DNA from: Spirochaetia bacterium UBA5763
GTDB lineage: Bacteria > Spirochaetota > UBA4802 > UBA5550
Direction: 5' to 3'
DNA: 64,000 nucleotides
Assembly (NCBI GenBank): GCA_002418835.1
Contig: DIEX01000031.1
Coordinates: 137,617 to 201,616 of the forward strand
In this document: positions 1 to 64,000 of the stretch, piece by piece
How the letters are laid out: each line of letters begins with the position of its first letter
Numbering within the stretch: the first letter of the stretch is position 1
Translations under genes and position numbers: made by a program
Notes under the pieces: generated by a model
Told to the model about the DNA's origin: nothing
Databases searched by the model: none
The model's input: the letters and a program-made list of their open reading frames with translations, nothing else

Positions 1-84
1 GGGACTTTTAAGGGGCTATGCCCATTATACCCCTTTAGTATTAATCGGTTTTGCAATAATCAAATATTAGTACGGAGGTAAAAT

Positions 85-1422
85 ATGGTTTCAGGCGGTA
101 TTGCTTTACTGCTTCTGCTTATTGCGGTCATACTCATTGTTTACGCCACAGGCAGGGCAAAGATAAATGCCTTTGTTGTTCTCATTATGATTGCCTTTAT
201 TTACGGCCTCTCCATTGGCATGCCGGCTATGGATGTAATCAAGGCGATTAAAGATGGTTTTGGCGGTACTCTTGCCAGTATCGGTATAGTTATCATTGCC
301 GGTACAATCATGGGGTATATCCTGGAAAAAACAGGCGCAGCTCTCGCAATGACAAGAGCAATCCTTAAGATTGTCGGGAAGGATCAGGCTCCTCTTGCGA
401 TGAACATCGCGGGTTATATCACATCTATTCCTGTATTCTGTGACTCAGGTTATGTTATTCTTACTCCTCTCAACAAGGCTTTGTCAAATGAGACGGGTAA
501 ATCAATGGCAGTAATGGCTGTAGCTCTTTCAACAGGTTTGTATGCAACTCATACAATGGTTCCGCCTACACCGGGGCCTATCGCTGCTGCCGGCGCACTG
601 GGCGCTGATGTTGGTACAGTTATTGTTTTCGGTCTTATTGCGTCTATTCCTGCTGCATTATCAGGATGGCTATGGGCAAATTATATCGGAAAGAAATATG
701 ATATTAAGCCTGAGGTTGAGGAGAGTTATACTCACCTTATAGAGAAGTACGGTAAGCTCCCCAGCACATTCATGTCATTTATGCCGCTGGCTCTTCCGAT
801 ATTTCTTATTCTCCTTAAATCTATTTCGGCGTTTCCGACTCTCCCTTTCGGGCCTAAGGACAGCACCGCTTATATTGTGATCAACTTTATAGGGGACCCT
901 GTGACTGCTCTTATGATAGGGGTTATTGTGAGCCTTTTCCTTGTCAAGAGAGAGGAACTTGGTACTGCTGTTGAAACATGGATGGGGCATGGTATAAAAG
1001 ATGCCGCTATTATCCTTGCGATTACAGGAGCAGGTGGTGCTTTTGGTAAAGTTCTCCAGGGCTCGCCTATGGTCGAGTTTATCAAGATAAACATGGGGGG
1101 ATTGAATCTCGGTCTATTCCTTCCATTTATAATTTCGGCAGCACTTAAGTCAGCACAGGGTTCATCCACTGTGGCTATTATTACAACAGCATCGATCCTC
1201 GCACCGCTGCTTGGCACACTGGGGCTTAATCCGGCACTCACTGTTGTTGCAATAGGCGCGGGTTCAATGGTTGTTTCTCATGCCAATGACTCTTACTTCT
1301 GGGTTGTATCGCAGTTTTCGAATATGCCTGTTAATACGGCATATAAGATTTACACAACTGCAACGGCCATTGAGGGTACTGTGGCCTTTGTGACATGTTT
1401 TATAATCAGTCTATTTTTGTGA
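85..1422 (+). CDS. GntP-family (gluconate/organic-acid:H+ symporter-type) permease
   Basis: 445-aa ORF, polytopic hydrophobic throughout, GGAGG RBS 8 nt upstream of ATG; composition and length typical of the GntP/DsdX permease family; a rho-independent terminator follows. Confidence 0.6.
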   Translation: MVSGGIALLLLLIAVILIVYATGRAKINAFVVLIMIAFIYGLSIGMPAMDVIKAIKDGFGGTLASIGIVIIAGTIMGYILEKTGAALAMTRAILKIVGKDQAPLAMNIAGYITSIPVFCDSGYVILTPLNKALSNETGKSMAVMAVALSTGLYATHTMVPPTPGPIAAAGALGADVGTVIVFGLIASIPAALSGWLWANYIGKKYDIKPEVEESYTHLIEKYGKLPSTFMSFMPLALPIFLILLKSISAFPTLPFGPKDSTAYIVINFIGDPVTALMIGVIVSLFLVKREELGTAVETWMGHGIKDAAIILAITGAGGAFGKVLQGSPMVEFIKINMGGLNLGLFLPFIISAALKSAQGSSTVAIITTASILAPLLGTLGLNPALTVVAIGAGSMVVSHANDSYFWVVSQFSNMPVNTAYKIYTTATAIEGTVAFVTCFIISLFL

Positions 1423-1439
1423 CCGCTCCTTTATTCCTA

Positions 1440-1471
1440 CTCCTTTCCTCATTGATGGGGAAAGGAGTTTT
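1440..1471 (+). terminator. rho-independent terminator after permease gene
   Basis: hairpin TCCTTTCC-loop-GGAAAGGA followed by GTTTT, immediately 3' of stop at 1422. Confidence 0.55.
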
Positions 1472-1550
1472 GAGGTAAAGGCGGATTTTTTATTGTTTGA
1501 AAAAAAGTTTATAACTTGGGGTTGTCTAAAAAGTCAGATTTTCTTGTTTT

Positions 1551-1694
1551 TGTCATTCCGGTTTCACCCCAAGAGTGCTTCTTCGCTGCGCTCAGGGCGT
1601 GCACACTTCAATTCGTGCAAATACCGGAATCTCCTGATTAAATCAGTTGTATGAGATACCGGCATTTCGCTTCGCTACAGCCGGTATGACAAAG
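1551..1694. repeat. structured intergenic repeat (MITE/REP-like), copy 1
   Basis: TTGTCATTCCGG ... CCGGTATGACAAA termini; internal hairpin CCGGAATCTCC..ATGAGATACCGG; shares modules with copies at 4442, 41721, 45055, 49112. Confidence 0.8.
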
Positions 1695-1733
1695 AAATTA
1701 CTTTTAGGTCAGCCTCGCTAAGGGGGGGGGGAG

Positions 1734-2408
1734 ATGTTTGCAGATTTTCAAAAATGGTTATACCGGAGAATGGCTTTGAACTTTATGACAGCAGGTAAAC
1801 CGGGTAAAGCTGAAAGGTGGTATAAAAAACTTGAGAAATTTGAACCGGACAGTCTTGAGGTGCTTCATAACCTTGGTGTAATTTATATTGCTTTAAACAG
1901 ACATTCAGAGGCGGAGAAATACCTGCTGAAAGAGATAGATCTCTATGGAGAATCGGAGATAAGGGACAGGGTGCTTGGTGATCTTTACTATGTCAGCGGC
2001 AACAGGGATATGGCAGGACGTTTCTATGGTAAAGCTCTCACCCTTCTGCAAAACGGAAGCAGAGATAAGAGTACAGAGAGATTCCTCCGTAGAAGAATAA
2101 AACACTGCAGTGAGCATTTATCTTATGAAAAAGCTATGGAAGGTATGAAGCATTATGAAGATGGTGCAGCTCTGTATGCTAAAGGTGATTATGACGAAGC
2201 CCTTCATAGCTATAATAAAGCTGTTCGTTGTGACAACTCGTCTTATCTGGCAATGAATGCGGCAGGGACACTACTCATGAACAACATAAAAGATTACGAG
2301 CAGGCAAGGAATTTTTTCAGGAAAGCTCTGGATCTCGCGGATATTCCGCTTGTTAAACATAATCTCGAGCTGGCGGAGTATAAGATTAAGAAGAACGGGG
2401 TGAAGTGA
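1734..2408 (+). CDS. TPR-repeat protein
   Basis: 224 aa with recurring TPR-like helical repeats (W-LG-Y-A-F-A-P motifs, e.g. LHNLGVIYIALNRHSEAEKYL, AALYAKGDYDEALHSYNKAV); G10 tract forms its RBS; stop overlaps start of next gene. Confidence 0.6.
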   Translation: MFADFQKWLYRRMALNFMTAGKPGKAERWYKKLEKFEPDSLEVLHNLGVIYIALNRHSEAEKYLLKEIDLYGESEIRDRVLGDLYYVSGNRDMAGRFYGKALTLLQNGSRDKSTERFLRRRIKHCSEHLSYEKAMEGMKHYEDGAALYAKGDYDEALHSYNKAVRCDNSSYLAMNAAGTLLMNNIKDYEQARNFFRKALDLADIPLVKHNLELAEYKIKKNGVK

Positions 2409-3775
2409 TGGAAAACCGGAAAGCCATGGATATTCTTGAGTCTGTTTTCAGGGCCGGTCTCAAACGGATAGACCCCCTGTTGATGATGAAAAATCAGCTC
2501 ACACTGAAAGGTGATGAGTTAACTATAGATACAGGTACAGAGCGGCATTCTGTTGACCTGGGAAATGTGGAGCGTATACTTGTTACGGGAATGGGGAAAG
2601 CTTCAGCTCGAATGGCGCTGGGACTGGAACAGGTACTTGGAGACAGGTTAGACAGCGGAATTATTGCTGTTAAGTACGGGCATGTTGAGACTCTTAAAAA
2701 GATTAAGCTTATGGAGGCGGGGCACCCTGTTCCTGACCGTGGTTCAATCAATGCTGCAAATGAGATTATATCCTATGTAAAAGGCGCGGGTGATAAAGAC
2801 ATAGTGATTAACCTTGTTTCAGGTGGCGGCTCATCTGTAATGAGCTTACCGTATTCCGGTGAGGGTGGTATGTCTATATCCCTTGAGGAGAAACAGGCTG
2901 TTTCAAAACTCCTGCTTGCATGCGGCGCTGATATACATGAAATTAACTGTATAAGAAAACATCTTTCGGGCGTGAAAGGGGGGAGGTTCGCCGAGATGAT
3001 CTATCCGGCGCGCTGCTTCAGCCTTATTCTTTCTGATGTTGTGGGTGATAACCTCGATGCAATAGCTTCCGGGGCCACTGTGCCTGACAGCACATCATTC
3101 GGCGATGTTATAAATATTGTCAGCAGGTATTCTCTTGGAGATAAACTGCCTGAAAATGTTATGAAGATTTTTCATGCCGGGGCAGAGGGTAAAATACCTG
3201 ATACGCCTAAACCAGGCAGTGCCATATTCAGCAGGGTGCGTAATATACTTATCGGCACCAATTACCATGCTTTACTTGCCTCTGCTGAAGAAGCCAGGAG
3301 GCTCGGATGTAAAACTGAAGTGCTCACATCTGTGCTCACAGGGGAAGCCAGGGAGATAGCCCATTTTTTCGCTGCAATGGGGCGTGATGCCTGCACATGG
3401 AGGGACAGCTGTGACCTCCCGATATGCATTATCGCAGGAGGGGAAACCACTGTGACACTGAAGGGGGATGGCCTTGGAGGGAGATGCCAGGAGATGGCTC
3501 TTTCATTCATTGATAATCTGAGGAAGACCCCGCTTATTGCTGACAGAATATTTTTTCTTGCAGCAGGCACTGACGGCAACGACGGGCCCACTGATGCTGC
3601 CGGGGCTTTCGCGTCGATGGAGCTTTTCAGGAAAGGGAAAGAACTTGGTCTTGATCCGGAAAAGTTTATAACTGCAAGCGACTCGTACCATTATCATGAA
3701 AAGACAGGGGGATTGCTGAAGACCGGCCCCACGGGGACTAATGTCTGTGATATCCATATAGTGCTTGTTGTATAA
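2405..3775 (+). CDS. glycerate kinase, MOFRL family (glycerate 2-kinase / hydroxypyruvate reductase-like)
   Basis: 456 aa; N-terminal GMGKASARMA P-loop-like motif and overall DUF4147+MOFRL architecture; start overlaps upstream stop (GTGATGG). Confidence 0.75.
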   Translation: MMENRKAMDILESVFRAGLKRIDPLLMMKNQLTLKGDELTIDTGTERHSVDLGNVERILVTGMGKASARMALGLEQVLGDRLDSGIIAVKYGHVETLKKIKLMEAGHPVPDRGSINAANEIISYVKGAGDKDIVINLVSGGGSSVMSLPYSGEGGMSISLEEKQAVSKLLLACGADIHEINCIRKHLSGVKGGRFAEMIYPARCFSLILSDVVGDNLDAIASGATVPDSTSFGDVINIVSRYSLGDKLPENVMKIFHAGAEGKIPDTPKPGSAIFSRVRNILIGTNYHALLASAEEARRLGCKTEVLTSVLTGEAREIAHFFAAMGRDACTWRDSCDLPICIIAGGETTVTLKGDGLGGRCQEMALSFIDNLRKTPLIADRIFFLAAGTDGNDGPTDAAGAFASMELFRKGKELGLDPEKFITASDSYHYHEKTGGLLKTGPTGTNVCDIHIVLVV

Positions 3776-3776
3776 T

Positions 3777-4364
3777 TCATAAACCCTCAATGCGGAATGA
3801 TTTGACTATGTCAGTGCTCTGTTTCAGGTATTCAGTTGCGCTCCCTGCCAGGGGGCTCCTTTTGGGGAAAGAGACAGTCAGCTTGACAACCGCCATCTTT
3901 TCTCCGTTTTTTGATGATAATACACCGGTCACTGAAAAGCCCGATCTTTTTCTATCTTCAAATAGATGATAAAAGAACCGGGCGTTGTGTGTCGCATCCT
4001 CATATCCGTCTGATCTGAGAAAATGGAGCGTAACTTTATCCTGAACTCTATTTTTCCTGTAAAAATCAGTCTCCTTTTTTACAAGCTCAGTTGAACCGGC
4101 TGCGTAATAGTTAACATTAAGATCAACAGTATGAGTGTTATACCCTGCTGTATATGAGATAATTCTGCTGTCTTCAGGCGGATTCTCCATTTCCGCAGGA
4201 GTCCAGGTGACAGGGAGATCAATGTGAAAATCGCCATAATGCTTCTTCTCTCTATTATCAAAATCTATTTTTTGTGATTTCCCCGGATTGTCAGCACCGT
4301 ATAATGTCAAATTAAAAGCGAACATCATTATAATCACTGGTATAAACTTTTTCTGCTTCATCAT
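3777..4364 (-). CDS. secreted hypothetical protein (signal peptide)
   Basis: ORF 3777..4391; more likely start is ATGATG at 4364 preceded by GGAG RBS; N-terminus MMKQKKFIPVIIMMFAFNLTLYGA is a signal peptide. Confidence 0.5.
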   Translation of the reverse strand: MMKQKKFIPVIIMMFAFNLTLYGADNPGKSQKIDFDNREKKHYGDFHIDLPVTWTPAEMENPPEDSRIISYTAGYNTHTVDLNVNYYAAGSTELVKKETDFYRKNRVQDKVTLHFLRSDGYEDATHNARFFYHLFEDRKRSGFSVTGVLSSKNGEKMAVVKLTVSFPKRSPLAGSATEYLKQSTDIVKSFRIEGL

Positions 4365-4441
4365 GTCACTCCATTTATAATACTTAATCAATGTTTATTC
4401 CTAAAGATAGTTTTTAGTGCAAAGCTATAAATTTAGTTTTC

Positions 4442-4578
4442 TGTCATACCGGCTGTAGCGTGCGCGCCCTGAGCGTAGCGAAGAAGTACCCTTGGGGTAA
4501 AATGCCGGAATCTCATAATATTGTTCTATGAGATTCCGGCATTTGCACGAACTGATGATGCAAAACCGGAATGACAAA
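4442..4578. repeat. structured intergenic repeat, copy 2 (inverted/module-shuffled relative to copy 1)
   Basis: TGTCATACCGG...CCGGAATGACAA termini; contains GCGCCCTGAGCGTAGCGAAGAAGTACCCTTGGGG module (reverse complement of copy 1 module) and hairpin CCGGAATCTCATA..TATGAGATTCCGG. Confidence 0.8.
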
Positions 4579-4804
4579 AATTTAAGCTTATAATAATTAT
4601 ATAGCATAATTTTTTTTTAGAGTTTTTTATCTTTATAATTCTTTTAGGAATTATTACTGATACTTAATATATATACATTCCCGTTGTTTCGCATAATTTT
4701 TTATTTCTGAAACTTCTTGACTGATGTCTCTTTGAACTGATTATTGGAATAATACAAACAGTCATCTGCTGCTCTTTATTTGCGGCAGCGGCACTAGAGG
4801 CTAT

Positions 4805-5569
4805 ATGACACAATCAGTTTTCACTCTTACAGAAACATATACAGTCCGATCTTATGAAACAGATGTTAATGCACGTGCAACAATTCAGACAATGGTTAAT
4901 TATCTGCAGAACAGCGGATTTAACCATGCACTGATCCTCCGGAAATCGGGCGGGCTCTCTCACGATCCATCCACCGCATATTTTCTTACACGGCAGAAGG
5001 TGAGGATTTTCCGCTACCCTGAATGGCAGGAGACAATAACAGTAAATACATGGCTTGATCCCCGCATAGAAAAATATGCTGTCCGTGAATTCGAAATTAT
5101 TGATGCTGCCGGAGAGGTAATCGGGTGCGCCACTAATTCAGCATCTTTCTATGATCTCAAAGAGAAGAGGGTGATACCAGCATCACAGCGTATGCATAAT
5201 ATTCCTGTGCCGCCCCGCAGCCGCGCACTGGACGATCCATTTGATTCAATACCCCGTCCCTCTGTTGCAGAGTTTTCTGTGGAGTTTACTACACGCCTTG
5301 CTGACCTGGATATGTACCGTCACGTGAATAATGTCGTCTATGTTGAATGGGCTGTTGAAACACTCCCCCGCAGTGTATGGGAAGGTTGGACTCTTCGCGA
5401 TCATGAAATAAACTTCCGCTCTGAAACATCTATTGATGATGTTATACTCTCCGAAGCGGAGGAGATAACATGCAGTGATACCCGTATATTTCTGCACAGG
5501 CTCACGCGTAAGTCTGACGGAAAAGAAACAGCCCTTCTCAGAACATGGTGGCATAAGAATATAAAATAA
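4805..5569 (+). CDS. acyl-ACP thioesterase (FatA/FatB-like)
   Basis: 254 aa; N-terminal hotdog with TYTVRSYETD...ATIQTMVNYLQ and C-terminal second hotdog with YRHVNNVVYVEW motif typical of acyl-ACP thioesterases. Confidence 0.75.
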   Translation: MTQSVFTLTETYTVRSYETDVNARATIQTMVNYLQNSGFNHALILRKSGGLSHDPSTAYFLTRQKVRIFRYPEWQETITVNTWLDPRIEKYAVREFEIIDAAGEVIGCATNSASFYDLKEKRVIPASQRMHNIPVPPRSRALDDPFDSIPRPSVAEFSVEFTTRLADLDMYRHVNNVVYVEWAVETLPRSVWEGWTLRDHEINFRSETSIDDVILSEAEEITCSDTRIFLHRLTRKSDGKETALLRTWWHKNIK

Positions 5570-5579
5570 AGGGGGAATC

Positions 5580-6347
5580 GTGATGCAGAAGATGAAGATA
5601 AACAATACAGGTCTTATTGCAGGGAGGTGGCCTCTTGATCCGTCACTCCCGTCGCTTGTTTTTATACACGGCGCCGCGGGTTCAAAGCAGTTCTGGAAAG
5701 AGCAGGTGAGCGGTCTCTCTGACTGCTGCAATCCCATTGCTGTTGATCTCCCCGGGCATGGAGATGACAGCGGCAGCGGCTTTGATACAGTGGATGCTTA
5801 TGCGGATGCTGTAGAGAGTTTCATAGAAGAAGCAGGTATAGTTACACCCGTTGTATGCGGCCTCAGCATGGGGGGGGGCATTGTACAGAAACTGCTGCTT
5901 GACGGGAGACTTAAATATAAAGCCGGGATAATTTTAAATTCAGGGGCACGGCTTAAGGTTATGCCTGCAATATTTGAACTTATACAGAATAACTACAGCG
6001 GCTATGTTTCATCACTCCCGGCAATGGGTGCTTCAGATAAGTGTGATCCCTCGAAGCTTGCAGAAGTAATAGCAGACGCTGAGAAAAGCCGGCCTGAAAT
6101 AACTTTTAGTGATTTCACCGCATGCAACATTTTTGATGTAACAGAGAGACTCGGAGACATTAAGGTGCCGCTCCTTGTACTCACAGCAGAAGAGGACAAG
6201 CTTTCACCTGTGAAGTACGGGAGGTTTATTCATGAGCGAGTGACCGGGTCAACATTCCTCACAATTCCAGGGGCCGGGCATTTTTCCCCGGTTGAGAAAC
6301 CTGATGAGGTTAATGAAGCAATAAGAGCATTTGTTACATCCAGGTAA
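5580..6347 (+). CDS. alpha/beta-fold hydrolase
   Basis: 255 aa; GLSMGG nucleophile elbow (GxSxG), C-terminal GAGH motif; contains a G9 homopolymer in the elbow codons. Confidence 0.75.
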   Translation: MMQKMKINNTGLIAGRWPLDPSLPSLVFIHGAAGSKQFWKEQVSGLSDCCNPIAVDLPGHGDDSGSGFDTVDAYADAVESFIEEAGIVTPVVCGLSMGGGIVQKLLLDGRLKYKAGIILNSGARLKVMPAIFELIQNNYSGYVSSLPAMGASDKCDPSKLAEVIADAEKSRPEITFSDFTACNIFDVTERLGDIKVPLLVLTAEEDKLSPVKYGRFIHERVTGSTFLTIPGAGHFSPVEKPDEVNEAIRAFVTSR

Positions 6348-6589
6348 AATTTCTGCTCAAAATGGTGGAGCGGACTTTCTACCTAATCTAAAATTTATGG
6401 ACATATACTTCTTTCTTGACAAACTTTTTCCGGTGTGAAAATTTTGATTAATTTTTGCCGGACAGAATTACCATTATTTTTTTATCGCTCTGAAAATCCC
6501 TTTTCGCCGGGGATCGGATTGTCACATATATAAAAATCTCTTCAGAGGGTTTTCTTCCCGCAAAAAAATCCTATCGCCAGGAGGAGAGT

Positions 6590-6865
6590 ATGCACATTTT
6601 ATCAGATATGGGACACGGGTGGCACAATATAATCAATGCCAATGGAATATCCATTACTATTGTAGGGATGCTTCTTGTGTTTTTTTCACTTTCTATAATC
6701 AGTTTAATTATCGCTTCAATGCCGCATTTCCTGAAAATTGTTGAAAGGTATTTCCCTGAAGAGGAAGAGGAATTCGCAAAGAAAGGTGTGAAGGCGGTTT
6801 CTGAAACAGAGGTTGTTGCGGCAATAAGCGCGGCTCTTTGTCACAACATGAAGTCTTCTAATTAA
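6590..6865 (+). CDS. oadG: oxaloacetate decarboxylase gamma subunit-like small membrane protein
   Basis: 91 aa, single TM helix then acidic linker (EEEEEF), positioned directly upstream of beta and alpha subunits; GGAGGAG RBS. Confidence 0.5.
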   Translation: MHILSDMGHGWHNIINANGISITIVGMLLVFFSLSIISLIIASMPHFLKIVERYFPEEEEEFAKKGVKAVSETEVVAAISAALCHNMKSSN

Positions 6866-6885
6866 TTGATAAAATGGTACATTAG

Positions 6886-8013
6886 ATGGAATTTTTTATT
6901 GAGTTTTTTAAAACCACAGGTTTCTACCTGATGACACCCGGTAATCTTATGATGATTATCATCGGGCTTGTTTTTATAGGTCTCGCAATCATAAAACATT
7001 ACGAACCGCTTCTTCTTCTCCCTATCGGCTTCGGTATGATAGTGGGGAATATCCCTTCAATAGCAAGTATGCCGCTTGGAGTTTATGACGCGGGGAGCGT
7101 TCTGAATTATATATACTTCGGTGTGACACAGGGGATTTTTCCTCCGCTTATTTTTCTCGGTATAGGGGCGATGACAGATTTCTCTACGATGCTTTCCAAT
7201 CCGAAGCTGATATTGCTTGGTGCTGCTGCGCAGATTGGTATATTCCTTACATTGATCGGGGCGCTGTACCTGGGGTTCACGCCGCAGGAGGCCAGTTCAA
7301 TCGGTATAATCGGTGGAGCTGACGGTCCAACTGCGATATTCCTCACTGCAAAGCTCGCTCCGCATCTCCTTGGATCTGTTGCCATTGCGGCATATTCTTA
7401 CATGGCCCTTGTGCCGGTAATTCAGCCTCCGGTTATGTATCTTCTTACAACAAAGAAAGAGAGGCTTATAAGAATGAAGCCATCGCGCACTGTATCAAAG
7501 CGCGAAAAGATATTATTTCCTATCATTGCTTTTCTTGTGTCTGCTCTTATCGTTCCCGGTTCACTTTCACTTATCGGGATGCTTTTCTTCGGTAATCTTC
7601 TTAAAGAGAGTTTTGTAACAGAGCGTCTTGCCCAGACTGCGCGTACAGCCCTTATCGATATAGTAACAATACTCCTGGGGCTTACAGTGGGTGCCAGTAC
7701 ACAGGCGCAGACTTTCCTTACGAAACAGTCAATACTGATTTTTGCTCTAGGGGCGGTATCATTTGCAATCGCTACTGCCGGTGGAGTTCTTTTTGCCAAG
7801 ATTATGAATTTATTCATTAAAGATAAAATCAATCCTCTGATCGGTGCGGCAGGAGTTTCGGCAGTACCGGATTCCGCAAGGGTTGCCCAGATTATAGGGC
7901 AGAAGGAGGACCCGCACAACCACCTCCTTATGCATGCCATGGCTCCAAACGTTGCGGGTGTTGTAGGTTCCGCTATTGCTGCCGGTTTTCTCTGGTCTCT
8001 GCTGGTTAAGTAG
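6886..8013 (+). CDS. oadB: Na+-transporting decarboxylase beta subunit (oxaloacetate decarboxylase beta chain)
   Basis: 375 aa polytopic membrane protein with conserved IGIIGGADGPT motif of OadB/MmdB/GcdB family. Confidence 0.85.
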   Translation: MEFFIEFFKTTGFYLMTPGNLMMIIIGLVFIGLAIIKHYEPLLLLPIGFGMIVGNIPSIASMPLGVYDAGSVLNYIYFGVTQGIFPPLIFLGIGAMTDFSTMLSNPKLILLGAAAQIGIFLTLIGALYLGFTPQEASSIGIIGGADGPTAIFLTAKLAPHLLGSVAIAAYSYMALVPVIQPPVMYLLTTKKERLIRMKPSRTVSKREKILFPIIAFLVSALIVPGSLSLIGMLFFGNLLKESFVTERLAQTARTALIDIVTILLGLTVGASTQAQTFLTKQSILIFALGAVSFAIATAGGVLFAKIMNLFIKDKINPLIGAAGVSAVPDSARVAQIIGQKEDPHNHLLMHAMAPNVAGVVGSAIAAGFLWSLLVK

Positions 8014-8074
8014 CGCGCATGGGGCCATGCAAACACATAATTGTTTTGTTAAAAAAATATAATTGGTGAAATTG

Positions 8075-9880
8075 ATGGGTAAGAAAAGAATAAAGTTTAT
8101 GTGTACAGCATTCAGGGACGGATTCCAGTCTGTATACGGATCAAGGGTGCTCTCAAAAGACTATCTTCCGGTAGTCGAAGCTGCCCGTGACGCTGGCATT
8201 TCATATTTTGAGTCGGGGGGAGGTGCGCAGTTCCAGTCGCTCTTCTTCTACTGCCGTGAAAATGCTTTTGACGTTATGGATGCCTTCAGAAAAGCTGCCG
8301 GGCCTGATGCCAACCTCCAGACACTGGCAAGGGGTGTTAATGTTGTGGGGCTCGATTCACAGCCGGCTGATATTATTGCACTTCACGCGAAGATGTTTAA
8401 AAAGCATGGTGTAACAACTATACGGAATTTCGACGCGCTGAATGATGTCAATAACCTGATATTCAGCGGAAAGTCTATAGCTGATGCAGGACTTAAGCAT
8501 CAGGTATGCGTTACCATGATGGAGCTCCCTCCGGGTTGTTCGGGAGCGCATGATCCTGAATTTTATATGAAGACTTTAAGGTCAATTCTTGATGCGGGAA
8601 TACCCTATGACTCTGTATGCTTTAAGGATGCATCAGGTACATCAGCTCCTTCCAAGGTCTATGAAACAATAAAGCTCGCAAGGAAGATGCTCCCGGAAGG
8701 GACTGTTATAGATTTCCATACTCATGAGACAGCGGGTATCGGTGTCACCTGTTATAAGGCGGCAATTGAAGCCGGTGCTGATTTTATCGACCTTTCAATG
8801 GTTCCTGTTTCAGGAGGTACATGTCAGCCCGATATACTGACCATGTGGCACGCTCTCCGGGGAAGTGAATATGATCTTGATGTTGATGTCGAAAAAGTTA
8901 TTGGTGTTGAGGAATTTTTTCAGGACAGTATGAAGGATTACTTTCTTCCTCCCGAAGCTGTGCGTGTTGATCCCCTTATCCCCTGGAGTCCTATGCCGGG
9001 GGGTGCGCTTACGGCAAATACTCAGATGCTCCGCGATAATAACCTGATGCACAAGTATAACCAGATAATTAAAGCAATGGAGGAGGTTGTTAGGCGCGGA
9101 GGTTTTGGTACCTCTGTTACCCCTGTGTCGCAGTTTTATTTCCAGCAGGCTTTTAATAACGTGATGTTCGGGCCATGGGAAAAAATTGCTGAAGGTTACG
9201 GTAAAATGGTTCTCGGTTACTATGGTAAAACTCCCGTTGAACCTGATCCTGAAATTTTGAAGATCTCCGCAGAGAAATTAGGGATGGCGCCTGCTGATAA
9301 TATCCCCATCGAAATAGATAATTCCAATCCCGCTAAGGGTATGGCACCGGCACGTAACGCGCTTAAGGAAGCCGGGCTCCTCGAATCAGATGAAAATATC
9401 TTTATCGCTGCCGCATGTAAGGAGAAGGGTATTGCTTTTCTGCTGGGCAAAGGTGAAATGGGTGTCAGGAAAAATGAAAAAGCGGAGGTTAAAGCTTCAA
9501 ATCCTCTATCAGCAGGGGCTTCATATACAGTCTCTGTGAACGGTAAAAACTATACTGTTACACTTGATCATGGAAAGACAATTGTTAATGGTAAGATCTA
9601 CAGTACAAGCATAAGGGAGAGCAGTAAGGTAAACGATCCGGTTCAGATGGCTTCAGGTACTCCTGACGGTACAGAGATAAAGTCCCCTCTTCCCGGAAAA
9701 GTTTTTAAAATTATTTGTGATATAGGGGAGCATGTTGAGACAGGTGATACAATCCTTATCCTTGAATCTATGAAAATGGAGACCAGGATAAATTCGACTG
9801 TGTCCGGAACAGTTTCCGAGCTTCTTGTGTCAGAGGGTGACCAGGTGCAGACTAATGATGTTCTTGTGCTTGTGAGCTGA
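8075..9880 (+). CDS. oadA: oxaloacetate decarboxylase alpha subunit (carboxyltransferase + biotin carboxyl carrier domain)
   Basis: KFMCTAFRDGFQS HMGL-like carboxyltransferase N-terminus; C-terminal biotinyl domain with ESMKMET biotin-lysine motif; ORF track starts at GTG 8063, ATG 8075 preferred. Confidence 0.85.
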   Translation: MGKKRIKFMCTAFRDGFQSVYGSRVLSKDYLPVVEAARDAGISYFESGGGAQFQSLFFYCRENAFDVMDAFRKAAGPDANLQTLARGVNVVGLDSQPADIIALHAKMFKKHGVTTIRNFDALNDVNNLIFSGKSIADAGLKHQVCVTMMELPPGCSGAHDPEFYMKTLRSILDAGIPYDSVCFKDASGTSAPSKVYETIKLARKMLPEGTVIDFHTHETAGIGVTCYKAAIEAGADFIDLSMVPVSGGTCQPDILTMWHALRGSEYDLDVDVEKVIGVEEFFQDSMKDYFLPPEAVRVDPLIPWSPMPGGALTANTQMLRDNNLMHKYNQIIKAMEEVVRRGGFGTSVTPVSQFYFQQAFNNVMFGPWEKIAEGYGKMVLGYYGKTPVEPDPEILKISAEKLGMAPADNIPIEIDNSNPAKGMAPARNALKEAGLLESDENIFIAAACKEKGIAFLLGKGEMGVRKNEKAEVKASNPLSAGASYTVSVNGKNYTVTLDHGKTIVNGKIYSTSIRESSKVNDPVQMASGTPDGTEIKSPLPGKVFKIICDIGEHVETGDTILILESMKMETRINSTVSGTVSELLVSEGDQVQTNDVLVLVS

Positions 9881-9894
9881 TATTGCCATACATA

Positions 9895-9920
9895 GGGGCT
9901 GTCTTAAAAAAGACAGCCCT
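9895..9920. terminator. bidirectional rho-independent terminator between convergent oadA and 9941..10432
   Basis: GGGGCTGTCTT-aaaa-AAGACAGCCC perfect hairpin 15 nt after oadA stop. Confidence 0.6.
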
Positions 9921-9940
9921 GATTGTTTCGTGATTTATTC

Positions 9941-10432
9941 TCACTCTTCGGTTTCTTCATTGTAGTTGTTATCTTCGGCATCATCAGATACTCCGATGTT
10001 TTCCATTATTCTGTTTAGTTTCGCGAGGGCTTTCTGAACTGCGGGATCGCTATAGTACTGGGCGAATTTCTGAAAGTCGGCATTCTTATCACTTCCGGAC
10101 ATCTGCTCTGCCCACTCTCTCTGGACTCTTTCATAATCATTCATATCATCAGAATCATCTTCACTTTCATCATCTTCTTCTGCCATGTAGGCATATTTTT
10201 TTTCCATAGTTTTTATCTGAGGAGTTAGTTTTTCCATCTGATCAGCGTACCTGTTAATAACCGCAGCAAGTTCATTGGCGCTTTTGACTTTTGTAAGTGC
10301 ATTATAATAATCAGATGATATTTTTGTGATTTTATCTGTGAGAGCTTTAAGGTCAGCAGGCATCTTTTCTTTAGCAAAACAAATGGATGCTGAAGTAAGT
10401 ATAATAAGTAAAACAGCAGTAATTCTTTTCAT
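9941..10432 (-). CDS. secreted acidic hypothetical protein
   Basis: 163 aa; signal peptide MKRITAVLLIILTSASICFA; highly acidic segments (EEDDESEDDSDDMND). Confidence 0.5.
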   Translation of the reverse strand: MKRITAVLLIILTSASICFAKEKMPADLKALTDKITKISSDYYNALTKVKSANELAAVINRYADQMEKLTPQIKTMEKKYAYMAEEDDESEDDSDDMNDYERVQREWAEQMSGSDKNADFQKFAQYYSDPAVQKALAKLNRIMENIGVSDDAEDNNYNEETEE

Positions 10433-10612
10433 GTCAATACCTCATGTTATAATGGAAAAATTATAATCTGATGCTTTAAATAGTCAAGTTTTTCATTAAA
10501 ACTTCTTTCAGTTGTTCTGCATAGAATCTGTTTAATATCAGTTTTTAATATAAAATTTGAATAAATTTAAAATAATGTTATTTTATATACAAGTTCATCT
10601 CCGGAGGTTCAT

Positions 10613-12232
10613 ATGAAGAGTTTAAGGCTTGAAGTTATAATGCTTACTTTGGGAACAGGTTTAGGTGTTCTTGTTCTTATTATATCTATCTGTATATTCG
10701 CCATAAACAGAAACAGCAGCCAGTTGCTGCAGCTGAATGAGGATATAATATTCAAAGACTATGATAAAAACATAAATAATCAGGTGGAGAATGTAATCTC
10801 TTTAATCGGAGCTGTAAGAAAATACCAGATTGCAAATAACCTGTCGGATCAGCAGGGGAAATTACTGGCAAGAGAACTTGTACGTGACCTGAGATATGAT
10901 AAAGAAAACTACTTCTGGATTGATGATTTTGAAGGGATAAATATTCTGCTCCCTCCAAATCCCGCCGGTGAAGGTAAATCGAGGATTAATCTCCGGGATG
11001 TAAATGGAAAGGAGATGGTTAAGGAACTGATAGCAAACGGAAAATTGCCTGAAGGGGGGTACACTGATTACTGGTTTCCCCGCCCCGGAGAAAAAGATGC
11101 AAGCAGAAAGAGAGGGTATACAAAATCTTTTGATGCTTATAGGTGGGTAGTGGGTACAGGGAATTATGTTGATGATATGGAAAAAATTGTAGCGGAGCAG
11201 ATAGCTGCAAATGCCAGGTATATAAGGACTTTATTTTTTGTCGTTCTGGCAGTGGGAGGGGCAATTTCAGTCATAGTTATCATCATGTCTGTATTTTTCG
11301 GTAATTCGCTCTCACGCCCTGTTGTTGAATCAGCAAAGGTGGCGAATAAACTGGCAGAGGGTGATCTCACCGGCAGAATTGATATAAAATATGAAAACAG
11401 AAAAGATGAAGTTGGTACACTTGTAAAAAGTATCAATGCTGCAATTGAAAAACTGGAGAAGATGATCACTTCAATTGCAACAGCTATGCAGAGCCTTTAC
11501 TATGCTACTGATCAGATAAACCAGGGGAACCAGAACCTTTCACAGCGCACAACAGAACAGGCCTCTGCACTGGAGGAGATTGCTTCAACTATTGAGGAAA
11601 CAAGTGCAACAATTACACAGAATACTGAAAATGCAAGACATGCAGACACCACATCCATCGCATCGTATGAATTCGCTGAAAAGGGGGGAGAGCTTGTAAA
11701 TGCTGCTGTCTCATCAATAAATGAAATCAGTGAGTCCAGTAAAAAGATCGGAGAGATTATCTCTGTAATAAATGAAATTGCATTTCAGACAAATCTTCTG
11801 GCTCTCAATGCTGCTGTTGAGGCGGCACGGGCAGGGGACCAGGGGAGAGGCTTTGCTGTTGTTGCGGGGGAGGTGAGAAACCTTGCTCAAAGATCGGGAG
11901 CTGCCGCGAAACAGATAGGTGAGCTTATAAGAGAATCAATTGAAAAGATCGATAAGGGTACTGAAGAGGCAAACAGGAGCGGTGATGCTATTGATGAAAT
12001 CATTAAATCAGTAAAAAATGTGACACGGCTTATCTCTGAGATTACAGCAGCAAGTGATGAGCAGAAGTCCGGTATTGATCAGATTAATACAGCAGTAATG
12101 GAGCTTGATAATATGACTCAGCAGAATGCGGCACTTGTTGAGGAGACTGCATCCGCCAGTGAGGAGATGGCTTCACAGGCAATGAACCTTATGGAGCAGA
12201 TGAAGATGTTCAAAACAGAGAAGGAAGTATGA
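10613..12232 (+). CDS. methyl-accepting chemotaxis protein with sCache_2-type periplasmic sensor
   Basis: 539 aa; TM, periplasmic domain with YFWIDD...[12 protein letters not shown]...WVVGTGNY (single Cache 2 signature), second TM, HAMP, conserved MCP signalling domain ([22 protein letters not shown]). Confidence 0.85.
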
Positions 12233-12285
12233 TTTATTTGTTTAATAAATTTTATTTTTAAGAGTCGGGTTTATCCGTTAATTAT

Positions 12286-14973
12286 ATGGATCTTAAAACT
12301 TATTTAAAGAAAATAATATTTGCCATGCTGCTGTTAATAATGGCGCACAGTTGCGTTCATGCTTCAGAAAAAAAGAATGTTCTGATATTGAATTCATATC
12401 ACCAGGGTTATAAATGGACAGATGATGAAGTGCGGGGCATTGTCAATGGCCTATTTCCTGAACAGGACAATATTAAAACATATATTGAGTACATGGGTAC
12501 AAAATGGAACTTCAGCAGCGAATACTTAAAAGAACTATGTATTCTGTATAAAAAAAAGTTCAACCAGGTAAACTTCGATGTAATAGTATCTACAGATGAT
12601 GATGCTTTTAATTTTCTTAAAAAATACCGTGATAGTGTGTTCGGTAGAGTACCGGTAGTTTTCTGCGGACTTAACTGGGTAACCCCCGGGAAATTGAGCG
12701 GTATGGGGAGCGTCACAGGCGTTAACGAAACTACTGATATTTCACTAAATTTGTATCTTATGATGAAGATTCATCCTGAAGTAAAGAGGATATATGTAAT
12801 AATTGATTCCACAACAACAGGGATTTCAGTATATAATAAACTCATTGAAATAATGCCTCAGTACAGCGGCAGGATTGAGATAATACCTTTGTATGACCTT
12901 CCAATGAAGACTCTTATTGACAGGGTCTCTTCCATTGAAAGTGATTCTCTTGTCCTGCTGACTATTTTCAGCAGGGATGGTTCCGGGCAGTTTTTTGAGT
13001 ACAATGAATACTCTGAAATTATAACCGGTAATAGCAGAGTTCCGGTCTACGGCCTGTGGGATTTTTATCTTGGCCACGGAATTCTCGGGGGTAACCTGGC
13101 AAACGGATATTCGCAGGGCATCACAGCCGGGAATATTGCTTTAAGGGTACTTAATGGCGAGTCAGTGGAAAGCATTCCTGTGATTCTGGATAGTCCCAAT
13201 ACTTACATGTTCGATTTTTTTCAGATGAAGAGGTTCGGGATTGGAAGAGATCTGATCCCCGCAGCCAGTACGGTAATAAATGAGCCTTCGTCTTTCTACT
13301 CTGTGAATAAAAAGATCTTCAGTTTTATTATAGCATTAACTTTTGCATTAACGATTTTTTCAGTGGTGCTGGTGTTAAATATTCGCAGGAGATATATCGC
13401 GGAAAAATCGCTGAAGGAAAGTGTTGAGCAGTACAGTACACTTGTGAACAACCTTAATGTCGGGGTATTCAGGAGCAACGGGGTTCCTGATGGGTGCTTT
13501 ATCCAGGTTAATCCTGTTATGATAAAAATATTCGGATATGATGACAGGGAAGAATTTATAAAAGTTCCAGTCAGAGACCTGTACCAGGACCCTTCCGGAA
13601 GAGATAATTTTTTAAATAACCTGAAAGATTTAAAAACAATAAACAATATTGAACAGCAGATGAAGAGGAGGGATGGTTCGCTGATATCTGTATCTGTTAC
13701 CGGGAGCGCGGTTTTTAATGAAGACGGGACAATAAATTACGTTGATGGTATTCTTGAAGATATAACTGAAAAGAAGAGGATGGAAACGGAAATAAGGCAT
13801 GCCCAGAAAATGGATACAATAGGGACTCTTGCCAGCGGCATTGCTCATGATTTTAATAATGCGCTGGGTGCCCTGATTGGCGCCGTCAGTCTCATGGATC
13901 ATAAACTCAGTACCGGTATACCAATGACTCTGGAGAAGCAGCTTGAGTATATAGCGGTAATGAAAGAATCGGGGGACAAGGGTATCTCCATGGTTAAAAG
14001 GCTCCTCTCTCTTGCAAGAAAGAATGATTCGGATTACAGGTCTTTCAATATAAATGAGGTTGTAAAAAGAGTAGTAGCACTGCTGACGGGTGTGATTGAT
14101 AAGAGCGTATCCGTAAACTCTTCGTATTACGAAGATAAGGCTTTATCAATGGGGGACCCTGCGCAGATTGAGCAGGTGCTTTTGAATCTATGCATAAATG
14201 CCGGACATGCCATGACCATAATGAGGGCGAATCATGAGCAATGGGGCGGCTCACTGAGCATTATGATAAATAAAGTTTTTCCTGACAGGTATATTTCAAG
14301 GACTCACGCTGAAGCATCTGAAAAAGAATTCTGGAGTATATCTGTGGCCGATACCGGAACAGGGATGTCCGGAGAGGTGATAAGCAGGATATTTGAACCT
14401 TTTTTTACAACAAAAGGTGAAGGTTCAGGCACAGGACTTGGGCTGGCAATGGTTCAGAAAATCGTAAATGAGCATCTGGGGTTTATTGATGTATATTCAG
14501 AACCTGGTGTGGGGACAACTTTTAAAATTTATCTGCCGGTTTATTATGGTGAATCAGAATACAGGCCGCCCGTTATAAGCCCGGGTGATTTAAAAGGGAG
14601 CGGCAGAGTTCTGCTTGTTGAAGATGAACTACTGATTATGAAAATTGCTGAGGAGATACTGAAAGACTGCGGATATGAAGTTTACTGTGCTGATAACGGT
14701 GAAAGCGCACTTGAAATTTTCAGAGAGAAATACAATGAAATAAGTGCAGTTGTCATGGACATGGCAATGCCTGTGATGTCAGGGTTTGTGGCTTTCAGTG
14801 AAATGAGGAAAATTTCGCCCTCTGTCCGTGTGCTGATTGCGTCAGGATGCAGGCAGGACAGCAGAGTGGATGAAGTACTTTTATCTGGTGGAGCGGATTT
14901 TATTGAGAAACCATATACTGTTGAAGAACTGGCGCTGGCAGTGAGGAATCTCATAGAGACGGGGAGTATCTGA
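12286..14973 (+). CDS. hybrid sensor histidine kinase/response regulator with N-terminal periplasmic substrate-binding-like domain
   Basis: 895 aa; signal peptide, about 300-aa SBP-like region, TM, PAS, HisKA (HDFNNALGAL), HATPase (GTGLGLAMV), C-terminal REC (LLVEDE...DMAMP). Confidence 0.8.
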   Translation: MDLKTYLKKIIFAMLLLIMAHSCVHASEKKNVLILNSYHQGYKWTDDEVRGIVNGLFPEQDNIKTYIEYMGTKWNFSSEYLKELCILYKKKFNQVNFDVIVSTDDDAFNFLKKYRDSVFGRVPVVFCGLNWVTPGKLSGMGSVTGVNETTDISLNLYLMMKIHPEVKRIYVIIDSTTTGISVYNKLIEIMPQYSGRIEIIPLYDLPMKTLIDRVSSIESDSLVLLTIFSRDGSGQFFEYNEYSEIITGNSRVPVYGLWDFYLGHGILGGNLANGYSQGITAGNIALRVLNGESVESIPVILDSPNTYMFDFFQMKRFGIGRDLIPAASTVINEPSSFYSVNKKIFSFIIALTFALTIFSVVLVLNIRRRYIAEKSLKESVEQYSTLVNNLNVGVFRSNGVPDGCFIQVNPVMIKIFGYDDREEFIKVPVRDLYQDPSGRDNFLNNLKDLKTINNIEQQMKRRDGSLISVSVTGSAVFNEDGTINYVDGILEDITEKKRMETEIRHAQKMDTIGTLASGIAHDFNNALGALIGAVSLMDHKLSTGIPMTLEKQLEYIAVMKESGDKGISMVKRLLSLARKNDSDYRSFNINEVVKRVVALLTGVIDKSVSVNSSYYEDKALSMGDPAQIEQVLLNLCINAGHAMTIMRANHEQWGGSLSIMINKVFPDRYISRTHAEASEKEFWSISVADTGTGMSGEVISRIFEPFFTTKGEGSGTGLGLAMVQKIVNEHLGFIDVYSEPGVGTTFKIYLPVYYGESEYRPPVISPGDLKGSGRVLLVEDELLIMKIAEEILKDCGYEVYCADNGESALEIFREKYNEISAVVMDMAMPVMSGFVAFSEMRKISPSVRVLIASGCRQDSRVDEVLLSGGADFIEKPYTVEELALAVRNLIETGSI

Positions 14974-14976
14974 AGT

Positions 14977-15007
14977 TTCCGCGCCTCCATGTTTTAAAGG
15001 CGCGGAA
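14977..15007. terminator. bidirectional terminator hairpin between convergent genes
   Basis: TTCCGCGCC-13 nt loop-GGCGCGGAA between stop of HK (14973) and stop of CoA-transferase (15015). Confidence 0.45.
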
Positions 15008-15014
15008 CAGATTA

Positions 15015-16733
15015 TTAATTCCTCATACTATTGATCCAGTTCAGTCTGAAATTTTTACCGGAAACTACAGCCTTGTCATATATTTCGACCATGCCATCTT
15101 CCGGAAGGTTTATCCTGGCTTCACTGTTCGCAATAATATCTCTCTCAACATTAATCCCGGGAGCCACACTTACAAGTTCAAGGCCTTTTTCTGTCAGTTT
15201 GAATGCTGCAAGGTGTGTAACATAATAAACTTCTTTTCCTGCTTTCAGCGCCTCCTTCGCAGAAAAGGTTATTTCATCCACTCTTTTCACAAATTTTGGA
15301 ATACCTGGTTCAATAACAGTAAGCTCATTGTTTTTGATCCTGATTTTACTTTTTGCCATGAAGGCTCCGACAAATATTATTTTTCTCGCATTAGCCACGA
15401 GGTTCAGAAATCCTCCAGGACCGATGTAATTTTTTGCTCCTTCAGCTTTTTTAGAAACATTTACATTCCCCTCCTCATCAACCTGAAGTGTCCCGAGAAT
15501 TGTTATGTCGAGATTCCTCTCAACAAGGTGAAACATCTCAGCTGAACTCATCAGTTTTTTCGGATTAAATGCAAGCCCGAAGAAAAAACCGGGAGCCGGT
15601 GTGCCTCCATAAATCCCTGTTTCAAGCATGAAAGTAAGTTTGTCCCCGATACCTGACTGCATTATCTGTCTGCTCACCTCCTGCGGGAGTCCGTAACCTA
15701 TTACACAATGAGCCTCGGGCTGTGATATGTCAGAAAATATAGAAGCTGCCTGTCTCGCAAGTATCAGGTCTTTTTCACTCCTTTCGGGATCTGCTTTTAG
15801 AACAGCATTGAGGGCTTTTATTTTAGCTCTGGCTTTCTCTATATTGCCTTCGCCTCCGGGAACAAGTTCCTTCCACGGTTTTCTCTGCTCCACTGTTCCT
15901 GTTATATCGTTTGTGGGATTGACTACAATTGCATCGATGTATTCCGCTTTTATGTAAATTGCTGATTCATCCTTCGGAATAATTTTTGTAACCGTAACAA
16001 TTGAAACTCCGCCGTTTCTCTTCGCAGCAAGCACCGCCTCTTTTGCCTCAGAATATATCACGGCCTCCTTAACATAGATATTGCCCTCTATGTCTGCTGA
16101 GGGGGCAATAACCACTGCCGCATTAACAGCGGGAATCCTGTACTTCAGCCTGTCTCCATCTACTTCAACAAGCTGTTCTCCAAGGCCCGGGATCACCTGT
16201 GATCCTGCTCCAACACGGGGGTCCATGAATGTGCCCACTCCGACTTTGGTTGTGATATAATCTCTACCCTGGCCCTGGGCTTCTGCGAGATGAGCAATTA
16301 CCCCCTGCGGGAGTACGCCAAGTATACATTCGCCCGCTTCGGCAAGAGCAAGCTGGGCTCTTGCTGTCTCAAGGTGGCCTGAAATAAATTCAGTATTAAG
16401 ACCTTTAAGGCCCACATCTTCCACACTTCCCGGTATCTTTCCACGGGCGCCTGCTCCACCTGCTGTTATCACAGTGAGATTTTTCGGCGAACCTATGGAT
16501 TTGTATCTGTGTCCTATTGCGCTCCAGAGAATCGCAGGGCGTGCGGAAACAGTCATACCCATCCCCATTAAACAGGCGTTATCCGGAATAAGCGCCACAG
16601 CATCGCTGGCGCACATGAATTTAGGATTATCAACACCGGGGTGATAGTTGAAATTAAAGTTGCTTATTTTCTTTTTCCATTTCAGGAGTTTAACAACTGC
16701 TATTGCTGTATTTATAGATTCATTAATAAACAT
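15015..16733 (-). CDS. acyl-CoA:acetate/3-ketoacid CoA-transferase family protein (acetyl-CoA hydrolase/transferase superfamily)
   Basis: 572 aa; two CoA-transferase-like halves, glycine-rich motifs (ITAGGAGARG, GPGGF) resembling YdiF/COG4670-type enzymes. Confidence 0.65.
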   Translation of the reverse strand: MFINESINTAIAVVKLLKWKKKISNFNFNYHPGVDNPKFMCASDAVALIPDNACLMGMGMTVSARPAILWSAIGHRYKSIGSPKNLTVITAGGAGARGKIPGSVEDVGLKGLNTEFISGHLETARAQLALAEAGECILGVLPQGVIAHLAEAQGQGRDYITTKVGVGTFMDPRVGAGSQVIPGLGEQLVEVDGDRLKYRIPAVNAAVVIAPSADIEGNIYVKEAVIYSEAKEAVLAAKRNGGVSIVTVTKIIPKDESAIYIKAEYIDAIVVNPTNDITGTVEQRKPWKELVPGGEGNIEKARAKIKALNAVLKADPERSEKDLILARQAASIFSDISQPEAHCVIGYGLPQEVSRQIMQSGIGDKLTFMLETGIYGGTPAPGFFFGLAFNPKKLMSSAEMFHLVERNLDITILGTLQVDEEGNVNVSKKAEGAKNYIGPGGFLNLVANARKIIFVGAFMAKSKIRIKNNELTVIEPGIPKFVKRVDEITFSAKEALKAGKEVYYVTHLAAFKLTEKGLELVSVAPGINVERDIIANSEARINLPEDGMVEIYDKAVVSGKNFRLNWINSMRN

Positions 16734-16753
16734 ATATTCCTCCTTTATTATAT

Positions 16754-17632
16754 TTAATTCTGCGGTGTAAAACGGTATTCGCCGTTTTTAAGAACATATT
16801 TTCCAAGGCTGTTGATCGCATTAAACACGATACGGTCTTTCTCGCCGGAATCGTATCCGATAATCGTGATTTCATCCCCCGGAAGTACCGGAGTGGCAAA
16901 TCGCATCGAAATACCCTTCATCCTTGTCATGTCGCCATTGCATACTTCATCAAGGAGACAATTTGCTGTCATTGCTGCTATGCATACGCCATGCATAACT
17001 GTTCCGGGGAGACCTGCAAGCCGTGCAAGGAACGGACTTGTGTGAATAAAGTTGGAATCACCGGAAACTTTTGCATACTGAAGAGGCTGTTTCTTTACCG
17101 TGCGGAATTTTTTTCTGAAGAGTTCGTGGTCATATATTTTTTCGTTTCTTCTGCCGATTCTCTCTCTGCGTCTCCCCCGGATTATAAAAACTGTATGTGC
17201 CTCGGCAATTCTGCTGTTACCGACAGAAGCAATAGTTTTAAGATCAATCATCTCGCCTGCTGATGAATCTGTTATATTATCTATGCTCATATCCACATCG
17301 ATGATATCCCCCTCATGTATGTGACCAAGCCACTCAATTGTCTGCTGGCCGTGAACAAGTTTCAGGAGGTTCAGCTTGAGTTCTTTATTTACGAGAAAAT
17401 ATTTGAACATAGGGTATAATAGACGGGAGAGGTAGAATGGAGGAACAGTGCAGTTTTCACCTCTGTATCTCACTGGATTATCCAGGGTGGCTTCCACGTA
17501 AGAGTATATGTCATTGCGGGTAATGGGCCCTATGCGGCTTGTGATCCTGTGGCCGATCATTCCCCTGTTGATTCTTTCAGCCCGTATATTTCTCAGCATT
17601 GCAATGAATAACGGAATATTATTCAGTAACAA
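16754..17632 (-). CDS. MaoC-like (R)-hydratase/dehydratase, double hotdog fold
   Basis: 292 aa; C-terminal GDSNFIHTSPFLARLAGLPGTVMHG motif (MaoC dehydratase signature D-x-N-PIH..A...G..I.HG); 20 bp from CoA-transferase. Confidence 0.65.
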   Translation of the reverse strand: MLLNNIPLFIAMLRNIRAERINRGMIGHRITSRIGPITRNDIYSYVEATLDNPVRYRGENCTVPPFYLSRLLYPMFKYFLVNKELKLNLLKLVHGQQTIEWLGHIHEGDIIDVDMSIDNITDSSAGEMIDLKTIASVGNSRIAEAHTVFIIRGRRRERIGRRNEKIYDHELFRKKFRTVKKQPLQYAKVSGDSNFIHTSPFLARLAGLPGTVMHGVCIAAMTANCLLDEVCNGDMTRMKGISMRFATPVLPGDEITIIGYDSGEKDRIVFNAINSLGKYVLKNGEYRFTPQN

Positions 17633-17792
17633 GTTGAACCTCCTTTTATATTATTTTTTAATATAAAAGTAACGGGTCACTGATGCTGTTTTCGCATTGA
17701 ATTATGATTTTATATACCGGAAAGTATTCCAGAATTATGATTATGCATAGTTTAACTGTTGTTAAGCGGTATTTTTTTATAAAGATGGATGC

Positions 17793-18926
17793 TCAGGCAT
17801 GTTTTCTGCTTTTATCCCGGAACTGCGCGGGGGTCATTCCGTGAAATTTATAGAAAGCATTGTAGAACGAGGTTACTGTGTTAAATCCCACGGCATAAGA
17901 AACACTGAGTACAGAACGTTTGTGGTCTTCCAGGAGATAATTCTCTGATTCACGTATACGGTATTCATTGATGAATGTGTTGAAGTTTTTATTAAGCCTT
18001 TCATTCAGAATCTGAGACAACTGGTATGGTGTGATATCAAGTTCATCAGCAAGTTTCCCCAGTGTTATCTCCTCGTCGCAGAAAACTTTTTCATTCTCCA
18101 TAAGGTATGTCAGCCTTTCAAGCACGCTTTCGACATCTATTCTGTCAATCCGGGATGTTGAGTACCGGATCTTCAGCGCCTCTTCCTTAATATGACGGAT
18201 ATATCCGGGGTATCTCCATTTAAGCAGAAGTATTATGTAAATTTCACATGTCATAATCGCTGAAATTGTTTTAATAATTACAAGATAATATGTGCCGCTT
18301 TGCAGAACCAGTTTTACAACAAGAAATCCTGTTATATAAATAATGATCATGGCAAAGTTGAATGCCACAATCATTATTGAATATAATGTAGTAGTCCTTT
18401 CGATCAGCATCTTTTTTCTGTAGATCCTGACAGCATCTCTCCCGACGGCAAAGGCATATCCGCATATAATTGTCACAATTGAGAGAACTATGTAAGGGTA
18501 TGGGGGAAAGACTTTCGACTGACCACGGAGGCCTACAAAAGTCTGAAGCAGTTCAAGCTTTTCATCCCCGCTTTTAATATAAAAAGGGGCCAGTACTATC
18601 AATATGATTATTACAGGGATAAAATGGCAGAGAGAGGATCTCCTGAACCTGAAATTATCCCTTGTGAGTATCTGGTAGTAGAAATAAAGAAAAGGTGCCG
18701 AAAGATAGAGAAATGGTACATGTACCAGCGCCAGGTGAGGGTGGATGAAGAGAAATCCGGAAATCATAAACCCGTGATATATCTGCCAGATTCCAAGAGA
18801 GCATAAAAAACCGAAAATCAGAAAATGCGCATCTGTGCGCTTTCTTTCCACCAGATGGGCAGTGGCCATCGCGAGAGATAAACACCCTCCGAAAAGCGTG
18901 AAAAATTTAATTATCTCTGTCAGCAT
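17793..18926 (-). CDS. membrane-integrated AraC/XylS-family transcriptional regulator
   Basis: 377 aa; about 230-aa N-terminal region with 6-7 predicted TM helices, C-terminal AraC HTH (TLGKLADELDITPYQLSQILNERLNKNFNTFINEYRIRESENYL...GFNTVTSFYNAFYKFHGMTPAQFR). Confidence 0.75.
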   Translation of the reverse strand: MLTEIIKFFTLFGGCLSLAMATAHLVERKRTDAHFLIFGFLCSLGIWQIYHGFMISGFLFIHPHLALVHVPFLYLSAPFLYFYYQILTRDNFRFRRSSLCHFIPVIIILIVLAPFYIKSGDEKLELLQTFVGLRGQSKVFPPYPYIVLSIVTIICGYAFAVGRDAVRIYRKKMLIERTTTLYSIMIVAFNFAMIIIYITGFLVVKLVLQSGTYYLVIIKTISAIMTCEIYIILLLKWRYPGYIRHIKEEALKIRYSTSRIDRIDVESVLERLTYLMENEKVFCDEEITLGKLADELDITPYQLSQILNERLNKNFNTFINEYRIRESENYLLEDHKRSVLSVSYAVGFNTVTSFYNAFYKFHGMTPAQFRDKSRKHA

Positions 18927-19033
18927 TCAGTTTTATGATTCCGGAATATAATAACGCTATATAACTTAATTTATACAAATATTAAAAAAAAGCAATAAGT
19001 TCTTTAATCAATTGTCCGGCGGATTATACATAA

Positions 19034-19975
19034 TCATGATTCTGGAAAGAAGATGTTCCGGCATAGAGTTGTTTTTGCTTTTAAATTTTCAATCTGCCCC
19101 TGTATACAGGGTCTCGGATTATCACCGCAATATGTGTCAAATCTCAGCCTGTTATGTTGTACTTTTAATTTAATCAGGTATCTGCTGTCGAGAAAGAGCG
19201 GGCCTTTGAATGCAAGGTCGATCCGCAGCGGTGAATCCTTTTCATGCCGGGGGAGCTGCCGTATTGTATCAGCGCAGACCCACATTGCATGTGCTACATC
19301 ACGTTTCAGCCCGAAAAGGGGTGCTGCAAGCCTGGATATGTGAATCGGATTGTAGTCACCTGTTATTCGCGCGAACCGCTTTCCAATATTTTCAGGAATG
19401 TATGATTCGGCGTGTTCTTTACCGTCATAAATCGGTTTAATTATCTCTGAATGGGGTGATGGTGAATACATTGTGCCATAATTCCCTTTTTTCAGCCATG
19501 TTGTTATGCTTTCCCACAGCCTTTCACCATCACTTTTCAGCAGAATTATAAAATCAAATTCGATTCCCTGTTTAACAATACGTTTTTCACCCGTCATGAC
19601 TTCAAGTGTTAATGGCTCATTATCATCAATGGGCCTGTGACGAATAATATGATTCCGCAGGTGAAGTGAACCGATAAGCGGGATCGGAAATTCTTTCCGG
19701 CTCAACAGATGCATATACAGAGGTGATGCAAGAACATGGGGGTAAAGTACCGGAAGTTTCCCGTCATTTTTCAGGCCGCAGACCTCCCTGTAACGTATAA
19801 GGTTGTCGGGATCAGGTGTTATGTTCTCCATTCTCCCGAGCAGACGGGGGAGGGGTGATTCGTAAACTTTTCCCGGTCTGCGGGTAAGAATTATTCTCGC
19901 GTAATTCGCCAGTGATGAAGGTTTTTTACTGAAAGAGAGAATCTTGCGGCTGTTCATATGAATGCTCCTGTGCAT
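19034..19975 (-). CDS. MaoC-like double-hotdog protein (paralog of 16754..17632)
   Basis: 313 aa; C-terminal GDYNPIHISRLAAPLFGLKRDVAHAMW motif parallels GDSNFIHTSPFLARLAGLPGTVMHG in the other hotdog gene. Confidence 0.55.
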   Translation of the reverse strand: MHRSIHMNSRKILSFSKKPSSLANYARIILTRRPGKVYESPLPRLLGRMENITPDPDNLIRYREVCGLKNDGKLPVLYPHVLASPLYMHLLSRKEFPIPLIGSLHLRNHIIRHRPIDDNEPLTLEVMTGEKRIVKQGIEFDFIILLKSDGERLWESITTWLKKGNYGTMYSPSPHSEIIKPIYDGKEHAESYIPENIGKRFARITGDYNPIHISRLAAPLFGLKRDVAHAMWVCADTIRQLPRHEKDSPLRIDLAFKGPLFLDSRYLIKLKVQHNRLRFDTYCGDNPRPCIQGQIENLKAKTTLCRNIFFPES

Positions 19976-19985
19976 GATTTTTAGT

Positions 19986-21806
19986 CTACCAGATTACATA
20001 AATATCTTCTGCCGAAGTAAAAGCACTGGATGTTACTTCATTAAATGCCTGAACTTTGTAGTGATGGATTACACCCCATCTTAAGTCTGAATCAGTAAAT
20101 GTTATACCATCAGTGGATGTAAGGTCTTTCCACGAAATGGAATAAACATCAATTTTACGCTGGATTCTATAAAAAACTGCACCTTTCGCAGCAGTCCAAT
20201 TGATAGTAATATGTTTACTGCTTTTATCATAGTTCAGAGTTAAACCGGTTGGTGTTGCGAAAACAGTATTACCCGTTGCGTACGAACTCCTGTCGCTCTC
20301 ACCGCTGACATTTACAGCAGTTATCCTGTAGTAATATGTTTTACCCACAAAGATTGACGGGTATTCATCTGTATAAGATAATCCTGTCAGACCTGATGCT
20401 ATGAGGTTGTATGTGCCGTCTGCGGATTCTGCCCTGTAGAGTCTGTATGACTCAGCTCCTGCTGTTGAAGACCAGTTTAATATTATTAGAGCATCAGTTC
20501 TGTTTGTTGTGGCCTCAAATCCCGCCGGTACTGCCGGGATTTGAGGCATGGCATATCCTTCATCTGAAATACTTTTATAGCTTTCAACAGAATCAATTCC
20601 GGAACTCCATGCTGTCACTTTGTAAAAATAATGCGTAACAGGATATGGCGGTTTATCAATGAAAGATGTCATTAATATTTTATTAACACCGGATACAAGT
20701 GTATATATGCCGTTTATCGTTTCGCACCTGTATACAGAATACCCTGAAGCTCCGTTTACGGGAGACCATGTTAAAGTAACTGTGTCGTAGTTTCCATCTG
20801 AAGCTGCGACATTAATTGGAGCAGCTGTCTGAACAGGTGCGCCGGATTCTATTTTACCTGAAACGCCAATGCTTCTTTCACTTTCCCCGCCGGAGCTAAG
20901 TGCTGTAACAATATAATAATACGTTACATCAGGTAAAGCTGTTACATCTTCAAAGAGAAGTTCTGTGATATTTTCAGCAATGATAGCATATTCCCCTGCT
21001 GTGCCCTTTTCATCCGGCGCCCTGTAAATATTATAGGTTACATCTTTTAGTGATCTGTTCCATGTGACTTCGACTTTGTTGCCGTAAGTTCCATAAGTTG
21101 CTTTTAAGCCTGTGGGGGAAGCCGGTACATCCTCAAGAGCTATGCCATGAACTGGTTCACCGGGGTCACTTTCACCTTCAGAATTTATAGCTATAACCTG
21201 GTAGTAATACTTTTTATCTCTTGTGAGTAAGGATTCATCTTTATATTCTGTCTGTGTCGATGGTAAATCCGCAGCAAGTCCGGTATATGTACCGTCAGGT
21301 GAATCTGACCTCAGCACTTTGTATGAATCAGTTTGCGGTACAGAAGACCAGTCTATTGTAATATATCCTATTTTATCAGATGATGCTGTTACTCTTTCCG
21401 GTGAAAATGGTTTTCCTGTATGAGCAAATCCCATGGCATCGATACTGGGGGAGCTCCATGTTGTTCCACTCCCTGCGGCAACCTTGTAGTAGTAAACCCT
21501 GTTAGGTGTAACTTTATTATCTATGTAATACAGGGTTTTGATGTTCGATGCCACTACGCGGAACTGGTCCCTGTTATCAACCGATTTGTAAATGACGTAA
21601 TATTCGGCTCCGTCAGCGGCATCCCAGACAACTTTAACACTGGAGTTAAATTCACCTTCAGTTGCTGTGATTCTGGAGGGAGTGTGAGGTGCTCTCCCCG
21701 CGCCGGGATCTGCACTGTCACCGCTCTCTCCCCCTCCGCAGGAAAAGGATAAGGCAACTGCTGCAACCAGTGGCATCAGAAATATTTTAAAATTTATAAG
21801 TTTCAT
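19986..21806 (-). CDS. fibronectin type III repeat surface protein (probable lipoprotein)
   Basis: 606 aa; signal peptide with LSFSC lipobox-like site; at least five FN3-like repeats with recurring W..S....Y.VY.....G.Y and YYY.V.A.N..GES motifs. Confidence 0.65.
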   Translation of the reverse strand: MKLINFKIFLMPLVAAVALSFSCGGGESGDSADPGAGRAPHTPSRITATEGEFNSSVKVVWDAADGAEYYVIYKSVDNRDQFRVVASNIKTLYYIDNKVTPNRVYYYKVAAGSGTTWSSPSIDAMGFAHTGKPFSPERVTASSDKIGYITIDWSSVPQTDSYKVLRSDSPDGTYTGLAADLPSTQTEYKDESLLTRDKKYYYQVIAINSEGESDPGEPVHGIALEDVPASPTGLKATYGTYGNKVEVTWNRSLKDVTYNIYRAPDEKGTAGEYAIIAENITELLFEDVTALPDVTYYYIVTALSSGGESERSIGVSGKIESGAPVQTAAPINVAASDGNYDTVTLTWSPVNGASGYSVYRCETINGIYTLVSGVNKILMTSFIDKPPYPVTHYFYKVTAWSSGIDSVESYKSISDEGYAMPQIPAVPAGFEATTNRTDALIILNWSSTAGAESYRLYRAESADGTYNLIASGLTGLSYTDEYPSIFVGKTYYYRITAVNVSGESDRSSYATGNTVFATPTGLTLNYDKSSKHITINWTAAKGAVFYRIQRKIDVYSISWKDLTSTDGITFTDSDLRWGVIHHYKVQAFNEVTSSAFTSAEDIYVIW

Positions 21807-21836
21807 AAATCCCTCTCCTGCTGACAGTTTTTCATT

Positions 21837-23462
21837 TTAAGCATTTATATTTTTCGGTTTACTCTTCTTTTTATTGCCGGATTTACTTTTATCCGGTTGT
21901 TTCTCTTCAGTTCTGTTTTTTGTTTCTTCAGAGTAACTGCTTTCCTGAATCCTGTATGTAATTCCTATAGCAATACTGTATCGTTTTTCATCGTAATCCT
22001 TACGCAGGTAGCTTAATGTGGGTTGACTTACGTTTACATATTCTGTTGTATAAGCGGTTGCAGGGATGAATATCTGGTAAAAGGCTCCTATGTTTAAATC
22101 TATTTGATCATCAACATGGAATAGGGCTCCCCCTCCAATCTGATGTGAATTCAGCAGCGGATCAGCTTCAGTTCTTTTGTCAGGTTTTATTCCGAATTCG
22201 TTATATAAATAACCGATACTAAGTGTGACTTTCGGGCTAAGGATAAACTCAGCACCTCCACCAGCCTGATAACCGGTATTGTAATCTTTCTCTCTTCCGC
22301 CGAGATCACGGTTTTTCCGGAAGGACAATTGGGCTGATGAGAGGAGGTTAAGCCAGTCAAACAGCATATATGACAGTCCGAAGTTCAGGGTAGAGGGGTA
22401 TGTAACCTTCAAGGTTTTATCTCCGTTCCCTTTTTCGTAAGTCATATCTTTTCCCGATGAACCGTCTTTAAATATGTTCAGATTTCCGCTCTTTTCTATG
22501 AGGGAGGGTGCAATGAATTTGTTGGTTTTCTTCTCAAGTTCCATTGGAGGGTAATACTCGAATCTGAATGCGGCTTCCAGACCTTTAAGTGCGGAGATGA
22601 TCGTCCCGGCCCTGAAGTGAGTGCTAAGTATCAGGCCTGTACCAAAACCTGATGTATCTGTATCTATATCCCATCTGTTTTCAGTAACAGGAATACTTTC
22701 CAGTACAGGCCCGGAGCCCTGGTCTACAACGAAATTGATATTATTTATGCCAACTTTCATATTCCCCTCAGCGTGAATAAATCTCAAGCCGCCTCCTGCG
22801 GAAATCCAGTTTGCAACCTGGTATGCGCCGCCGACAGTGATTCCTATATACATTTCGTTTCTGACGGCTTCTGCATTCCGGGTATACTGTATGAGTTTGT
22901 AGGCAGGATCAAATTCTGTTTCTTTACTAAGAAGGTTGCCCCAATCCATGACAGCAAGTCCATCGGGGTATGTCATGTCAGTGGCAGCCTGCATTACTGC
23001 TATATCGAAAAACAGGGCAAGGTTTTCCTGTTTCCAGACTATGTCAATTCCGGGAACTATAGGAGCTGTAAGTTCCGCCGGATACTCTTCAGTAAGACAA
23101 TTATTAAAATCAGCTTTTTTATGTGGCGGGGACACAGGTATAGTTTCAGTATTAAGTTTCTGAAGTCCGTAGAAATCCATGCTATGCGTTCGTTTCACGT
23201 AATATGTCTGGCTTGAAAAGGATATATGCAGTCCGTTCTTTGTCATAAACGCGAGTCCGGCAGGGTTGTAGAATGCTGCATCAGGATCTGTTGATGTATT
23301 CCGGTTCAGTGTCCGTACATATTCAGCGGAGTGATTGGTCATTATCCCATCCTCCTGATGCAGTTCACTTCCTGCCGTATCCATCGAAAGTATTATTAAT
23401 ATCTGGATTATAAATAAAGCTGTCGTACAATTGCCGCGGAACTGTTTTCTTCGTTTTTTCAT
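21837..23462 (-). CDS. FadL/OmpP1/TodX-family outer-membrane transport protein
   Basis: 541 aa; signal peptide; conserved hatch-domain motif FYNPAGLAF (NPA motif of FadL family); beta-strand-rich; ends in aromatic-rich barrel segments. Confidence 0.6.
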   Translation of the reverse strand: MKKRRKQFRGNCTTALFIIQILIILSMDTAGSELHQEDGIMTNHSAEYVRTLNRNTSTDPDAAFYNPAGLAFMTKNGLHISFSSQTYYVKRTHSMDFYGLQKLNTETIPVSPPHKKADFNNCLTEEYPAELTAPIVPGIDIVWKQENLALFFDIAVMQAATDMTYPDGLAVMDWGNLLSKETEFDPAYKLIQYTRNAEAVRNEMYIGITVGGAYQVANWISAGGGLRFIHAEGNMKVGINNINFVVDQGSGPVLESIPVTENRWDIDTDTSGFGTGLILSTHFRAGTIISALKGLEAAFRFEYYPPMELEKKTNKFIAPSLIEKSGNLNIFKDGSSGKDMTYEKGNGDKTLKVTYPSTLNFGLSYMLFDWLNLLSSAQLSFRKNRDLGGREKDYNTGYQAGGGAEFILSPKVTLSIGYLYNEFGIKPDKRTEADPLLNSHQIGGGALFHVDDQIDLNIGAFYQIFIPATAYTTEYVNVSQPTLSYLRKDYDEKRYSIAIGITYRIQESSYSEETKNRTEEKQPDKSKSGNKKKSKPKNINA

Positions 23463-23485
23463 TTATTAACCTTCCGTGTTATTTT

Positions 23486-25387
23486 TTACTGTCCGTCATT
23501 CCAGCTTGTACTCCAGTCGTAACTGTCAGTGAATGGATAAGGTTTAGATGATTTGAAAATCTGTCTGTTCGTTGTTCCCATATATGTAATGTCAGTATAG
23601 GAATCTGATGCTTCTACGGTTTCTCCTCCATCAACCTTTATGTGGTATCCCAGGGTTGCGGCGTCCTCACCCTCGGCAGTTCTTACGTAGAATATTGTTC
23701 CCGGTTTGGTGCAGTTATACCCGTCTTTTGTAGCGACTCCGTCTAATTTCGCCTCCTGAGTACCGTTCGCGATAAAACCGCCATCGTTATACTTAAAACC
23801 GAGTTTACCGTCGTTGTAATTTGTAAGAGCAATGGTGCTTGTTGGCGACAGAGTGATAGACCAGTTCATAGTGCCGCTTACGAGTCCGCTTACTTTCTTG
23901 GAATTACCCCCTGCGGATGGTTTAGGTTCCCATCTGCCGGACTTTGATTTATCAAGAGAGGGAGCATATATTCCCCAGTAGAACTCGTCAATATTCAGAA
24001 GTTTAGCATAAACTGTATATTTTTTCTGTGTTGTATTATCACCGGCCACTACAGTGATATCAATCTTTGTGACCAGTCCGTACTTGAGTGGTATAACTGC
24101 TGCCGATGTACCGCTACTGAAGTCTGAAGAAACTGAAACCCCGTCAGCTGCAAAACTGATAGCTTTTACAGTGCTGTCCTCGGCAGTCGCAGTTATCTTG
24201 ATTGAGTCAAAGCCGTATATCACTGTGCAGTATTCATTTACAGTGCTGCTGAAGCCTGTCTGTTCCGGATTGTGGTACGATGCGCCCCGTACAAATGATC
24301 CGGGGTATAGCGGCCTGTAACTCTTTGTGCCCATCATCACCGTAATCCCTGAAAGATTGGGATTATCACTCCCCTGCAGGCTGTTCGCGTTGATCGTGTA
24401 AGTGGTTGAGCCTCCGCCGGATGCGGTGACAAGCACAGTGATTACGCTTATAACTCCGGGTGGAAGCGGGATAGGGGAGGTGTTGCTGACATCAGAGCCG
24501 TTAAGTTTAATGCTCACAACTGAATTTGCAGATTCAGCAACAGCAGAAAGATTAACAGGATTCATTGTTGAAGATACATCGATATTGTACGATGTTATAT
24601 CAGGATCAAAAATCCTGTCAAATTCCCCTCCGGCAATGGAGAGAACCGCAAGTCCTGATGATGTCGTTGATTCGCTCTGCCGTATTATGGTAATGGTGTA
24701 TGTATCCTCTGTTTTGCCGTCTGGAGCTATCCCCTTTATTTTTATTATGTTTATTCCCTGGTTTAAACTGATTGCTGATGTATCAGTAATTTTTATATTG
24801 TTTACTCTTACTTCGGTTTTCGCCCCTTCAGATTCAACGGCAGGCACCGCGACTAATGAAATTACTGATGCCGTAGTCATTGCTGTGAAATTTCTGTTTG
24901 AACCTGATGCATCAAATTCCGGTGCAAGTGAAATTCCATATATTGACAATTGAGAAAGTTTTGCGACTGAGTAATTTTCTGAGCATCTTATAACGTAGAT
25001 GGTATAAATAAGTTCCTGGCCATCTTCAGCTATTACCTTTATATGAATTGTGTTTGAGCCGACTTCCAGTGATATTGGATTAGAAGCAGAGTTATCATAA
25101 AGTTTTTCATCACCAATAAAGATTTCGGACCACGGGTGATTTGCAGCAGTTGTAACAGATATTGAATCTGTTGTGTAAGGGACTTCGAGGTAGTTAATCC
25201 AGTCTTCGGAGTTAAACGGATATCTTAGTGTTCCCTCAGAAAAAGAGAGGCTTTTTATAAAGTAGTCGGAGCTGAGGCCATCTTCAATTTCTGTTGCCGG
25301 CATGCCCCCGATGCTGCTTTCGCATCCGGTAAGAGCTACTATGGTTAATAATGATACTGCCATAAGAATCCGTTTTATATTATTCAT
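23486..25387 (-). CDS. lipoprotein with tandem cadherin-like beta-sandwich domains
   Basis: 633 aa; lipobox LTGC; repeated LSxLSI.G..L.P.F....Y...V......V.V.A modules typical of cadherin-like beta-sandwich (PF12733-type) domains. Confidence 0.6.
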   Translation of the reverse strand: MNNIKRILMAVSLLTIVALTGCESSIGGMPATEIEDGLSSDYFIKSLSFSEGTLRYPFNSEDWINYLEVPYTTDSISVTTAANHPWSEIFIGDEKLYDNSASNPISLEVGSNTIHIKVIAEDGQELIYTIYVIRCSENYSVAKLSQLSIYGISLAPEFDASGSNRNFTAMTTASVISLVAVPAVESEGAKTEVRVNNIKITDTSAISLNQGINIIKIKGIAPDGKTEDTYTITIIRQSESTTSSGLAVLSIAGGEFDRIFDPDITSYNIDVSSTMNPVNLSAVAESANSVVSIKLNGSDVSNTSPIPLPPGVISVITVLVTASGGGSTTYTINANSLQGSDNPNLSGITVMMGTKSYRPLYPGSFVRGASYHNPEQTGFSSTVNEYCTVIYGFDSIKITATAEDSTVKAISFAADGVSVSSDFSSGTSAAVIPLKYGLVTKIDITVVAGDNTTQKKYTVYAKLLNIDEFYWGIYAPSLDKSKSGRWEPKPSAGGNSKKVSGLVSGTMNWSITLSPTSTIALTNYNDGKLGFKYNDGGFIANGTQEAKLDGVATKDGYNCTKPGTIFYVRTAEGEDAATLGYHIKVDGGETVEASDSYTDITYMGTTNRQIFKSSKPYPFTDSYDWSTSWNDGQ

Positions 25388-25639
25388 AAAACCTCCGTAA
25401 AACCGACTCGTCAGTTCTTGAAAATATACTAATATATCGTTTTCGTGTCAAATTTTTTATAATTTTTTTTAGATTATGTAAGCTTTTAATGTTAAATTCT
25501 TATTAGTGATAAGATTTCATATTGTAGAATCTTTGATTGTCTAAAAAACGACGTTCATAATGTTAACTGTACATATTTTTTTAAGTGTCAACAGCACTAT
25601 TGCGGGGGTGGAGTGTTACGAAAGAATAATTATCGGCTG

Positions 25640-26275
25640 TCAGTTCTTTTCAGGCTGGTACATATTCAGTGTATTTTCTATGACCTTGACCATTTCATCT
25701 GTAAGGCTGTCCATGTCATGAATATTGTAGTTCTGTTTTTTAAGGACGAAGTAAAAGTAGGAGATTCTTAAAACACCGCCAAGAATTACATTTCCTGCAA
25801 AATCGATGTTCAGGCTGCTGCTAATATGTCCGAACTGTTGTCCGATTTTAATGTCATCCACAATGGCTTTCATTACAGAATCCTCGAAAATGCGTACAAC
25901 ATGTTCAATAACATCATTAAGGCCGCTGCTCATGCGGAGAATTATATTTGCCCTGTCCTGGTTTTCAGCGAAGAAAGCCATAGTTTTAGCTATCCTGTGC
26001 CGCAGGTAAGCTCTTGCGTAATCCTGACCTGTGCCCTGGCCCATGAAGTCGTTAAGGTTCAACGCGACCTTGTTCTCCCATTCGACTACATATTTCTCAA
26101 TAAGAGATATGTAAAGGCTTTCCTTGTTTCTGAAATACTGGTATATTGTACCCTTTGCAATCTGCGCGAGTTTTGAAATATCAGAAACCTGGGACTCATA
26201 GTATCCCTTTCTGGAAAAAGCTTTTTCTGCGCAGATGAGGATGTGTTCTTTGGTCTGTTCACCTTTTTTAAGCAT
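25640..26275 (-). CDS. TetR/AcrR-family transcriptional regulator
   Basis: 211 aa; N-terminal HTH (KEHILICAEKAFSRKGYYESQVSDISKLAQIAKGTIYQYFRNKESL). Confidence 0.8.
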   Translation of the reverse strand: MLKKGEQTKEHILICAEKAFSRKGYYESQVSDISKLAQIAKGTIYQYFRNKESLYISLIEKYVVEWENKVALNLNDFMGQGTGQDYARAYLRHRIAKTMAFFAENQDRANIILRMSSGLNDVIEHVVRIFEDSVMKAIVDDIKIGQQFGHISSSLNIDFAGNVILGGVLRISYFYFVLKKQNYNIHDMDSLTDEMVKVIENTLNMYQPEKN

Positions 26276-26328
26276 TTATGCGGCCTTTTAGTTTTGATAT
26301 AAAATAGTGATTTTGAATTTATTATGCC

Positions 26329-26353
26329 ACTGACAAAAGCTACAATTGTCAGA
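26329..26353. promoter_or_regulatory. candidate TetR operator palindrome
   Basis: ACTGACAA-9 nt-TTGTCAGA inverted repeat about 55 bp upstream of TetR start, in divergent region with hydrolase gene. Confidence 0.3.
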
Positions 26354-26631
26354 AAAAATGAGTCGGTAAATTTTAATAAAACTGTTCATAATTATAAAGC
26401 ATATGCGGATGATTGGCAAGTTATTTATTGTAAAAATTATTTCAGTTGAGATTGTTGTTATTTTGGGAGTGAATCCCGGGGCCTGTTATTCAGTAAATCC
26501 CGGACCCTGATTATGCCCTGAGTTGCTTTTCATTCAATTATTAACTTGACTTTCATTATTTCAGGGTGTCTGTTTCGGAATAAGCGGAACAAACCTGCCG
26601 TATCAATGACTGAAATAACAGGATTAATTTT

Positions 26632-27435
26632 ATGAACAAGGAAATTCTTCATTTCGCTCACGCGAACGGATTCCCCGGCGGAAGTTATAATAAGCTGCTT
26701 AGCCGCTTCCGGGAAAAATTTGAAGTTATTGCCATAGACCGGTTGGGTCATAATCCTGATTATCCCGTGAATAACAACTGGACTAACCTTGCGGATGAGC
26801 TGATTGCTTTTCTCGAAAACAATTCCGTTTCACCTGTTATAGGGGTGGGGCATTCTCTTGGGAGCCTTGTTACATTTATTGCAGCATATAAAAGGCCTGA
26901 TCTTTTCAAAGCGCTCATTATGCTGGATCCCCCTTTTGTTACAGGGGTATGGGGGCTGATTTTCCGATTTCTCAAGTTCACCGGTTTTGCAGACAGGATA
27001 ACGCCGGCAGGCCAGTCCAGCGGCAGAAGGTCGGTCTGGAGAGACATGAGGGAAGCTGAAGCTTATTTTATGTCGAAAAAACTTTTTCAGCAGTTTCATC
27101 CTTCATCACTCAACGATTATATCGAACATGGCATTAACCCCTGCGATGATGGTTTATGCCTCTCCTATGACGTTTCCACTGAAGTAAAAATTTTTCAGAC
27201 AATGCCTGATAATATCGGTTCATACAGCAGGCCTCTTGATATTCCGGGTGCACTTATTTACGGGGAGACAAGTCATGCGGTACATCTTCCTACATTGATA
27301 AAGTTTACGAAACGGCACGGTTTTAATCTATGTACATCCCCTGGCGGACACCTCTTCCCCCTTGAGAAACCTGATGAAGCTGCTGATGTTATAGAGAGGG
27401 AGCTGCAAGGTATTCTTTATAATCTTTCTGCTTAA
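26632..27435 (+). CDS. alpha/beta-fold hydrolase
   Basis: 267 aa; GHSLGS nucleophile elbow; typical fold length. Confidence 0.7.
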   Translation: MNKEILHFAHANGFPGGSYNKLLSRFREKFEVIAIDRLGHNPDYPVNNNWTNLADELIAFLENNSVSPVIGVGHSLGSLVTFIAAYKRPDLFKALIMLDPPFVTGVWGLIFRFLKFTGFADRITPAGQSSGRRSVWRDMREAEAYFMSKKLFQQFHPSSLNDYIEHGINPCDDGLCLSYDVSTEVKIFQTMPDNIGSYSRPLDIPGALIYGETSHAVHLPTLIKFTKRHGFNLCTSPGGHLFPLEKPDEAADVIERELQGILYNLSA

Positions 27436-27511
27436 AAGACTTCGTCGAAAAGTAATTCTCTCCAACACGGTCTCTTCCAGGCCGATAATGATAAAGAGGT
27501 AGCAATAATTT

Positions 27512-28660
27512 ATGAAAATTCCATTTCACAAAGCCCTGATCGGAGAAGAGGAGGCCGGCGCTGCAGGAGATGTAATACGCAGCGGCTGGCTCACAATGGG
27601 TGAGAAGACTTTTGAATTTGAAAAGAACTTTTCGGCATATACAGGAGCACCGGATTCCATAGCTGTGAATTCCTGTACAGCAGCCCTGCATCTTGCACTG
27701 AAAGCAGCAGGTATAGGCCCGGGTGATGAGGTGATTATCCCTGCAATGACATTTATAGCCACCTGGGAGATTATCAGGTATTTTGATGCTGTGCCGGTTT
27801 TGTGTGACGTTGATAGAGACAGCTTTCTTTTAAGTATTGAGGATGTTGAAAAAAAGATTACTTCCAGAACACGGGCAATTATTCCTGTCCATTATGGCGG
27901 CGAGTCCTGTGATATGGATGCTGTTATGGATATTGCCCGGAAATATAAGCTTGCTGTAATTGAGGATGCGGCCCATGCTCTACCGACTCTTTATAAAAAG
28001 AAAATGATCGGAACAATTGGGGACATCACCTGTTTCAGTTTTTACGCGACAAAGACACTTACAACAGGTGAGGGGGGGATGATTACAACCGGCAACAGTG
28101 AATATGCCAACAGGATCAGGAGGCTCAGACTTCATGGCATTACAAAGGACGCCTGGAACAGGTATTCTGATAAAGGTTCATGGGAGTACGATGTCTCCGA
28201 GCCGGGTTATAAATATAATATAACTGATATCGCATCTGCAATAGGAATAGAACAGCTTAAAAGATGTGATTCAATGAACATCATGAGACGTGAGACAGCA
28301 CGCAGGTATAACAGCGCTTTCAGTAACACCGGGCTTCTTGATCTCTGGAGCGTGAGAGATGAGGATGAGTGCGCATGGCATCTATACCCCGTGAGGCTTA
28401 AAACTGACTCTTTAAAGATCAGCAGAAATGAATTTATAAATGACCTGAAAGCTGCGGAAATAGGTACAAGCGTCCATTATATACCGATGTACAGGTTTTC
28501 TGCATTTAAGGATTCAGGAAATAAAATCAGCGATTTTCCGAATTGTGAGGATATGTATTCAAGAGAGGTTTCTCTCCCTATATGGCCCGGGATGAGTGAA
28601 GCAGAGACGGATTATGTGATTGATACTGTAATTAAAATACTTGAAAGAAATAAAAGATGA
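27512..28660 (+). CDS. DegT/DnrJ/EryC1/StrS-family PLP-dependent sugar aminotransferase
   Basis: 382 aa; AHALP, FSFYATKTLTTGEGGMITT (PLP-lysine region) motifs characteristic of PglE/PseC/ArnB-type aminotransferases. Confidence 0.85.
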   Translation: MKIPFHKALIGEEEAGAAGDVIRSGWLTMGEKTFEFEKNFSAYTGAPDSIAVNSCTAALHLALKAAGIGPGDEVIIPAMTFIATWEIIRYFDAVPVLCDVDRDSFLLSIEDVEKKITSRTRAIIPVHYGGESCDMDAVMDIARKYKLAVIEDAAHALPTLYKKKMIGTIGDITCFSFYATKTLTTGEGGMITTGNSEYANRIRRLRLHGITKDAWNRYSDKGSWEYDVSEPGYKYNITDIASAIGIEQLKRCDSMNIMRRETARRYNSAFSNTGLLDLWSVRDEDECAWHLYPVRLKTDSLKISRNEFINDLKAAEIGTSVHYIPMYRFSAFKDSGNKISDFPNCEDMYSREVSLPIWPGMSEAETDYVIDTVIKILERNKR

Positions 28661-30096
28661 AAAAGTTAAACAGAATATTAATAGTCGGAGCCGGCGAAGC
28701 AGGTGCAGCCCTTGTAAATGATCTGCGCCAGCGGGGGCTTGGTAACGGCTTAGCCGCCTTTGCAGATGATGACCAGTCAAAAATCGGAACAACCGTTGCC
28801 GGTATTGAAGTAAAGGGAAGCACGGCTGATCTGCCGGGTATCTGTTCTAACTACAGTATAACAGATGTTATAATAGCCATACCCTCTGCTAAAGCCTCTC
28901 TCATTAATAAAATCACATCAAAGGTGCTGTCGTATAACAGAGTGATTAATATACTCTTTGTTCCGTCAGCTGAGAGGTTTTTTGATACTGTGCCGATCTT
29001 TCCGTCTCTGCGGGAGTTTTCCTATTCCGACCTCCTGGGGCGTGAGGAGTTTTCAATTGACCTCGATGTAATGGAGAAGTTTTTCGAGGGGAAGTCTGTT
29101 CTGATTACCGGCGGCGGTGGGAGTATAGGCTCAGAGATATGCAGGCAGCTTCTGAAATTTAATGTGTCAAAGATTGTAGCCCTGGGACGCGGTGAGAACT
29201 CTATTTATAATCTTATGAAAGGTATGGATGAATACAGAAGGCTAATGCAGGGACGTATGCCCGGAACAGTTTACCGTATTGCCGACACCCGTGACAGGAG
29301 AATGCTTGACCGCATTTTCATGGAAGAGAAGCCTGATATAGTGTTCCACGCTGCTGCACATAAACATGTTCCGCTTATGGAGTGGAATGAACATGAGGCT
29401 CTTCAGAATAATATTCTGGGCACTGAGAATGTCCTCTCCCTCTCAGCGGAATACAATGTGCAGAAATTCATCCTTGTCTCCTCTGACAAGGCTGTGAGGC
29501 CTACTAATGTCATGGGAGCAACAAAAAGACTCTGCGAAATTATTACTTCATATTATCATGACAGGAAGAACCTTAATACTGCTGCTGTGCGTTTCGGCAA
29601 TGTTCTGGGGAGCAGGGGTTCGGTTATACCGCTCTTCATGGAACAGATAGAGAAGGGGGGGCCTGTTACAGTGACTCATCCTGATGTCACAAGATACTTC
29701 ATGAGTATACCTGAAGCATCACTGCTTGTGATAAACTCTGCGGCACTATCTGGCGGTGGTGAGATATTCGTGCTGGATATGGGCGAGCAGTATAAGATAG
29801 ACGATATCGCCCGCAGGATGATTGAACTTTACGGCTTTACACCGGAAAGGGATATAAAGATTGAATACACAGGCCTCCGTCCTGGAGAAAAGATGTACGA
29901 GGAGCTTTTTTATAACAGGGGGGCAATGAATAAGACAGGCAACAGCAGCATTTATACTCTGCATAATGATAACATAAGTCTGTCAGATTCTGATTATGAT
30001 GAGATTATAGCAGCGGTGAGTGAAAGAGTATATAGTATGACCAGTGAAGATGTCCGCCAATTTATAAAAAAGTTTGTCCCTGAATATAGTTTCTAA
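28657..30096 (+). CDS. polysaccharide biosynthesis protein CapD/PglF/WbpM-like NDP-sugar 4,6-dehydratase
   Basis: 479 aa; N-terminal Rossmann-like region then SDR domain LITGGGGSIGSEICRQL; start overlaps stop of aminotransferase (ATGA). Confidence 0.8.
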   Translation: MKKLNRILIVGAGEAGAALVNDLRQRGLGNGLAAFADDDQSKIGTTVAGIEVKGSTADLPGICSNYSITDVIIAIPSAKASLINKITSKVLSYNRVINILFVPSAERFFDTVPIFPSLREFSYSDLLGREEFSIDLDVMEKFFEGKSVLITGGGGSIGSEICRQLLKFNVSKIVALGRGENSIYNLMKGMDEYRRLMQGRMPGTVYRIADTRDRRMLDRIFMEEKPDIVFHAAAHKHVPLMEWNEHEALQNNILGTENVLSLSAEYNVQKFILVSSDKAVRPTNVMGATKRLCEIITSYYHDRKNLNTAAVRFGNVLGSRGSVIPLFMEQIEKGGPVTVTHPDVTRYFMSIPEASLLVINSAALSGGGEIFVLDMGEQYKIDDIARRMIELYGFTPERDIKIEYTGLRPGEKMYEELFYNRGAMNKTGNSSIYTLHNDNISLSDSDYDEIIAAVSERVYSMTSEDVRQFIKKFVPEYSF

Positions 30097-30098
30097 AG

Positions 30099-31649
30099 TT
30101 AAACTGATTTACTTTCTTCAATGTCAGGGATTCGCGAGAACATTTTAGCAAGCTTCCCGGTTTTTTTCATCATCTTCTCTGTCAGCGCGCCATTTGTCAG
30201 CTTCCACTTCCAGTTGCATTCTATGGTGCCCGGGGTATTCATTCTGAATTCCGTACCGTAGCCCAGAATATCCTGCACCGGCACAACAGCAAGGTCAGCC
30301 TGAGTCGCGTAGGCTTCCCTTATAATGCGCCAGTGAAAATCGCTCCAATCCTTCATGCCGAGATAATCCATTACATAATCCCTGTATTCCTGCGGAAATT
30401 CAGGATCATAAAACCATCCGTTCACTGTGTCATTATCGTGTGTCCCGGTGTAGACAACACAGTTCTTCTCATATATGTTATGCGGGAGATATTCATTTTT
30501 GTTATTAAAGTCGAATGCGAACTGCAGTATCTTCATTCCCGGAAGATGAAGCATCTCCCTGAGCTGCTTAACTTCCGGGGTAATTACGCCCAGATCTTCA
30601 GCTATAAGAGGGAGAGCTCCGGTTTCACTGCTCAGTCTGTCAAAGAACGGTTTGCCGGGGCCATGTTCCCATTCACCATTTATTGCAGTCTCTTCACCAT
30701 ACTCAACACTCCAGTATGACTCAAAACCCCTGAAGTGGTCTATCCTTATAATATCAGTCAGAGAGATTGAATGGAGTATTCTTTTCTTCCACCACTGATA
30801 AGTATCTTCGTTCAGTTCCCCGCTGCTGTTGTACCATTTATACAGAGGGTTCCCCCATAGCTGGCCTGTCTCACTGAAATAGTCAGGCGGGACACCGGAA
30901 ACTTTATTCGGCTTAAGATTTATTATGTCAAAGTCGAGGATGCTGCTGTTTATCCATGCATCGGAACTCTCCATTGATATGTAGATCGGGATATCACCGA
31001 TTATCTTTATTCCTTTGCTGTTGGCGTAATCTTTAAGTCTTTTCCACTGCCGGAAAAAGATAAACTGTGCGTATTTAACCAGCAGCACCCTTTCTGCGAG
31101 TTTTGTGTTCAGAGTAGTTATTGTTTCCGGATCGCGTACAGCAATATCCTTTTTCCATGACATCCAGTTGAATGAGTTGAATTCGTGTACAAGTGATATA
31201 TAGAGCGCGTAATCGTCGAGCCAGAGGCTGTTGTGCTGAAGGCAGAACCTGTGGAATTCCATGTTCTCCTCTTCAGTGGCATGGAGAAGAAATTCATCGA
31301 AAGAAAGGATCACAACCTTCCGCAGAAACCTCCGTGCCCTGTCGAAATTGCAGAAATGATCTTCGGGGAATTCATCGCAGCTTATTTTATTTTTGAACCA
31401 GTTCTCTCTGAAAAGCAGGTCTATGCTTATGAAGAGTTCGTTCCCTGCGAAAGAGGATATTGATGAATATGGCGACCAGCACATTGATGGAGACACAGGC
31501 CCCACAGGGAGAATCTGCCAGTAGCGGAATCCCCCTTTATGAATGAGATCTACAAATTCATAAGCCTCATCCCCCAGTGTACCTGTTCCGTATTTTCCCG
31601 GAAGGCTCGTTATATGTAGAAGTATTCCAGCTGATCGTCCTAATTCCAT
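30099..31649 (-). CDS. malQ: 4-alpha-glucanotransferase (amylomaltase, GH77)
   Basis: 516 aa; N-terminus GILLHITSLPGKYGTGTLGDEAYEFVD typical of MalQ; conserved DxxRxD and catalytic region. Confidence 0.85.
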   Translation of the reverse strand: MELGRSAGILLHITSLPGKYGTGTLGDEAYEFVDLIHKGGFRYWQILPVGPVSPSMCWSPYSSISSFAGNELFISIDLLFRENWFKNKISCDEFPEDHFCNFDRARRFLRKVVILSFDEFLLHATEEENMEFHRFCLQHNSLWLDDYALYISLVHEFNSFNWMSWKKDIAVRDPETITTLNTKLAERVLLVKYAQFIFFRQWKRLKDYANSKGIKIIGDIPIYISMESSDAWINSSILDFDIINLKPNKVSGVPPDYFSETGQLWGNPLYKWYNSSGELNEDTYQWWKKRILHSISLTDIIRIDHFRGFESYWSVEYGEETAINGEWEHGPGKPFFDRLSSETGALPLIAEDLGVITPEVKQLREMLHLPGMKILQFAFDFNNKNEYLPHNIYEKNCVVYTGTHDNDTVNGWFYDPEFPQEYRDYVMDYLGMKDWSDFHWRIIREAYATQADLAVVPVQDILGYGTEFRMNTPGTIECNWKWKLTNGALTEKMMKKTGKLAKMFSRIPDIEESKSV

Positions 31650-34369
31650 TATTTACCCTGGCTCTTCATTTGCGAAAGTACACGCCTCAGGTTTTCAAGC
31701 TCTTCGCCATAAGCTTTCCAGTTACCCGCTTTCATGCTCTCTTCAGCTTTAAGATAATGCATATAAGCCCTGTCGGCGAGTTCTTTCAGTGTAATTCCGC
31801 CTTCCCTTATTTCACTTGCCGTAAATCCGCCGCCGTAGAAGAGTTTTTCAAGTGAAGCGGTGAGAGTATCTTCCATAATAACCTTATCAGCAAATGAAAC
31901 AATTACTTTACGTAGTTCAGGCATCTCACTCTTTTCAGCTTTAAGATATAAAGGTTCAATGAAGATAATTGATTCCTCTATAGGTATGGCAAGCATATTC
32001 CCTCTTATGACATTTGTACCCTTCTGGCTCCAGAGAGCGAGCTGCTTTGAAATTTCAGGGTCCTGGTTAATTCTTGCCTCGATCTGCATCGGCCCGTAGT
32101 TTAGTTTCTCCTTGGGGAGGAGATAGAGCTGAAGCTCTCCATAATCAGGTACATCACATTTGGCTGTAAGGAATGCCAGCATGTTATTTTTCTGGTAAGG
32201 GGTGAATGGAAGGATAAGTATAAACTCGCTCCTCTTTTCACCGGGAAGCGTTGTCACAAGGTAGTAGCTGTGAACATCCGTTTCGCTGCTTTCATATATC
32301 TGAGTAGGGATTGCCCATGCGTCCTCATTGTTGTAGAATACATTGGGATTTGTCATGTGGTACTTCAGCAGAATATGGCTCTGTATATTAAATATTGTTT
32401 CAGGATACCTGATGTGGCTTTTCAGGCCTTCAGGTATATCTTTTAAATCCTTGAAAATCCCGGGGAAGATTCCAGCGTATGCTTTTATAATAGGGTCTTT
32501 CTGATCTGTTATATAGCAGCTTATCTTTCCATTATATGCGTCAATAATGATCTTTACCGAGTTACGGATATAATTCAGTCTCTTGTTCCCTACATTGATT
32601 GGTGTTGAGTAGGGGAACATATCTGTCTGGGTATATGCATCTATTATCCAGTATAGTTTTCCATCAGAGATTACAAGATAGGGGTCATCGTCCAGTTCAA
32701 GGAAAGGCGCAAAGTTTTTCGCCATCTCAACAATATTCCTTCTTATAAGAAGTTTACTCTCTTTTCCGATGTTTCCTGATATCAGCAGGTTTATATCTCC
32801 GAATGAAACAGAGGCCATAAGCCTTTTAAAGAATGAATCGAGTTTAATGCCTCCTGTACCCTGGTATGTGGTGTACATGTTTTCATCACCCGACGGATAA
32901 TCGAATTCACCGGGTTTAATTGATGTATTTGTTATTACATAAGGAGCATCATGTTCACCGTAGTATATCTCCGGCCTGTCAATTTTTATGTTAACAATTG
33001 CTTTAGGGGGGATGTCCTGAATTAGAAATTCAGGCAGGCCCTCTGACGTTACCCTGTCAACACGACTCATTACCGTGCCGTAACCATGTGTGTAAATAAG
33101 GTGTTTATTCTGCCATGTCTGAGTGTTGCCGGGAAGCCCCTCTGTCGATAATTCACGAGCGGAGAGGTTTACTGCTGTTTTTTTCCCGTCAATTGTATAG
33201 CGATCAACATCAACATCATTGAAGTAGTAGTACCGCTTAAGTTCCTGCAGTTGTTTGTATGTCTGCTGTAGAGGGCGCCAGTCCCATAGGCGGACGCTAT
33301 CAAGGGTTTCTCTGTTCTTTTTAAGATCATTATATGAAAGGTCTCTTTTATTCTCGAAGGGGATCTCTTTTACTTTGTCGAGGCCGTAGGCAAGTCGTGT
33401 AAAATTTATATTGTTCTGAATATAAGGCATCTCCTTGTCGAGCTCGTTTGGCACAACAACAAATTTCTGCTGAAAAGCAGGGTACACTGTTCCCAGGAGA
33501 AAGTATACCGGAATAAGGGTGAGCATGACAATTACCGGCAGTTTGAAACTCCTCTTAAATACATTAAAAAAGAGAAGAGCTGCTGCAATAAACGAAATAA
33601 ACTCAGCGGCCCTGAAAGCAAAAAGCTTAGCGTTAACTGCGGAGTAGCCCGCTCCGTAAAATTTACCGATCTGTGAAAAGAGAAGCTCATAAGCTGAAAG
33701 CTGATAGCTGAGCCCGTAAAATATAACCATGAGGCCCAGAAGTATTGAAAGGTGGGCGCGGCAGAAAAGTGACAGTTCAATGCCGGTGTTTTTCAGGGAT
33801 ATTCCGCCGTTAAAAAGGTGAAGAACTGCTGTAAATATGGTAATTATTACAAGTGATGTCATTGTCCAGCCGTAGAGAAAATTATAGAACGGGAGAGAGA
33901 ATACATAGAAGCCGATATTTTTTCCGAAGACAGGGTCTGCGGGGTATCCTTCAAATGGAGCGCCGTGCTGGAACATCAGGTATTCCTTCCAGAAAGCCGA
34001 TGCGCCCCCACCCATCATGAATCCGATAAGCACGATGCCTATTGTCATCAGGATCAGCAGAAATTTTCTTGATGATCCGATTGCCGGAATCTGTATCCTG
34101 TCCAGAAAATTTTCTGAAAAGAATCTCCCTCTCCCCCCCATAAGCCTGATGAGCACAAAATTAAGCAGGAAGAGAAATATGAAAATCCCGCCGAATATAG
34201 CCTGCACATTGAACTTTGTCATAAACATGACCCAGAATACCTGTACCCCGTCATTAATTCTGAACCATTCGTAGTCAATATAGAATCCCGAAATATACTT
34301 TGCGAGGAAGTAGATTATAAAAAATATAACAAGTCCGAAAGTAATCCTTTTGTCCATAACCGGCTCCAT
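31649..34369 (-). CDS. large polytopic membrane protein, UPF0182-like
   Basis: 906 aa; about 7 N-terminal TM helices followed by long extracytoplasmic region; overall organisation resembles UPF0182 family; stop overlaps malQ start by 1 nt. Confidence 0.5.
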   Translation of the reverse strand: MEPVMDKRITFGLVIFFIIYFLAKYISGFYIDYEWFRINDGVQVFWVMFMTKFNVQAIFGGIFIFLFLLNFVLIRLMGGRGRFFSENFLDRIQIPAIGSSRKFLLILMTIGIVLIGFMMGGGASAFWKEYLMFQHGAPFEGYPADPVFGKNIGFYVFSLPFYNFLYGWTMTSLVIITIFTAVLHLFNGGISLKNTGIELSLFCRAHLSILLGLMVIFYGLSYQLSAYELLFSQIGKFYGAGYSAVNAKLFAFRAAEFISFIAAALLFFNVFKRSFKLPVIVMLTLIPVYFLLGTVYPAFQQKFVVVPNELDKEMPYIQNNINFTRLAYGLDKVKEIPFENKRDLSYNDLKKNRETLDSVRLWDWRPLQQTYKQLQELKRYYYFNDVDVDRYTIDGKKTAVNLSARELSTEGLPGNTQTWQNKHLIYTHGYGTVMSRVDRVTSEGLPEFLIQDIPPKAIVNIKIDRPEIYYGEHDAPYVITNTSIKPGEFDYPSGDENMYTTYQGTGGIKLDSFFKRLMASVSFGDINLLISGNIGKESKLLIRRNIVEMAKNFAPFLELDDDPYLVISDGKLYWIIDAYTQTDMFPYSTPINVGNKRLNYIRNSVKIIIDAYNGKISCYITDQKDPIIKAYAGIFPGIFKDLKDIPEGLKSHIRYPETIFNIQSHILLKYHMTNPNVFYNNEDAWAIPTQIYESSETDVHSYYLVTTLPGEKRSEFILILPFTPYQKNNMLAFLTAKCDVPDYGELQLYLLPKEKLNYGPMQIEARINQDPEISKQLALWSQKGTNVIRGNMLAIPIEESIIFIEPLYLKAEKSEMPELRKVIVSFADKVIMEDTLTASLEKLFYGGGFTASEIREGGITLKELADRAYMHYLKAEESMKAGNWKAYGEELENLRRVLSQMKSQGK

Positions 34370-34521
34370 TATAAAGAGTGTTTATTAAAGATAATAAAAA
34401 CCACGATTAAGTAAAGTATTAAAAAAATTATATTCAGGGCATTAGTCAACCAGAAAAGAGTTGAGAATATGAATAACATTAAACGGTATGGTAAATATAC
34501 TTATACTGACAGGAGGCCTCC

Positions 34522-35466
34522 TTGGATATACATTACGGTTTCTGGATTCTCTTTGCCGTTATGGTCGGAGCGATGCTGTATATCGATCTTTATATTACTG
34601 ATCACCAGGTAGGTGAAAAGTCTTTTAAAAGCAGCGTAATATGGAGTGTTATCTGGATATGTGTTGCTCTTACGTTTAACGCGTCATTGTACTTTTTTTA
34701 TGACAACGGGCATGAGAAGGCTATGGAGTTCCTCGCAGGTTACCTTATTGAAAAATCACTCTCCGTTGATAATCTTTTTGTTTTTATAATGATATTTCAT
34801 GCCCTTAATATAAAGAGTGCAAATCAGCCGCATATTCTTAAATGGGGTATCCTTTCGGCAATAGTATTCAGGATTTTCTTTATTATGGCAGGAGTGAGCC
34901 TTCTGACTTATTTTCACGCAACGATTTATCTGTTCGGCGCAATACTTTTATGGGCATCATTCAAAATGATCCGTGATGCTGTTTCAGAGGAGGAACAGGA
35001 GATCGATGTTGCAGAGAACAGGCTCGTTAAATTTATAAACAGGCATTTCAGGGTGTTGACAGATTATAACGGCAAAAGGTTTTTTACAAGGGCTGACGGA
35101 AAAATTGCTCTTACACCGCTTTTTATAGCTCTTTTAATGATCGAAACTGCTGATATAGTTTTTGCAGTGGATTCTATTCCGGCGGTTCTTGCAATAACAC
35201 ATGATCCTTTCATAGTAATTACATCAAATATAATGGCGATTCTGGGCCTCAGGGCTCTTTATTTTGTTCTTGCAGGTATGCTTAATCTTTTCAGGTATCT
35301 TAAACATGGAGTTGCGCTTATACTTCTTTTTGTTGCAGTTAAAATGCTCATCTCCGAAATTTACAAGATACCTGTATCAGTGTCGCTTGCTGTAATATTC
35401 TCTATTCTTTTTCTTTCAGTAGTGCTGTCTCTTATTTTCATGAAAAAAGATGAAGTTGTAAATTAA
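34522..35466 (+). CDS. TerC-family integral membrane protein
   Basis: 314 aa; LAGYLIEKSLSVDNLFVF and second DS..A motif halves typical of TerC/Alx. Confidence 0.8.
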   Translation: MDIHYGFWILFAVMVGAMLYIDLYITDHQVGEKSFKSSVIWSVIWICVALTFNASLYFFYDNGHEKAMEFLAGYLIEKSLSVDNLFVFIMIFHALNIKSANQPHILKWGILSAIVFRIFFIMAGVSLLTYFHATIYLFGAILLWASFKMIRDAVSEEEQEIDVAENRLVKFINRHFRVLTDYNGKRFFTRADGKIALTPLFIALLMIETADIVFAVDSIPAVLAITHDPFIVITSNIMAILGLRALYFVLAGMLNLFRYLKHGVALILLFVAVKMLISEIYKIPVSVSLAVIFSILFLSVVLSLIFMKKDEVVN

Positions 35467-35562
35467 GACCTCATCCCCCTGACTCCCTTCTTCATGGTGG
35501 AGAAGCGGGAAAAGACTCCCCCTCGCCTTAAGGAGAGGGGGGCGGGGGGTGAGGTCAGGGGA

Positions 35563-36516
35563 ATGTCAATGAACCTGACAAAATATAATCACACAGATTT
35601 CAGCATCGATGAACTTCTGAAGCTGAAAGGCCGCAGAAAAATCTTTGTTGTTTTCTCCACTTTCGGAGAGAGGGAGGCTGACCTGGTATGTGAAAAGATT
35701 ACTCTGCTGAATACACTCCCTGCGGGATTTATCGACAGGATTATACTTAATCACAGGCGTTCCGGAACAGAATATGACCGCACTGAAACCGGAGTCTCTA
35801 CCCTCAACTGCGGAGTGGATATCGTTGTAGCAAATGAACTCGCTGTACCCGGCATGGGCAGGGAGAAAGGTAAGGGAAGCGACATGCGGAGGTCTCTCTA
35901 TGTGATAAACCGCGACTTCGCGAAAGATGTAGATCCCCGTGATGCAGTTGTAGTATTTCTCGATGCGGATGTTGTGCCTCAATACTTCGGGACTCATTTT
36001 GTCACGGCACTTGCGGGAGCTGTACTGAAAGGAGCGGATTTTGCAAAGGCCGGTTTCTGGCGTGCAATGGGGCGCGTGAAGAAGTTTGTTGCCCAGCCAT
36101 TATTTTCTGTAATAGAACATCCGGCTCTCAAATCTTTATCTGAGTATTCATATCCCCTTTCAGGTGAATGTGCAGCTACTCTTGAATTTTTCAACAGCAT
36201 GACTTTCTGGCAGATATACGGCGTTGAGACAGGTATGCTTGTTGATACAGCTATGGGTGATTATAAAGTTGCCGATGTTAACCTGGGGCTCTATGACCAC
36301 GAACACCACTCTGACATGAATATACAGAAGATGTGCTTCGGAATAATCAGGACTTACATTAAGTCACTCATAGATCATGGAATCATTGAACTGAAAGACG
36401 GCGCAGCAATCTCAGATACATTCCGCTGCGAATATATAAATGAAAAGGGTGAGCGGAACTCTGTGAATGAAAATCTTACCGAATTAAAATACCCCCCGTT
36501 GATAGATATCCTCTGA
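35563..36516 (+). CDS. GT-A fold glycosyltransferase (glucosyl-3-phosphoglycerate synthase-like)
   Basis: ORF track starts 35494 but ATG 35563 has AGGGGA RBS; VVFLDADV DxD motif, KGKGSDMR region; about 318 aa. Confidence 0.45.
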   Translation: MSMNLTKYNHTDFSIDELLKLKGRRKIFVVFSTFGEREADLVCEKITLLNTLPAGFIDRIILNHRRSGTEYDRTETGVSTLNCGVDIVVANELAVPGMGREKGKGSDMRRSLYVINRDFAKDVDPRDAVVVFLDADVVPQYFGTHFVTALAGAVLKGADFAKAGFWRAMGRVKKFVAQPLFSVIEHPALKSLSEYSYPLSGECAATLEFFNSMTFWQIYGVETGMLVDTAMGDYKVADVNLGLYDHEHHSDMNIQKMCFGIIRTYIKSLIDHGIIELKDGAAISDTFRCEYINEKGERNSVNENLTELKYPPLIDIL

Positions 36517-36632
36517 AGTAAAAAATAATCTAAACCAAAGCTAATGTTTGTGATGTAAAATTCCTGTTTATACCAGTAAAAGAGATATTATCTCTGGTGT
36601 TGTCTAAATCATTACTTGAATAATCCCGGCTT

Positions 36633-39600
36633 CTAATCAGGCACCACTATCTTTTTAACCGTCTCCGCAAGATCATTCAGAGAGAACGGTTTCTGCAGAA
36701 AGTGCACACCCTCTTCAAGAACCCCGTGATGTGCGATTACGCTTGCAGTATAGCCTGACATGAAAAGCAGTTTGATCCCGGGACAGAGAGCCGAAATTTT
36801 TTCAGCAAGATCCCGCCCGTTCATTCCGGGCATAATCACATCTGTAATAAGAAGATCGATATTTCCCCGGTGCTCTCCGGCAATTTTTAAAGCTTCTGCC
36901 GGGGACGCTGCGGTGAGTACTGTATATCCCAGCTGCTCAAGTATTTCACTGTTTATATTAAGAAGCATTGCCTCATCTTCAACAAAAAGAAGAGTCTGGT
37001 GTCCCTGTCCCGGGTCATTTACTGCTGATTCCGGCTCTTTATTCGAGGCTGTTGCATAGTGCTGCGGCAGGTATATTCTGAAAGTCGTACCAAGGCCCGG
37101 TTCGCTGTAGACGTTTATAAATCCGTTGTTCTGCTTAACAATTCCGTATACTGTTGCAAGCCCAAGGCCTGTACCCCGGCCTGTTTCTTTAGTTGTAAAA
37201 AACGGTTCAAACAGATGTTCCTGCGTTTCTCTGTCCATGCCTGTGCCATTATCGCTTATAGTCAGCATTACATAATCACCGGGTAAAATGTTTTCATCTC
37301 TTACTGTGTCGTCTTCAGTAAAATAAATACTACCGGTCTCTATGATTACTTTTCCTGTGTTTATAATTGCGTCACGGGAGTTTACGCAGAGATTCACAAA
37401 AAGCTGATCAACCTGTGCAGGGTCCATTTTGATCATTACAGGATTTGGGGAGGGGAGCCATTCGAGGGATATATCCTCCCCTATAATCTGCCTCAGCATC
37501 TTAAGCATACCTTCAACTGTTTCATTGAGGTCGAGAATCTTCGGCGCCACAGTCTGTTTTCGAGCAAATGCAAGGAGCTGTTTAGTGAGGCTGGCTGAGC
37601 GTTCAGCGGCTTTTTTTATATCCTGGAGATAGGCGTACACCGGGTGTTCCGGATCAATTTTCCTCAGTGAAAGTTCTGTATATCCGAAGATGGCGCCAAG
37701 CATGTTATTGAAGTCATGGGCAACACCCCCTGCAAGGCGTCCGACTGATTCCATCTTCTGAGACTGATTAAGTTGTGCCTGAAGTTTCTCACGTTCCTCT
37801 TCAGAGTACTTGCGGTCAGTTATGTCATTCACAATGCCTACCATAAGCTGTACACGGCCATCCCTGTTTTTTACAGGTGAAACGGAAAGATCCCCCCATA
37901 CAGTATTTCCGTATTTTGTGATAAATCTCTTTTCTATCCTGTAATTGGATATTTCGCCTGAAACAACTTTAAGGAAATTATCGCGGCTTGCTTCAATGTC
38001 ATCGGGATGTGTAATATCAAGGTTTGTTCTCTGTTTTAATTCTTCAGGTTTATATCCTAAGTAATTGAGCCACCAGTTGTTATACATTACATATCTACCC
38101 TGTTCATCAGTGATACTGAAACCGACATTCGCGGCATTAAATATTGCTTTCAGCTTTTCTTCACTTTCCCTCAGGGCATCCTCAGCTTTTTTTTGTTCTG
38201 TAATATCTCTGAATTCCGTGACCCTTGCGGTCTTCCCTTTGTAAGGGATATTGCGTGCTTCAATACGGAGATTGTATTCTTCGCCATTCTTTTTAATACC
38301 GAAAACATCATACGGTTCTTCAAAACCTTCATTGATATGTTTAATTACAAGATCGCGCGAGTGTTCAGCAATCAGTAGCAGTCCGTTCATGCCGATTAAT
38401 TCTTCTCTTGAAAATCCGGTCATTTCTGTTAGGCCTAAATTACATTCAATAATCATACCTTTGTCATGAATAGTAATGCCTCCGAATGAAGCATTATGCA
38501 GTGCCTTGAACCGTTCTTCACTGTCACGCAAAGCTTTTTCATTTTCAATTCTTTCAGTGATGTCCCGGGCCGCAGCGTAAATCAGTTTATCGTGAGGAGT
38601 TGAACGCCATTCAATATAACGGTAGGTGCCGTCTTTGCAGCGATAGCGATTGATGAAATTAAAAACAGGGGAAATAGAACTCTCCCTTGTTTTATCAATT
38701 GTTTCCTGGAGGTCATCCGGATGGACGAAATCAAGGAAACTTCTTTTTTCGAGATCCCCTGCTGAATATCCGAGTATATTTTCCCACTCTTTATTTACCC
38801 GTCTGAAATTACCCTCCGCATCAGCTATGCATAGAAGGTCAAGTGATGTGGAAAAAAACTGGTTAAGCTCTTCATTGAGTTCGTCCCTTGAGATTATTGC
38901 CTGGCGGAGACGGAATACTATTAACATAATAATCAATGTTATGAAAAACTGAGCCATTACAATGAAGAGGGTTCTGCTTCGCCAGGGAGAGAGCCACTCC
39001 TCCAGTCCTATACCTACAGAAACGAACATGGTTCTGTTCCTGATAAAAGCCCGGCTGAAAATGCGCTCAATTCCGTCAATACAGGTATGAACTGTTTCAG
39101 GATGAGAATGTTTATTGTCAGTAAAACCGGAAACTATTTCAGCAGGTATGGTCTTGTCAAGGCCCATATCCTTGCCGCCAAGCATGCCGCTGTATATAGT
39201 CCCGTTGAAATCAGCAAGATATACAAGGGATTTTTTACCCAGATTAACCTCCTGAAATATCATTGAAAAATAGTATGGATTTACAGAGGCAAGGAGTACT
39301 CCGTCGAATTCTCCATTCGCTTTCTGAAGGCGGAGACTGAAAGGCAGATACCATTTGCCTGTAACACGCCCCAGTATAGGGCTCCCGGTGCGGAGATACC
39401 TGGAGGAATTATTCCTGTGATGGATAAAAAATGGCCGGTCTCCGCTGTATGTAGGGGTAAATTCAGATTTATCAGTGAGAAGGACATTCCCCTGTTTGTC
39501 AATAATTGAAATAAGATTAAAAAGTTCAGGGTTTGACGTTACGGCATTATTCAGGAATGCTGTCATTTCACTTTTATTTATTCCTTTTTCCCACCGTTGT

Positions 39601-39842
39601 CTCAGTGTAAAAAGTAAGACTTCTGTACGGGAAAAAGTCTCGTAAATATGCCTTTCGAGTATAATTGACAGGTTAGTCGTTTCTCTTTTTGCCCTGGAGA
39701 GTTCAAGACGTCTGTCTTCAAAAACAATCTGCATTGAGATCAGCCATGTTCCAAGAAGAAAAAGTATGCCGAATCTTACAATCCAGTTCCCCGGTGATTT
39801 ATGTATCTGTAAACGCTTAATAAGGTTAATTAGTCTCTTCAA
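36633..39842 (-). CDS. hybrid sensor histidine kinase/response regulator with Cache-like periplasmic domain and multiple PAS domains
   Basis: 1069 aa; TM-periplasmic-TM, three PAS/PAC modules, HisKA (HDFNNMLGAI), HATPase (GTGLGLATVYGIV), REC (LLFVEDE...DVIMPGMNG). Confidence 0.85.
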   Translation of the reverse strand: MKRLINLIKRLQIHKSPGNWIVRFGILFLLGTWLISMQIVFEDRRLELSRAKRETTNLSIILERHIYETFSRTEVLLFTLRQRWEKGINKSEMTAFLNNAVTSNPELFNLISIIDKQGNVLLTDKSEFTPTYSGDRPFFIHHRNNSSRYLRTGSPILGRVTGKWYLPFSLRLQKANGEFDGVLLASVNPYYFSMIFQEVNLGKKSLVYLADFNGTIYSGMLGGKDMGLDKTIPAEIVSGFTDNKHSHPETVHTCIDGIERIFSRAFIRNRTMFVSVGIGLEEWLSPWRSRTLFIVMAQFFITLIIMLIVFRLRQAIISRDELNEELNQFFSTSLDLLCIADAEGNFRRVNKEWENILGYSAGDLEKRSFLDFVHPDDLQETIDKTRESSISPVFNFINRYRCKDGTYRYIEWRSTPHDKLIYAAARDITERIENEKALRDSEERFKALHNASFGGITIHDKGMIIECNLGLTEMTGFSREELIGMNGLLLIAEHSRDLVIKHINEGFEEPYDVFGIKKNGEEYNLRIEARNIPYKGKTARVTEFRDITEQKKAEDALRESEEKLKAIFNAANVGFSITDEQGRYVMYNNWWLNYLGYKPEELKQRTNLDITHPDDIEASRDNFLKVVSGEISNYRIEKRFITKYGNTVWGDLSVSPVKNRDGRVQLMVGIVNDITDRKYSEEEREKLQAQLNQSQKMESVGRLAGGVAHDFNNMLGAIFGYTELSLRKIDPEHPVYAYLQDIKKAAERSASLTKQLLAFARKQTVAPKILDLNETVEGMLKMLRQIIGEDISLEWLPSPNPVMIKMDPAQVDQLFVNLCVNSRDAIINTGKVIIETGSIYFTEDDTVRDENILPGDYVMLTISDNGTGMDRETQEHLFEPFFTTKETGRGTGLGLATVYGIVKQNNGFINVYSEPGLGTTFRIYLPQHYATASNKEPESAVNDPGQGHQTLLFVEDEAMLLNINSEILEQLGYTVLTAASPAEALKIAGEHRGNIDLLITDVIMPGMNGRDLAEKISALCPGIKLLFMSGYTASVIAHHGVLEEGVHFLQKPFSLNDLAETVKKIVVPD

Positions 39843-40026
39843 AAGAGTTTTCTCCGGTGGAAAAATAACTGGTTACTTTTATTTATAAAGTCAGTTATTA
39901 TAAGTGTAAGTAATGTTCCTTTGGAATTAAATATAATAAGAAACATCCGGATTTTCCACATGCTGTGTATGTTATTTTTCCTGATGAGGTAATCATTTAT
40001 CAGGTGTGAAGTGCTTATTTATAGAG

Positions 40027-40055
40027 AAAGGGGACTCCTCGCGGAGACCCCTTTT
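40027..40055 (-). terminator. rho-independent terminator downstream of porin-like gene
   Basis: GGGGTCTCC-gcga-GGAGTCCCC hairpin followed by TTTCTCT on minus strand, about 55 nt after stop at 40111. Confidence 0.5.
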
Positions 40056-40110
40056 GAGAATGAAGAAGTTTAAACAGGAGTGGTTGTCCCACCCCGGTGT
40101 TTAGGCTTGA

Positions 40111-41448
40111 TTAGATACTTGCTGTCATACCGAAAGCAACCTGAGATGCGTTTTCTGCTTTTGTGTACAGACCAACACCCATATCGTCGCCAGCCATAAA
40201 ATATCCATATTCAACAAATATAGTAGATTTTGGAGCGATTTCATATGATGCCTTGAGGTCAATTTCTGAACCAATACCGCTGTCTCCTGCAGCATTGTCT
40301 TCAACAGTTGAAGCCATCCCGAACTGAGCAAAGAGAACAATTTTGTCAAAATTTGCTTGAGCGTTTATACCATAAGACATATACCCAAGCGCATTGTCCA
40401 TTGAATCAAAATCGTTATAAGCAGAAGATGTTACTGTAGCATTTTCAAGAAGGAAGAGTCTTCCGTCAGGCGCACCTGATTTATTGGATGTTTTTCCGAA
40501 AACTTTATTAAGGTTATAAAAGTAGCTGTTGTCTTCAGTTGCATCACTGCCATCATTACCGGTACCGTAGGTAAAGAATGCACCTATTTTAACTCCCTCC
40601 ACTGGTTTGATATCAAGACCGAGGTCGAAACCGTAAGCTGATGTTTCTTTAGTCGAGTTTAAATCACCAGTCATGTATGCACCAGTTGCACCAAATGTTA
40701 CCATTCCGAAATCTGCAGAAACATTAAGGGCGTAGTTTGTAAGTTTGGTTTCAGAAAAAGTTGATGATTGTTCACCGCCTTTTATGTAGATAACTCCAGG
40801 TCTTACTGTAATTCCGTTAAATTTGATAGGAAGATCAAAAGCATAAGCGGTTGCGTCATCGTCAAGCTCATCATCTGTTTCAGTATTTGATGCTGTATCG
40901 TACTCGTCAATCTTGATATAGCTAAGGTTGATTTGACCCATTCCGAAATTGTATCCAGCTTTGAATAAAGCGAAATCGTTATCAACAACAAGTGGGAATT
41001 TGTATCCGTTGAGTCCGCCCATAAGTGAAAGATTAGGAATGATAACATCCTTAGCGTCAATATAAGCGTGTTTTACTTCTACAACCTTGTTGTCCGTTCC
41101 TGGATCAGCACTTGCTGAATCATCACTAATAGTGATGTAATCACCTGTTGCAGTATCAGTACTGTCATAAACAGCATAATCTTTACTGCTTGATGATCTT
41201 CCGAAATCCTGATCGATCTCAAGTTGGGTTACAATTTTAATGTTTTCATTTCCGAGACTGAATAGAGGCCTTACTCTTACATGAGCATAATCATACTCAT
41301 AGTCGCTTTGACTGCCGCTTGCACCATATACCCATGCATTAGCACTGTACTTGAATTCAGGCCCTTTCTTCTCCTCCTGCTTCACCTCCTGTGCAAAAGC
41401 ACTTCCGGCAAAGAGAAGAGCCATGCATAACGTAAAAAATCTCTTCAT
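40111..41448 (-). CDS. outer-membrane beta-barrel (porin-like) protein
   Basis: 445 aa; signal peptide MKRFFTLCMALLFAGSAFA; alternating hydrophobic beta-strand pattern rich in G/Y/A/N/D. Confidence 0.5.
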   Translation of the reverse strand: MKRFFTLCMALLFAGSAFAQEVKQEEKKGPEFKYSANAWVYGASGSQSDYEYDYAHVRVRPLFSLGNENIKIVTQLEIDQDFGRSSSSKDYAVYDSTDTATGDYITISDDSASADPGTDNKVVEVKHAYIDAKDVIIPNLSLMGGLNGYKFPLVVDNDFALFKAGYNFGMGQINLSYIKIDEYDTASNTETDDELDDDATAYAFDLPIKFNGITVRPGVIYIKGGEQSSTFSETKLTNYALNVSADFGMVTFGATGAYMTGDLNSTKETSAYGFDLGLDIKPVEGVKIGAFFTYGTGNDGSDATEDNSYFYNLNKVFGKTSNKSGAPDGRLFLLENATVTSSAYNDFDSMDNALGYMSYGINAQANFDKIVLFAQFGMASTVEDNAAGDSGIGSEIDLKASYEIAPKSTIFVEYGYFMAGDDMGVGLYTKAENASQVAFGMTASI

Positions 41449-41720
41449 TTGTTACTCCTGTTTTTAAAATTTAAATTTTAAATAGTAGAGATGATATAAT
41501 CATCCGTACTTTCGTGCAGGACATTAGACGAAGCCTTTTTAGTTTTTATAAATTTGAGGTTAAGATTTTATGAATATCCTTTTGTTTAAAAGTACTCTGG
41601 TATCATTGGCTATGCAGAAAGAAAAATTTTTACACTGATAAAAACGGATTTTCACAGATGAAAAGCATATCACGGGAAGCTTCTATTTATAGCTGTTTAC
41701 GATTGGATTAGTACTTAATT

Positions 41721-41869
41721 TGTCATTCCGGTTTTGTCGCAGACAAATACCGGAATCTTAATGATAGGAATTAATTTCTGAAAACAGGGGGTAATTTCTT
41801 TTACTTTAACATTCCGGCAGTGCAGCAACGATGCTTGCCTCTGTTCGCACTCCGGCCGGGATGACAAAG
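41721..41869. repeat. structured intergenic repeat, copy 3
   Basis: TTGTCATTCCGG ... CCGGGATGACAAAG termini; internal ATACCGGAATCTTAAT and CATTCCGGCAG modules. Confidence 0.7.
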
Positions 41870-42060
41870 CTTAATTATTTCGTAAAATGCTATAGTCGGC
41901 AAATCCATCTGCGTTCATCTGTGTCTATCTGTGTAAAATTCTTTATTTTAATTCAGCCTGACATTCATGCTTCAATTCTTAACATTATTTTAACATAAAT
42001 CTTATCTAAACTGCATCTGCCGGGGATTATATCCACTCATCATAAGTTCGGATATATAAT

Positions 42061-43830
42061 ATGAAGAAATTTAAACTGCTTGAACTCTTAAAAAGACTCT
42101 TCAGCGATTCAGTGAGCGAAACATACATACTGATAAGCGGAGGGTTAACCGGCTTTTTTATAATTTTCCTGATAAATGCCATGCTTGGCCTCTATTCGGT
42201 GTTCGGGATTTCAACTGACCTTACGGAAAATCTTTCCGGAGTCAACATGGCAAGAAACGCACAGATTACCCTTCACGAACAGGTGCTTGCCTGGGAGAAT
42301 ATACTTATATCAGGTAAAAACTATCCTGACTTTCAGAAAAATTATCATCTCTTTTCCCGGAAAGCTGAGAGTGTTCAGAATACTCTTGTGAACCTGAAGA
42401 TACAGAATGCCCATGATAAAATTATCCATGATGACATAGAGAAGCTTCTTGTTAAACATAAGACGATGACCGGTGAATTCACAAATCACATTGTTGATAT
42501 GAGAGATAAGGAATTCAGAAATGTTGAGGAAAAGATAAAGGCTACCAGCGGTATGGAGGATTCTCTTCTTGAATCACTGAACAGAGTTGCTGCTGAAATT
42601 GAGAACGCGGGGGAGATAAGGAGCCGGAACACCGGTGTCAGGTATCTTGTCATAGCATCGGTATCAGCTGTAATATTTATCGTTCTGATTATCTACTATG
42701 GAAGACAGATCGGCATAAGGCTCATTAAAACACATAATATCCTTGAGAAGATGGTTGTCGAAAGGACCCGGGAATACGTTGAGGCCAACATCTCTCTCCA
42801 GAAAGAGATTGATGAACATAAGGTGACTGAGCAGAAACTTATTGCTTCAAGGAATGAGACAGAGGATAAGAACAGGCTTCTCACTGTGTCAGAAAGACGA
42901 TACAGACTTATAGTTGAAGGGACAAAAGAAATTATATTTACACTTGATGACAACTGGTATTTTAAAACAGCAAATGACGCGATTAAACAGGAACTCAAGA
43001 TCAGTCAGGATGCAATTTCGAAATTCAGGTTTGTGGACCTTATATGTGATGAACTTACTGAAGCCACAATGCTTCGGCGTATTGTAAGTGAAAAGCTTGA
43101 GCAGTCTAAAAAAGAACTGAAGAAGATAAAATTCAATGCGCAGCTTAAGACTCCGAATCTTATTGAACCTGTTGAATTTAAAATCACCCTTGAATTTATA
43201 GAAATTGAAGGTAACCTCGAAATAATAGGAAAAGCCGTGCGCCTTGCGGACGACAGGTTTACTGAATCATTCATCAGCGAAAAGTGTGAGTACCTTATCC
43301 GGAACCTTCTTTTTGAAGCTGATGATATCTCTCACAGGATAACAAACAATCTCCAGAAATATATGGATAAAACTGACATCAATATGATCAGGATCGGACT
43401 TCGTGAAATTATCATCAATTCGATAGAACATGGTAATCTTAATATATCTTTTGAGGATAAAACGGAGGCAATACTTACAGACAGGTATTTTGAATTTGTG
43501 AATGAACGTCAGAATAATCCTGAGTATAGAGATAAACGTGTAAGGATTGAATACATGATATCAGATTCCAAGGCCGTTTATAAGATAACTGACCAGGGTA
43601 AGGGTTTTAATCATAGAAAATTTCTTGCGGCTTCAAGTGATGAAACAGGTGATGTGGCACTTGCTCACGGACGGGGTATTGCCATGGTGAAGAATATTTT
43701 TGATGAAGTGCGGTATAACTTCAGGGGTAACCAGGTGCTTCTGGTTAAGCATTTAAATAAAGATAAAGGTTTTGATGAAAATGGAAGCAGTAGAGAATTC
43801 GGCGAAATACAGGCCATTGAAGTCAGTTGA
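42061..43830 (+). CDS. membrane sensor protein with PAS domain and RsbW/SpoIIAB-type GHKL ATPase (anti-sigma-factor-like serine kinase)
   Basis: 589 aa; TM-periplasmic helical sensor-TM, PAS-like region, C-terminal HATPase with N-box IGLREIIINSIEHGN and G-boxes DQGKGF, GRGIAMV; no HisKA phospho-acceptor. Confidence 0.55.
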   Translation: MKKFKLLELLKRLFSDSVSETYILISGGLTGFFIIFLINAMLGLYSVFGISTDLTENLSGVNMARNAQITLHEQVLAWENILISGKNYPDFQKNYHLFSRKAESVQNTLVNLKIQNAHDKIIHDDIEKLLVKHKTMTGEFTNHIVDMRDKEFRNVEEKIKATSGMEDSLLESLNRVAAEIENAGEIRSRNTGVRYLVIASVSAVIFIVLIIYYGRQIGIRLIKTHNILEKMVVERTREYVEANISLQKEIDEHKVTEQKLIASRNETEDKNRLLTVSERRYRLIVEGTKEIIFTLDDNWYFKTANDAIKQELKISQDAISKFRFVDLICDELTEATMLRRIVSEKLEQSKKELKKIKFNAQLKTPNLIEPVEFKITLEFIEIEGNLEIIGKAVRLADDRFTESFISEKCEYLIRNLLFEADDISHRITNNLQKYMDKTDINMIRIGLREIIINSIEHGNLNISFEDKTEAILTDRYFEFVNERQNNPEYRDKRVRIEYMISDSKAVYKITDQGKGFNHRKFLAASSDETGDVALAHGRGIAMVKNIFDEVRYNFRGNQVLLVKHLNKDKGFDENGSSREFGEIQAIEVS

Positions 43831-44968
43831 ATATGAAAAGATCAGCCATGAGGTAATTTTTAAAAGGGTGGTCTCCCCTTATTACGTCTCTGATTCACAT
43901 AATATTGGAGAGATTGCAGAAGTATTTACTGGCGACATTTCAATACAGGCTGTGGGAGTTGTGGATGATGATGAAAAAACAGCAGGAATTATTATCCGCA
44001 ACGAGCTTTTTTCACTTATAGGTCAGAAGTTCGGCAGGGAACTTTATCTCAATAAAAGCATCAGAGAAGTTTTAGTCACACCGGCAACTGTATACTACAA
44101 AAGAAATACCTTTTCTGTTATTGATGAACTTGCTGATGAGCTGAAATCAGAGTCCAACAGGTTTTTTGTTCTTGTTGATAGTGAGAACAGGTACAGAGGT
44201 ATTATCTCGACATCCAGTCTTGTCCTTTTTCTTTCCGAGATGATGAGAAGGGAACTGGCAGCTGCAAGGAGAATACATTCCGCTATTATTACAGGTAAAA
44301 TAGAAATTTTCGGTGAGAAGTTTGATGTAGCGGGTTCCACTCTGATGGCTGGTGAAACCGGCGGTGATTTCCAATATATAAAAAAGATCGGTGAAGGGAG
44401 ATGGTTTATCTCTCTATGCGACGTGTCAGGTAAAGGATTGAATGCCGGGCTTATATCTGTGGCTGTGAGCAGTATGTACACAGTTTACGATTTTACACGC
44501 GGAATTGGTGAACTCATAAGGAGTATCAATTCGTATATAAATGATCTCTTCGGCGGGGAGATATTTCTCACGGGAATTTTTATGGAGTTCAATGAAAACA
44601 ATGGCGAACTTACCGTGTATGATATGGGCCACTCAATGTTCTATATATTGAGAGACGGGAAGGCCGGCTCACCTTCAAAGCAGAAAGATAATATCCCCCT
44701 GGGGATATCGAAAGATACAGTACCGGTGAAATCCTCTATCAGGCTTGAAAAGGGGGATATAATTATTACATATACCGATGGAATGCCTGAACAGTGCAAT
44801 ATGTCCAATAAGAGTTTCGGCGAACAGAAACTCCTATCTCTTGTGATGAAATACAGAAACAGTGCTCTGAACCAGATACAGGGTATAATTGCCGAAGAGC
44901 TCAACTCATGGAGAATCGGGAATGCCCAGGGCGATGACATGTCGCTTTTATTGCTCAGAGTAAAATGA
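43772..44968 (+). CDS. PP2C-family (SpoIIE/RsbU-type) serine phosphatase with N-terminal ligand-binding-like domain
   Basis: 398 aa; GDFQY...LCDVSGKGLNAGLISVAVSSMY and C-terminal DGMPE / GDDMSLLLL motifs of SpoIIE-type PP2C; 5' end overlaps upstream gene by up to 59 nt (alternative ATGs at 43775, 43781). Confidence 0.7.
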   Translation: MMKMEAVENSAKYRPLKSVEYEKISHEVIFKRVVSPYYVSDSHNIGEIAEVFTGDISIQAVGVVDDDEKTAGIIIRNELFSLIGQKFGRELYLNKSIREVLVTPATVYYKRNTFSVIDELADELKSESNRFFVLVDSENRYRGIISTSSLVLFLSEMMRRELAAARRIHSAIITGKIEIFGEKFDVAGSTLMAGETGGDFQYIKKIGEGRWFISLCDVSGKGLNAGLISVAVSSMYTVYDFTRGIGELIRSINSYINDLFGGEIFLTGIFMEFNENNGELTVYDMGHSMFYILRDGKAGSPSKQKDNIPLGISKDTVPVKSSIRLEKGDIIITYTDGMPEQCNMSNKSFGEQKLLSLVMKYRNSALNQIQGIIAEELNSWRIGNAQGDDMSLLLLRVK

Positions 44969-45054
44969 TAATAATCACATAATTTCTTAATATAATTTTT
45001 ACATGAATATATTTAAGATTAGTTACTATAGCAAATAACGAAATGATTATCACG

Positions 45055-45166
45055 TTGTCATTCCGGCCGTAGTGACAACGAAGTGCCGGAATCTCATAAA
45101 ATTATTACAATGAGATTAGCTTCCAGCTCTTCCTGCGGTCGCCCACAGCCTTCGCGGGAATGACAT
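45055..45166. repeat. structured intergenic repeat, copy 4 (upstream of pstS)
   Basis: CGTTGTCATTCCGG..TGACAACG hairpin, GCCGGAATCTCATAAA..ATGAGATTAG, ...CGCGGGAATGACA terminus. Confidence 0.7.
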
Positions 45167-45226
45167 ACTGTGTGATTACTCAATCGTAACACGCTATAAT
45201 AAAATATTCCAGGAGGAATTCTAAAG

Positions 45227-46057
45227 ATGTCTTTCAAAAAAAGTGTTATATCAATGCTTACAGTTGCGGCAGTTGCAGCTTCAGCGGCTGCAGGAATAGC
45301 AGCAGAGAAGGGTAAAATTAGCATCAAGGGATCAACAACAGTTCTCCCTATTACAATGAAGGCCATAGACACTTATAAATCTATTAAGCCTGAAGTATCT
45401 ATCTCTGTTGAAGGGAGCGGTTCAAGTAACGGGATAAAAGCTCTTATCGGTAACAACTGCGATATAGCAAACTCTTCTCGTGAGATGAAAAAGGAGGAGA
45501 TGGCACAGGCTAAACAGGGCGGGCAGAAGATTAAAGAGATAGCTGTTGCTCTTGATATGATCGTCCCTGTTGTACACCCGTCAAACAAAGTTAAGAACCT
45601 TACAAAAGATCAGCTTAAAGGTATCTTCGAAGGTTCTATAACAAACTGGAACCAGGTAGGCGGCGAGGACATGAATATCGTTGTTGTATCAAGGGATTCA
45701 AGCTCAGGTACATTTGAATGCTGGCATGAACTTGTAATGTCTAAAAAAGATGTAAGAAAAGATGCTCTTATGCAGGCATCAAACGGCGCAGTTGTAAGTA
45801 CAGTTGCTAATAACAAAAAAGCAATCGGTTACATCGGTTTCGGTTACATGGATAATGCAGTTAAAGGACTCGATGTTAATGGCATCGTCCCCACAATCAA
45901 AAATGGTAAAAGCGGAAAGTATCCTGTTTCAAGAAAGCTTTATATGTATGTGAATGAAAAGAACTATTCATCAGAATCAAAAGCATTCGTAAACTATCTT
46001 CTTTCAAAAGAGGGTCAGAAGCTTGTTGTTGAAGCAGGTTATATAACAATCAAGTAG
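45227..46057 (+). CDS. pstS: phosphate-binding protein PstS-family (periplasmic PBP)
   Basis: 276 aa; signal peptide; IKGSTTVLPI and EGSGSSNGIKALI motifs typical of PstS/PhoT-type phosphate-binding proteins. Confidence 0.75.
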   Translation: MSFKKSVISMLTVAAVAASAAAGIAAEKGKISIKGSTTVLPITMKAIDTYKSIKPEVSISVEGSGSSNGIKALIGNNCDIANSSREMKKEEMAQAKQGGQKIKEIAVALDMIVPVVHPSNKVKNLTKDQLKGIFEGSITNWNQVGGEDMNIVVVSRDSSSGTFECWHELVMSKKDVRKDALMQASNGAVVSTVANNKKAIGYIGFGYMDNAVKGLDVNGIVPTIKNGKSGKYPVSRKLYMYVNEKNYSSESKAFVNYLLSKEGQKLVVEAGYITIK

Positions 46058-46131
46058 CACATGCCGGCTGTTATGTCGCTGTGTTATATGCACTGACTTT
46101 ATGAATTTTACATGAAGCAACTCCTATTCAA

Positions 46132-46166
46132 AAAGGGCTGTTCCAACCGGGCAGCTCTTTTCTTTT
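46132..46166 (+). terminator. candidate terminator after pstS
   Basis: AAAGGGCTG-11 nt loop-CAGCTCTTT (one G-U pair) followed by TCTTTT. Confidence 0.35.
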
Positions 46167-46252
46167 ACAACTTTACGGAAAATTAACAGAAACATTATAA
46201 AAGAACAACAGGTTAAGGTTTAACTTGTCTGAATTTAAAAATGGAGGATTTC

Positions 46253-47758
46253 ATGTTCAGATTAAAACAATCAGCCGTTAAACCGGCTTTTATCGTAATG
46301 TTTTTTTTAATTATTACAGGGGCCGCATACAGTGTAAGCGGAGCTCTCTCTTCAAGAGGTCCGGTGAATAATTCGTACAGCGGAAAACCGGCAAAATATG
46401 TATTTCTTTTTATCGGTGACGGGATGGGGCTCCCTCAGGTCTCAAGCGCGGAGATATTCGCCGGTTCCATGAAGGGTGGAAAGTATCCCGATGCTCCCAG
46501 GTCTCTATCGTTTACATCATTCGGCGCACAGGGTATAACAACAACCCACGACGCCAGTTCATTTATTACAGATTCAGCTTCCTCCGGAACTGCAATTGCA
46601 ACCGGTAATAAAACTCTGAATGGCGTAATATCAATGGATGTCGCAAAAAAGAATAAGCTGAAGTCAATTGCCACAATGGCTAAAGAGAAAGGGATGAAGG
46701 TCGGTATTATTTCTTCTGTTTCAATTGATCACGCGACCCCTGCGGTTTTTTATTCTAATGTGCCCTCAAGAAAGATGATGTATGAGATAGGCCTTCAGAT
46801 GTTTGACAGCGGGTTTGACTATTTTGCCGGGGGATCTGTTGTTGATCCGGACGGGAAAAAAAGCAAGATGGAAAATAAACCGGGTAATCTTTTTGATTAT
46901 GCAAAAAATAAGGGTTATAAAATTGTTAAGAGTAAAAGCGAATTTTCGCGTCTTAAAAGCGGCAACGGCAAAGTCTGGGCAATAACTGAACAGGTTGCAG
47001 ATGATTCAGCAATGCTTTATGAAATAGACAGAAGTTCCAGTGTACTTTCTCTTAAAGATTTTACAAAAAAGGGGATAGAGCTTCTTGATAACGAAAAAGG
47101 CTTTTTCATGATGGTTGAAGGTGGAAAGATCGACTGGGCCTGCCATGCAAATGACGGCATGAGCGCCATAAAGGATGTATATGCCTTTGACGATGCTGTA
47201 AGGGAAGCAGTTGCCTTCGCTAAAAACCACCCTGATGAAACACTTATAGTTGTTACAGGTGACCATGAATGCGGCGGCATGACTGTGGGATTTGCAGGTA
47301 CAAAGTATGACACTTTTTTTCAGAAGCTTAAGAAACAGAATATGTCATACATAAAGTTTGATGAAACGCTTGATGAAATCAAAAAGAAAAATAGTGAACT
47401 GAAGTTTGATGAAGTTGTAAATCTTGTTTCAAAACACTTCGGCCTCAATACTGACAAAAATGATAAAGAGATGGGACTCACCGATTATGAAATGCAGCTT
47501 CTTAAAGATGCATTTGCACAGGTGAATAATAAAGAGAAGAGTGATTCCCTGTATCTTCTTTATGGAGAGTATAATCCCCTCTCTGTTACTGTAACTCATA
47601 TCTTAAACAGAAAAGCCGGTATAGGCTGGACATCTTATTCACATACCGGGGTTCCCGTGCCCACTTATGCTAAAGGTACCGGGGAGGAGATTTTTGACGG
47701 CTATTATGACAATACTGATATTTTTAAAAAACTTACCGCTGTTATGAATCTGCAATAG
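46253..47758 (+). CDS. phoA: alkaline phosphatase (PhoA family)
   Basis: FIGDGMG metal-site motif, TDSASSGTA active-site serine region, GDHE near C-terminus; ORF track starts 46241 but ATG 46253 has GGAGGA RBS. Confidence 0.85.
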   Translation: MFRLKQSAVKPAFIVMFFLIITGAAYSVSGALSSRGPVNNSYSGKPAKYVFLFIGDGMGLPQVSSAEIFAGSMKGGKYPDAPRSLSFTSFGAQGITTTHDASSFITDSASSGTAIATGNKTLNGVISMDVAKKNKLKSIATMAKEKGMKVGIISSVSIDHATPAVFYSNVPSRKMMYEIGLQMFDSGFDYFAGGSVVDPDGKKSKMENKPGNLFDYAKNKGYKIVKSKSEFSRLKSGNGKVWAITEQVADDSAMLYEIDRSSSVLSLKDFTKKGIELLDNEKGFFMMVEGGKIDWACHANDGMSAIKDVYAFDDAVREAVAFAKNHPDETLIVVTGDHECGGMTVGFAGTKYDTFFQKLKKQNMSYIKFDETLDEIKKKNSELKFDEVVNLVSKHFGLNTDKNDKEMGLTDYEMQLLKDAFAQVNNKEKSDSLYLLYGEYNPLSVTVTHILNRKAGIGWTSYSHTGVPVPTYAKGTGEEIFDGYYDNTDIFKKLTAVMNLQ

Positions 47759-47771
47759 CAAATAGTATTTA

Positions 47772-47818
47772 CCCTTTCGGAGCCGGAATTATTTAAAAGC
47801 TTCGAAAGGGATTTTTTT
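47772..47818 (+). terminator. candidate terminator after phoA
   Basis: CCCTTTCG-23 nt loop-CGAAAGGG followed by ATTTTTTT. Confidence 0.4.
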
Positions 47819-47831
47819 AAGGCAGAATAAA

Positions 47832-49022
47832 ATGAAATTTAAAAATTATATACACTACCTCCTGAATGAAAAAATTCAGAAATCAGAAGTTGTATTCGTA
47901 CTTGCATCTCTGGTGGTCACTGCGGCATTATTCATGATGCCCACAGGATTTGAAAAAGCTCTGGTTGATGATGCTCACCCTGCTAAAGCTGTTGTACTTG
48001 AGGTGGATAACAGCGGTCTTCATACAATAGGAATTGTTCATACCGGGGAACAGACACTGGATATTAAAATTGTATCCGGTGAGTTTTCAGGGATGGAGTT
48101 TAATACTGTTAATCATCTCATAGGGAAGATGGATCTTGATAAAATATACAAGCCGGGTGAGACTGTATATTCAGTTATACAGGTGGATAATGGGCAGCCG
48201 TCTGGAGTAATGGTTATCGACAGGTATAGAATAAATTATCAGTGGGTTCTTTTTACGATGTTTATGCTGCTTCTTATTTTTTACGCGGGATGGGTAGGTG
48301 TTAAAGCTTTAGTTTCTTTCGCTTTCTCAGCGGTTTTTATATGGAAGGTACTTCTCCCCGGATACCTGAATAACCTCCCCCCTGTAATGCTCTCTCTCTT
48401 TGTTGTAACTGTTATGACAGGCGTTATAATTTTTCTTGTTGCCGGTTTCAACAGAAAGGGGGTGACAGCTTTTTTAGGAGCTTTTTCCGGTGTGTTATTA
48501 ACATGTGTACTTTCTATTATATTCGGTGCATTGTTTAAAATTCCGGGTGAGATCAAGCCCTTTGCTGAAACTCTGCTTTATACCGGATTTCTCGACCTCA
48601 GGCTCTCAGACATCTTCTTAAGCGGAATATTTATTGCCTCTTCAGGAGCAATTATGGATATTACAACTGACATTGCCGCATCTCAGGATGAGGTGGTGCG
48701 AAAACATCCCGGGATATCGCGGCTGGACCTGATTATATCGGGATTCAGGGTGGGGAGGACTGTAATCGGCACAATGACGACAACTCTTCTTCTGGCGTAT
48801 TCCGGCGGTTATTCCACAATGCTTATGATGTTTATTGCACAGGGTGTGCCGTATACCAATATTCTGAATATACAGTATGTATCCGCTGAGATACTGAATG
48901 TACTTGTGGGGAGCTTCGGACTTGTTGCAGTAGCGCCGCTCACTGCGATAATCGGAGGTGTTATATACACAACCGCTCCGCATTCACCGGACTCCGATAA
49001 AAAATTAACAGAAATTTTATGA
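47832..49022 (+). CDS. YibE/F-family integral membrane protein
   Basis: 396 aa; N-terminal TM, soluble domain, then 6-7 TM helices; overall pattern matches YibE/F family. Confidence 0.6.
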   Translation: MKFKNYIHYLLNEKIQKSEVVFVLASLVVTAALFMMPTGFEKALVDDAHPAKAVVLEVDNSGLHTIGIVHTGEQTLDIKIVSGEFSGMEFNTVNHLIGKMDLDKIYKPGETVYSVIQVDNGQPSGVMVIDRYRINYQWVLFTMFMLLLIFYAGWVGVKALVSFAFSAVFIWKVLLPGYLNNLPPVMLSLFVVTVMTGVIIFLVAGFNRKGVTAFLGAFSGVLLTCVLSIIFGALFKIPGEIKPFAETLLYTGFLDLRLSDIFLSGIFIASSGAIMDITTDIAASQDEVVRKHPGISRLDLIISGFRVGRTVIGTMTTTLLLAYSGGYSTMLMMFIAQGVPYTNILNIQYVSAEILNVLVGSFGLVAVAPLTAIIGGVIYTTAPHSPDSDKKLTEIL

Positions 49023-49111
49023 AAAACCTACACGGCTTTACACATATAAAACATAACTGATTTTAAATACTGCCTGGGTTATAGCATTTTACTTTTGCAT
49101 TAGTTCCATCT

Positions 49112-49195
49112 TTGTCATTCCTGCGGAGGCAGGAATCTCATGGGATATTTTTTATGAGATACCGGCATTCCGCTGCGCTTCAGCCGGTATGACAA
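49112..49195. repeat. structured intergenic repeat, copy 5 (short form)
   Basis: TTGTCATTCCTGCGGAGGCAGGAATCTCAT..ATGAGATACCGGCATTCCGC..CAGCCGGTATGACAA; shares 3' module with copy 1. Confidence 0.75.
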
Positions 49196-49250
49196 TGCAC
49201 TAATCATTTCGTAAATTGCTATAAGTAAAAATTATTTGTCAGGTAGTATA

Positions 49251-50969
49251 ATGAAAAAGTTCTGGATACGAATCGGCTTAAGAAGCAAGATAATGATCAT
49301 GGGCACCGCATCTCTCCTCTTTTTTGTTACTGTGACTCTCTTATTCTTTATCCCTTCAATAAAAACTGACAGCCTTAATAAAAAGCGCAATGCTCTCAGG
49401 GATACTGTTGAAATATCAATAAGCCTCATGGATGCGCTTAAGTTTGAATCTGAAAATGGAAGGATGAGCGAAGATGAAGCAGCTAACAAAGCTGTTTATT
49501 ATACAGGGAAGTTCAGGTATGGCGCTGAGAAGATGGACACCGTATGGCTTATCAATGGAGAAGGAGTTATATTTTCAATGCCCTTCAGGGAGCATCTTGT
49601 TGGTAAAAATATCTCCTCACTTGCAAAACCGGGGGAGAGAAATGTTTATAAAGAGATGCTCGATCTCTGCAAAAAGCACGGCGATGGATTCATCGAATAT
49701 AAAGCTCAATATAAATCTGAAGCAACAAAAATTGTCCCTGTCATATCTTATGTTAAATTCTATGAACCGTATAATCTGGTAGCTGGTGCCTCTATATACA
49801 TTGAAGATATAAGAAATGAAATTTTCATTTTATACGTTAAAGTAATAAGTGCAACACTGATTATCTCTGTACTTTCACTGGTGCTTCTTTTTATAGCTTC
49901 AGGGAGAATAGTTAAACCGCTCAGAAAGATTGCTGATGGTATATCTGATGGTGATCTGAATACTGTGTTAATCACTGAACTTGAGGATGAAGTGGGGCTC
50001 CTTGTGGGGAGGTTCAACGCCTTTACCGGCAGTATTAAAGAGATCGTTATTGAGATAAAAGATACAACTTCTAAACTCGCGGAGTCATCAGAGGAACTCT
50101 CCTCTCTCTCTGAATCATTCGCAGGGCAGTCGGAAGAACAGAACAGGTACTCCGCTGAAGTTTCGCGCACTGTTGCAGATATAACCCATGAAGTTGAAAC
50201 AATAGCTTCGCAGATCGACGTTGAGTTTGAGAAGATGAGTCATCTTATTGATATACTCAATACACTGTCAGACATTATAGATCGTCTTGATAAGAGCGCA
50301 TCAGGTGCCCTTGATACAATCAGTAGTATTTCAGGGAGAGCAATGGACGGTGAGTCATCTCTGCGCAGGATGCTGGAGAGCTTTTCACGCATCGGGAAAC
50401 GTTCAGGCGACATGAATGAGATTGTAACCATGATTAATTCAATCTCAGACAATATAAATCTTCTATCGCTTAATGCCGCAATTGAGGCTGCAAGGGCCGG
50501 TAACGCGGGGCGCGGATTTGCTGTTGTTGCAGATGAAATATCAAAACTCGCTGACGCCACCTCCCGGAGTATAAACAGGATAAGCAGTATAATAACTGAT
50601 AATGATAAGGAACTGAAAGAAGGCTTCGGCCATGTTGAAAACACTGTGAAAAATATTGAAGCGATACTTGAAGGTTTCACCGGTGTGCGTCAGTGGATCG
50701 AGGAGTTCTCTTCTCAGATTAAAGATCAGATAGGTACAAAGGAGAGTATCCAGGTTGAGGTGCGGGAGATCCGTGACATGTCTGACATGATACGAAAAAC
50801 CACGCGCGACCAGAAAGACTCGGTGCAGGAGATCAATAAACTTATGGAGAGCATCAATGAAGGGACTGAGGCAATCAGTGCAGGGTCCGAGGAGCTTGCT
50901 ACAGGAGCAGGGGAGGTGACATCAATGGCAGAGGGGTTGAGAGAAAAGGTCGCGGTGTTTAAAGTATAA
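49251..50969 (+). CDS. methyl-accepting chemotaxis protein with sCache_2-like sensor
   Basis: TM, periplasmic domain ([11 protein letters not shown]...[21 protein letters not shown]), TM, HAMP, MCP signalling domain ([26 protein letters not shown]); ATG 49251 preferred over 49236. Confidence 0.85.
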
Positions 50970-51057
50970 ACTTCACCATTATTTGATAATTACCTTATTA
51001 AAAATTGACGCTGTTATAGCACATTATAAGTGAAAAAAATGAAAAGGGAGTAAAGAA

Positions 51058-51420
51058 TTGAATTACACAATCAGCACAATGAAGGATTATATTCTGCTTC
51101 AGGTGTACGGAGAAGTTGACCGTGTGGATGTATTGACAGCGGCATCAGTTGTAAGAGATCTTGATATAAGTCATCCCGAAACCGTGGTGCTCGATGTTGA
51201 CGGCCTTGAAGACGCAAGAGAGATGTTTTATCATGCCGCGATTATCAATACGATAAAAAAGGAGATAGAACATCGGGGCGGTTTATTCAGGATACGGGCT
51301 GAAAAGAAATCAATCAGAAGCTACCTCAGCATGACCGGCCTTGAGAGACTTTTTGTCTTTGATGAACCGCGGATAATGCCTTCTGAAGAGGGGGAATCAT
51401 TTGAACTCCAGAGATGTTGA
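51058..51420 (+). CDS. STAS-domain protein (anti-sigma-factor antagonist-like)
   Basis: 120 aa; SpoIIAA-like pattern (LDVDGLEDAREMFYHAAIINTIKKEIEHRGGLFRI...MTGLERLF); TTG start in ORF track, alternative ATG at 51079. Confidence 0.55.
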   Translation: MNYTISTMKDYILLQVYGEVDRVDVLTAASVVRDLDISHPETVVLDVDGLEDAREMFYHAAIINTIKKEIEHRGGLFRIRAEKKSIRSYLSMTGLERLFVFDEPRIMPSEEGESFELQRC

Positions 51421-52129
51421 TCTGCTTCAGGATGGTATATTCAGAATACGGGGCAGAAGCAGAGGGAGCCATAGTTACGTAATACGCGGCAGCAAAGGGA
51501 ATATGCTTATAGATTCAGGGCTTGACAGCAATTTCCCCGGCCTCAAGGAATCGCTTCACAGCATCAACATGAAGGTCCGTGACATCGACATCGTTGTAAA
51601 TACACATGAACACTTTGACCACATAGGCGCCAACCGTTACTTTCAGGACAGTTCAATAATTGCAGCACACAGATTCGCGGCCAACAAGATGTCCTTTGAT
51701 GACAGGTATGTGACGCTCTATAAATCCGGTGATGCAAATGATATAAGGCTCCATGTGCACCTCTGGCTTGAGAGCCGCAGCAGGCTCGACCTGGGAAGTT
51801 TCACTTTTGATGTTCTTCATACGCCCGGGCATACCTCCGGATCAATATGTATATATGACCCGGAGCGCAGAATCCTCTTTACCGGCGATACACTCTTCGC
51901 AGGTGGTGTGCTCCCTGTAATAGCGGAGTCAGGGAGTACAGGGGATTATATCAATTCACTGAAATCTCTACAGACAAGGATGATTAATGAAGTCTATCCG
52001 GGACATGGTGAGGTCTCAACTGATCCGCAGGGGGACATTCAGATATCCATTGAAAAAGCCTTTAAACTTCTGGAGTCAGGTGCTGCCGGAGAAAAAGAGA
52101 GAGGCGGAGCTGCCGCATCTGACTACTGA
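51401..52129 (+). CDS. MBL-fold metallo-hydrolase
   Basis: 242 aa; HEHFDH (HxHxDH) motif, later HTPGHT; overlaps STAS gene by 20 nt. Confidence 0.8.
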   Translation: MNSRDVDLLQDGIFRIRGRSRGSHSYVIRGSKGNMLIDSGLDSNFPGLKESLHSINMKVRDIDIVVNTHEHFDHIGANRYFQDSSIIAAHRFAANKMSFDDRYVTLYKSGDANDIRLHVHLWLESRSRLDLGSFTFDVLHTPGHTSGSICIYDPERRILFTGDTLFAGGVLPVIAESGSTGDYINSLKSLQTRMINEVYPGHGEVSTDPQGDIQISIEKAFKLLESGAAGEKERGGAAASDY

Positions 52130-52207
52130 ACCGGATCAATCAGTTGTTCCCTGATTAAACGAAATTTCCCTCCATCCCTGCGGCTGCTTTCCCGGAACGG
52201 GAATTCT

Positions 52208-52231
52208 AAAAAAGCCCCCTTTCCAAGGGGG
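52208..52231 (-). terminator. rho-independent terminator for HEPN-MNT operon
   Basis: on minus strand CCCCCTT-gga-AAGGGGG followed by CTTTTTT. Confidence 0.55.
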
Positions 52232-52420
52232 TAGCCTGTCATCAGGCGGGGGATCGTTCAGTTCAGACTGCCAAAAAATATCTTATTATCCTGATTTATG
52301 AAGTAATTATCTCTTCCGGAGATGGAACGCCGACTCTTTCAGAGGGAAGTTCCCCTCTGAAAGAGGAATCGCGGGCTCATTAAATAAAAAGCCTATTGTT
52401 TAACAGACAGGGGGTGATGT

Positions 52421-52741
52421 TTAATTTGTAATTTCGATTCCATTTGTTTTAATCTCCCATACAAGCGGATCTGCTTCTGTAAACTGATCAGTCCTATAGG
52501 GTGCAGGTTCAATTCGATCGTCAATAGCGTTTAAGATTTTTAAGATTCTCAACCTTTCCTGGTAACGGTCTTCAGAAAAATCATCAGATATAAAGGCCAG
52601 ATCTATGTCGCTCCATTCGTGTTCGGAACCTGTTGCATATGAACCGAATAAATAAGCCTGTTTAATTGAAATATTGTTTTCATGAAGCAGTTTAATAGAT
52701 TTACGGACTTTAGCTATTATTTCATTATTGATATGAGCCAT
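52421..52741 (-). CDS. minimal nucleotidyltransferase (MNT, MntA-like antitoxin)
   Basis: 106 aa; GSYATGSEHEWSDIDLAF matches Pol-beta NTase GS...D.D motif. Confidence 0.8.
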   Translation of the reverse strand: MAHINNEIIAKVRKSIKLLHENNISIKQAYLFGSYATGSEHEWSDIDLAFISDDFSEDRYQERLRILKILNAIDDRIEPAPYRTDQFTEADPLVWEIKTNGIEITN

Positions 52742-53130
52742 TGATAGAATCCTCTAATTTCTGTGATCTCTTTTTCAGTAAAATCCCGCGTGCATAACCT
52801 GCGGAAGCTTTGTTTGATATCCGGATAACGAGCTTCTATGTTGAAGGTGCTTATTTTAATCAGGCTCTCCCTTTGTTCCTGTGATAATTCAAGTCCTGCG
52901 GATTGAGCGAGCCTTTCAAGATTATGAATCATTGGAGCGTGTTTTTTCAGTTGTCTGACATAGTATGCTTTGAGCAGCTTTTCAAGGGCAAGGTGCCCGA
53001 AGAATAAAGAGTAGGAATAATCTTCCTTTTCAAAAAGATCTCCGGTTACCTTTAAGTCATTTTTCGCTTCTTCAAGCCAGTAAGCTGTAACAGCCATCCA
53101 GTCAATATTATCAGTCAAAAGAAACTCCAC
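52717..53130 (-). CDS. HEPN-domain protein (HepT-like toxin)
   Basis: 137 aa; R-x4-H motif (VRQLKKH); overlaps MNT gene by 25 nt. Confidence 0.75.
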   Translation of the reverse strand: MEFLLTDNIDWMAVTAYWLEEAKNDLKVTGDLFEKEDYSYSLFFGHLALEKLLKAYYVRQLKKHAPMIHNLERLAQSAGLELSQEQRESLIKISTFNIEARYPDIKQSFRRLCTRDFTEKEITEIRGFYQWLISIMK

Positions 53131-53202
53131 AATAAATATAATAATATAAAATATAACTGTATCGAAGTCTCTGTCAAGTTGAAAAAAAGATTCCTGAACT
53201 CT

Positions 53203-54819
53203 CTACAGCTCCCCGATCCTCAGAACAACAGTTGCCTCGTAAGGCGCAAGTGTCATAGACAGAGATGTGAAGTGCTCACGTACAGTGCGGTGTGTTGAGA
53301 ACATCACTCTCCACTGTCCCCTGCCGCCCGCGTGAACAGATCTTTCTTTGCCCGAGAAATTAAGAACAATAAAAAAAAGTTCATCCTCATAACTGCGGAA
53401 ATAACCAAGAGTGTTGTTAAAGCCCTTAAGTTCCGGAATGAATTCACCTTCGCTTAATGCCCTGTGTTTCTTCCTCAGCTGGATGAGCGATCTGTATAGA
53501 TTGAGCATTGAATACCTGTCAGCAGTCTCCGCTTTTACATTGAGTTTTTTGTAATCGCTGTCAACAGGGAGCCAGGGCCTCCCTTTGGTGAACCCTGCGT
53601 GCTCTTTACTGTTCCATAACATCGGTGTGCGTGAGCAGTCACGCCCTCTGTACACAGGCCAGTATCTCTTCCCCAGCGGATCAACAATCTCGCTCCTGCT
53701 TAACCGCGTATTCTTCATACCCAGCTCCTCGCCGTAGTAGAGAAAAGGTGTCCCCTTTATTGTAAGGAGAAACACCGCAGCCAAGCGCGCCCGCTTCTCA
53801 GAGTCAGCTCCGCCGAGAAACCTGCTCCTGCTGCGGGGCTGGTCGTGGTTTGAAAGCACATTACAGGGCCATCCGTTCTCAGGCATTGCCCTGTACCAGT
53901 TTCTGATGCAGCTATAAAAACGTCTTGCGCTCCAGAGCCTGTACATGATGGAAAAATCAAAAGCCATATGCAGCTCGTCAGTACCGTTCCCCATGAACGA
54001 AGCAGCAAGCTCCGGGTTCCCCGGCGGCAGAGTGAATACTTCACCAACTGTCATCCGCGCGTCATATTCATCAGCAGCAGATCGGAGTTCCCTGAGATAT
54101 TCATGAACCTCCGGGCGGTTCCGGTCGTATTTATGCTTTTCAGGATCAAGTGGTTTAATAGTGAATGGATTGCTGCGGAATTTATCATCTTTTACAAACC
54201 AGTTAACAACATCGAGCCTGAAGCCGTCAACACCACGATTGAGCCAGAACCGCATCATCTTATGTATCGATTTTCTCATGTCCGGGTTGCGCCAGTTCAG
54301 GTCAGGCTGCTCCTTCAGAAAAGAATGAAGGTAATACTGCTCAGTGCGCGGGTCCCACTCCCATGCACTGCCGCCGAATGCCGACTTCCAGTTATTGGGG
54401 GCTTTTCCGTTTACAGGATCGTGCCAGATATACCAGTTGCGCCTGCGGTTGTCCCGCGATGACCGTGATTCAATAAACCATTTGTGCAGATGTGATGTAT
54501 GGTTAACCACAAGATCCATTATAATCTTTATACCCCGTGAATGCGCTCCGGCGATAAGCCTGTCAAAGTCATTAAGAGTCCCGTAGCATGTATCAATATC
54601 GTAGTAGTCAGATATATCGTAACCGAAGTCATACATCGGTGAAGGATTAACAGGGGAGAGCCACACAGCATCAACTCCGAGCCATGAGAGGTAATCGAGT
54701 TTTTCAATAATCCCCGGTATATCCCCAACGCCGTCGCCATTGCTGTCATAAAAACTCCGGGGATAGACCTGATAGATTACACCTCTCTTCCACCACGGTG
54801 CGGCAGACATTTTAAGCAA
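53203..54819 (-). CDS. GH13 alpha-glucosidase / oligo-1,6-glucosidase-family enzyme
   Basis: 538 aa; GVDAVWLSPV, DFGYDISDY, GFRLDVVNW (nucleophile Asp), VGEV, LSNHDQPR conserved regions of GH13. Confidence 0.85.
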   Translation of the reverse strand: MLKMSAAPWWKRGVIYQVYPRSFYDSNGDGVGDIPGIIEKLDYLSWLGVDAVWLSPVNPSPMYDFGYDISDYYDIDTCYGTLNDFDRLIAGAHSRGIKIIMDLVVNHTSHLHKWFIESRSSRDNRRRNWYIWHDPVNGKAPNNWKSAFGGSAWEWDPRTEQYYLHSFLKEQPDLNWRNPDMRKSIHKMMRFWLNRGVDGFRLDVVNWFVKDDKFRSNPFTIKPLDPEKHKYDRNRPEVHEYLRELRSAADEYDARMTVGEVFTLPPGNPELAASFMGNGTDELHMAFDFSIMYRLWSARRFYSCIRNWYRAMPENGWPCNVLSNHDQPRSRSRFLGGADSEKRARLAAVFLLTIKGTPFLYYGEELGMKNTRLSRSEIVDPLGKRYWPVYRGRDCSRTPMLWNSKEHAGFTKGRPWLPVDSDYKKLNVKAETADRYSMLNLYRSLIQLRKKHRALSEGEFIPELKGFNNTLGYFRSYEDELFFIVLNFSGKERSVHAGGRGQWRVMFSTHRTVREHFTSLSMTLAPYEATVVLRIGEL

Positions 54820-57472
54820 GCCCCGTGTCTTTAAGGAGCTTCCCGATTATGCTGTCAGCAGTGAAGAATTTAGACCGCTCCAGTGCCGCGATGTTCATCT
54901 TATCCCTTGTTCCGGTTTTGCTGAAGTGAATAACAACAGCATCAGCCATCTTCTCTTTAGTGTTAACAAGATATCCCGATTTTTCATTCTCGATAATATC
55001 TCTTGGCCCCTTGGTGTTGTATGATACAACCGGGCATCCGCAGCTGAAGGCTTCAACTATTACATTGCCGAATGTATCAAACCTTGAAGGGAGTATAAGA
55101 AGGTCCGCTGCTGAATATATATCGGGGAGAGAGTTGTGTTCAACCCATCCCAGAAATTTTGCGTCCGGTATCTCCTTCTTCAGTTTTTCCTCTTCCGGGC
55201 CTTTCCCTGCGATGACAAGTTTGAGTCCGGGGATTGCTTTTTTTGCTTTGCTGTAAATAAAGGGGAGTTCGTTCACGCCTTTCTCTTCGCTGATCCTCCC
55301 TACATAAAGGAGTACAGGAGTTTTGTCGTCAATATCGAACATCTTCTTCTTCGTTGCATCGGTCTTTCTGAATTTCTCATCAACCCAGTGTGAAGTCAGT
55401 TTAACCTCTGTTTTTTTGAACTCCATCTCCGGCCCGCTGAACCACTTCTTCTGTTCCTTGTTAAGAACCAGCACTCCGTCATAAGACCTGTAGAAACCGC
55501 GAAGTATCCTGCGCAGCCGGTTCATCGCAGGGTCAGAGAAGTTCAGAGTATCCTTTGCAAATGTGATCCAGTCAGTGTGAACAAAGAAGTATGCAGGCAC
55601 AGAATATGCTTTTTTCAGAAAGATTGAGATGAGTCCCATGGGCCCCTCAGTGGAGCAGAGTATCCTGTCGTATTCCCCCTGTCTGAACTGTTTGTGTATA
55701 TCGAGAATATTCGGTATCCTTATAGGCTGGTCTTTATAGAACGGGGGAGTGTAGACCGCAACAGGCTTTACCACCACAAGGTGCTCCTCCGGCTTAAGTG
55801 TGTCGCTGCATACAAGCAGGTCAATGGGGAGATCCCTCTCCTGTATCTCATCCAGCATGTGGCGCAGTGACATTGAGACTCCGTTCCCGTCTTCGAGTGT
55901 GTCTGTGAGCCAGAGCATCCTCTCAGGGAACCTCAGGTCATCAAGTTTTTCGGCAAAGGCGTTCAGCATCCCCCGTGCTTTGTACATCACCCTGCTTGAA
56001 GCATAACTTGCTGATGAAATAACTGTTGAAGCAAGAAACGGGAAGGTGAGCCCGTCAAGGAAATCCGGGGCATTGATGCTTGATATTCCGTTTCTGACAC
56101 CTTTATCTTTCTTCCCGTTGCTTTCGAATATCCGTCTTACATGGCCAGGTACTTCCAGTGTGCTTATAAATCCTTCCGCGCTTTTAAGCGCGTCCTCACC
56201 GCTTAAGTTGAGCGCTTTAAGTTTATCGTTAAGCCTGCTGAACATCAGGTTGAAAAGAGACCTGTGTATCTCCTCAATTGATTTATCAAAGGCCTCGGCC
56301 ATTTTCTCCGGAGTTTTATTCCGTACGTCAGCCATTGAGGCCGCCTCTGTGAATATAGGCTTGTAGTCTTTCGGCACCATCAGTTTCTTTGCAAAGCCGG
56401 GTGCATCTCCCAGCAGACATTCATGAAACAGTGTGAGAAAGTTCACGGTGAGCTTGTGCCTCTGGAGTTCAGAGAACCCGTTGATTACCATGAAAGAGAG
56501 GAGCTTATCCTGTGTGGAACCTTTGTGAAGCAGCAGCCTCAGAAGTCCGGGGTCCTTCATGTTCATCACAATCTGGCAGAAGTAATCGAGAAAAGAGACA
56601 GTCATCTTCTCCGTGTTGTTGTAACCACCGAAGGGCGCCGCGTCACCGTCAAGGAGTGTCTCAAGCGCCAGTACGCTTGCGGTTTTGTCCTTCAGTTTTT
56701 TCTGCAGGTTTTTCACGTAAAGCCTTGTGCCTGTGAGTCCGGTAAATATCCCCATGTGGGAATCTGAGCCGCCGTAGCCTCTCCTTGTGTACGGGTTGCG
56801 GCAGTAGTCTGAAGCTTGAATGCAGAACTTCTTTTCATACTTTTCAATGGAGTTCCGGGTCATGGACTCCACCCATTTTTTAACAAGGAGGTTCTGCCAT
56901 GTGTCCCTTTGCCCGTTAATAACCTCAAACCTTTCAAAGACAATGGACATCTTGTCAAAGAACTCCATGGGGAGCTGTTCATTATCCTGGTAGTGGTAGA
57001 GCGGGTGCGCCCAGATTGTGGGTATATTGTTTTCCAGAGCGAATCTCTGGAACCTGTAAGTATCATGTCTCAGTTTAAGGAGCTTCTCCTCCTGCGCCGG
57101 TGTAAATCCGTAGGCAAGTACATGTATCTTCGCGTCATAGTCCGGGACAGTACAGCTGAATTCAGCCCCTGTAAGAATATCGTATCCTTTATCCTGCAGT
57201 TCATAGCAGGACCGGGCGTTGTTGTGATTTGTCACAGTGAAGGTGTCGCATTTGTGTTCTTTCAGTGTGGCTATAAGGTCTTCAGGGGGGAGCCATGTCT
57301 CCGGGATATTAAGCATCCTCCCCACAATCTCATCAGGTTCGCTGCTGTTTCTGTCGTGGCAGTGAAGGTCAATGGTGAGAGCATCTTTTTCCGGAAACCT
57401 CAGGGATTGCTCGTAATTAAATACCGACATCTCCCTGTTGATCTTTTCAAAAAATGTTTCTCTGTAATTCAT
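54812..57472 (-). CDS. fusion protein: N-terminal PHP-family phosphoesterase domain + C-terminal GT4 (group 1) glycosyltransferase
   Basis: 886 aa; PHP motifs IDLHCHDRNS, VTNHNN, GAEFS, WAHP, GGSDSH in first about 250 aa; C-terminal about 380 aa GT4 with GRISEEKG...LVIAGKGPEE...FGNVIVEAFSCGCPVV (E-x7-E region); stop overlaps GH13 start by 8 nt. Confidence 0.7.
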   Translation of the reverse strand: MNYRETFFEKINREMSVFNYEQSLRFPEKDALTIDLHCHDRNSSEPDEIVGRMLNIPETWLPPEDLIATLKEHKCDTFTVTNHNNARSCYELQDKGYDILTGAEFSCTVPDYDAKIHVLAYGFTPAQEEKLLKLRHDTYRFQRFALENNIPTIWAHPLYHYQDNEQLPMEFFDKMSIVFERFEVINGQRDTWQNLLVKKWVESMTRNSIEKYEKKFCIQASDYCRNPYTRRGYGGSDSHMGIFTGLTGTRLYVKNLQKKLKDKTASVLALETLLDGDAAPFGGYNNTEKMTVSFLDYFCQIVMNMKDPGLLRLLLHKGSTQDKLLSFMVINGFSELQRHKLTVNFLTLFHECLLGDAPGFAKKLMVPKDYKPIFTEAASMADVRNKTPEKMAEAFDKSIEEIHRSLFNLMFSRLNDKLKALNLSGEDALKSAEGFISTLEVPGHVRRIFESNGKKDKGVRNGISSINAPDFLDGLTFPFLASTVISSASYASSRVMYKARGMLNAFAEKLDDLRFPERMLWLTDTLEDGNGVSMSLRHMLDEIQERDLPIDLLVCSDTLKPEEHLVVVKPVAVYTPPFYKDQPIRIPNILDIHKQFRQGEYDRILCSTEGPMGLISIFLKKAYSVPAYFFVHTDWITFAKDTLNFSDPAMNRLRRILRGFYRSYDGVLVLNKEQKKWFSGPEMEFKKTEVKLTSHWVDEKFRKTDATKKKMFDIDDKTPVLLYVGRISEEKGVNELPFIYSKAKKAIPGLKLVIAGKGPEEEKLKKEIPDAKFLGWVEHNSLPDIYSAADLLILPSRFDTFGNVIVEAFSCGCPVVSYNTKGPRDIIENEKSGYLVNTKEKMADAVVIHFSKTGTRDKMNIAALERSKFFTADSIIGKLLKDTGLA

Positions 57473-57642
57473 AAATTCTCCGGTTCTTTATTCTTTTCTT
57501 ATAATTTATTCTTCTGCGGAGAATAAACCCTGTTTTTGTTAAGAAAATATAAGGGGGATGTTCAGATTCTGTTAATAATCTGCGGAGTTACAGGAGTTAA
57601 TGAATTCTATGATGAAATTATGTAATGCTATATGTTATGATG

Positions 57643-58089
57643 CTATATAAAACCCGATTTATGTCTAAAAGCAGCCTTACCGGAGCTGTATGCTAAGTTT
57701 GACGGAGAGGAATCGGATAAAATTCGAAGCGGTATAGGAGCAATACAGGAAACAGCCGGCAGGAGAGATAAAGCTGATGTCAGATCTGATTCTCTCGCAG
57801 CATTAAGGATAAATGATGATATAAAGAAATTATATCCTGTGCGTTGTTTCCTTGCGGCTTTTACGTTCCAGAGGTTCTTCTCTTCTGCTGTTAATAATTT
57901 CCATCTATTTACAGCTTCAGCAAAGAGGTCACGGTTCTTCTGCTGCGCTTCTGTTCTGGGATTGCGGGGGATTACATGTGACCTTACACATGTTTTACCC
58001 ATCCTGTTGTAATAAATAAGCCTTCCGATATTTCCTTTGAAATTCATAAATGTGGGGTTGAGTTCAGCTTTTGCCATTGCTTTCTCCAT
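57643..58089 (-). CDS. hypothetical protein
   Basis: ORF 57643..58167; probable start at internal Met (MEKAMAKAEL..., or ATG 58077 with GGAG RBS); no recognisable domain. Confidence 0.35.
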   Translation of the reverse strand: MEKAMAKAELNPTFMNFKGNIGRLIYYNRMGKTCVRSHVIPRNPRTEAQQKNRDLFAEAVNRWKLLTAEEKNLWNVKAARKQRTGYNFFISSFILNAARESDLTSALSLLPAVSCIAPIPLRILSDSSPSNLAYSSGKAAFRHKSGFI

Positions 58090-58186
58090 TTTATCTGTAT
58101 TTATATATACGGCAGAAGAGGAGATTTTGTGAAAAAATTTTCGGCGGGGATGTGCAGTTTTTTGCATGAATACAGGAATTATGATG

Positions 58187-59053
58187 TTATAAATTTTTCT
58201 TCACAGGTATGCGGTTTTCACAGGGCACACCAACCTGACATTTGCCGCATCCATACCTTGGATGATGTTCCTCCATTGTCCTGTCAAGAAACTTTGAACA
58301 GAGATAATGGTCTTTCCCTTTCTCAAGAGAAATGGCCCCTGCCGGACAGTTTTTCACGCATGCCCCGCACATGGTACAGTATTCATATATTACGCTGTAA
58401 TTTCTCTGATCCGGTTCAAGCTGAAGTTCTGTAATGATACTTCCGAATCTCCCGGCAATCCCCTTTCCAGTAATTAGACCTTTCGAAAGTCCGAATGTCC
58501 CGAGTCCGCAGATAAATGCAGCGTGCCTCTCGGACCAGTTGCTGGAAAATGGCGGGACACCGGCACCTGTCTGTTTATATGCTGATTTTGACGGGTCGCC
58601 TGTGCTTGCTGTAAACCTGCTGTCAACTGACGGGACAAGACTTTGATATCCTGCTTTAATGAGCATTCCCCTTATGTGGTTTGCCAGCCTGTTAACAAAA
58701 ACCTGTCCCTCAATGCGTCCGTGCAGCCATTCATCTGAGGGCCATGAGAAATTCATTTTATTGCTTTTCCTGATCTGTTCAGTGAACGGCAGAAAAAAGG
58801 ATATTACTGTTTTCGCACCGTGAAGCCATTCATCCGGGAGAATAAAATGCCGGCCTATAATGTTTTCATCTTTCAACCTGGAGAAAAGAGGGTCATCAGC
58901 AGATCCGTATGCGATGAGAGGTTCTTGAAAAATCCTGAGTCCTGCCAGCTTCGGGGTGATTGCTGATGAATCTGAAATAAAATTATCAGCAGAGCTCTCT
59001 GTAAAACGGGCAGCAGTATTTATTATTTCTTTTTTCCATTCTGTCATGTTCAT
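58187..59053 (-). CDS. 4Fe-4S ferredoxin-domain protein (QueG/reductive-dehalogenase-like cluster arrangement)
   Basis: 288 aa; CTMCGACVKNCPAGAI then YGCGKCQVGVPCEN, two Cys clusters arranged as in QueG/RdhA C-terminal region; N-terminal domain unrecognised. Confidence 0.45.
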   Translation of the reverse strand: MNMTEWKKEIINTAARFTESSADNFISDSSAITPKLAGLRIFQEPLIAYGSADDPLFSRLKDENIIGRHFILPDEWLHGAKTVISFFLPFTEQIRKSNKMNFSWPSDEWLHGRIEGQVFVNRLANHIRGMLIKAGYQSLVPSVDSRFTASTGDPSKSAYKQTGAGVPPFSSNWSERHAAFICGLGTFGLSKGLITGKGIAGRFGSIITELQLEPDQRNYSVIYEYCTMCGACVKNCPAGAISLEKGKDHYLCSKFLDRTMEEHHPRYGCGKCQVGVPCENRIPVKKNL

Positions 59054-59286
59054 TACTTATAATAATTATAAAAGGTAATATTATAAGCATTAATGTTTAA
59101 AAAGCATTGTCAATATATATTCTTATATTATTCTTCCAGTCCATTCAAAGAGGTTTATGCGAATGAGTCCTGCAAAATTCTTTTTATGCTGCTCAGGGGC
59201 TTTCAGAAAAAAATATAGTATAGCTTTAAAAGCAGTAGTTATTTTAATATTGCTTTTAATGTAATATTACAATAAATGGTGAAGAT

Positions 59287-59850
59287 ATGAAACCTGCACT
59301 ACTGATAATAGATATGCAGAATGATTTTCTCCTCCCCGGCGCACCTGCTGAGATTTCCGGTGCTATAAAGATTGTACCGGCAGTAAAGAAACTCCTTTAT
59401 TTCTGCCGTGAGAGAAAAATCCCGGTATTCCATGTAATACGTCAGTACAGATATGACGGCAGTGACATCGAGAATTTCAGGAGAGAGGGGTTTCTGCAAA
59501 ACGCAAGGTATCTTGTGCCGGGAACACCGGGAGCTGAGATAATTTCTGAACTAAAACCTGCGGAGGGTGAGTATATCATCGTAAAGCCCCGGTTCTCCGC
59601 CTTCTTCTGCACTGAACTTGAACTTATACTGAAGCGTATCAAAATTGATGATATTGTTATCTGCGGAGTTCAGTACCCCAACTGCATCAGGGCCACTGCG
59701 CTGGACAGTGTTTCTTATGATTACAGTACAACCGTGATTACTGATGCTACTGCTGGCGCTGATGATGAAATTGAAGTTTCAAATATCAGGGATCTGATGA
59801 ATATTGGCGTGAAATGCGTGACTTTTAAAGAGTGGAGTAAGCAAATCTGA
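59287..59850 (+). CDS. isochorismatase-family cysteine hydrolase
   Basis: 187 aa; LLIIDMQNDF N-terminus, catalytic Cys region IVICGVQYPNCIRATALD. Confidence 0.8.
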   Translation: MKPALLIIDMQNDFLLPGAPAEISGAIKIVPAVKKLLYFCRERKIPVFHVIRQYRYDGSDIENFRREGFLQNARYLVPGTPGAEIISELKPAEGEYIIVKPRFSAFFCTELELILKRIKIDDIVICGVQYPNCIRATALDSVSYDYSTTVITDATAGADDEIEVSNIRDLMNIGVKCVTFKEWSKQI

Positions 59851-59865
59851 TTTGAGGAGATAACT

Positions 59866-60483
59866 ATGAATATATACCTTTACATTTTAAATACACTCTC
59901 TGACTGGGAGATCGGATATATCACCGCTGAATTGAACAGCAGGCGTTATACCGGTAAAGATAAGCCTTTCTCTCTTATTAAAGCCGGCAATACTTTAGAG
60001 CCTATAACCACAATGGGTGGTATTTCCATTACCCCTGATATCACAATTGATAAAATTAAATTTAATAAAGATGACATCCTCATACTCCCTGGTGCTGACA
60101 CATGGATGGGAGATGAAAATAAAAAAGCAATAGATATTGCTTGTGAGCTTTCTGATAAAAATATTACTGTTGCAGCAATATGCGGTGCTACAGGTGCCCT
60201 TGCAGCAGCGGGCCTTCTGAATAACCGGAAGCACACAAGTAATGACCTGGAGTACCTTAAGATGTTCTGTCCGCAGTATACAGGTTCTGATTATTACCTT
60301 GAGGAACCGGCAGTTACTGACGGCAGCCTGATAACTGCAACGGGCCTTGCACCTCTTGAGTTTTCGTATCAGGTTTTCAAAAAAAGTGGTTTAATGAAAC
60401 CTGAAACACTGGAAGCCTGGTATAATTTAAACAGAACCAGAGAGCCAAAATATTTTTATGAACTTATGGACTCCGTGAAGTAA
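59866..60483 (+). CDS. DJ-1/PfpI-family (class I glutamine amidotransferase-like) protein
   Basis: 205 aa; LILPGAD...AAICGATGALAAAGLL nucleophile elbow pattern. Confidence 0.65.
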   Translation: MNIYLYILNTLSDWEIGYITAELNSRRYTGKDKPFSLIKAGNTLEPITTMGGISITPDITIDKIKFNKDDILILPGADTWMGDENKKAIDIACELSDKNITVAAICGATGALAAAGLLNNRKHTSNDLEYLKMFCPQYTGSDYYLEEPAVTDGSLITATGLAPLEFSYQVFKKSGLMKPETLEAWYNLNRTREPKYFYELMDSVK

Positions 60484-60689
60484 TAAAAATTTAAAAAAAG
60501 GTACAGGTGCTGAGGTGTCTGGAGGCTTGAATCAAACGCTCCATATGATCATTAATGCTGATAGAGTGGTTGAAATACAGGAAATTTGCAGGCTGACTGA
60601 TGATAATATTTCACCATCCTGAACTTAAAAGAACACTACAATATTAAATGATTCCTGAAATTCATATAAACTGAAGGTTAAAGATTACC

Positions 60690-61196
60690 ATGAAAAAAAT
60701 AATTGCATCAATGATTCTGCTTCTCGCTGTATCCGCATATCCTGTTGATGAAAATCAGATACGTGAATGGGAGAGAACAACCTGGAGGCTCAACATCAAC
60801 CTCACCAGTGAAAATGTCCAGGGGGGAGCGGTGCAGTTTGCAATAACAGAGAAAGATCCCCGTGACTCTTTCCGTAAAGATTATAAAAAACTGAAGGACC
60901 GCTCCATACAGGAGAAGAGGTATGATGCAGATAGTGAATTCTCCCTTAAACTGGTTGCATGGGACGTACAGTTCAGGGAAATAAATGGCGACGAGGTTTA
61001 TCTGCTTGTTAAGGGTGACGTAAACGGGTTCTCGTCAAATAAACCGGACATGAAGTACTACCTGGTTACAAAGGCGACTGTGATAAAAGGGAGGCCTGCT
61101 GTGTGGTTTATACCGGTAAAGGCAAAGACAGGTAAAGAGAAGAGCATTGTTCTTAACGACAGCAATGTTATCTATCTCGATAATCTTCTGAAGTGA
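60690..61196 (+). CDS. secreted hypothetical protein
   Basis: 168 aa; signal peptide MKKIIASMILLLAVSAYP. Confidence 0.45.
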   Translation: MKKIIASMILLLAVSAYPVDENQIREWERTTWRLNINLTSENVQGGAVQFAITEKDPRDSFRKDYKKLKDRSIQEKRYDADSEFSLKLVAWDVQFREINGDEVYLLVKGDVNGFSSNKPDMKYYLVTKATVIKGRPAVWFIPVKAKTGKEKSIVLNDSNVIYLDNLLK

Positions 61197-61266
61197 AGCA
61201 GCTAATCATCAATAGAAGTCTTTATATATTAAGCAGCCCGCTAAATCATAACTCCCCGGTGGACCA

Positions 61267-61410
61267 TCATTCGGTATTGTCGGATTTGTAGTTGATTTTT
61301 TCGCCGCAGATGTGGCATGGAATTTCTTTTATTTTTTGTAAAGCACCCGGATCATCGCACTCGATGTTTCGTGTGCATCCGCATTTGCATGTGCCTGAAA
61401 TTTTAATCAT
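61267..61410 (-). CDS. 47-aa cysteine-rich small protein (zinc-ribbon-like), not in ORF track
   Basis: MIKISGTCKCGCTRNIECDDPGALQKIKEIPCHICGEKINYKSDNTE; GAGGAG RBS 11 nt upstream; starts 22 nt after YkgJ stop on same strand. Confidence 0.5.
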   Translation of the reverse strand: MIKISGTCKCGCTRNIECDDPGALQKIKEIPCHICGEKINYKSDNTE

Positions 61411-61432
61411 GGCGGCTTTTTCTCCTCTGTTA

Positions 61433-62260
61433 TCAGTGCTGTTGATAATCTTTTATTGTATTTGAATCTGATGCTTTATTTTTTTGGTCAGATAGTAATC
61501 TCCCCATCATCTTTCCGATTGAATCATTATGTATTGTAAATATAGCGCTCATAATATAGCTGCATTCAGGGTAATGAATACCTTTCGCCCGTGTATCAGG
61601 TATGCCGTTGTTTGATCTGCAATATTCGTCTGTCTCTTCTGCAAGATGTACCCTGCATACAAAGGGGCGGACCTCCCAGATCCTGCAGCTCCGGTCATCC
61701 ATATTAAGGAATATGCAGGATCTGTCCTCATCCGGCTGACCGTCCCACTCCGTTCTCCCTGTAAAATTCCCCGATGAGTCGAACTCCATATATTTCTGCT
61801 GGCGGTTAAGTTTTTCGAAGTCTATATCAATACTGTTTTCTATGCAGTAGCTGTAGATAAGTGCAGCTTCTTCATCTGTGCAGGCAACGGGCTGGAAACA
61901 GCAGTTTGAACATCCCCTGCGGCAGTAAGGAGGACGGTAACCCTCTTGTCTGTCAATATCGAGTTGGTATTCAATTATCTTGTCAATTATCCTGTGGCAA
62001 ATACGTGTGCGGTTTTCGCCGAATTCATTGTACTGCTCAGACCATAGTTTAAGCTGGTCCCATATCTCCTCTGCGGGGATACTGTGTTCCGTAAGTATCA
62101 GAAATCCGTAAAGATCCGGGTTTTTTCCATGAAGTATATTCTTATCCATCCATTCATGGGCTTCGTTGACATATTTTTTCGCGGAATCCGGATTTTTACG
62201 GGCAGATTTTCCCTTCCCCCCGCCGGAGAAACCCGGCCTGTCACTGCGATATATTTTCAT
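61433..62260 (-). CDS. YkgJ-family (UPF0153, CxxCxxCC putative Zn/Fe-chelating) protein
   Basis: 275 aa; CRRGCSNCCF motif plus downstream CIFL..CRIW..CRVH cysteines characteristic of PF03692. Confidence 0.65.
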   Translation of the reverse strand: MKIYRSDRPGFSGGGKGKSARKNPDSAKKYVNEAHEWMDKNILHGKNPDLYGFLILTEHSIPAEEIWDQLKLWSEQYNEFGENRTRICHRIIDKIIEYQLDIDRQEGYRPPYCRRGCSNCCFQPVACTDEEAALIYSYCIENSIDIDFEKLNRQQKYMEFDSSGNFTGRTEWDGQPDEDRSCIFLNMDDRSCRIWEVRPFVCRVHLAEETDEYCRSNNGIPDTRAKGIHYPECSYIMSAIFTIHNDSIGKMMGRLLSDQKNKASDSNTIKDYQQH

Positions 62261-62323
62261 CTCCGTCCCCGGATTTTCAAAATTTAAAGTGCAAAATTTT
62301 ACTTAGCGGTATTTATGGCACAG

Positions 62324-62671
62324 CTAAATAACTTCTGCTACAACTGTTCCGTTGTCATAATCAATCTGTACATCAATGGATGACGCATGGAACGATTTAG
62401 CTTTAGTGCAGGTTTTCGATATGACTTCGCATAGCTGCTTTCTCTGCAGATCATTCAGAAGCCTGTTGTTTGCTGAAAGCTGAATGTCCTTTAATTCCGG
62501 TTCAGGCAGGTTGATTACCCGTAGCATATAGGTTTTATGATAGCATGATACTTCATACTTCCAGAAAACCTTTTTGTTTCTGGTAACCCAGTCGCCTATT
62601 GTTTTGGAAAGCTTCATCTTTTCAATGGCTTCCTGTTTTCTGTCTGAGGATACATCTTTAGTGGTGTTCAC
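62324..62671 (-). CDS. hypothetical protein
   Basis: 115 aa, no recognisable motifs; sits between MarR and YkgJ genes on same strand. Confidence 0.4.
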   Translation of the reverse strand: MNTTKDVSSDRKQEAIEKMKLSKTIGDWVTRNKKVFWKYEVSCYHKTYMLRVINLPEPELKDIQLSANNRLLNDLQRKQLCEVISKTCTKAKSFHASSIDVQIDYDNGTVVAEVI

Positions 62672-63105
62672 TTCTGTTTCCCTCCCAGTATTTTATGCAT
62701 GTATTTTGATATTGATTCCAGAGAACCAAGAAATTCATTTTTTTCATCCTCTGAAAAACCGTGTATCAATGATTCCAGGTATTTATCAAAGTCATTCCTT
62801 ATGAGAGTTGTTGCTTTAACCCCGTTTTTAGTGAGGGATAACTTTGTAATCCTTCTGTCGTTTTCAATAGCGTTTCTTGTGATAAACCCGTTTTTTTCGA
62901 GACAGTCCACTGAACGGGTAAAGGAGCTTTTTTCAATACCTGTCATCTGGCTTATTTCAGACATGGAGCTGTTTTTGTTTTCATCAATGAGCATCATTAT
63001 GTTTATCTGGGTTTTGTTGATATTGAGACCAAGTTTTGATATGTCGTGATCATAAAAGACTTTTTTAACAAATTGAGGGAGAATCGTTATTCTGTCCCTG
63101 TACAT
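62668..63105 (-). CDS. MarR-family transcriptional regulator
   Basis: 145 aa; winged HTH (SMSEISQMTGIEKSSFTRSVDCLEKNGFITR); stop overlaps next gene start by 4 nt. Confidence 0.8.
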   Translation of the reverse strand: MYRDRITILPQFVKKVFYDHDISKLGLNINKTQINIMMLIDENKNSSMSEISQMTGIEKSSFTRSVDCLEKNGFITRNAIENDRRITKLSLTKNGVKATTLIRNDFDKYLESLIHGFSEDEKNEFLGSLESISKYMHKILGGKQK

Positions 63106-63150
63106 AATCCCCCCTGTAAGAGAAAAGCCTGAAAAGTTGTAAATTTAACA

Positions 63151-63164
63151 GTTGTAAATACAAC
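63151..63164. promoter_or_regulatory. candidate MarR operator (perfect palindrome GTTGTA-AA-TACAAC with adjacent direct repeat AGTTGTAAAT)
   Basis: located about 45-60 bp upstream of MarR start codon; MarR regulators bind palindromic sites overlapping their own promoters. Confidence 0.35.
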
Positions 63165-63292
63165 CATTTTCAGAAAGAAGGGGTTTTTGTCAATAAAATA
63201 TTATAATTTTTTCCATAGTGAGGTTGGAACGCTACAGAGTTAGTCTGTAAACAGAATATGCGGGATTATCAGCGGATGGCAAAATTTCAGGT

Positions 63293-64000
63293 TTACGATA
63301 CAAGTGGTATCTGTATTTCGCAGCAAACCTTTATCTGTGAACCTTCAGCAAGATTAGAATAATCATTGATGTTGAATAATTTTATACTTCCCTTTAACTT
63401 CTCAGCAATTTTATCGCACATTGTCAGACCGATTCCGTAATCAAGAGTCGCGAATCCTTCATAAACTATCTTTGAAATACGTATAAATGGTTCAAAAATA
63501 ATGTTTTCATATTCTTCAGGTATACCTATAATCCCCCTGTCATTTTTAAGAGGAATATTCATAACATGCATAACAAAGTTATCATTGATAATATCAATGA
63601 TAATAGTTACCGGGGAATTACCCGGGCTGAACTTCAATGAATTAAGAATAACCTCGCGGATCATTTTTTCCATATAATGTCTATCAACATTAATAAACCT
63701 GTTTACAAAATGTTTTTTGGGATCGCTGACAAGGAAAGTGTTGTTTTTTATTTTACTCTGTTCATGAAAAGAGCGGATGATTGTGGCAGTTTCTTCAAAT
63801 AGATCCATAACTGTTATCCTGGACAGGTTAAAATCATTTTTGTGGATATTTTCAATATCTGAAAACGCATTAAGTCCCTGCTTGGCAAAATCTATATTTT
63901 CTTTAAAAAGGGAGATAATGTTATTATCAATTATTGAACTGCCGTCTGTTGTGTTTACAGCATTAGAACAGATGATGTCAATGAGTGAAAGAAGTGTTCC
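63293..64000 (-). CDS. sensor histidine kinase C-terminal portion (HATPase_c), 5'-truncated by window edge
   Basis: ORF track starts at Met 63808 but the reading frame stays open upstream to position 64000 (GTLLSLIDIICSNAVNTTDGSSIIDNNIISLFKENIDFAKQGLNAFSDIENIHKNDFNLSRITVM...); N-box-like VILNSLKFS and G-box GIGLTMCDKIAEKLKGSI. Confidence 0.55.
   Translation of the reverse strand, partial: GTLLSLIDIICSNAVNTTDGSSIIDNNIISLFKENIDFAKQGLNAFSDIENIHKNDFNLSRITVMDLFEETATIIRSFHEQSKIKNNTFLVSDPKKHFVNRFINVDRHYMEKMIREVILNSLKFSPGNSPVTIIIDIINDNFVMHVMNIPLKNDRGIIGIPEEYENIIFEPFIRISKIVYEGFATLDYGIGLTMCDKIAEKLKGSIKLFNINDYSNLAEGSQIKVCCEIQIPLVS

Follow-up and report, generated by a model that had tools for sequence, protein, structure and literature searches.

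Intergenic palindromes of a spirochaete genome as head-to-head dimers of CGTC/TGTC-tagged REP units and their probable role as Ssn nuclease sites

What kind of element recurs in the intergenic DNA of this spirochaete, and what might have spread it? In the window, by which we mean the whole stretch of 64,000 nucleotides that was analysed, five repeat elements are indeed present at the places where a sequence-only reading had reported them (positions 1550-1692, 4441-4577, 41720-41867, 45055-45166 and 49112-49195; copies 1 to 5 below), each of them lying between ORFs. The motif TTGTCATWCCGG, with at most one mismatch, has 10 matches in the window against 0.53 expected, nine of the ten being element ends, and none of 100 shuffles attained that count. 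An nhmmer profile built from metagenome dimers only recovers exactly these five elements, with E-values from 2e-26 to 4e-9, the next-best match in the window having an E-value of 0.26. When folded as single-stranded DNA all five surpass their shuffled counterparts, with z-scores between -3.7 and -7.5 and none of 200 shuffles folding as well. A 60-aa ORF on the minus strand (4425-4607) falls within copy 2, as the sequence-only reading had stated.

Every element consists of two hairpin units placed head to head, with the tags pointing outward; the left unit is read from the plus strand and its partner from the minus strand (Table 1). Read from its 5' end, a unit comprises a (T)GTC tag, a stem arm that begins with AT, a loop or an extension of the stem, the complementary arm and a tail led by C, and may be written as (T)GTC-AT(T/A/C)CCGG...loop...CCGG(A/T/G)AT-C, the tail typically being CTCAT. 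A relaxed pattern based on this form, GTCAT[AT]CC..loop..GG[AT]ATC, detects eight intact units in the window, where 0.04 would be expected, and all of them are inside the five elements. All eight start with TGTC and have GTC directly 5' of the palindrome and C directly 3' of it, and the stems seen in the window are ATTCCGG, ATACCGG or ATTCCTG, paired with CCGGAAT, CCGGTAT or CAGGAAT, respectively. In copies 3 and 4 the right unit is degenerate and has lost its 3' features. Loops of the window units range from 4 to 62 nt, the 4-nt loop being confined to the left unit of copy 5 while the others have 18-62 nt between 7-bp arms. Because a 49-nt module common to copies 1 and 2 sits inverted in the loops of different units, the elements are to be seen as mosaic. 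The copies also carry outward-facing promoter-like hexamers, the outward motifs being ATGACA-N16/17-TAAAAT and TGCTATAAG.

Table 1. Positions of the dimers, their units, central hairpins and enclosing palindromes in the window
Feature	Position	Strand	Remarks
Copy 1, full composite palindrome	1518..1714		Shell-1 arms 1518-1543 and 1694-1714 around dimer 1550-1692
Copy 1, flanking arms	1518-1714		GGGGTTGTCTAAAAAGT.../...CTTTTAGGTCAGCC
Copy 1, outer arms			Common to the copy at L121:4296-4496 and copies in L025, L054, L079
Copy 1, left unit, alpha	1552..1631	+	GTC-ATTCCGG...CCGGAAT-C; extra 49-nt module 1562-1610; relaxed unit pattern
Copy 1, right unit, beta	1655..1690	-	GTC-ATACCGGC...GCCGGTAT-C; relaxed unit pattern
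Copy 1, central hairpin of unit tails	1624..1662		CCGGAATCTCCT / ATGAGATACCGG, imperfect
Copy 2, dimer, orientation opposite to copy 1	4441..4577		Looser outer palindrome roughly 4385-4660
Copy 2, surrounding region	4385-4594		72.5% identity to L078
Copy 2, beta unit	4443..4512	+	49-nt module at 4454-4502
Copy 2, alpha unit	4532..4575	-	Relaxed unit pattern
Copy 2, central hairpin	4505..4539		Perfect 12-bp arms CCGGAATCTCAT / ATGAGATTCCGG
Copy 3, full composite	41688..41894		Shell-2 arms TATAGCTGTTTACGA... / ...TCGTAAAATGCTATA around dimer 41720-41867
Copy 3, alpha unit	41722..41757	+	Relaxed unit pattern
Copy 3, degenerate right unit	41811..41865	-	GTCATCCCGG with CCGGAAT, one mismatch; no C after stem; missed by unit pattern
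Copy 4, full composite	45027..45198		Shell-2 arms around dimer 45055-45166
Copy 4, left unit	45057..45093	+	GTC-ATTCCGGC...GCCGGAAT-C; relaxed unit pattern
Copy 4, decayed right unit	45112..45164	-	Minus strand starts GTCATTCCCGCGAAGGC, identical to bases 1-17 of the Neisseria NTS core; 3' arm lost
Copy 5, full composite	49080..49223		Shell-2 arms around dimer 49112-49195
Copy 5, short-loop left unit	49113..49140	+	TGTCATTCCTGCGGAGGCAGGAATCTCA; 22 of 28 NTS consensus positions, two stem differences compensatory
Copy 5, beta right unit	49158..49193	-	Relaxed unit pattern

The sequence-only reading is thus partly supported, being right in kind, in that it recognised a REP-type repeat family, and wrong on anatomy. 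The terminal inverted repeats that it described do exist as inverted ends, but they are really the 5' tags and outer stem arms of two hairpin units. The ends are also less uniform than had been claimed, the right terminus of copy 4 being degenerate (GGGAATGACA) and that of copy 3 reading CCGGGATGACAA. What had been described as an internal hairpin is formed by the CTCAT tails of the two units pairing with each other; a 12-bp stem had been ascribed to all copies, but it is perfect in copy 2 only and imperfect in copies 1 and 5, while copy 4 has a 7-bp ATCTCAT/ATGAGAT stem and copy 3 lacks the hairpin. Finally, the ends had been placed too far inward, as the palindromes reach past them in copies 1, 3, 4 and 5.

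The combination of a GTC tag, an AT-initial stem, a C after the stem and a head-to-head layout allows the window elements to be assigned, by sequence features, to a known class. Di Nocera, De Gregorio and Rocco (2013; PMC3733652) described "CGTC-tagged REPs", in which the tag is often TGTC and may also be CCTC, the stems begin with AT and the tail is short; these occur mostly as head-to-head dimers, often heterodimers, in five phyla including Spirochaetes, sometimes inside longer palindromes (H. neapolitanus, A. variabilis), and as of 2013 had not been found associated with a transposase. Chenal et al. (2025; PMC11893778) subsequently reported on a 28-nt sequence of Neisseria, the NTS (CGTCATTCCCGCGMAVGCGGGAATCYRG), which contains the dRS3 repeat, and named its relatives in other bacteria Ssn-related motifs (SRMs). 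SsnA, a 94-aa nuclease consisting of a single GIY-YIG domain, binds and cuts NTS/SRM sites in single-stranded DNA only and on one strand only, and does not act on RNA; the GTC before the palindrome governs cleavage and the C right after it governs binding (PMC11893778). The ssn gene itself, whose GIY-YIG domain is of the cd10448 type, is typically flanked by its own repeats in inverted orientation (PMC11893778). In these terms the window elements appear to be CGTC/TGTC-tagged REPs or, equivalently, NTS-like SRMs, and to form a long-loop spirochaete subfamily. The family as such is already known; what is new is a long-loop, heterodimeric spirochaete member of it which resembles Ssn cassettes.

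With the CGTC REPs the window elements share the unpaired (C/T)GTC tag, the AT-initial stem, a short tail, the head-to-head (hetero)dimers, the mostly intergenic location and the enclosure in longer palindromes. They differ in that canonical units have an 8-9-bp stem with a 4-5-nt loop, a combination not found in the window units, which have a conserved 7-bp stem with an extended stem or a loop of 4-62 nt that can hold extra modules. In place of the canonical tail CCA they have CTC(AT), and it is these tails that pair into the central hairpin. With NTS/SRM they have in common the GTC 5' of an ATTCC...GGAAT palindrome and the C after it, whereas published SRM loops are 0-5 nt long and the tail is again CCA rather than CTC. 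The published SRM pattern, HGTCWYN(0-2)YYVSBRHN(0-5)WNVSBRGN(0-2)RNCYNB, has no matches in the window, against 0.18 in simulations. Among better known intergenic repeats, the dRS3 repeats and NIMEs (Bentley et al. 2007; PMC1797815) are similar in that ATTCC(C)-N-(G)GGAAT repeats bracket variable modules of 50-150 bp in a mosaic, recombining architecture confined to intergenic DNA; however, NIMEs are long arrays of many dRS3 and RS modules, whereas the window contains isolated two-unit palindromes in shells, at about one per 12 kb. REPs and BIMEs associated with RAYTs, which are Y1 transposases of the IS200/IS605 type, are likewise short tagged palindromes in head-to-head or tail-to-tail dimers which presumably form hairpins in single-stranded DNA, and their partner gene is also flanked by its own repeats; yet their tag is GTAG and their enzyme a Y1 transposase, whereas here the tag is TGTC, the candidate partner is a GIY-YIG nuclease and no RAYT was found. 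Correia elements (CREE) and other MITEs are, like the window elements, non-coding intergenic palindromes of about 100-200 bp. They differ from them in that no TA or other duplication is seen here, and in that the conserved core consists of two REP units and not of terminal repeats to which a transposase binds.

Beyond the window the family has further members, in agreement with the earlier suggestion of a non-coding, REP-type, genome-wide family: the same genome contains one additional copy at L121:4334-4475, which lies 7 kb upstream of the window, and another at L279:7514-7620, about 0.7 kb beyond its end, which makes seven copies in about 82 kb, or about one per 12 kb, and related contigs contain hundreds. 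When one genome per species was scanned with the pattern TTGTCATTCCGG-N(10-40)-CCGGAATCT, the matches listed included Bradyrhizobium and other Alphaproteobacteria, KSB1, Leptospirales and other Spirochaetota, Ignavibacteriales, Nitrospirota, Bacteroidota, CPR lineages and others, almost all of these listed matches being two-unit palindromes as in the window. A scan of metagenomes for the spirochaete-type unit start, which indicates at least hundreds of copies overall, supplied a sample of 1.0 Mb of related loci. This sample contains 261 units, with ATTCCGG (106), ATACCGG (52) and ATCCCGG (22) as stems, and most of their loops are 10-29 nt long. Its dimers have their tags outward in 71 cases against one with the opposite arrangement, and they are mostly heterodimers (alpha+beta 45, alpha+gamma 20, alpha+alpha 4). 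Only two of the 71 lie within ORFs of at least 150 aa, though such ORFs account for 83% of the bases. The variable stem positions covary across 210 units; at position 3 of the stem, the metagenome units have T:A in 117 cases, A:T in 52 and C:G in 22, with few mismatches and no excess of G-T pairs.

Several loci outside the window connect such units with a gene. In a KSB1 MAG (L030), a 95-aa GIY-YIG ORF (4575-4862 on the minus strand; E-value 7.5e-19 against the Pfam GIY-YIG profile) is flanked by a plus-strand unit (4438-4500) and a minus-strand unit (4960-5022), both with the termini of the window elements, TTGTCATTCCGGTTTT...AAATACCGGAATCTCAT. The spacing of its catalytic residues (Y7/Y18/E65) matches the published Y6/Y17/E64, and this spacing, together with the size, the single GIY-YIG domain and the flanking NTS-type repeats, is what suggests that the protein belongs to the Ssn family. 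The phylum of this cassette, KSB1, is a different one from that of the window organism. In an alphaproteobacterial MAG (L042) a GIY-YIG homologue has a complete dimer on each side. The homologues are single-domain proteins of about 95-100 aa from many phyla, and in viral-contig data GTC-hairpin-C units occur within 500 bp of the gene in 24 of 31 homologue loci, usually as a plus-strand unit 45-70 nt upstream and a minus-strand unit about 25 nt downstream. Some units at homologue loci are exact NTS consensus sequences and some (L128, L136) are long-loop dimers. A GIY-YIG regular expression, tblastn with 20 homologues and an HMM search with --max detected no GIY-YIG or Ssn gene in the window, in its flanks (about 18 kb) or in the 1.0 Mb of related metagenome contigs that carry the same subfamily, neither tblastn nor the HMM giving anything better than an E-value of 0.86, and a metagenome scan gave no matches to full cassettes with window tails 445-475 nt apart. 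Since an Ssn homologue is encoded by 81% of those genomes that contain over 200 SRMs (PMC11893778), an ssn gene is likely to be present elsewhere in the source genome. The termini that the window copies have in common with the L030 and L042 cassettes, and the units at 24 of the 31 homologue loci, make these copies look like gene-less derivatives. They are perhaps best read as a cassette minus a gene segment of about 460 bp, standing to it as a MITE does to its IS.

From the observed anatomy, class features, distribution across genomes, presence/absence polymorphism and gene-flanking layout at other loci, we propose, with a probability of roughly 0.6, that the elements are head-to-head heterodimers of CGTC/TGTC REP (SRM) units which serve as Ssn sites at the level of DNA and are non-autonomous, MITE-like derivatives. 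The units would act as DNA: wherever a strand becomes single-stranded, the unit in forward orientation on it would fold into a hairpin, which would be bound, and nicked a few bases 5' of the tag, by a single-domain GIY-YIG endonuclease of the Ssn family whose gene would lie elsewhere in the genome. As the two units are inverted, each strand would offer a single cleavable site, one at either end of the dimer. The gene-less copies would have been dispersed among intergenic regions, in most cases at the centre of longer palindromic shells. What we infer here is cleavage by Ssn in the source organism, on the strength of the published biochemistry, as well as the manner of spread and any effect on recombination, transformation or neighbouring promoters.

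A comparison with relatives indicates turnover of the copies. The nearest homologues of the GntP gene next to copy 1 are from Spirochaetota (84-94% identical), and the gene order GntP-TPR-MOFRL is kept in three relatives (L123, L124, L125) with 88-90% identical GntP. Copy 1 is absent from the GntP-TPR spacer of all three, which measures 114-152 bp against 311 bp in the window and is too diverged to define the exact junction; in the closest relative (94% identical GntP) the contig ends 59 bp past the gene. One relative is without copy 2 and also without the adjoining 204-aa ORF, and relatives have copies at other sites. Downstream of copy 5, the 85% and 75% relatives do not preserve the gene order. 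A search for target-site duplications found none around the five window copies or, at any offset, around 25 type-1 composites (those with shell-1 arms), the sole candidate, ATAT, being self-palindromic and indistinguishable from a continuation of the palindrome. Of the traits of a classical MITE, the inverted termini and the presence/absence polymorphism are therefore seen here and the target-site duplication is not. The description of the elements as MITE/REP-type or RNA-structure elements accordingly holds for the REP type; a classical MITE is not supported, because no duplication was found, and there was likewise no support for an RNA structure.

The palindromic shells bear on whether the whole composite, rather than the dimer, has been mobile. 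The five window copies have the inner dimer in common and yet lie in three different shells, copies 3-5 being bracketed on both sides by TATAGCNNTTTACGA arms. These shell-2 arms begin with TATAGC, which we take to resemble the terminal repeats of Correia elements. The type-1 composite, in turn, is copied as a fixed unit of about 157 bp, arms included, in Leptospirales-type contigs; its roughly 25 distinct copies keep this length and conserve 17-nt terminal arms, and those in a Leptospirales MAG show 86-90% identity to copy 1, again with the arms. The same arms also surround an interior without an SRM unit, beside the end of a tRNA gene (L230:8411-8572). These traits of the type-1 copies and the L230 arms would be expected if the composites were classical MITEs with terminal inverted repeats, a DDE-type transposase recognising the shell arms (e.g. 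GGGGCTGTCTCAAAAGT) and the SRM-like dimer being mere cargo. Against such a view stand the lack of target-site duplications, flanks outside shell-1 that often extend the palindrome further (...TCTAATATCGGGG / CCCCGATATTAGA...), and the failure of any transposase gene to recur in 1 Mb around the copies. The sharing of one inner dimer by three shells also speaks against it, as do a shell-2 palindrome in a relative (L125) that encloses a different SRM subtype (GTCATTGCGAG...GCAATC) and the recurrence of the inner dimer alone in many phyla. As a general account of the elements we hold it to be unlikely, though for the shell-1 composite taken separately a DDE-transposase MITE model is possible: both the copying of type-1 composites as fixed units and the L230 arms without an SRM unit suggest that another enzyme, acting at the shell ends, may move at least that subfamily. 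The nesting could reflect insertion of dimers into palindromes already present, or their exchange within these; alternatively, the shells may belong to a second mobile family.

If instead selection acted on an RNA fold, the elements would be transcribed structures, for example REP-like stabilisers of mRNA, terminators or small RNAs. In favour of this are strong predicted folds, the position of three of the seven copies in the source genome between genes of the same direction, and the argument of Di Nocera et al. that a role as RNA applies to many REPs (PMC3733652). However, both strands fold about equally well, the stems covary strictly by Watson-Crick pairs and contain hardly any G-T pairs, the hairpins of the five window copies are not followed by a T-run, and SsnA is inactive on RNA (PMC11893778). 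Nor does the genomic context favor transcripts: four of the seven copies lie between divergent genes and none between convergent ones, and in the metagenome loci the convergent, same-direction and divergent classes (12, 27 and 17) track the background (101, 285 and 123), with no bias to the 3' ends of genes. The search of Rfam which the sequence-only reading had called for gave no family match at gathering thresholds, and when extended to an E-value of 1 it returned only miRNA-like chance matches on the copy 2 hairpin, whose scores of 20.8 and 20.5 bits fall short of gathering thresholds of 50 and 100. We regard an RNA-level function as quite improbable. A tRNA-derived origin, which had been raised as a possible refutation, was also considered and rejected: copy 5 (84 nt) folds into a cloverleaf-like shape with a four-way junction and a 7-bp outer stem, for which two units and a tail hairpin suffice, and ARAGORN finds no tRNA in the window. 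Most improbable of all, in our estimate, is mobilisation by a RAYT (Y1) or IS110-type recombinase. It draws on the documented use of dRS3, the core of NTS, as a phage integration target and on the general link between REP classes and Y1 transposases (PMC3733652), but the tag is TGTC and not the RAYT-associated GTAG, Di Nocera et al. could tie no transposase to CGTC REPs (PMC3733652), and no IS110-type, Piv-type or Y1 (RAYT) gene recurs near the copies in 1 Mb. When the ORFs surrounding 120 loci were clustered, the groups obtained were sensor kinases, ABC-F proteins and the like, none of them transposase-like.

The preferred reading of the dimers as DNA-level Ssn sites can be extended by the conjecture that they are the non-autonomous form of a mobile element which is itself driven by the GIY-YIG (Ssn) nuclease, acting on single-stranded DNA and landing at the apexes of palindromes. 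Each outward tag would then show where one of the strands is nicked, the two nicks lying at the two ends of the element, and repeated landings at apexes would build up the nesting of outer shell, inner shell and central SRM dimer. We put this extension forward tentatively and consider it rather doubtful. If it were true, the GIY-YIG-driven element would represent a class of transposon that uses no known DDE, Y1, serine or tyrosine enzyme.

The long-loop spirochaete subfamily widens the CGTC-REP/SRM class, and since the published SRM pattern misses it, surveys which use that pattern undercount the class. In practical terms, these repeats should be masked or annotated as non-coding, as they give rise to spurious small ORFs such as 4425-4607, and short-read assemblies break at them (L001, L122 and many metagenome contig ends). 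Chenal et al. (PMC11893778) raise the question of whether Ssn cassettes act as insertion sequences that generated their own repeats; the gene-less dimers of the window, set beside the unit-GIY-YIG-unit arrangement of L030, offer material on which this can be addressed. Their consistent nesting in longer palindromes provides a testable hint as to where such elements may land.

In short-read assemblies, both of the window genome and of related genomes, contigs are interrupted within the repeats. These breaks provide independent evidence that the repeats constitute a multi-copy family. One such contig (L001) begins at window 1652, another (L122) terminates at window 1607 and has its start within a further repeat copy, and a third (L127) likewise breaks in the repeat. 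Similarly, in a metagenome scan for the start of the spirochaete-type unit, many of the listed matches lie within ~100 nt of contig ends.

The interval between the MOFRL and acyl-ACP thioesterase genes is a variable spot. In the relatives L125 and L126 the gap between these genes is just 187 bp, and hence both copy 2 (4441-4577) and the 204-aa ORF listed in the table are missing. The N-terminus of this ORF resembles a signal peptide, and Pfam and NCBIfam give no match to it. Near copy 1, a run of 10 G (1722-1731) is situated 2 nt upstream of the ATG (1734) of the TPR gene, and the equivalent tract in relatives comprises 6 G in the spacer alignment; the 10-G run is possibly a slippage-prone tract in the ribosome-binding region. 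Rfam models of archaeal C/D-box snoRNAs match window 2479-2523 (+) below threshold (27.8 bits, E 0.006; gathering score 45); this match falls within the MOFRL-family coding region and is most likely due to chance.

In the case of shell-2, the outer palindrome arms of copies 3-5, the arm combines with the ATGACA at the dimer's right end into putative outward-facing sigma-70-like sites, as judged by consensus match only. The shell-2 ends, which by consensus match resemble (extended) -10 boxes, point toward the downstream gene.

Coordinates of features in the window and of leader examples in Leptospirales-type contigs
Feature	Position	Strand	Description
204-aa ORF	3777-4391	-	between MOFRL and acyl-ACP thioesterase genes
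Sigma-70-like site	41861-41888	+	ATGACA-N16-TAAAAT; 10/12 consensus positions
Sigma-70-like site	49189-49217	+	ATGACA-N17-TAAATT; 9/12 consensus positions
Shell-2 ends, (extended) -10-box-like	41885-41894, 45189-45198, 49214-49223		TGCTATAGT, GCTATAAT or TGCTATAAG
AT-rich leader	L220:2200, L233:9671, L278:4874, L079:5302, L212:1625, others	minus or plus	CCTTAACTTTTATTTGAAATAAAATGCTCTAATAT

In Leptospirales-type contigs, one of two elements comes after the conserved AT-rich leader: the shell-1 composite, or a hairpin that is GC-rich and has a GTAG-like loop (CCCCGCCGCC-GTAG-GCGGCGGGG-ATAT). Two different palindromic repeats are thus found at the same type of site. In contig L230 (8340-8572), a shell-1-armed palindrome directly adjoins, on its downstream side, a tRNA-like 3' end (GGTTCAAATCCAGTCGCCCC); the interior of this palindrome lacks an SRM unit and contains shell-2-like arms (TAATTTCGTAA / TTTACGAAATT). 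Finally, a contig from the same metagenome lineage (L192:246-317) carries a dimer whose two units, GTCATTCCTGCGCAGGCAGGAATC and GTCATTCCCGCGCATGCGGGAATC, have short loops and differ from the Neisseria NTS core by no more than one or two bases, indicating that canonical and long-loop units coexist.

Follow-up and report, generated by a model that had tools for sequence, protein, structure and literature searches.

In Moraxella catarrhalis, a tract of nine or ten G residues in the leader of uspA1, between the transcription start and the ORF, modulates the expression level of this pathogen's surface adhesin; the tract is located tens of nucleotides upstream of the ORF and affects the mRNA level.

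In spirochaetes, the precedent for poly-G tracts is T. pallidum, in which they are associated with the putative porins named Tpr (T. pallidum repeat) and with a homologue of OmpW (PMC7864442). The T. pallidum tracts are located in promoters, either upstream of the transcription start or between the -35 and -10 boxes, and act on transcription, which is permitted by eight or fewer G residues (PMC7864442). Most of these tracts vary, and tracts of 7-11 G differ in length within isolates (PMC7864442). Some of them lie very near annotated start codons, and a translational role has been left open (PMC7864442), so that such a role is conceivable in the phylum. In Neisseria, translational phase variation is brought about by frameshifting in coding repeats, and intergenic repeats act via promoter spacing (PMC5320596, PMC5084427). 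The nearest documented case is the poly-G in the 5'UTR of M. tuberculosis espR, which affects translation via refolding of the UTR (PMC11898584). An established switch acting through the spacing between a Shine-Dalgarno (SD) sequence and the start codon was not found in the literature searched. The initial annotation of the DNA analysed here had presented such a spacing switch as a classical form of translational phase variation, a description that does not agree with the literature consulted, which has coding frameshifts or promoter spacing instead (PMC5320596, PMC5084427).

In the 64-kb window, which is the whole stretch of DNA that was analysed, ten consecutive G residues (G10) occupy positions 1722-1731 of the forward strand and end 2 nt before the ATG (1734) of a tetratricopeptide-repeat (TPR) protein gene, exactly where the initial annotation had placed them. 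The genes around the tract and the ribosome-binding region proposed for it are as follows:

85-1422, forward strand: GntP-family permease gene (gntP); Pfam GntP_permease 2.7e-107, TIGR00791 above the cut-off; synteny conserved in relatives
1719-1733, forward strand: full ribosome-binding region, TAAGGGGGGGGGGAG, proposed from the sequence and the pairing model
1734-2408, forward strand: tetratricopeptide-repeat protein gene, 224 aa; Pfam TPR_2 4.6e-20, TPR_1 1.7e-15, TPR_12 and others
2408-3775, forward strand: glycerate-2-kinase-like gene (DUF4147 + MOFRL; Pfam/NCBIfam); same arrangement in relatives

The tract is flanked on its 5' side by TAA (1719-1721), which is an in-frame stop, and on its 3' side by AG (1732-1733) and then the ATG, giving the local context CGCTAA-G10-AGATGTTTGC. 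Because of the in-frame stop, the tract cannot be coding in the TPR frame or belong to a longer version of the ORF. It spans -12 to -3 relative to the ATG, and the five-G registers within it leave gaps of 2-7 nt to the start codon. G10 is the longest homopolymer in the window, in which the expected number of runs of at least ten G is 0.014 (iid), 0.028 (first-order Markov) or 0.066 (second-order). The 9-G pattern has three overlapping matches, compared with 0.24 expected, and none of 100 dinucleotide-preserving shuffles reaches three. Two G-runs of at least nine residues occur in the window, one of which codes for Gly-Gly-Gly. An intramolecular G-quadruplex was considered and rejected, since a single run of ten G cannot give four tracts with loops.

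The start codon at 1734 is well supported, since M1 is invariant in 31 aligned homologues of 224-225 aa and the residues that follow it (8-21) are conserved. A total of 38 homologues of the 224-aa protein were detected in a large protein collection, nearly all of them 224-225 aa in length, and the NCBIfam matches were generic TPR matches only, all under the cut-off. Two homologues of 207 aa (P0003, P0008) were rejected as N-terminal variants, because the gene-caller had chosen Met18 and the upstream ATG and its SD are intact. No N-terminal hydrophobic segment or signal peptide is evident in the sequence of the TPR protein, which is presumed to be cytoplasmic. The ATG of the kinase gene overlaps the TPR stop codon (TGATG), which makes translational coupling of the glycerate kinase to the TPR gene probable. 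The order of GntP permease, 224-aa TPR protein, glycerate-2-kinase-like protein, a small divergent gene and acyl-ACP thioesterase (85-5569 in the window) is conserved across several uncultured Spirochaetota (L004, L006 and L032). The related loci come from uncultured Spirochaetota or Leptospirales-like MAGs, and contigs identical to the window come from the hydrocarbon metagenome PRJNA183510. Judged from its sequence and neighbourhood, the TPR gene appears to encode a cytoplasmic protein of a metabolic operon in an environmental bacterium, unlike a host-associated surface protein, and it does not belong to the surface, restriction-modification or host-interaction genes that are typical of contingency loci.

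Compared with tprE/G/J/F/I/L and tp0126 of T. pallidum, the locus likewise belongs to an organism of the spirochaete phylum, and its poly-G, within the range of 7-12 residues, precedes a gene (PMC7864442). It differs in that the tract lies beside the ATG of a tetratricopeptide gene in an environmental organism, whereas the T. pallidum tracts lie in the promoters of genes for outer-membrane proteins in an obligate pathogen; the gene here is neither a Tpr nor an outer-membrane gene, and the tract does not appear to lie in a promoter. The initial annotation had invoked a spirochaete precedent for TPR-type genes, in which two acronyms were conflated, as Tpr stands for T. pallidum repeat and not for tetratricopeptide (PMC7864442). 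The locus resembles Neisseria porA/opc/fetA and pilC in having a homopolymeric G/C tract at a gene and in the slippage mechanism that could act on it (PMC5320596, PMC5084427). However, the Neisseria tracts change the -35/-10 spacing or the reading frame, whereas the tract here is outside the ORF, with an in-frame stop upstream and no promoter hexamers found. With espR it shares a poly-G in the 5'UTR, the length of which would affect translation efficiency rather than transcription or frame (PMC11898584); unlike in espR, the tract is itself the proposed ribosome-binding site, and no convincing structure was found. The tract is also comparable to G-rich SDs (GGAGG/GGGGG) in its complementarity to the anti-SD and its location at the SD position of the orthologues, some of which have G5-G7. 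Unlike the usual G-rich SDs, it has twice the usual length, lies 2 nt from the ATG, offers about six registers and is located at the junction of a repeat insertion.

In the approximately 30 nt that precede the ATG at 1734, no other sequence with complementarity to the anti-SD was found, which bears out the earlier statement that G10 is the only SD-like sequence of the gene. In a crude survey of about 50 ORFs, most other genes of the window have an SD of the GGAGG type located 4-9 nt before the start, and in several the SD is a run of G5-G6 (e.g., starts 5583, 51401 and 63105). An SD is present at the orthologous position in all of the approximately 20 related loci, in the form of AAAGGTGAG, GGAGG, AGGAG or G5-G7:

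L003, 90.5% nucleotide identity: right arm of the repeat element as in the window, then TAA-G7-AAG-ATG
L004-L009, L017 and L031-L036, 80-83% nucleotide identity: intergenic region of only 92-152 nt, ending GTTTAATAAC-AAAGGTGAG-4 nt-ATG
L011, L012, L014, L018 and L022, more distant orthologues of lower identity: GGAGG or AGGAG
L010 (G6), L013/L020 (G6) and L015 (G5), more distant orthologues of lower identity: G-runs

SD-type G-runs elsewhere are G5-G7, and G10 is an outlier among them; its 3' edge is closer to the ATG than in any orthologue, and the longest G/C run in the 126 kb of related loci has eight residues. The tract is complementary to the anti-SD, lies at the expected distance of about 4-12 nt from a genuine start and stands where the orthologues have their SD, all of which are features of an SD, and the comparison suggests that it is very probably the SD of the TPR gene. 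SD function alone does not explain the length of G10.

The region between gntP and the TPR gene is 311 nt long in the window and comprises three features:

1440-1471, forward strand: terminator-like hairpin after gntP, consisting of CTCCTTTCC, a 10-nt loop and GGAAAGGAG, then TTTT; conserved in relatives
1496-1515, forward strand: last stretch homologous to the short intergenic region of the relatives in the alignment, TTTGAAAAAAAGTTTATAAC
1516-1721, forward strand: lineage-specific insertion, about 205 extra nt between the ancestral leader and the start codon; absent from the relatives at 80-83% nucleotide identity

Homology with the relatives extends from the gntP stop through the hairpin to GAAAAAAAGTTTATAAC, which ends at 1515, so that their whole intergenic region is matched up to the conserved TATAAC (1510-1515); in the relatives, the matching TAATAAC directly precedes AAAGGTGAG, 4 nt and the ATG. 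The 10-nt loop of the hairpin at 1440-1471 is longer than the 3-8 nt accepted by a consensus terminator scan, which therefore missed it. The insertion holds a stacked-hairpin repeat element, with a core from GTCATTCCGG (1552) to CCGGTATGAC (ending at 1690) and a right arm of 31 nt (1691-1721), which is common to L003 and ends with CGCTAA immediately 5' of G10. Further copies of the element are located at about 4443-4575 (reverse strand), 41722-41865, 45057-45164 (reverse strand) and 49114-49193, giving at least five in the window, and the terminal motif occurs 23 times there compared with 4.5 expected. The two-hairpin pattern matched same-strain loci only and is present in none of 34 other fetched loci; some 126 kb of related loci yielded no copy of the repeat family, and a search of Rfam gave no match at gathering thresholds, with only chance-level miRNA hits in 1400-1800. 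The element together with the G-run is restricted to the window strain and L003, while the locus L030 is unreadable there because its contig begins after the tract.

The explanation that we favour, and consider rather probable on the basis of these alignments and the pairing model, is that G10 is an SD element rebuilt at a repeat-insertion junction and buffered against small length changes. An ancestor would have had the short leader TAATAAC-AAAGGTGAG-4 nt-ATG. Between this leader and the start codon, a hairpin repeat element some 200 bp long would have been inserted, parting the start codon from the leader and the AAAGGTGAG site, and ribosome binding would now depend on the G-run that marks the right-hand junction. 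The anti-SD CCUCC, with a G·U wobble at its central U, could pair with the run in several registers, including those 4-7 nt from the ATG. The length of the run may subsequently have been changed by slippage in evolution, to G7 in the sister lineage and G10 here. In the alignment, the G-run is placed exactly at the junction between the insertion and the start codon, in place of the putative ancestral AAAGGTGAG, and both begin with AAGG. An attempt was made to find a target-site duplication or the exact end of the insertion and to derive the G-run from the ancestral AAGGTGAG, and the alignments obtained were too AT-rich and short. If this explanation is true, the locus would be an example of a gene that regained a ribosome-binding site after a mobile repeat landed in its leader, and of a homopolymeric SD that is intrinsically buffered against slippage. 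It would involve no new mechanism, and would call for caution with automated calls of phase variation from tract length alone.

The pairing model gives the anti-SD duplex energy for every register of tracts from G3 to G15, plus a spacing penalty in the RBS-calculator form, with constants after that literature. The 3' end of the organism's 16S rRNA lies outside the window, and the anti-SD was assumed to be canonical (CCUCC core, with a B. subtilis-like or E. coli-like tail), an assumption supported by the GGAGG sites before most of the window genes. For G10, both tails give a predicted duplex energy of about -11 kcal/mol, which is in the range of the canonical GGAGG sites of the window, and UAAGG at the 5' edge of the tract anchors the longest pairing register in the model. 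The best totals for selected tract lengths are as follows:

G5: 0.0 kcal/mol with the B. subtilis-like tail, -0.9 kcal/mol with the E. coli-like tail
G6: -8.1 kcal/mol with the B. subtilis-like tail, -9.0 kcal/mol with the E. coli-like tail
G7: -9.6 kcal/mol with the B. subtilis-like tail, -10.5 kcal/mol with the E. coli-like tail
G9: -11.3 kcal/mol with the B. subtilis-like tail, -11.6 kcal/mol with the E. coli-like tail
G10: -11.6 kcal/mol with the B. subtilis-like tail, -11.3 kcal/mol with the E. coli-like tail
G11: -13.1 kcal/mol with the B. subtilis-like tail, -10.9 kcal/mol with the E. coli-like tail

Over the lengths G7 to G15, the total spans no more than about 4.7 kcal/mol with the B. 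subtilis-like tail and 1.1 kcal/mol with the E. coli-like tail. The gain or loss of one G from G10 changes the modelled value by at most 1.5 kcal/mol; binding is weaker at G6 and collapses only at G5 or shorter. With the tract itself as the SD and its 3' end always 2 nt before the ATG, an added or removed G changes one distal register only, and since the anti-SD slides along the tract, a one-step slippage should not switch expression. The predicted effect of one such step on initiation is no more than about 2-fold, and marked weakening or silencing would need contraction by four or five bases. The spacing switch put forward in the initial annotation finds no counterpart in these values, and the tract may be at most a rheostat after several contractions, without switching by single residues. 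In the favoured explanation, a sliding anti-SD would leave initiation little affected by changes of one or two bases, so that the extra length would be tolerated drift rather than a programmed switch.

Among the other explanations, a contingency locus would mean that slipped-strand mispairing changes the SD geometry and renders the translation of the TPR gene and the coupled glycerate kinase stochastic among cells. G10 is above the length of poly-G instability in studied bacteria (PMC7864442) and is long enough to be hypermutable by the measure used for contingency loci, a poly-G/C of about eight or more residues. The occurrence of two G-runs of at least nine residues in the window, the difference between G7 and G10 in two lineages and the predicted weakening of initiation at G6 and its loss at G5 or shorter are also in line with such a switch. 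The switching by one repeat unit that characterizes contingency loci was not found in silico, however, as the tract lies outside the ORF, promoter hexamers were not found, the modelled change is no larger than 1.5 kcal/mol, and even for changes of two residues the predicted effect on initiation is at most about 2-fold. The apparently cytoplasmic nature of the TPR protein, its place in a metabolic operon of an environmental bacterium and the lack of a documented SD-spacing switch in the literature searched argue in the same direction.

The lengths observed in other sequences bear on the same question. G10 is also present in three other assemblies of the same strain (JGI 3300000568, Logan SRR5325341 and ENA ERZ922796/SRR636559), which match the window with 100% identity over 1.3-3.2 kb and come from at least two different runs. 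The four agreeing assemblies, which speak against a switch, are consensus sequences of one clonal population, and their agreement is weak evidence of stability. Look-ups of the exact protein returned only contigs 100% identical to the window, and a metagenome scan with the family alignment gave no close relatives among the matches listed. L003 has G7+AAG instead of G10; this difference accompanies 9.5% nucleotide divergence, so that an elevated mutation rate is not needed to explain it, and it resembles ordinary indel evolution. The only contig of a strain with 95% nucleotide identity (L030, Logan SRR33555247) starts at AG|ATG (window 1732), exactly at the 3' edge of the tract, which could be taken to favour a switch. 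The break was rejected as evidence of slippage, since a length polymorphism should leave shared G's at the contig end. Branching at a GAG- or AAG-type allele, a drop in coverage or end trimming are possible causes of it. The initial annotation had described the tract as slippage-prone and had proposed comparing its length between strains: G10 is long enough in principle, but no length variation appears across the four consensus assemblies of the window strain, and a different length was read in the related lineage L003. Phase variation at the tract is without positive support and seems improbable.

A neutral by-product of the insertion, or of a strain-specific expansion of G-runs, with the TPR gene poorly translated or otherwise initiated, appears no less improbable than the switch. 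The position of the tract exactly at the insertion junction is consistent with a by-product, as is the unusual coding G9 of the strain, a run length absent from the relatives. Such a by-product is difficult to reconcile with a TPR ORF that is intact and 100% conserved across assemblies, with a family that keeps an SD at this position in all relatives, and with the strong complementarity of the tract to the anti-SD.

A graded effect of tract length is slightly less probable still. The tract would then be a rheostat in a free-living anaerobic spirochaete, whose sliding SD, by stepwise contraction from G10 to G6/G5, tunes the translation of the TPR gene and the coupled kinase within the population. 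If true, this would place a contingency-type locus over a metabolic operon outside the host-pathogen setting, and real length heterogeneity would represent SSR-driven heterogeneity in a metabolic operon of an environmental non-pathogen, which is rarely documented.

It is similarly unlikely that the tract acts, rather than as an SD, on transcription, as part of a promoter or discriminator, or on mRNA structure, where pairing with upstream C/U-rich sequence would occlude initiation. Precedents for such action are T. pallidum tpr/tp0126 (PMC7864442) and M. tuberculosis espR (PMC11898584), and Neisseria porA/opc may be likened to them. In the minimum-free-energy fold of 1423-1790, the partner of the tract is the CU-rich CCGCUCCUUU (1423-1433), about 300 nt away. 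In other copies of the element, the position aligned to the tract edge reads TGCTATAAG, which faces outward and resembles an extended -10 box, and beside the tract it reads CGCTAAGG. Between the tract, at -12 to -3, and the ATG, however, a -10 box, a transcription start and an SD could not be accommodated; with only 2 nt separating the tract from the ATG, transcription starting 3' of the tract would yield neither a leader nor an SD. A promoter scan found no promoter-like hexamers around the tract or in 1423-1733, and the tract is assumed to be transcribed as 5'UTR. The local fold is no better than that of shuffled sequence (z = -0.28), and the 300-nt pairing, for which comparative support was not found, crosses the terminator-like hairpin.

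A sequencing or assembly artefact, such as poly-G from two-colour chemistry or a miscalled homopolymer length, is highly improbable. In its favour, homopolymer lengths are error-prone on several platforms, and L030, a Logan contig, stops at the tract. Against it, the tract lies inside contigs and is flanked by unique sequence on either side, G10 recurs in the window and three assemblies from at least two different runs, and a related G7 occupies the same site in a different lineage.

In addition, several features near the tract and elsewhere in the window were observed. An 11-codon uORF (1686-1721, forward strand; ATG ACA AAG ... CGC TAA, peptide MTKKLLLGQPR) ends with the TAA that directly adjoins G10, with 12 nt between this stop and the TPR ATG. 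No SD was found before the uORF ATG at 1686, which belongs to the terminal repeat of the element. Two C/U-rich, anti-SD-like sequences, GCUCCUUUAUUCC and CUCCUUUCC, are located just 3' of the gntP stop (1423-1450); the first pairs with the G-tract (1719-1733) in the fold, which would matter only on gntP read-through transcripts.

The second long G-run, G9 at 5870-5878 (forward strand), lies inside an alpha/beta-hydrolase gene (5580-6347) and encodes ATG GGG GGG GGC (M-G-G-G) of the GLSMGG nucleophile-elbow motif. A slip by one residue in either direction would frameshift the hydrolase. At this site, the distant orthologue L013 has ATG GGG GGC GCT (G6). Two long G-runs within 64 kb could point to a propensity of this particular strain to expand such runs.

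The repeat element belongs to a MITE/REP-like family of stacked hairpins that is abundant in intergenic regions. Its units, GTCATTCCGG...CCGGAATC and GAGATACCGGC...GCCGGTATGAC, have interchangeable loop modules, and some copies have outer arms TATAGC...GCTATA. Other assemblies break their contigs inside the element (L029 and L002). The right arm of three copies ends with TTGCTATAAG/TGCTATAG (49205-49225; 45020-45040, reverse strand; 41885-41897), which resembles an outward-facing extended -10 box, e.g., some 30 nt ahead of the ATG at 49251, and the repeat element might supply promoters to downstream genes.

Follow-up and report, generated by a model that had tools for sequence, protein, structure and literature searches.

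A locus of eight minus-strand genes (15015-26275) in a 64,000-nucleotide stretch of DNA from Spirochaetia bacterium UBA5763, here called the window, consists of two units rather than one. The first (unit A) encodes a predicted FadL-fold outer-membrane barrel together with two large lipoproteins, a hydratase, and a TetR-family regulator; the second (unit B) encodes a membrane-embedded AraC-type regulator and two CoA-type enzymes. The explanation that we favor, tentatively and with a little less than even confidence, is that both units serve a single class of substrate, hydrophobic carboxylic acids, with fatty, hydroxy-fatty, or enoyl acids in view. The eight genes given in the original prediction were all found by an ORF search at the coordinates listed here.

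Unit A, 19034-26275, minus strand: TetR gene, then an operon in the order Cad lipoprotein, FadL-family outer-membrane protein (OMP), FN3 lipoprotein, HtdX-like hotdog hydratase
25640..26275, minus strand: TetR-family regulator, 211 aa, PF00440 (TetR_N) at 45.5 bits
25423..25451, minus strand: sigma-70-like promoter TTGACA-17-TATATT, upstream of the Cad gene
25400..25417, no strand assigned: palindromic operator-like site GAACTGACGAGTCGGTTT, family consensus AAACYGAC-NN-GTCRGTTT
23486..25387, minus strand: Cad lipoprotein, 633 aa, four cadherin-like beta-sandwich domains plus a beta-rich C-terminal domain, conserved, of ~170 aa
21837..23462, minus strand: putative FadL-family outer-membrane channel (OMP), 541 aa, with a signal peptide, an N-terminal hatch (NPAG), a barrel of 14 strands, and a disordered tail rich in Lys
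19986..21806, minus strand: FN3 lipoprotein, 606 aa, six FN3-like repeats
19034..19975, minus strand: HtdX-like double-hotdog (R)-specific enoyl-CoA hydratase / 3-hydroxyacyl-CoA dehydratase (hydratase 1), 313 aa, last gene of the operon, PF01575
Unit B, 15015-18926, minus strand: membrane AraC regulator, MaoC hydratase, YdiF-type CoA-transferase
17793..18926, minus strand: membrane-embedded AraC-type regulator, 377 aa, 5-6 TM segments, then a C-terminal HTH
16754..17632, minus strand: double-hotdog MaoC (R)-specific enoyl-CoA hydratase (hydratase 2), 292 aa, FAS1_DH_region and MaoC_dehydratas
15015..16733, minus strand: family I CoA-transferase of the YdiF/propionate-CoA-transferase type, 572 aa, YdiF match

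Searches with Pfam and NCBIfam gave domain assignments for the eight genes. These agree with the original prediction, which had named a TetR regulator at the head of the cluster, surface FN3 and cadherin-like lipoproteins, a FadL-like outer-membrane protein with an NPAGL hatch, a membrane-embedded AraC regulator, two double-hotdog dehydratases, and a CoA-transferase. An operon with 10-30 bp spacing had also been proposed, and this describes the genes from Cad to hydratase 1, where the gaps are 23 bp (Cad to OMP), 30 bp (OMP to FN3), and 10 bp (FN3 to hydratase 1); hydratase 2 and the CoA-transferase gene are likewise separated by 20 bp. However, wider gaps are present on either side of the AraC gene (107 bp before and 160 bp after) and between the TetR and Cad genes (252 bp). 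Consequently, the locus as a whole contains at least three transcription units and is not one operon.

Gene order in relatives also separates the two units. In 29 non-redundant loci from Spirochaetota MAGs, with OMP identity as low as 41%, the Cad gene lies next to the OMP gene, and in 16 loci the FN3 gene accompanies them, lying after the OMP gene but, in L018, before it. The TetR gene adjoins the module in L005, L009, L011, L012, L014, L015, and L018 (downstream in L018), and in L017 a TetR gene of 34% identity is divergent from the module. TetR, Cad, OMP, and FN3 remain together despite the rearranged order in L018. Hydratase 1 orthologs follow FN3 in L005, L007, L011, and L009 (43% identity in the last); apart from L009, where OMP identity is 65%, this arrangement is confined to relatives with OMP identity of 82% or more. 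A hydratase is found inside the operon in two lineages. In contrast, the AraC, hydratase 2, and CoA-transferase genes adjoin the OMP module only where OMP identity is at least 82%. Co-conservation, which had been put forward as a test of the original prediction, is thus seen for TetR, Cad, OMP, and FN3, whereas hydratase 1, AraC, hydratase 2, and the CoA-transferase adjoin the module mostly in close relatives, and the claim of a single coherent ~10-kb system does not survive the comparison. The CoA-enzyme genes are a separate module that adjoins the channel operon only in this genus. Among named relatives, Spirochaetia bacterium UBA5550 is the closest, and the record names suggest an origin in anaerobic digesters, sludge, and wastewater reactors for many of the related MAGs.

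The predicted structure of the OMP is that of a FadL-fold barrel, and its hatch is conserved. As parsed from the DSSP string of the AF2 model (pLDDT 85, pTM 0.79), the barrel has 14 long strands and short periplasmic turns, and ahead of strand 1 lies a three-helix N-terminal plug (helices 46-51, 60-63, and 67-72), as expected for a FadL-like hatch and barrel. Breaks occur in strands 7, 8, and 13 and none in strand 3. In a fold search, the best 24 PDB matches are all FadL, TodX, TbuX, or CymD (E down to 5e-19), and the TM-score on target for the FadL-family structures matched is ~0.66. The signal-peptidase site is predicted just before E33. Comparison with 28 homologs shows that the mature N-terminus, ELHQEDGI, is mostly invariant and that N66, P67, A68, and G69 of the NPAGL sequence (residues 66-70) are invariant. 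NPA occupies mature residues 34-36, compared with 33-35 in E. coli FadL (from the mutant names N33A and P34A). By sequence, the match to Toluene_X (PF03349) reaches 34.6 bits against a gathering cut-off of 29.7 and covers only the C-terminal part (residues 206-504), and a sequence profile of the OMP family found no solved FadL among PDB sequences. Family membership therefore rests on a weak Pfam match plus the fold, which counts against the favored explanation. E. coli FadL, Pseudomonas putida TodX, and R. pickettii TbuX share with the OMP the 14-strand barrel, the N-terminal hatch, and equal NPA spacing. However, the OMP is ~100 residues longer, has long loops at 103-126, 166-188, and 318-349 and a Lys-rich disordered C-terminal tail, and is only 9-14% identical to the solved FadL-family structures. 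In addition, FadL and TodX are not known to be encoded in operons with large lipoproteins, whereas the OMP is encoded with two.

Both lipoproteins have a lipobox and the domains that had been claimed for them. Cad has the lipobox LTGC at 19-22 and four Cadherin-like domains (PF12733, 153 bits); the best fold matches of its AF2 model (pLDDT 84.6) are adhesins, S-layer proteins, and cadherins, with Ig repeats dominating the whole-model matches. The C-terminal domain carries most of the invariant columns in the Cad alignment, yet it gave no Pfam match even at E<=10 and no family from the fold search either. The FN3 lipoprotein matches PF00041 (fn3) at 68.6 bits, has an LSFSC lipobox with the Cys at 23, and repeats a YYYxVxA motif at 105, 200, 296, 393, and 491, a period of 95-98 residues. 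Pfam searches, extended for Cad to E<=10, recognized no lipid-binding, lipase, or hydrolase domain in either protein. Both lipoproteins are presumed to be displayed on the cell surface, where they may form a physical complex with the OMP.

Such a complex need not import a nutrient. Unit A could instead serve adhesion or surface display, with its FadL-fold barrel anchoring or assembling Ig-repeat lipoprotein adhesins. PorV serves as such a partner for T9SS cargo. BamG, a FadL-like subunit of the BAM complex whose conserved 10-12-residue N-terminal extension plugs the lateral opening and which has no transport role, does so for BamH in Bacteroidota, and Bt1785-Bt1786 is a paralog pair of BamG-BamH (PMC12578637). 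In these pairs, as is presumed for unit A, the partner of the FadL-fold barrel is a lipoprotein at the cell surface, and loop-mediated binding of such lipoproteins has been described for FadL homologs (PMC12578637). Structures of BamG and PorV also match the OMP fold significantly, but they rank 25-27 and 35 (PorV, 8gl6_F, being 35th), well below FadL and TodX, and the PorV/PorQ model (NF033709) scores 16.6 bits, far short of its 90-bit NCBIfam cut-off. The cadherin-like, FN3, Big_2, and Big_5 repeats, the resemblance to adhesins and S-layer proteins, and a recurrent Lnt gene near the module would suit adhesion. However, the FadL-like NPA spacing implies that the BamG-type extension is absent from the OMP, the OMP ranks closer to the transport FadLs by fold, and the hatch with NPAG, which matters for transport, is its most conserved part. 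Furthermore, control by a FadR-like TetR and a hydratase in the operon, neither of which is a feature of BamG, suit catabolism better. On balance, we consider a display or adhesion role in place of uptake unlikely.

The TetR protein is probably the repressor of the Cad-OMP-FN3-hydratase operon. Its top NCBIfam match is the acyl-CoA-responsive, Bacillus-type FadR (NF053878), which is full-length but at 61 bits falls below the 200-bit equivalog cut-off, so that what is established is membership of the TetR family (PF00440) alone. The promoter upstream of Cad agrees with the sigma-70 consensus at 11 of 12 positions, as a consensus match only, and its -35 and -10 blocks are conserved when the TetR-Cad intergenic regions are aligned. 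The operator-like palindrome, 6 bp past the -10 box and 13 bp before the Cad ATG, is a conserved block in the same alignment of orthologous regions, and it emerged only from that comparison; a search for repeats in the TetR region returned AT-rich chance repeats only. A palindrome search allowing up to 2 mismatches in 1.04 Mb of loci gave 20 matches, all but two of which (18, in 14 distinct loci) immediately precede a Cad, OMP, or TetR gene. The window contains a single copy, upstream of Cad: no second copy was found upstream of TetR, AraC, or hydratase 2, and upstream of TetR there is only the half-site-like ACCGACTC. From these features we infer binding of the TetR protein at the palindrome as well as the kind of ligand to which it would respond.

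The enzymes of both units retain their catalytic residues. Hydratase-2 enzymes have the motif [YF]-x(1,2)-[LVIG]-[STGC]-G-D-x-N-P-[LIV]-H, which contains the catalytic Asp and His, and both hotdog proteins carry it and match PF01575 (MaoC_dehydratas) above the cut-off. In hydratase 1, which aligns with Mycobacterium tuberculosis HtdX (3wew) over residues 49-263 (E 2e-25), the motif FARITGDYNPIH at 201 is an exact match to the pattern; in hydratase 2, whose structural matches are 3kh8 and MFE-2 hydratase-2 structures, YAKVSGDSNFIH at 186 has Phe replacing Pro. The closest solved relative of the CoA-transferase is E. coli YdiF (2ahu, E 7e-52), to which its alpha-like and beta-like halves both align (40-275 and 345-536), and the catalytic E333 of YdiF corresponds in the alignment to E371, within MLETGIYGG. 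Homologs carry the JGI name 'propionate CoA-transferase'. The AraC protein has 5-6 hydrophobic segments within residues 1-235 and HTH_18 at 292-371. The locus enzymes share the catalytic Glu and the hydratase-2 motifs of YdiF / FadX and the MaoC/PhaJ/HtdX (R)-hydratases. They differ from FadX-type systems in that the match to the Staphylococcus aureus FadX equivalog (NF052271) is 211 bits, below the 750-bit cut-off, and no fadDEBA-type beta-oxidation operon surrounds them; no acyl-CoA dehydrogenase, thiolase, 3-hydroxyacyl-CoA dehydrogenase, or FadD gene was found near the locus. An itaconate/mesaconate-type pathway for unit B (CoA-transferase, double-hotdog hydratase, and lyase) was set aside because no lyase gene is present. 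The original prediction had also pointed to an acyl-ACP thioesterase (4805-5569) and a hydrolase (5580-6347) elsewhere in the window. Both exist, but they are ~10 kb from the locus, with genes for oxaloacetate decarboxylase, a chemoreceptor, and a histidine kinase in between; on this position (4.8-6.3 kb) and the unrelated intervening genes, they were rejected as parts of the system.

Whether the units belong together is a separate matter. They might be functionally unrelated neighbors brought side by side by chance in this genus, with unit A importing some hydrophobic compound and unit B forming a self-contained module for short-chain acids, for example converting crotonate or 3-hydroxybutyrate to the CoA ester, which is then hydrated or dehydrated. 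The triad of AraC, MaoC, and CoA-transferase genes stands alone, with the AraC homolog at its head, in another MAG (L061, 63% CoA-transferase identity), the CoA-transferase stands alone in Myxococcota and Desulfobacteraceae, and in more than 25 loci no CoA enzyme lies near the OMP module. The 107 and 160 bp gaps, the single TetR-type operator upstream of Cad, and YdiF as the closest solved relative are compatible with such independence; YdiF-type transferases are known for short-chain acids, for which a FadL channel is not needed. Against this, the operon of unit A ends with a hydratase of the same enzyme class, and the membrane-AraC family recurs beside OMP paralogs, directly upstream of them in L041 and L044 and, in L047, upstream of a Big_2 lipoprotein and an OMP paralog. 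Furthermore, independent CoA-activating genes lie directly upstream of OMP paralogs in L030 (a family III CoA-transferase non-homologous to that of unit B and a Succ_CoA_lig/CoA-binding gene resembling ADP-forming acyl-CoA synthetases, together with a TetR gene) and in L026 (an acyl-CoA synthetase-like gene). These neighbors lend partial support to the originally proposed combination of uptake and CoA activation, which the more than 25 modules lacking a CoA enzyme do not share. Unrelated units seem to us rather improbable, and a functional link between A and B is proposed, not observed.

The substrate might also be something other than an acid, such as an aromatic hydrocarbon, a terpene, or a sterol-like compound, with the CoA enzymes acting later in its anaerobic degradation. 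FadL-family channels are known to carry non-acid hydrophobic compounds, as do TodX, TbuX, and CymD, which are among the best fold matches of the OMP. However, no fumarate-adding enzymes, carboxylases, or oxygenases occur in the window or the related loci examined, and the associated enzymes all point to carboxylate/CoA chemistry, making this a very remote prospect.

Taken together, these results have led to a model in which the two units jointly handle hydrophobic carboxylic acids. The TetR repressor would bind the palindrome, which would overlap the transcription start of the Cad-OMP-FN3-hydratase operon. A hydrophobic molecule would cross the outer membrane through the hatch-gated FadL-type barrel, with Cad and FN3 as dedicated partners, probably on the cell surface, that probably hold the substrate, or a particle carrying it, close to the channel. 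Unit B would be controlled by the membrane-embedded AraC sensor; its YdiF-type CoA-transferase would activate the free acid at no cost in ATP, with acetyl-CoA, for instance, as the CoA donor, and the MaoC hydratase would interconvert 2-enoyl-CoA and (R)-3-hydroxyacyl-CoA. The gene content, the predicted FadL fold with its hatch, the catalytic residues, the co-conservation of lipoproteins and OMP, and the conserved operator-like site are firm; the identity of the substrate is inferred. The model is favored by the channel features, the conserved Cad-OMP partnership, the palindrome upstream of the module, the FadR-like TetR, the in-operon hydratase, the CoA genes or membrane-AraC genes beside OMP paralogs, and the intact catalytic residues. 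It is opposed by the many relatives whose OMP modules have no adjoining CoA enzyme, the independence of unit B in L061, the short-chain acids for which YdiF-type transferases are known, the lack of beta-oxidation genes or FadD nearby, and lipoproteins that match adhesins and S-layer proteins best in fold and contain no recognizable lipid-binding or lipase domain.

A bolder and more doubtful proposal is that FadL-family barrels of this uncultured Spirochaetota lineage combine in stable outer-membrane complexes with Ig-repeat surface lipoproteins that are interchangeable (cadherin-like, FN3, Big_2, or Big_5). Each complex would act as a 'utilisome-like' machine, independent of TonB, that takes hold of hydrophobic substrates in insoluble or particle-bound form and passes them to the channel, every paralog being wired to its own membrane or acyl-CoA sensor (AraC/TetR) and its own CoA-activation enzymes. 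OMP paralogs pair with different Ig-repeat lipoproteins, of the Big_2 type in L047 and the FN3 type in L046, and Big_5 occurs near them in L043 and L041. In the SusC/SusD utilisomes of Bacteroidota, the gene for the outer-membrane transporter accompanies those for SusE/F-like surface lipoproteins, built of several beta-sandwich domains, that capture substrate; the logic is that proposed for unit A, but the Sus barrel is TonB-dependent and has 22 strands, glycans are the substrates, and the systems belong to another phylum. In Vibrio cholerae, the surface lipoprotein VolA reportedly associates with a FadL homolog for the use of exogenous lipids, again a lipoprotein with a FadL homolog; VolA is said to be a lipase-type enzyme, whereas Cad and FN3 are Ig-repeat proteins with no hydrolase domain. 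No description of a FadL system with cadherin-like or Ig-repeat lipoproteins was found in the literature searched.

FadL channels are generally portrayed as diffusion channels that work alone, and to our knowledge the principle of a barrel with a surface lipoprotein has so far come from Sus-type glycan uptake and the Bacteroidota BAM complex. A conserved, co-regulated FadL-lipoprotein partnership, if true, would extend this principle to hydrophobic substrates and to the Spirochaetota. Lipid and fatty-acid turnover matters in anaerobic digesters, sludge, and wastewater reactors, the settings from which many MAGs of the relatives seem to come. The conserved operator-like site provides a testable marker of the regulon. 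The pairing of Ig-repeat lipoproteins with FadL-type barrels may also help in interpreting the FadL paralogs and Ig-like lipoproteins of pathogenic spirochaetes.

The eight minus-strand reading frames named in the original prediction are all present at the stated coordinates, and their domains were assigned with Pfam and NCBIfam:

25640-26275, minus strand: TetR regulator; TetR_N (Pfam)
23486-25387, minus strand: cadherin-like lipoprotein (Cad); four cadherin-like PF12733 domains (Pfam)
21837-23462, minus strand: FadL-family outer-membrane protein (OMP); Toluene_X/FadL, 34.6 bits against a threshold of 29.7, C-terminal part only
19986-21806, minus strand: FN3-repeat lipoprotein (FN3); fn3 (Pfam)
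19034-19975, minus strand: MaoC-type hydratase (hotdog1); MaoC (Pfam)
17793-18926, minus strand: AraC regulator; HTH_18 (Pfam)
16754-17632, minus strand: MaoC-type hydratase (hotdog2); FAS1_DH_region and MaoC (Pfam)
15015-16733, minus strand: CoA-transferase; best NCBIfam match FadX, 211 bits against a 750-bit cut-off

The genes from Cad to hotdog1 are separated by 23, 30, and 10 bp, and hotdog2 lies 20 bp from the CoA-transferase gene; wider gaps follow TetR (252 bp) and flank AraC (107 bp before it, 160 bp after it). Given these spacings, the locus comprises three or more transcription units. In AraC, 5-6 hydrophobic segments lie within residues 1-235. The thioesterase and hydrolase placed elsewhere in the window do exist (4805-6347), but unrelated genes lie between them and the minus-strand locus. 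Convergent with the CoA-transferase gene is a hybrid histidine kinase gene (12286-14973, plus strand) encoding an ABC_sub_bind-type periplasmic sensor, PAS, and receiver domains; an 82%-identity relative (L007) has a shorter homolog (741 aa) in the same position, with a separate Response_reg gene adjoining. The window also encodes the beta subunit of a Na+-translocating oxaloacetate decarboxylase and a biotin carboxylase-type alpha subunit (6886-9880, plus strand), adjoining a GntP permease (85-1422) and a glycerate-kinase-like DUF4147/MOFRL protein (2405-3775).

Loci around OMP homologs were fetched, and the eight window proteins were mapped onto them by tblastn and all-against-all ORF clustering. 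Cad and OMP are neighbors in 29 non-redundant loci, with OMP identity as low as ~41%. The third gene encodes an FN3 lipoprotein in 16 loci; another clade has a second cadherin-like protein in its place. TetR adjoins the module in ~10 loci, and in L018 the order is changed (Cad, FN3, OMP, TetR) with the set retained. Hotdog1 follows FN3 in L009 (OMP 65%, hotdog 43%) and otherwise only where OMP identity reaches 82% or more. Likewise, AraC, hotdog2, and the CoA-transferase adjoin the OMP module only at 82% OMP identity or above (L007, L008, L011); the same triad stands on its own in L061, with a CoA-transferase of 63% identity, and more distant homologs of this enzyme are solitary. Thus, the single ~10-kb system that had been proposed resolves, across the fetched loci, into two modules joined in one genus: TetR with Cad, OMP, FN3, and hotdog1 (19034-26275), and the AraC triad (15015-18926). 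The two might simply be unrelated neighbors, a possibility that we regard as somewhat unlikely.

Bearing on this question are the paralogous loci. Several MAGs carry OMP paralogs in sets of two or three. In RA.bin95, one locus (L029) has Cad, OMP, and FN3; a second (L030, 6353-11488) has TetR, a family III CoA-transferase, and a Succ_CoA_lig/CoA-binding synthetase-like gene, followed by an OMP paralog; and a third (L047, 3780-11644) has in a row a membrane AraC, 44% identical to that of the window, a lipoprotein of 1567 aa whose 11 Big_2 domains give it a Lig-like architecture, and an OMP paralog. The same synthetase-like gene directly precedes the OMP paralog of L026 (22-3002); the OMP paralogs in L030 and L026 are at 41-43% identity. 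Elsewhere, a membrane AraC lies directly upstream of OMP (L041, L044), an FN3 lipoprotein lies downstream of it (L046), or Big_5 lipoproteins lie nearby (L043, L041). Two themes therefore recur with non-homologous parts: a FadL-type barrel with an Ig-repeat lipoprotein, and a barrel with CoA-activating enzymes and a TetR or membrane-AraC sensor. This recurrence is the main, if indirect, support for the original idea of uptake coupled to CoA activation.

Both Cad and FN3 have a lipobox, and FN3 contains six repeats. The Cad model (pLDDT 84.6) consists of a row of beta-sandwich domains and then a beta-rich C-terminal domain of ~170 residues, which holds most of the invariant residues and for which no family was found in Pfam. 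Neither lipoprotein contains a hydrolase or known lipid-binding domain, and the fold matches of the whole Cad model are adhesins, S-layer proteins, and cadherins. A gene for apolipoprotein N-acyltransferase (Lnt) lies beside or near the lipoprotein and OMP module in six loci (L003, 5959-7542; directly after FN3 in L021 and L023; ~8 kb off in L004, L025, and L042), which could reflect residual synteny or a tie to lipoprotein maturation.

Adhesin-like partners raise the possibility that the barrel is their anchor or assembly partner, a role like that of BamG or PorV. We regard this as unlikely. The AlphaFold2 model, built with 28 homologs as input, has a pLDDT of 85 and a pTM of 0.79; as parsed by us from its DSSP string, it has 14 long strands with short turns on the periplasmic side, preceded by three short helices (residues 46-72) that make up the plug, and followed by a disordered Lys-rich tail (residues 509-541). 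Foldseek against the PDB ranks FadL, a P. aeruginosa FadL homolog, TodX, TbuX, and CymD at the top (E 5e-19 to 1e-12), with the Bacteroidota BamG chains and PorV below this group. The proposed hatch motif NPAGL is upheld, N66, P67, A68, and G69 being invariant among homologs, and it lies within the best-conserved stretch of OMP, the N-terminal 40 mature residues (ELHQEDGI...DAAFYNPAGL). A signal-peptidase site is predicted directly before E33, where homologs have an A-x-[AST] pattern; consequently, NPA would occupy mature positions 34-36, compared with 33-35 in E. coli FadL (mutants N33A, P34A). The non-transport BamG proteins are set apart by a conserved N-terminal extension of 10-12 residues (PMC12578637), which, given this spacing, OMP lacks. 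As TodX is among the matches, the substrate might instead be a hydrocarbon, but this seems very improbable.

OMP homologs come nearly all from uncultured Spirochaetota MAGs. A search of 1.84 billion representative proteins gave only ~13 full-length sequences above 430 bits, 300 at E<=1e-30, and 1374 at E<=1e-3. A profile of the family reached no FadL among solved structures, and OMP is therefore a remote branch of the superfamily. After its last strand (…GITYRI), the protein continues for ~35 Lys/Ser-rich residues (21837-21935) and lacks a terminal aromatic residue; the tails of homologs are K/E/S-rich and vary in length. A further window protein (40111-41448, minus strand; 445 aa) belongs to no Pfam family; it carries a signal peptide, is beta-rich and rich in Asp, Gly, and Tyr, and is probably another outer-membrane barrel.

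When the TetR-Cad intergenic regions from seven loci were aligned, a conserved palindrome emerged, lying after the -10 box and before the ribosome-binding site. The window copy, GAACTGACGAGTCGGTTT (25400-25417), begins 6 bp past the TATATT of a predicted promoter upstream of Cad that matches consensus at 11 of 12 positions. Within the window, AAACYGAC-NN-GTCRGTTT has a single match; with up to two mismatches allowed, the 1.04 Mb of fetched loci contain 20, and 18 of these, in 14 distinct loci, lie directly upstream of genes for Cad, OMP, or TetR. In some of these loci no TetR adjoins (L001) or the paralogs are divergent (L035, L037, L042, L045). These matches argue strongly for a conserved operator, which TetR presumably binds. 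Over its full length, TetR has its best NCBIfam match in the Bacillus FadR, which responds to acyl-CoA (61 bits, under the cut-off). In two loci (L035 8588-11581, L037 8043-11614), the OMP paralog and a sulfatase gene are transcribed divergently, with the TetR-type palindrome in the upstream region common to both. A direct repeat, AGTRAATCCCGGRSCCTG, occurs in two copies 24 bp apart (26468-26509) between the divergent TetR and alpha/beta-hydrolase genes of the window.

As for the enzymes, the nearest structures are M. tuberculosis HtdX for hotdog1 (E 2e-25) and MFE-2-type hydratase-2 for hotdog2, and both have the hydratase-2 motif, including its Asp and His. Both halves of the CoA-transferase align with E. 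coli YdiF, with E371 on the catalytic E333.

These findings have led us to a tentative model, which we hold with somewhat less than even confidence. TetR would repress an uptake operon centered on a transport-type FadL channel, with the Ig-repeat lipoproteins as its dedicated partners and an (R)-hydratase encoded in the same operon; in this genus, the neighboring CoA-transferase and hydratase, controlled by the membrane AraC, would act on hydrophobic acids of the same class. Counting against this model, CoA enzymes are missing next to the OMP module in most relatives. It is further weakened because known relatives of the CoA-transferase favor short-chain acids and no beta-oxidation core genes lie near the locus.

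No description of a FadL homolog in an operon with cadherin-like, FN3, or Big lipoproteins was found in the literature searched, the nearest precedents being VolA-FadL of Vibrio and BamG-BamH of Bacteroidota. The evidence consists solely of genomic and structural prediction, yet with its conserved operator and recurring architecture the finding is directly testable.

Follow-up and report, generated by a model that had tools for sequence, protein, structure and literature searches.

A PHP–GT4 fusion enzyme and its GH13 partner in a putative phosphate-starvation operon of Spirochaetota and Bacteroidota

The operon and the domains of its proteins

The locus lies in a 64,000-nucleotide stretch of DNA from the Spirochaetia bacterium UBA5763, referred to here as the window. 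An 886-amino acid PHP::GT4 fusion ORF (54812-57472, minus strand) is followed by the gene of a 535-amino acid GH13 alpha-glucosidase (53203..54810, minus strand; Pfam PF00128), counted from an ATG at 54810. The coordinates of both ORFs agree with those of an earlier, sequence-only reading of the window. That reading had the stop of the fusion gene overlapping the GH13 start by 8 nt, which requires a TTG start at 54819. The likely ATG at 54810 lies 1 nt past the TAA stop of the fusion gene, so the overlap is not needed, and it yields a protein with the MSxxxWW(K/R) N-terminus seen in relatives. The two genes are best read as one operon and are probably co-transcribed. No signal peptide was found in either the fusion protein or the GH13 protein.

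The fusion ORF encodes a PHP phosphoesterase, a complete GT4 and, between the two, a conserved basic helical domain. The PHP metal-dependent phosphoesterase domain occupies residues 1-285 (56618..57472, minus strand). The HCH, NH, E, AHP and SDSH motifs from which a complete PHP domain had been proposed are present as H37-C-H39, N82-H83, E104, H117, A155-H156-P157 and S236-D237-S238-H239, and do not vary among 30 homologues with identities as low as 50%. The metal-ligand pattern of PHP proteins (HxH, H, E, H, H, DxH) is filled by H37, H39, H83, E104, H117, H156, D237 and H239, which are the predicted ligands, with a provisional assignment of each residue to its site. The AF2 model of the region does resemble PHP, the point on which the sequence-only reading had staked its proposal. 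Foldseek matched it to the PHP domain of RNase AM (7ug9; E 3e-6, TM-target 0.56) and recovered the distorted (beta/alpha)7 barrel of the superfamily. The other matches were 9etk, BAD_1165 (3e0f), Cv1693 (2yb1) and PolC, the last presumably through PolC's own PHP domain; all of these, 7ug9 included, have a probability of 0.87-1.0.

Profile searches of the PHP region were divided. The Pfam PF02811 match is partial and below the cut-off (14.2 bits vs 26.4, E 0.055), and a profile search of PDB sequences gave no match, while profile-profile comparison (hhalign) links the region to a second clade at E 1e-51. In that clade, 11 of 27 members match PF02811 (best E 7.8e-6) and 9 of 27 match PHP_C (best E 9.4e-6), and its DLHVHS, TDHN, E, H, AHP and SDDH motifs align with the ligand motifs of the fusion. 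Of the two domains for which profile searches had been suggested, the GT4 is recognized by Pfam and the PHP domain by profile-profile comparison. Motifs, fold match and second-clade profile establish residues 1-285 as a PHP domain, which is acidic with a pI of about 5.8. Its best structural matches are the RNase AM-type proteins (RNase AM 7ug9/9etk, BAD_1165 3e0f and Cv1693 2yb1), at an identity of only 11-15%. The residues at the metal-ligand positions are kept in the fusion, whereas the RNase AM-type proteins are chains of 206-287 residues that lack the GT4. RNase AM acts on RNA, BAD_1165 is a putative metal-dependent phosphoesterase, and the structure of Cv1693 was determined with AMP and phosphate in place; none of the three is described as a lipid enzyme.

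Residues 286-518 (55919..56617, minus strand) form a conserved, all-helical and basic domain. The sequence-only reading had missed this third domain, its PHP and GT4 assignments being sound. The region is helical in both AF2 models, with a pLDDT of 81-92 over most of its length in the full-length model, and many of its residues are invariant among homologues. Across 30 homologues the median net charge is +9.5 and the median pI 9.5, and none has a transmembrane segment here. Pfam and PDB profile searches matched the domain to no known family.

The retaining GT4 domain, also recognized in the sequence-only reading, comprises residues 519-886 and, with the stop codon, spans 54812..55918 on the minus strand. 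Both of its Pfam domains score above cut-off (Glyco_transf_4, 45 bits at residues 530-678; Glycos_transf_1, 111.6 bits at residues 708-860), and it adopts the GT-B fold. Foldseek places it nearest MshA, BshA, GlgM, PimB' and SPS, with a TM-target of 0.72-0.78 to MshA, BshA and PimB'; Pyrococcus glycogen synthase and GlgM are among its sequence or structural neighbours. MshA, BshA, GlgM and SPS, whose acceptors are soluble and anionic or phosphorylated, lie at least as near to the domain as lipid glycosyltransferases do. SPS models of NCBIfam are not among its top matches, the best being generic GT4 models far below their cut-offs. The C-lobe motif G725-R726-x-S-x-E-K731-G732 (GRxSxEKG) is present and conserved. 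The E-x7-E position reads D799-x7-E807, and the Asp is conserved in both clades.

The GH13 protein scores 486 bits against PF00128. Its catalytic Asp/Glu/Asp align to the Halomonas alpha-glucosidase HaG (3wy1), including the row of the E271Q mutant, and GFRLDVVN, VGEV and SNHD fall on the catalytic positions of 3wy1, so that the alpha-amylase domain carries its full triad. It is predicted to be a catalytically intact, active-looking alpha-glucosidase. The best solved relatives are the 3wy1 alpha-glucosidase and the XgtA-like alpha-glucosyltransferase 6aav, with about 450 bits and with length and catalytic residues in common; its nearest relatives overall are alpha-glucosidases of the disaccharide type, a transglucosidase and sucrose isomerases. 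HaG and XgtA-like enzymes are cytoplasmic and of the disaccharide type, and some are strong transglucosidases. For none of them is a link to a PHP–GT4 gene known. In the present enzyme the nucleophile is followed by Val, where HaG has Thr; a Val there may indicate alpha-1,6-type specificity.

Distribution, gene neighbourhood and promoter element

Relatives of the fusion in its close clade occur in 386 species genomes of Spirochaetota, Bacteroidota and one Deltaproteobacterium, and more than 550 metagenome stretches match the second clade. The full-length fusion is found in more than 100 homologues among the matches listed. The fusion is genuine and not an assembly artefact, a possibility that had been raised for comparison with other genomes. 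Its proposed coupling to GH13 is kept across phyla: in 61 of the 69 informative loci the next gene downstream is GH13. The literature searched held no description of a PHP::GT4 fusion, in keeping with the sequence-only reading.

The neighbourhood was examined in 166 loci of relatives (83 tier-1 and 83 tier-2). At least one of pstS/C/A/B, phoU, PiT, phoH and phoA lies within about 12-13 kb in 17 of the 83 tier-1 and 17 of the 83 tier-2 loci; the retrieved sequence of about 80% of loci has no Pho gene. The recurrent Pho neighbours are pstSCAB, phoU, PiT, PhoB/R-like, PhoH-like and alkaline phosphatase genes, and their arrangements around the fusion are mutually independent. The fusion gene is divergent from pstB-phoU-phoB-like-pstCA-sensor kinase-pstS (L060, L032) or from a PiT or pst cluster (L065, L069, L082), lies upstream of porin-pstSCAB (L068, L075), or is near PhoB/R-like genes and pstS (deltaproteobacterial L046). 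In the window itself, PstS-like and alkaline phosphatase genes lie about 7 kb from the fusion gene.

Lipid genes form the other recurrent group. A Methyltransf_24 and PS-decarboxylase operon is directly upstream of the fusion in 12 of the 83 tier-2 loci, and two loci (L169, L170) have OlsB-like and OlsA-like genes immediately before it, the first of them with PPK1 and PPX nearby as well. OlsB-like genes are also present in L036, L037 and L042, a PSD and Lgt pair in six loci with both tiers represented, and a UDP-glucose dehydrogenase gene adjoins the fusion in L085. No genes recur next to the fusion other than GH13, the phosphate-starvation set and those that serve membrane-lipid head groups or lipids free of phosphorus; a metallophosphoesterase gene is not among the recurrent neighbours in the 166 loci. 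The gene family has been shown to adjoin Pho-regulon and lipid-head-group genes far above chance.

A candidate Pho box precedes the fusion gene (57537..57575, minus strand). It reads TTAACA-N5-TGAACA-N5-CTTATA-N5-TTAACA, four hexamers with 11-bp periodicity, and is conserved when the upstream regions of related loci are aligned. Within the window the full pattern is found once and its three-hexamer core twice, with 0 expected in each case. The second copy, TTAACA-N5-TTAACA-N5-CTTATC-N5-TGCATC (41979..42017, plus strand), stands before a sensor/SpoIIE cluster (42061..47758, plus strand). Pfam and tblastn with PstS seeds identified in this cluster a sensor with HATPase_c_2, a CBS and SpoIIE phosphatase, a PstS-like phosphate-binding protein (45227-46057, plus strand) and an alkaline phosphatase (46241-47758, plus strand). 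The cluster is the context behind the second element and lies outside the PHP::GT4 operon.

Across loci there are 21 matches to the element vs 0.8 expected, all upstream of the fusion gene, the sensor/SpoIIE operon or pst operons; those at fusion promoters of related spirochaetes are not mutually independent. Orthologous sites lie upstream of the sensor/SpoIIE operon in four loci (L001, L011, L014, L020), and the element also precedes true pst operons in relatives. In Bacteroidota, TTAAYM-N5-TTAAYM occurs about 90 nt upstream of the fusion gene in 18 of 27 loci, over a background of 0.045 per 200 nt. The element overlaps a sigma-70-like -35/-10 pair (TTAACA-18-TATATT), and because of this overlap an alternative sigma factor, instead of PhoB, could read it. 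From the gene association and the shared promoter element, the operon appears to belong to the phosphate-starvation regulon.

Candidate functions of the module

The fusion protein is shown to be a three-domain enzyme, predicted to be cytoplasmic, in which a putative trinuclear-metal PHP phosphoesterase is followed by the basic helical domain and the GT4. The current proposal, which is tentative and has somewhat less than an even chance, is that the phosphate-starvation operon is a lipid-renovation module analogous to PlcP–Agt. Phosphate starvation would switch the operon on. The basic helical domain would dock the enzyme on the anionic inner-membrane surface, where the PHP domain would cleave a phospholipid (PA, PG or PE), taking off its phosphate or phospho-head group to give diacylglycerol and recyclable phosphate. 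The fused GT4 would at once glycosylate the diacylglycerol from a UDP-sugar, producing a phosphorus-free glycolipid. In the weakest step, the GH13 enzyme would transglucosylate or trim the alpha-glucosyl head group, or salvage alpha-glucosides.

PlcP is a calcineurin-like metallophosphoesterase. It frequently shares an operon with a glycosyltransferase, preceded by a Pho box; the products of Agt are MGDG and GADG, and PlcP–Agt lipid renovation occurs in SAR11, Phaeobacter, Sinorhizobium, Agrobacterium and Pseudomonas (PMC4796936). The present operon likewise pairs a phosphoesterase with a GT4 glycosyltransferase and has a Pho-box-like site upstream, pst or other Pho genes nearby and phosphorus-free-lipid genes in the neighbourhood, with a UDP-glucuronate supply implied in one relative (L085). 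Unlike in PlcP–Agt, the phosphoesterase is PHP and not of the PlcP family, both activities reside in one polypeptide joined via the basic helical domain, GH13 is an obligatory partner in this clade, and the hosts are Spirochaetota and Bacteroidota, with a lipid product that is proposed from the genes. The UDP-glucose dehydrogenase adjacency in L085 and the lipid-gene neighbours hint at diacylglycerol glycosylation. Against lipid renovation stand the nearest PHP folds, which are not those of lipid enzymes, and the cytoplasmic alpha-glucosidase, which no established scheme of glycolipid synthesis includes although no other partner is as well conserved. Also counting against it are a GT4 domain with no special closeness to lipid glycosyltransferases, the many loci whose retrieved sequence has no Pho gene, the mutual dependence of the spirochaete promoter matches and a promoter element that a sigma factor could read in place of PhoB. 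To our knowledge, no PHP-family enzyme acts on lipids, and none was found in the literature searched. A bolder form of the lipid proposal, which is doubtful, is a widespread and hitherto unrecognized one-polypeptide renovation machine. Its PHP domain, held at the membrane by the new basic helical domain, would be a phospholipase C or phosphatidate phosphatase, the first lipid-active PHP, channelling diacylglycerol to its own GT4. The GH13 enzyme would elaborate the glucolipid head group as a nucleotide-sugar-independent transglucosidase, and the whole would serve Spirochaetota and Bacteroidota as their lipid switch under phosphate starvation.

A synthase-then-phosphatase route to a soluble alpha-glucoside is somewhat unlikely, if still a serious rival. 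The GT4 would transfer glucose to a small phosphorylated acceptor (such as a sugar phosphate, glycerol-3-P or inositol-P), the PHP domain would dephosphorylate the product, and GH13 would hydrolyse or isomerise the glucoside at a later stage. With the operon under Pho control, phosphate would be released from metabolite pools while carbon is stored as a neutral glucoside. The synthase-then-phosphatase order is chemically possible, and so the core logic of the sequence-only reading survives. It is in line with the nearest GT4 folds, MshA (inositol-P), BshA, GlgM (Glc-1-P) and SPS (Fru-6-P acceptor), with the disaccharide-type, transglucosidase and sucrose isomerase relatives of GH13, and with two proteins that lack signal peptides. 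Fused synthase-phosphatases such as SPS–SPP and TPS–TPP are an established design, which also counts in its favour; like GgpPS they combine glycosyltransferase and phosphatase in a single chain, SPS being itself a GT4. The phosphatases of these three are HAD type, whereas here a PHP is used, and SPS and TPS fusions carry the phosphatase C-terminal to the synthase, whereas the PHP is N-terminal. No HAD domain is present in the fusion, which places it outside the SPS–SPP-type class. Systems of that type answer osmotic stress and have no helical linker domain, in contrast to the Pho context here. A soluble acceptor leaves the PS decarboxylase, OlsB/OlsA-like, Lgt and UDP-glucose dehydrogenase neighbours unaccounted for, as well as the basic helical domain. 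One operon both making and hydrolysing the same glucoside would be futile, and a simple phosphatase would be a cheaper way to free phosphate. Osmotic-stress genes do not recur in the 166 loci, and the compatible-solute role once suggested yields to the Pho and membrane-lipid neighbours and the Pho-box-like element.

Two other readings are improbable. In one, alpha-glucan or maltose-1-phosphate metabolism is tied to phosphate status: the GT4 works in the manner of GlgM or of an archaeal-type glycogen synthase, the PHP dephosphorylates maltose-1-P or a phosphorylated glucan, and GH13 trims alpha-glucosidic products, so that carbon storage would be coupled to phosphate limitation. GlgM and Pyrococcus glycogen synthase are indeed neighbours of the GT4, and GH13 belongs to the alpha-glucan enzyme family. 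This reading suffers from the lack of recurrent glucan genes in the 166 loci (glgA/B/C/P/X and glgE included), which also disfavours the alpha-glucan primer role previously suggested given the Pho and membrane-lipid neighbours, and from a 535-residue GH13 that is neither GlgE nor a debranching enzyme but of the oligo-1,6-glucosidase/alpha-glucosidase type; the lipid neighbours again go unaccounted for. In the other, scarcely to be expected either, the PHP is regulatory or product-clearing, as a CpsB-like tyrosine phosphatase controlling the glycosyltransferase or as a hydrolase of the nucleotide product (NDP or pAp-like) that relieves inhibition and recycles phosphate. CpsB-type PHP phosphatases occur in polysaccharide loci (PMC2777267), and nucleotide-type substrates are plausible for this PHP branch since RNase AM cleaves RNA and the Cv1693 structure contains AMP and phosphate. 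Tyrosine-kinase and capsule genes do not recur in the 166 loci, CpsB is absent from the best PDB fold matches, the nearest being the group of RNase AM, BAD_1165 and Cv1693, and the CpsB-like alternative of the sequence-only reading loses ground on both counts. A 500-residue module with many invariant residues would also be excessive for NDP clearance. The CpsB/Wzh class comprises small stand-alone PHP proteins beside a BY-kinase and capsule locus; here the PHP is fused in an 886-residue protein.

Implications for phosphate stress

Exchanging phospholipids for lipids that lack phosphorus is one of the chief ways in which bacteria meet phosphate scarcity, and it has been worked out for the most part in Proteobacteria, through PlcP and Agt. 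The leading proposal for the operon is a PHP::GT4 enzyme family for such a phosphate-to-sugar lipid swap, not described for that job in the literature searched. The family may be the counterpart of the PlcP–Agt route in Spirochaetota (Leptospirales among them), Bacteroidales and further lineages rich in anaerobes. Even with a soluble acceptor, the putatively Pho-regulated PHP::GT4 and GH13 module would be a defined, testable system. If lipid renovation is its role, the chemistry of the PHP superfamily would be extended to lipids, a marker gene for phosphate stress would be available for sediments, digesters and gut-like habitats, and a great many proteins whose annotation at present goes no further than 'glycosyltransferase' would gain a function.

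Gene layout and domain architecture of the fusion protein

In the window, the 886-codon ORF of the PHP::GT4 fusion lies at 54812-57472 and is followed by the GH13 ORF, which ends at 53203; both are on the minus strand. The junction between them reads GGG CTT GCT TAA A ATG TCT, which places the ATG at 54810 one base past the TAA stop. The sequence-only reading had the two genes overlapping by 8 nt. This requires initiation at TTG 54819, a possible start, but ATG 54810 without overlap is preferred and is taken here as the probable start. This is as in the relatives, whose GH13 proteins run for 535 aa from the equivalent ATG, one or a few bases past the upstream stop or overlapping it by 4 nt. 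There is no terminator-like site between the two genes, and from the junction they are predicted to be translationally coupled whichever start is used. Signal peptides are found in neither protein.

The GT4 part is complete, with Pfam matches to Glyco_transf_4 at aa 530-678 and Glycos_transf_1 at aa 708-860. The Pfam match to PHP is below threshold (E 0.055), and a PDB sequence-profile search with the N-terminal half gave no match. The PHP domain is nonetheless established by three independent results. When 30 full-length homologues with identities as low as 50% are aligned, H37, H39, D40, H83, E104, H117, H156, D237 and H239 are invariant, and these are the residues of the HCH, NH, E, AHP and SDSH motifs from which the domain had originally been named. 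An AlphaFold model of aa 1-520 (pLDDT 73) resembles the PHP domain of RNase AM (7ug9, E 3e-6), and also V. cholerae RNase AM, BAD_1165 and Cv1693, so that the N-terminal region does model as a PHP fold; the model also matches PolC, presumably via the PolC PHP domain. Finally, profile-profile comparison with the second, more distant clade of homologues gave E 1e-51 across aa 31-301 with every motif position aligned, and in that clade PF02811 is matched by 11 of 27 members and PHP_C by 9 of 27.

Between the PHP and GT4 parts lies a third domain overlooked at the first reading, an all-helical region of about 230 aa (286-518) with no relative in Pfam or the PDB. It is confidently modelled (the full-length prediction has an overall pLDDT of 85 and a pTM of 0.83) and contains many invariant residues. 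The domain is strongly basic in every homologue, with a median net charge of +9.5 and a pI of 9.5; the PHP domain is acidic. Transmembrane anchoring of the protein was rejected, as the peak 19-residue hydropathy of 1.2 is too low to span a membrane. The nearest structures to the GT4 part are MshA, BshA, GlgM, PimB', SPS and PimA. As these mix soluble anionic and lipid acceptors, the fold does not reveal the substrate, and neither the nearest structures nor the NCBIfam models discriminate between acceptor classes.

The GH13 protein matches PF00128 at 486 bits. Among solved structures it is closest to the Halomonas alpha-glucosidase 3wy1 (452 bits), the alpha-glucosyltransferase 6aav and oligo-1,6-glucosidases. 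The nucleophile, the acid/base residue and the transition-state Asp all align (GFRLDVVN, VGEV, SNHD), and the protein reaches none of the NCBIfam equivalog cut-offs. Downstream, at 52421-53130 on the minus strand, an MntA-like nucleotidyltransferase and a HEPN protein make up a pair resembling a type VII toxin-antitoxin system. The pair sits between GH13 and a metallo-beta-lactamase-fold gene and is absent at that position in the related locus L001. A paralogous pair suspected from similar ORF lengths at 10613-14973 proved to be an MCP and a hybrid histidine kinase.

Spread of the fusion and of its GH13 partner

A search with aa 1-518 returned 1043 proteins, the best 120 of which are nearly all 880-900 aa long and carry GT4 domains; their sources annotate them as "glycosyltransferase" only. 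An exhaustive HMMER search of cluster representatives gave 693 clusters. Among them is a second tier whose similarity, at about 30% identity, is confined to the PHP part; these proteins too end in GT4. The same fusion was found in 386 carriers, counted as one genome per species. The best 80 of these comprise Spirochaetota/Leptospirales and Bacteroidales MAGs, Dysgonomonas sp. HGC4 and one Deltaproteobacterium, the nearest being Spirochaetia bacterium UBA5550 at 96%. An assembly artefact was rejected, as independent assemblies supply more than 100 listed homologues with the fusion at full length. The two candidates for a stand-alone N-terminal module (P0128, P0134) do not establish one, their ORFs ending at contig ends or within the GT4 N-lobe.

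The exceptions are frameshifted or truncated copies, in which the damage falls within a domain or at the end of a contig. In the 96%-identical UBA5550 MAG (L017:3713-6369) the frameshift is within the PHP domain, in L066:349-2369 it falls at the N-terminal/GT4 boundary, and in L169:6001-7722 (also L170) the ORF stops inside the GT4 N-lobe next to a contig end. These copies reflect either assembly errors or decay. The second clade (L088-L167) is a large sister family of PHP-GT4 proteins of about 800 aa, in which the linker is shorter and unrelated and the GH13 partner is absent.

By tblastn, 61 loci have GH13 immediately downstream in the same orientation, and only 8 loci with enough flank are without it. 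In all-against-all clustering of neighbouring ORFs, no other neighbour is comparably conserved. The pairing first noticed in the window is a strict two-gene module retained across two phyla.

Promoter element and neighbouring genes

Upstream alignments of related spirochaete loci show a conserved block before the PHP::GT4 gene. In the window (57575-57537) it consists of four hexamers at 11-bp spacing, TTAACA, TGAACA, CTTATA and TTAACA, separated by gaatc, tcccc and ttttc. Nowhere else in the window does the full pattern occur (0 expected). The three-hexamer core has exactly one further copy (0 expected), at 41979-42006, about 55 nt upstream of a sensor/SpoIIE/PstS/alkaline-phosphatase cluster. 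In the 1.2 Mb of locus sequence retrieved, the core with at most 2 mismatches occurs 21 times versus 0.8 in shuffles, orthologous promoters not being mutually independent. All 21 matches lie upstream of four targets: the PHP-GT4 gene (12 spirochaete loci), the sensor/SpoIIE operon (L001, L011, L014, L020), pstB (L032, L060) and pstS (the deltaproteobacterial L046). In Bacteroidota, TTAAYM-N5-TTAAYM is found about 90 nt upstream of the gene in 18 of 27 loci, against a background of 0.045 per 200 nt. PhoB/PhoP boxes are characteristically direct repeats of a hexamer recurring every 11 bp, the B. subtilis PhoP site being TT(A/T/C)ACA at that period. The operon would appear to be under Pho regulation. 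The element also overlaps -35/-10-like hexamers, and so may instead be read by an alternative sigma factor.

Genes for a sensor, whose HATPase_c_2 domain is of the anti-sigma type, and for a CBS+SpoIIE phosphatase likewise follow the Pho-box-like element (41979-44968), and an anti-sigma antagonist-like STAS protein is encoded at 51058-51420. Taken together, these resemble a partner-switching cascade controlled in the same way as the PHP-GT4 operon. A 174-aa ORF (57643-58167, minus strand) immediately precedes the promoter element on the same strand; it has one weak Pfam match far under cut-off and no NCBIfam match. A separate short element, GTCATTCCNG, occurs seven times in the window versus 0.5 expected (1552, 4566, 23495, 41722, 45057, 45155, 49114). 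At least the copies at 41722, 45057 and 45155 are intergenic, those at 41722 and 45057 have an inverted CCGGAAT arm nearby, and it looks like a REP/MITE-like repeat.

Besides GH13, and the lipid genes described below, only phosphate genes recur as neighbours. In Spirochaetota (L060, L032) the adjoining, divergently oriented genes are pstB-phoU-response regulator-pstC-pstA-sensor kinase(-pstS); in Bacteroidota (L065, L069, L082) the divergent neighbours are either porin-pstSCAB-phoU or a PiT transporter beside pstSCAB. The PHP-GT4 gene lies upstream of porin-pstSCAB on the same strand in L068 and L075, both without GH13, and is surrounded by PiT, a PhoH-like gene and pstCA in L031. In the Deltaproteobacterium (L046), response regulator and sensor kinase genes and pstS follow it. 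With fixed seeds and roughly 12-13 kb retrieved per locus, at least one Pho gene is present in 17 of 83 loci in each tier, where random loci would be expected to have one in roughly 1-2% of cases. Within the window itself, about 7 kb past GH13, are genes for a PstS-like protein (45227-46057) and for an alkaline phosphatase (46241-47758).

Second-tier loci, which came from a metagenome scan, again contain Pho genes. A Methyltransf_24 and phosphatidylserine-decarboxylase (PSD) pair is directly upstream in 12 of the 83, and other adjacent genes encode a DUF2334 protein (16 loci) or a radical-SAM protein (7 loci). A PSD+Lgt pair is found in six loci representing both tiers. In L085 the gene has UDP-glucose 6-dehydrogenase as its immediate neighbour, with an alkaline phosphatase close by. 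In L169 and L170 the homologue is downstream of OlsB-like and OlsA-like acyltransferases, which we take to be makers of ornithine-type phosphorus-free lipids; OlsB-like genes are also present in L036, L037 and L042. Just upstream of the homologue, L169:1-5930 is a compact phosphate-economy island clustering polyphosphate kinase, exopolyphosphatase, a ROK-family protein and the OlsB/OlsA-like acyltransferases.

A candidate one-polypeptide route of lipid renovation

A known system with the logic proposed here is PlcP–Agt, in which a Pho-regulated phospholipase C yields diacylglycerol that a GT4 enzyme converts to monoglucosyl and glucuronosyl diacylglycerol (PMC4796936). The two genes are often in one operon behind a Pho box, beside other non-phosphorus-lipid genes (PMC4796936). 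By analogy, the leading proposal is that the PHP::GT4 protein carries out both lipid-renovation steps as a single chain. Attachment to the anionic membrane surface would come from the basic helical domain, the PHP domain would free diacylglycerol and phosphate, and the GT4 domain would then glycosylate the diacylglycerol. What the analysis shows is the domain composition and its conservation, the operon with GH13 and the association with Pho and lipid genes, whereas Pho control as such, membrane attachment, the lipid substrates and the sequence of steps are inferences. As the second-clade partners vary (deacetylase-like DUF2334, methyltransferase with PSD, radical-SAM enzyme), there are hints that partner genes edit the head group of the product. 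The role of GH13 is not derivable from this model. Plant SFR2, a glycoside-hydrolase-family enzyme building oligogalactolipids, is a precedent for the speculation that GH13 is a transglucosidase extending a glucolipid.

The scheme first suggested for the operon, a synthase followed by a phosphatase making a soluble glucoside, agrees with the GH13 partner and with the MshA/SPS/GlgM-like fold. It leaves the lipid neighbours and the basic domain unexplained and implies a futile cycle, and is considered unlikely. Its compatible-solute or alpha-glucan products are not borne out by the neighbourhood, where osmolyte and glycogen genes do not recur, and alpha-glucan or maltose-1-phosphate metabolism finds little support. 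The same holds for PHP in a CpsB-like or nucleotide-clearing role, the former having been offered as the alternative; capsule and tyrosine-kinase genes do not recur among the neighbours either.

Full-text literature searches found no description of PHP–GT4 fusions or of a lipid-active PHP enzyme. A C. thermocellum paper containing "PHP domain", "glycosyltransferase" and "phosphate starvation" was set aside, the PHP protein in it being part of a CpsB-type capsule locus. To our knowledge, phosphate-starvation lipid renovation has been little studied in the carrier lineages. If the one-polypeptide mechanism is true, the PHP::GT4 protein would represent a new enzymatic variant of this process.
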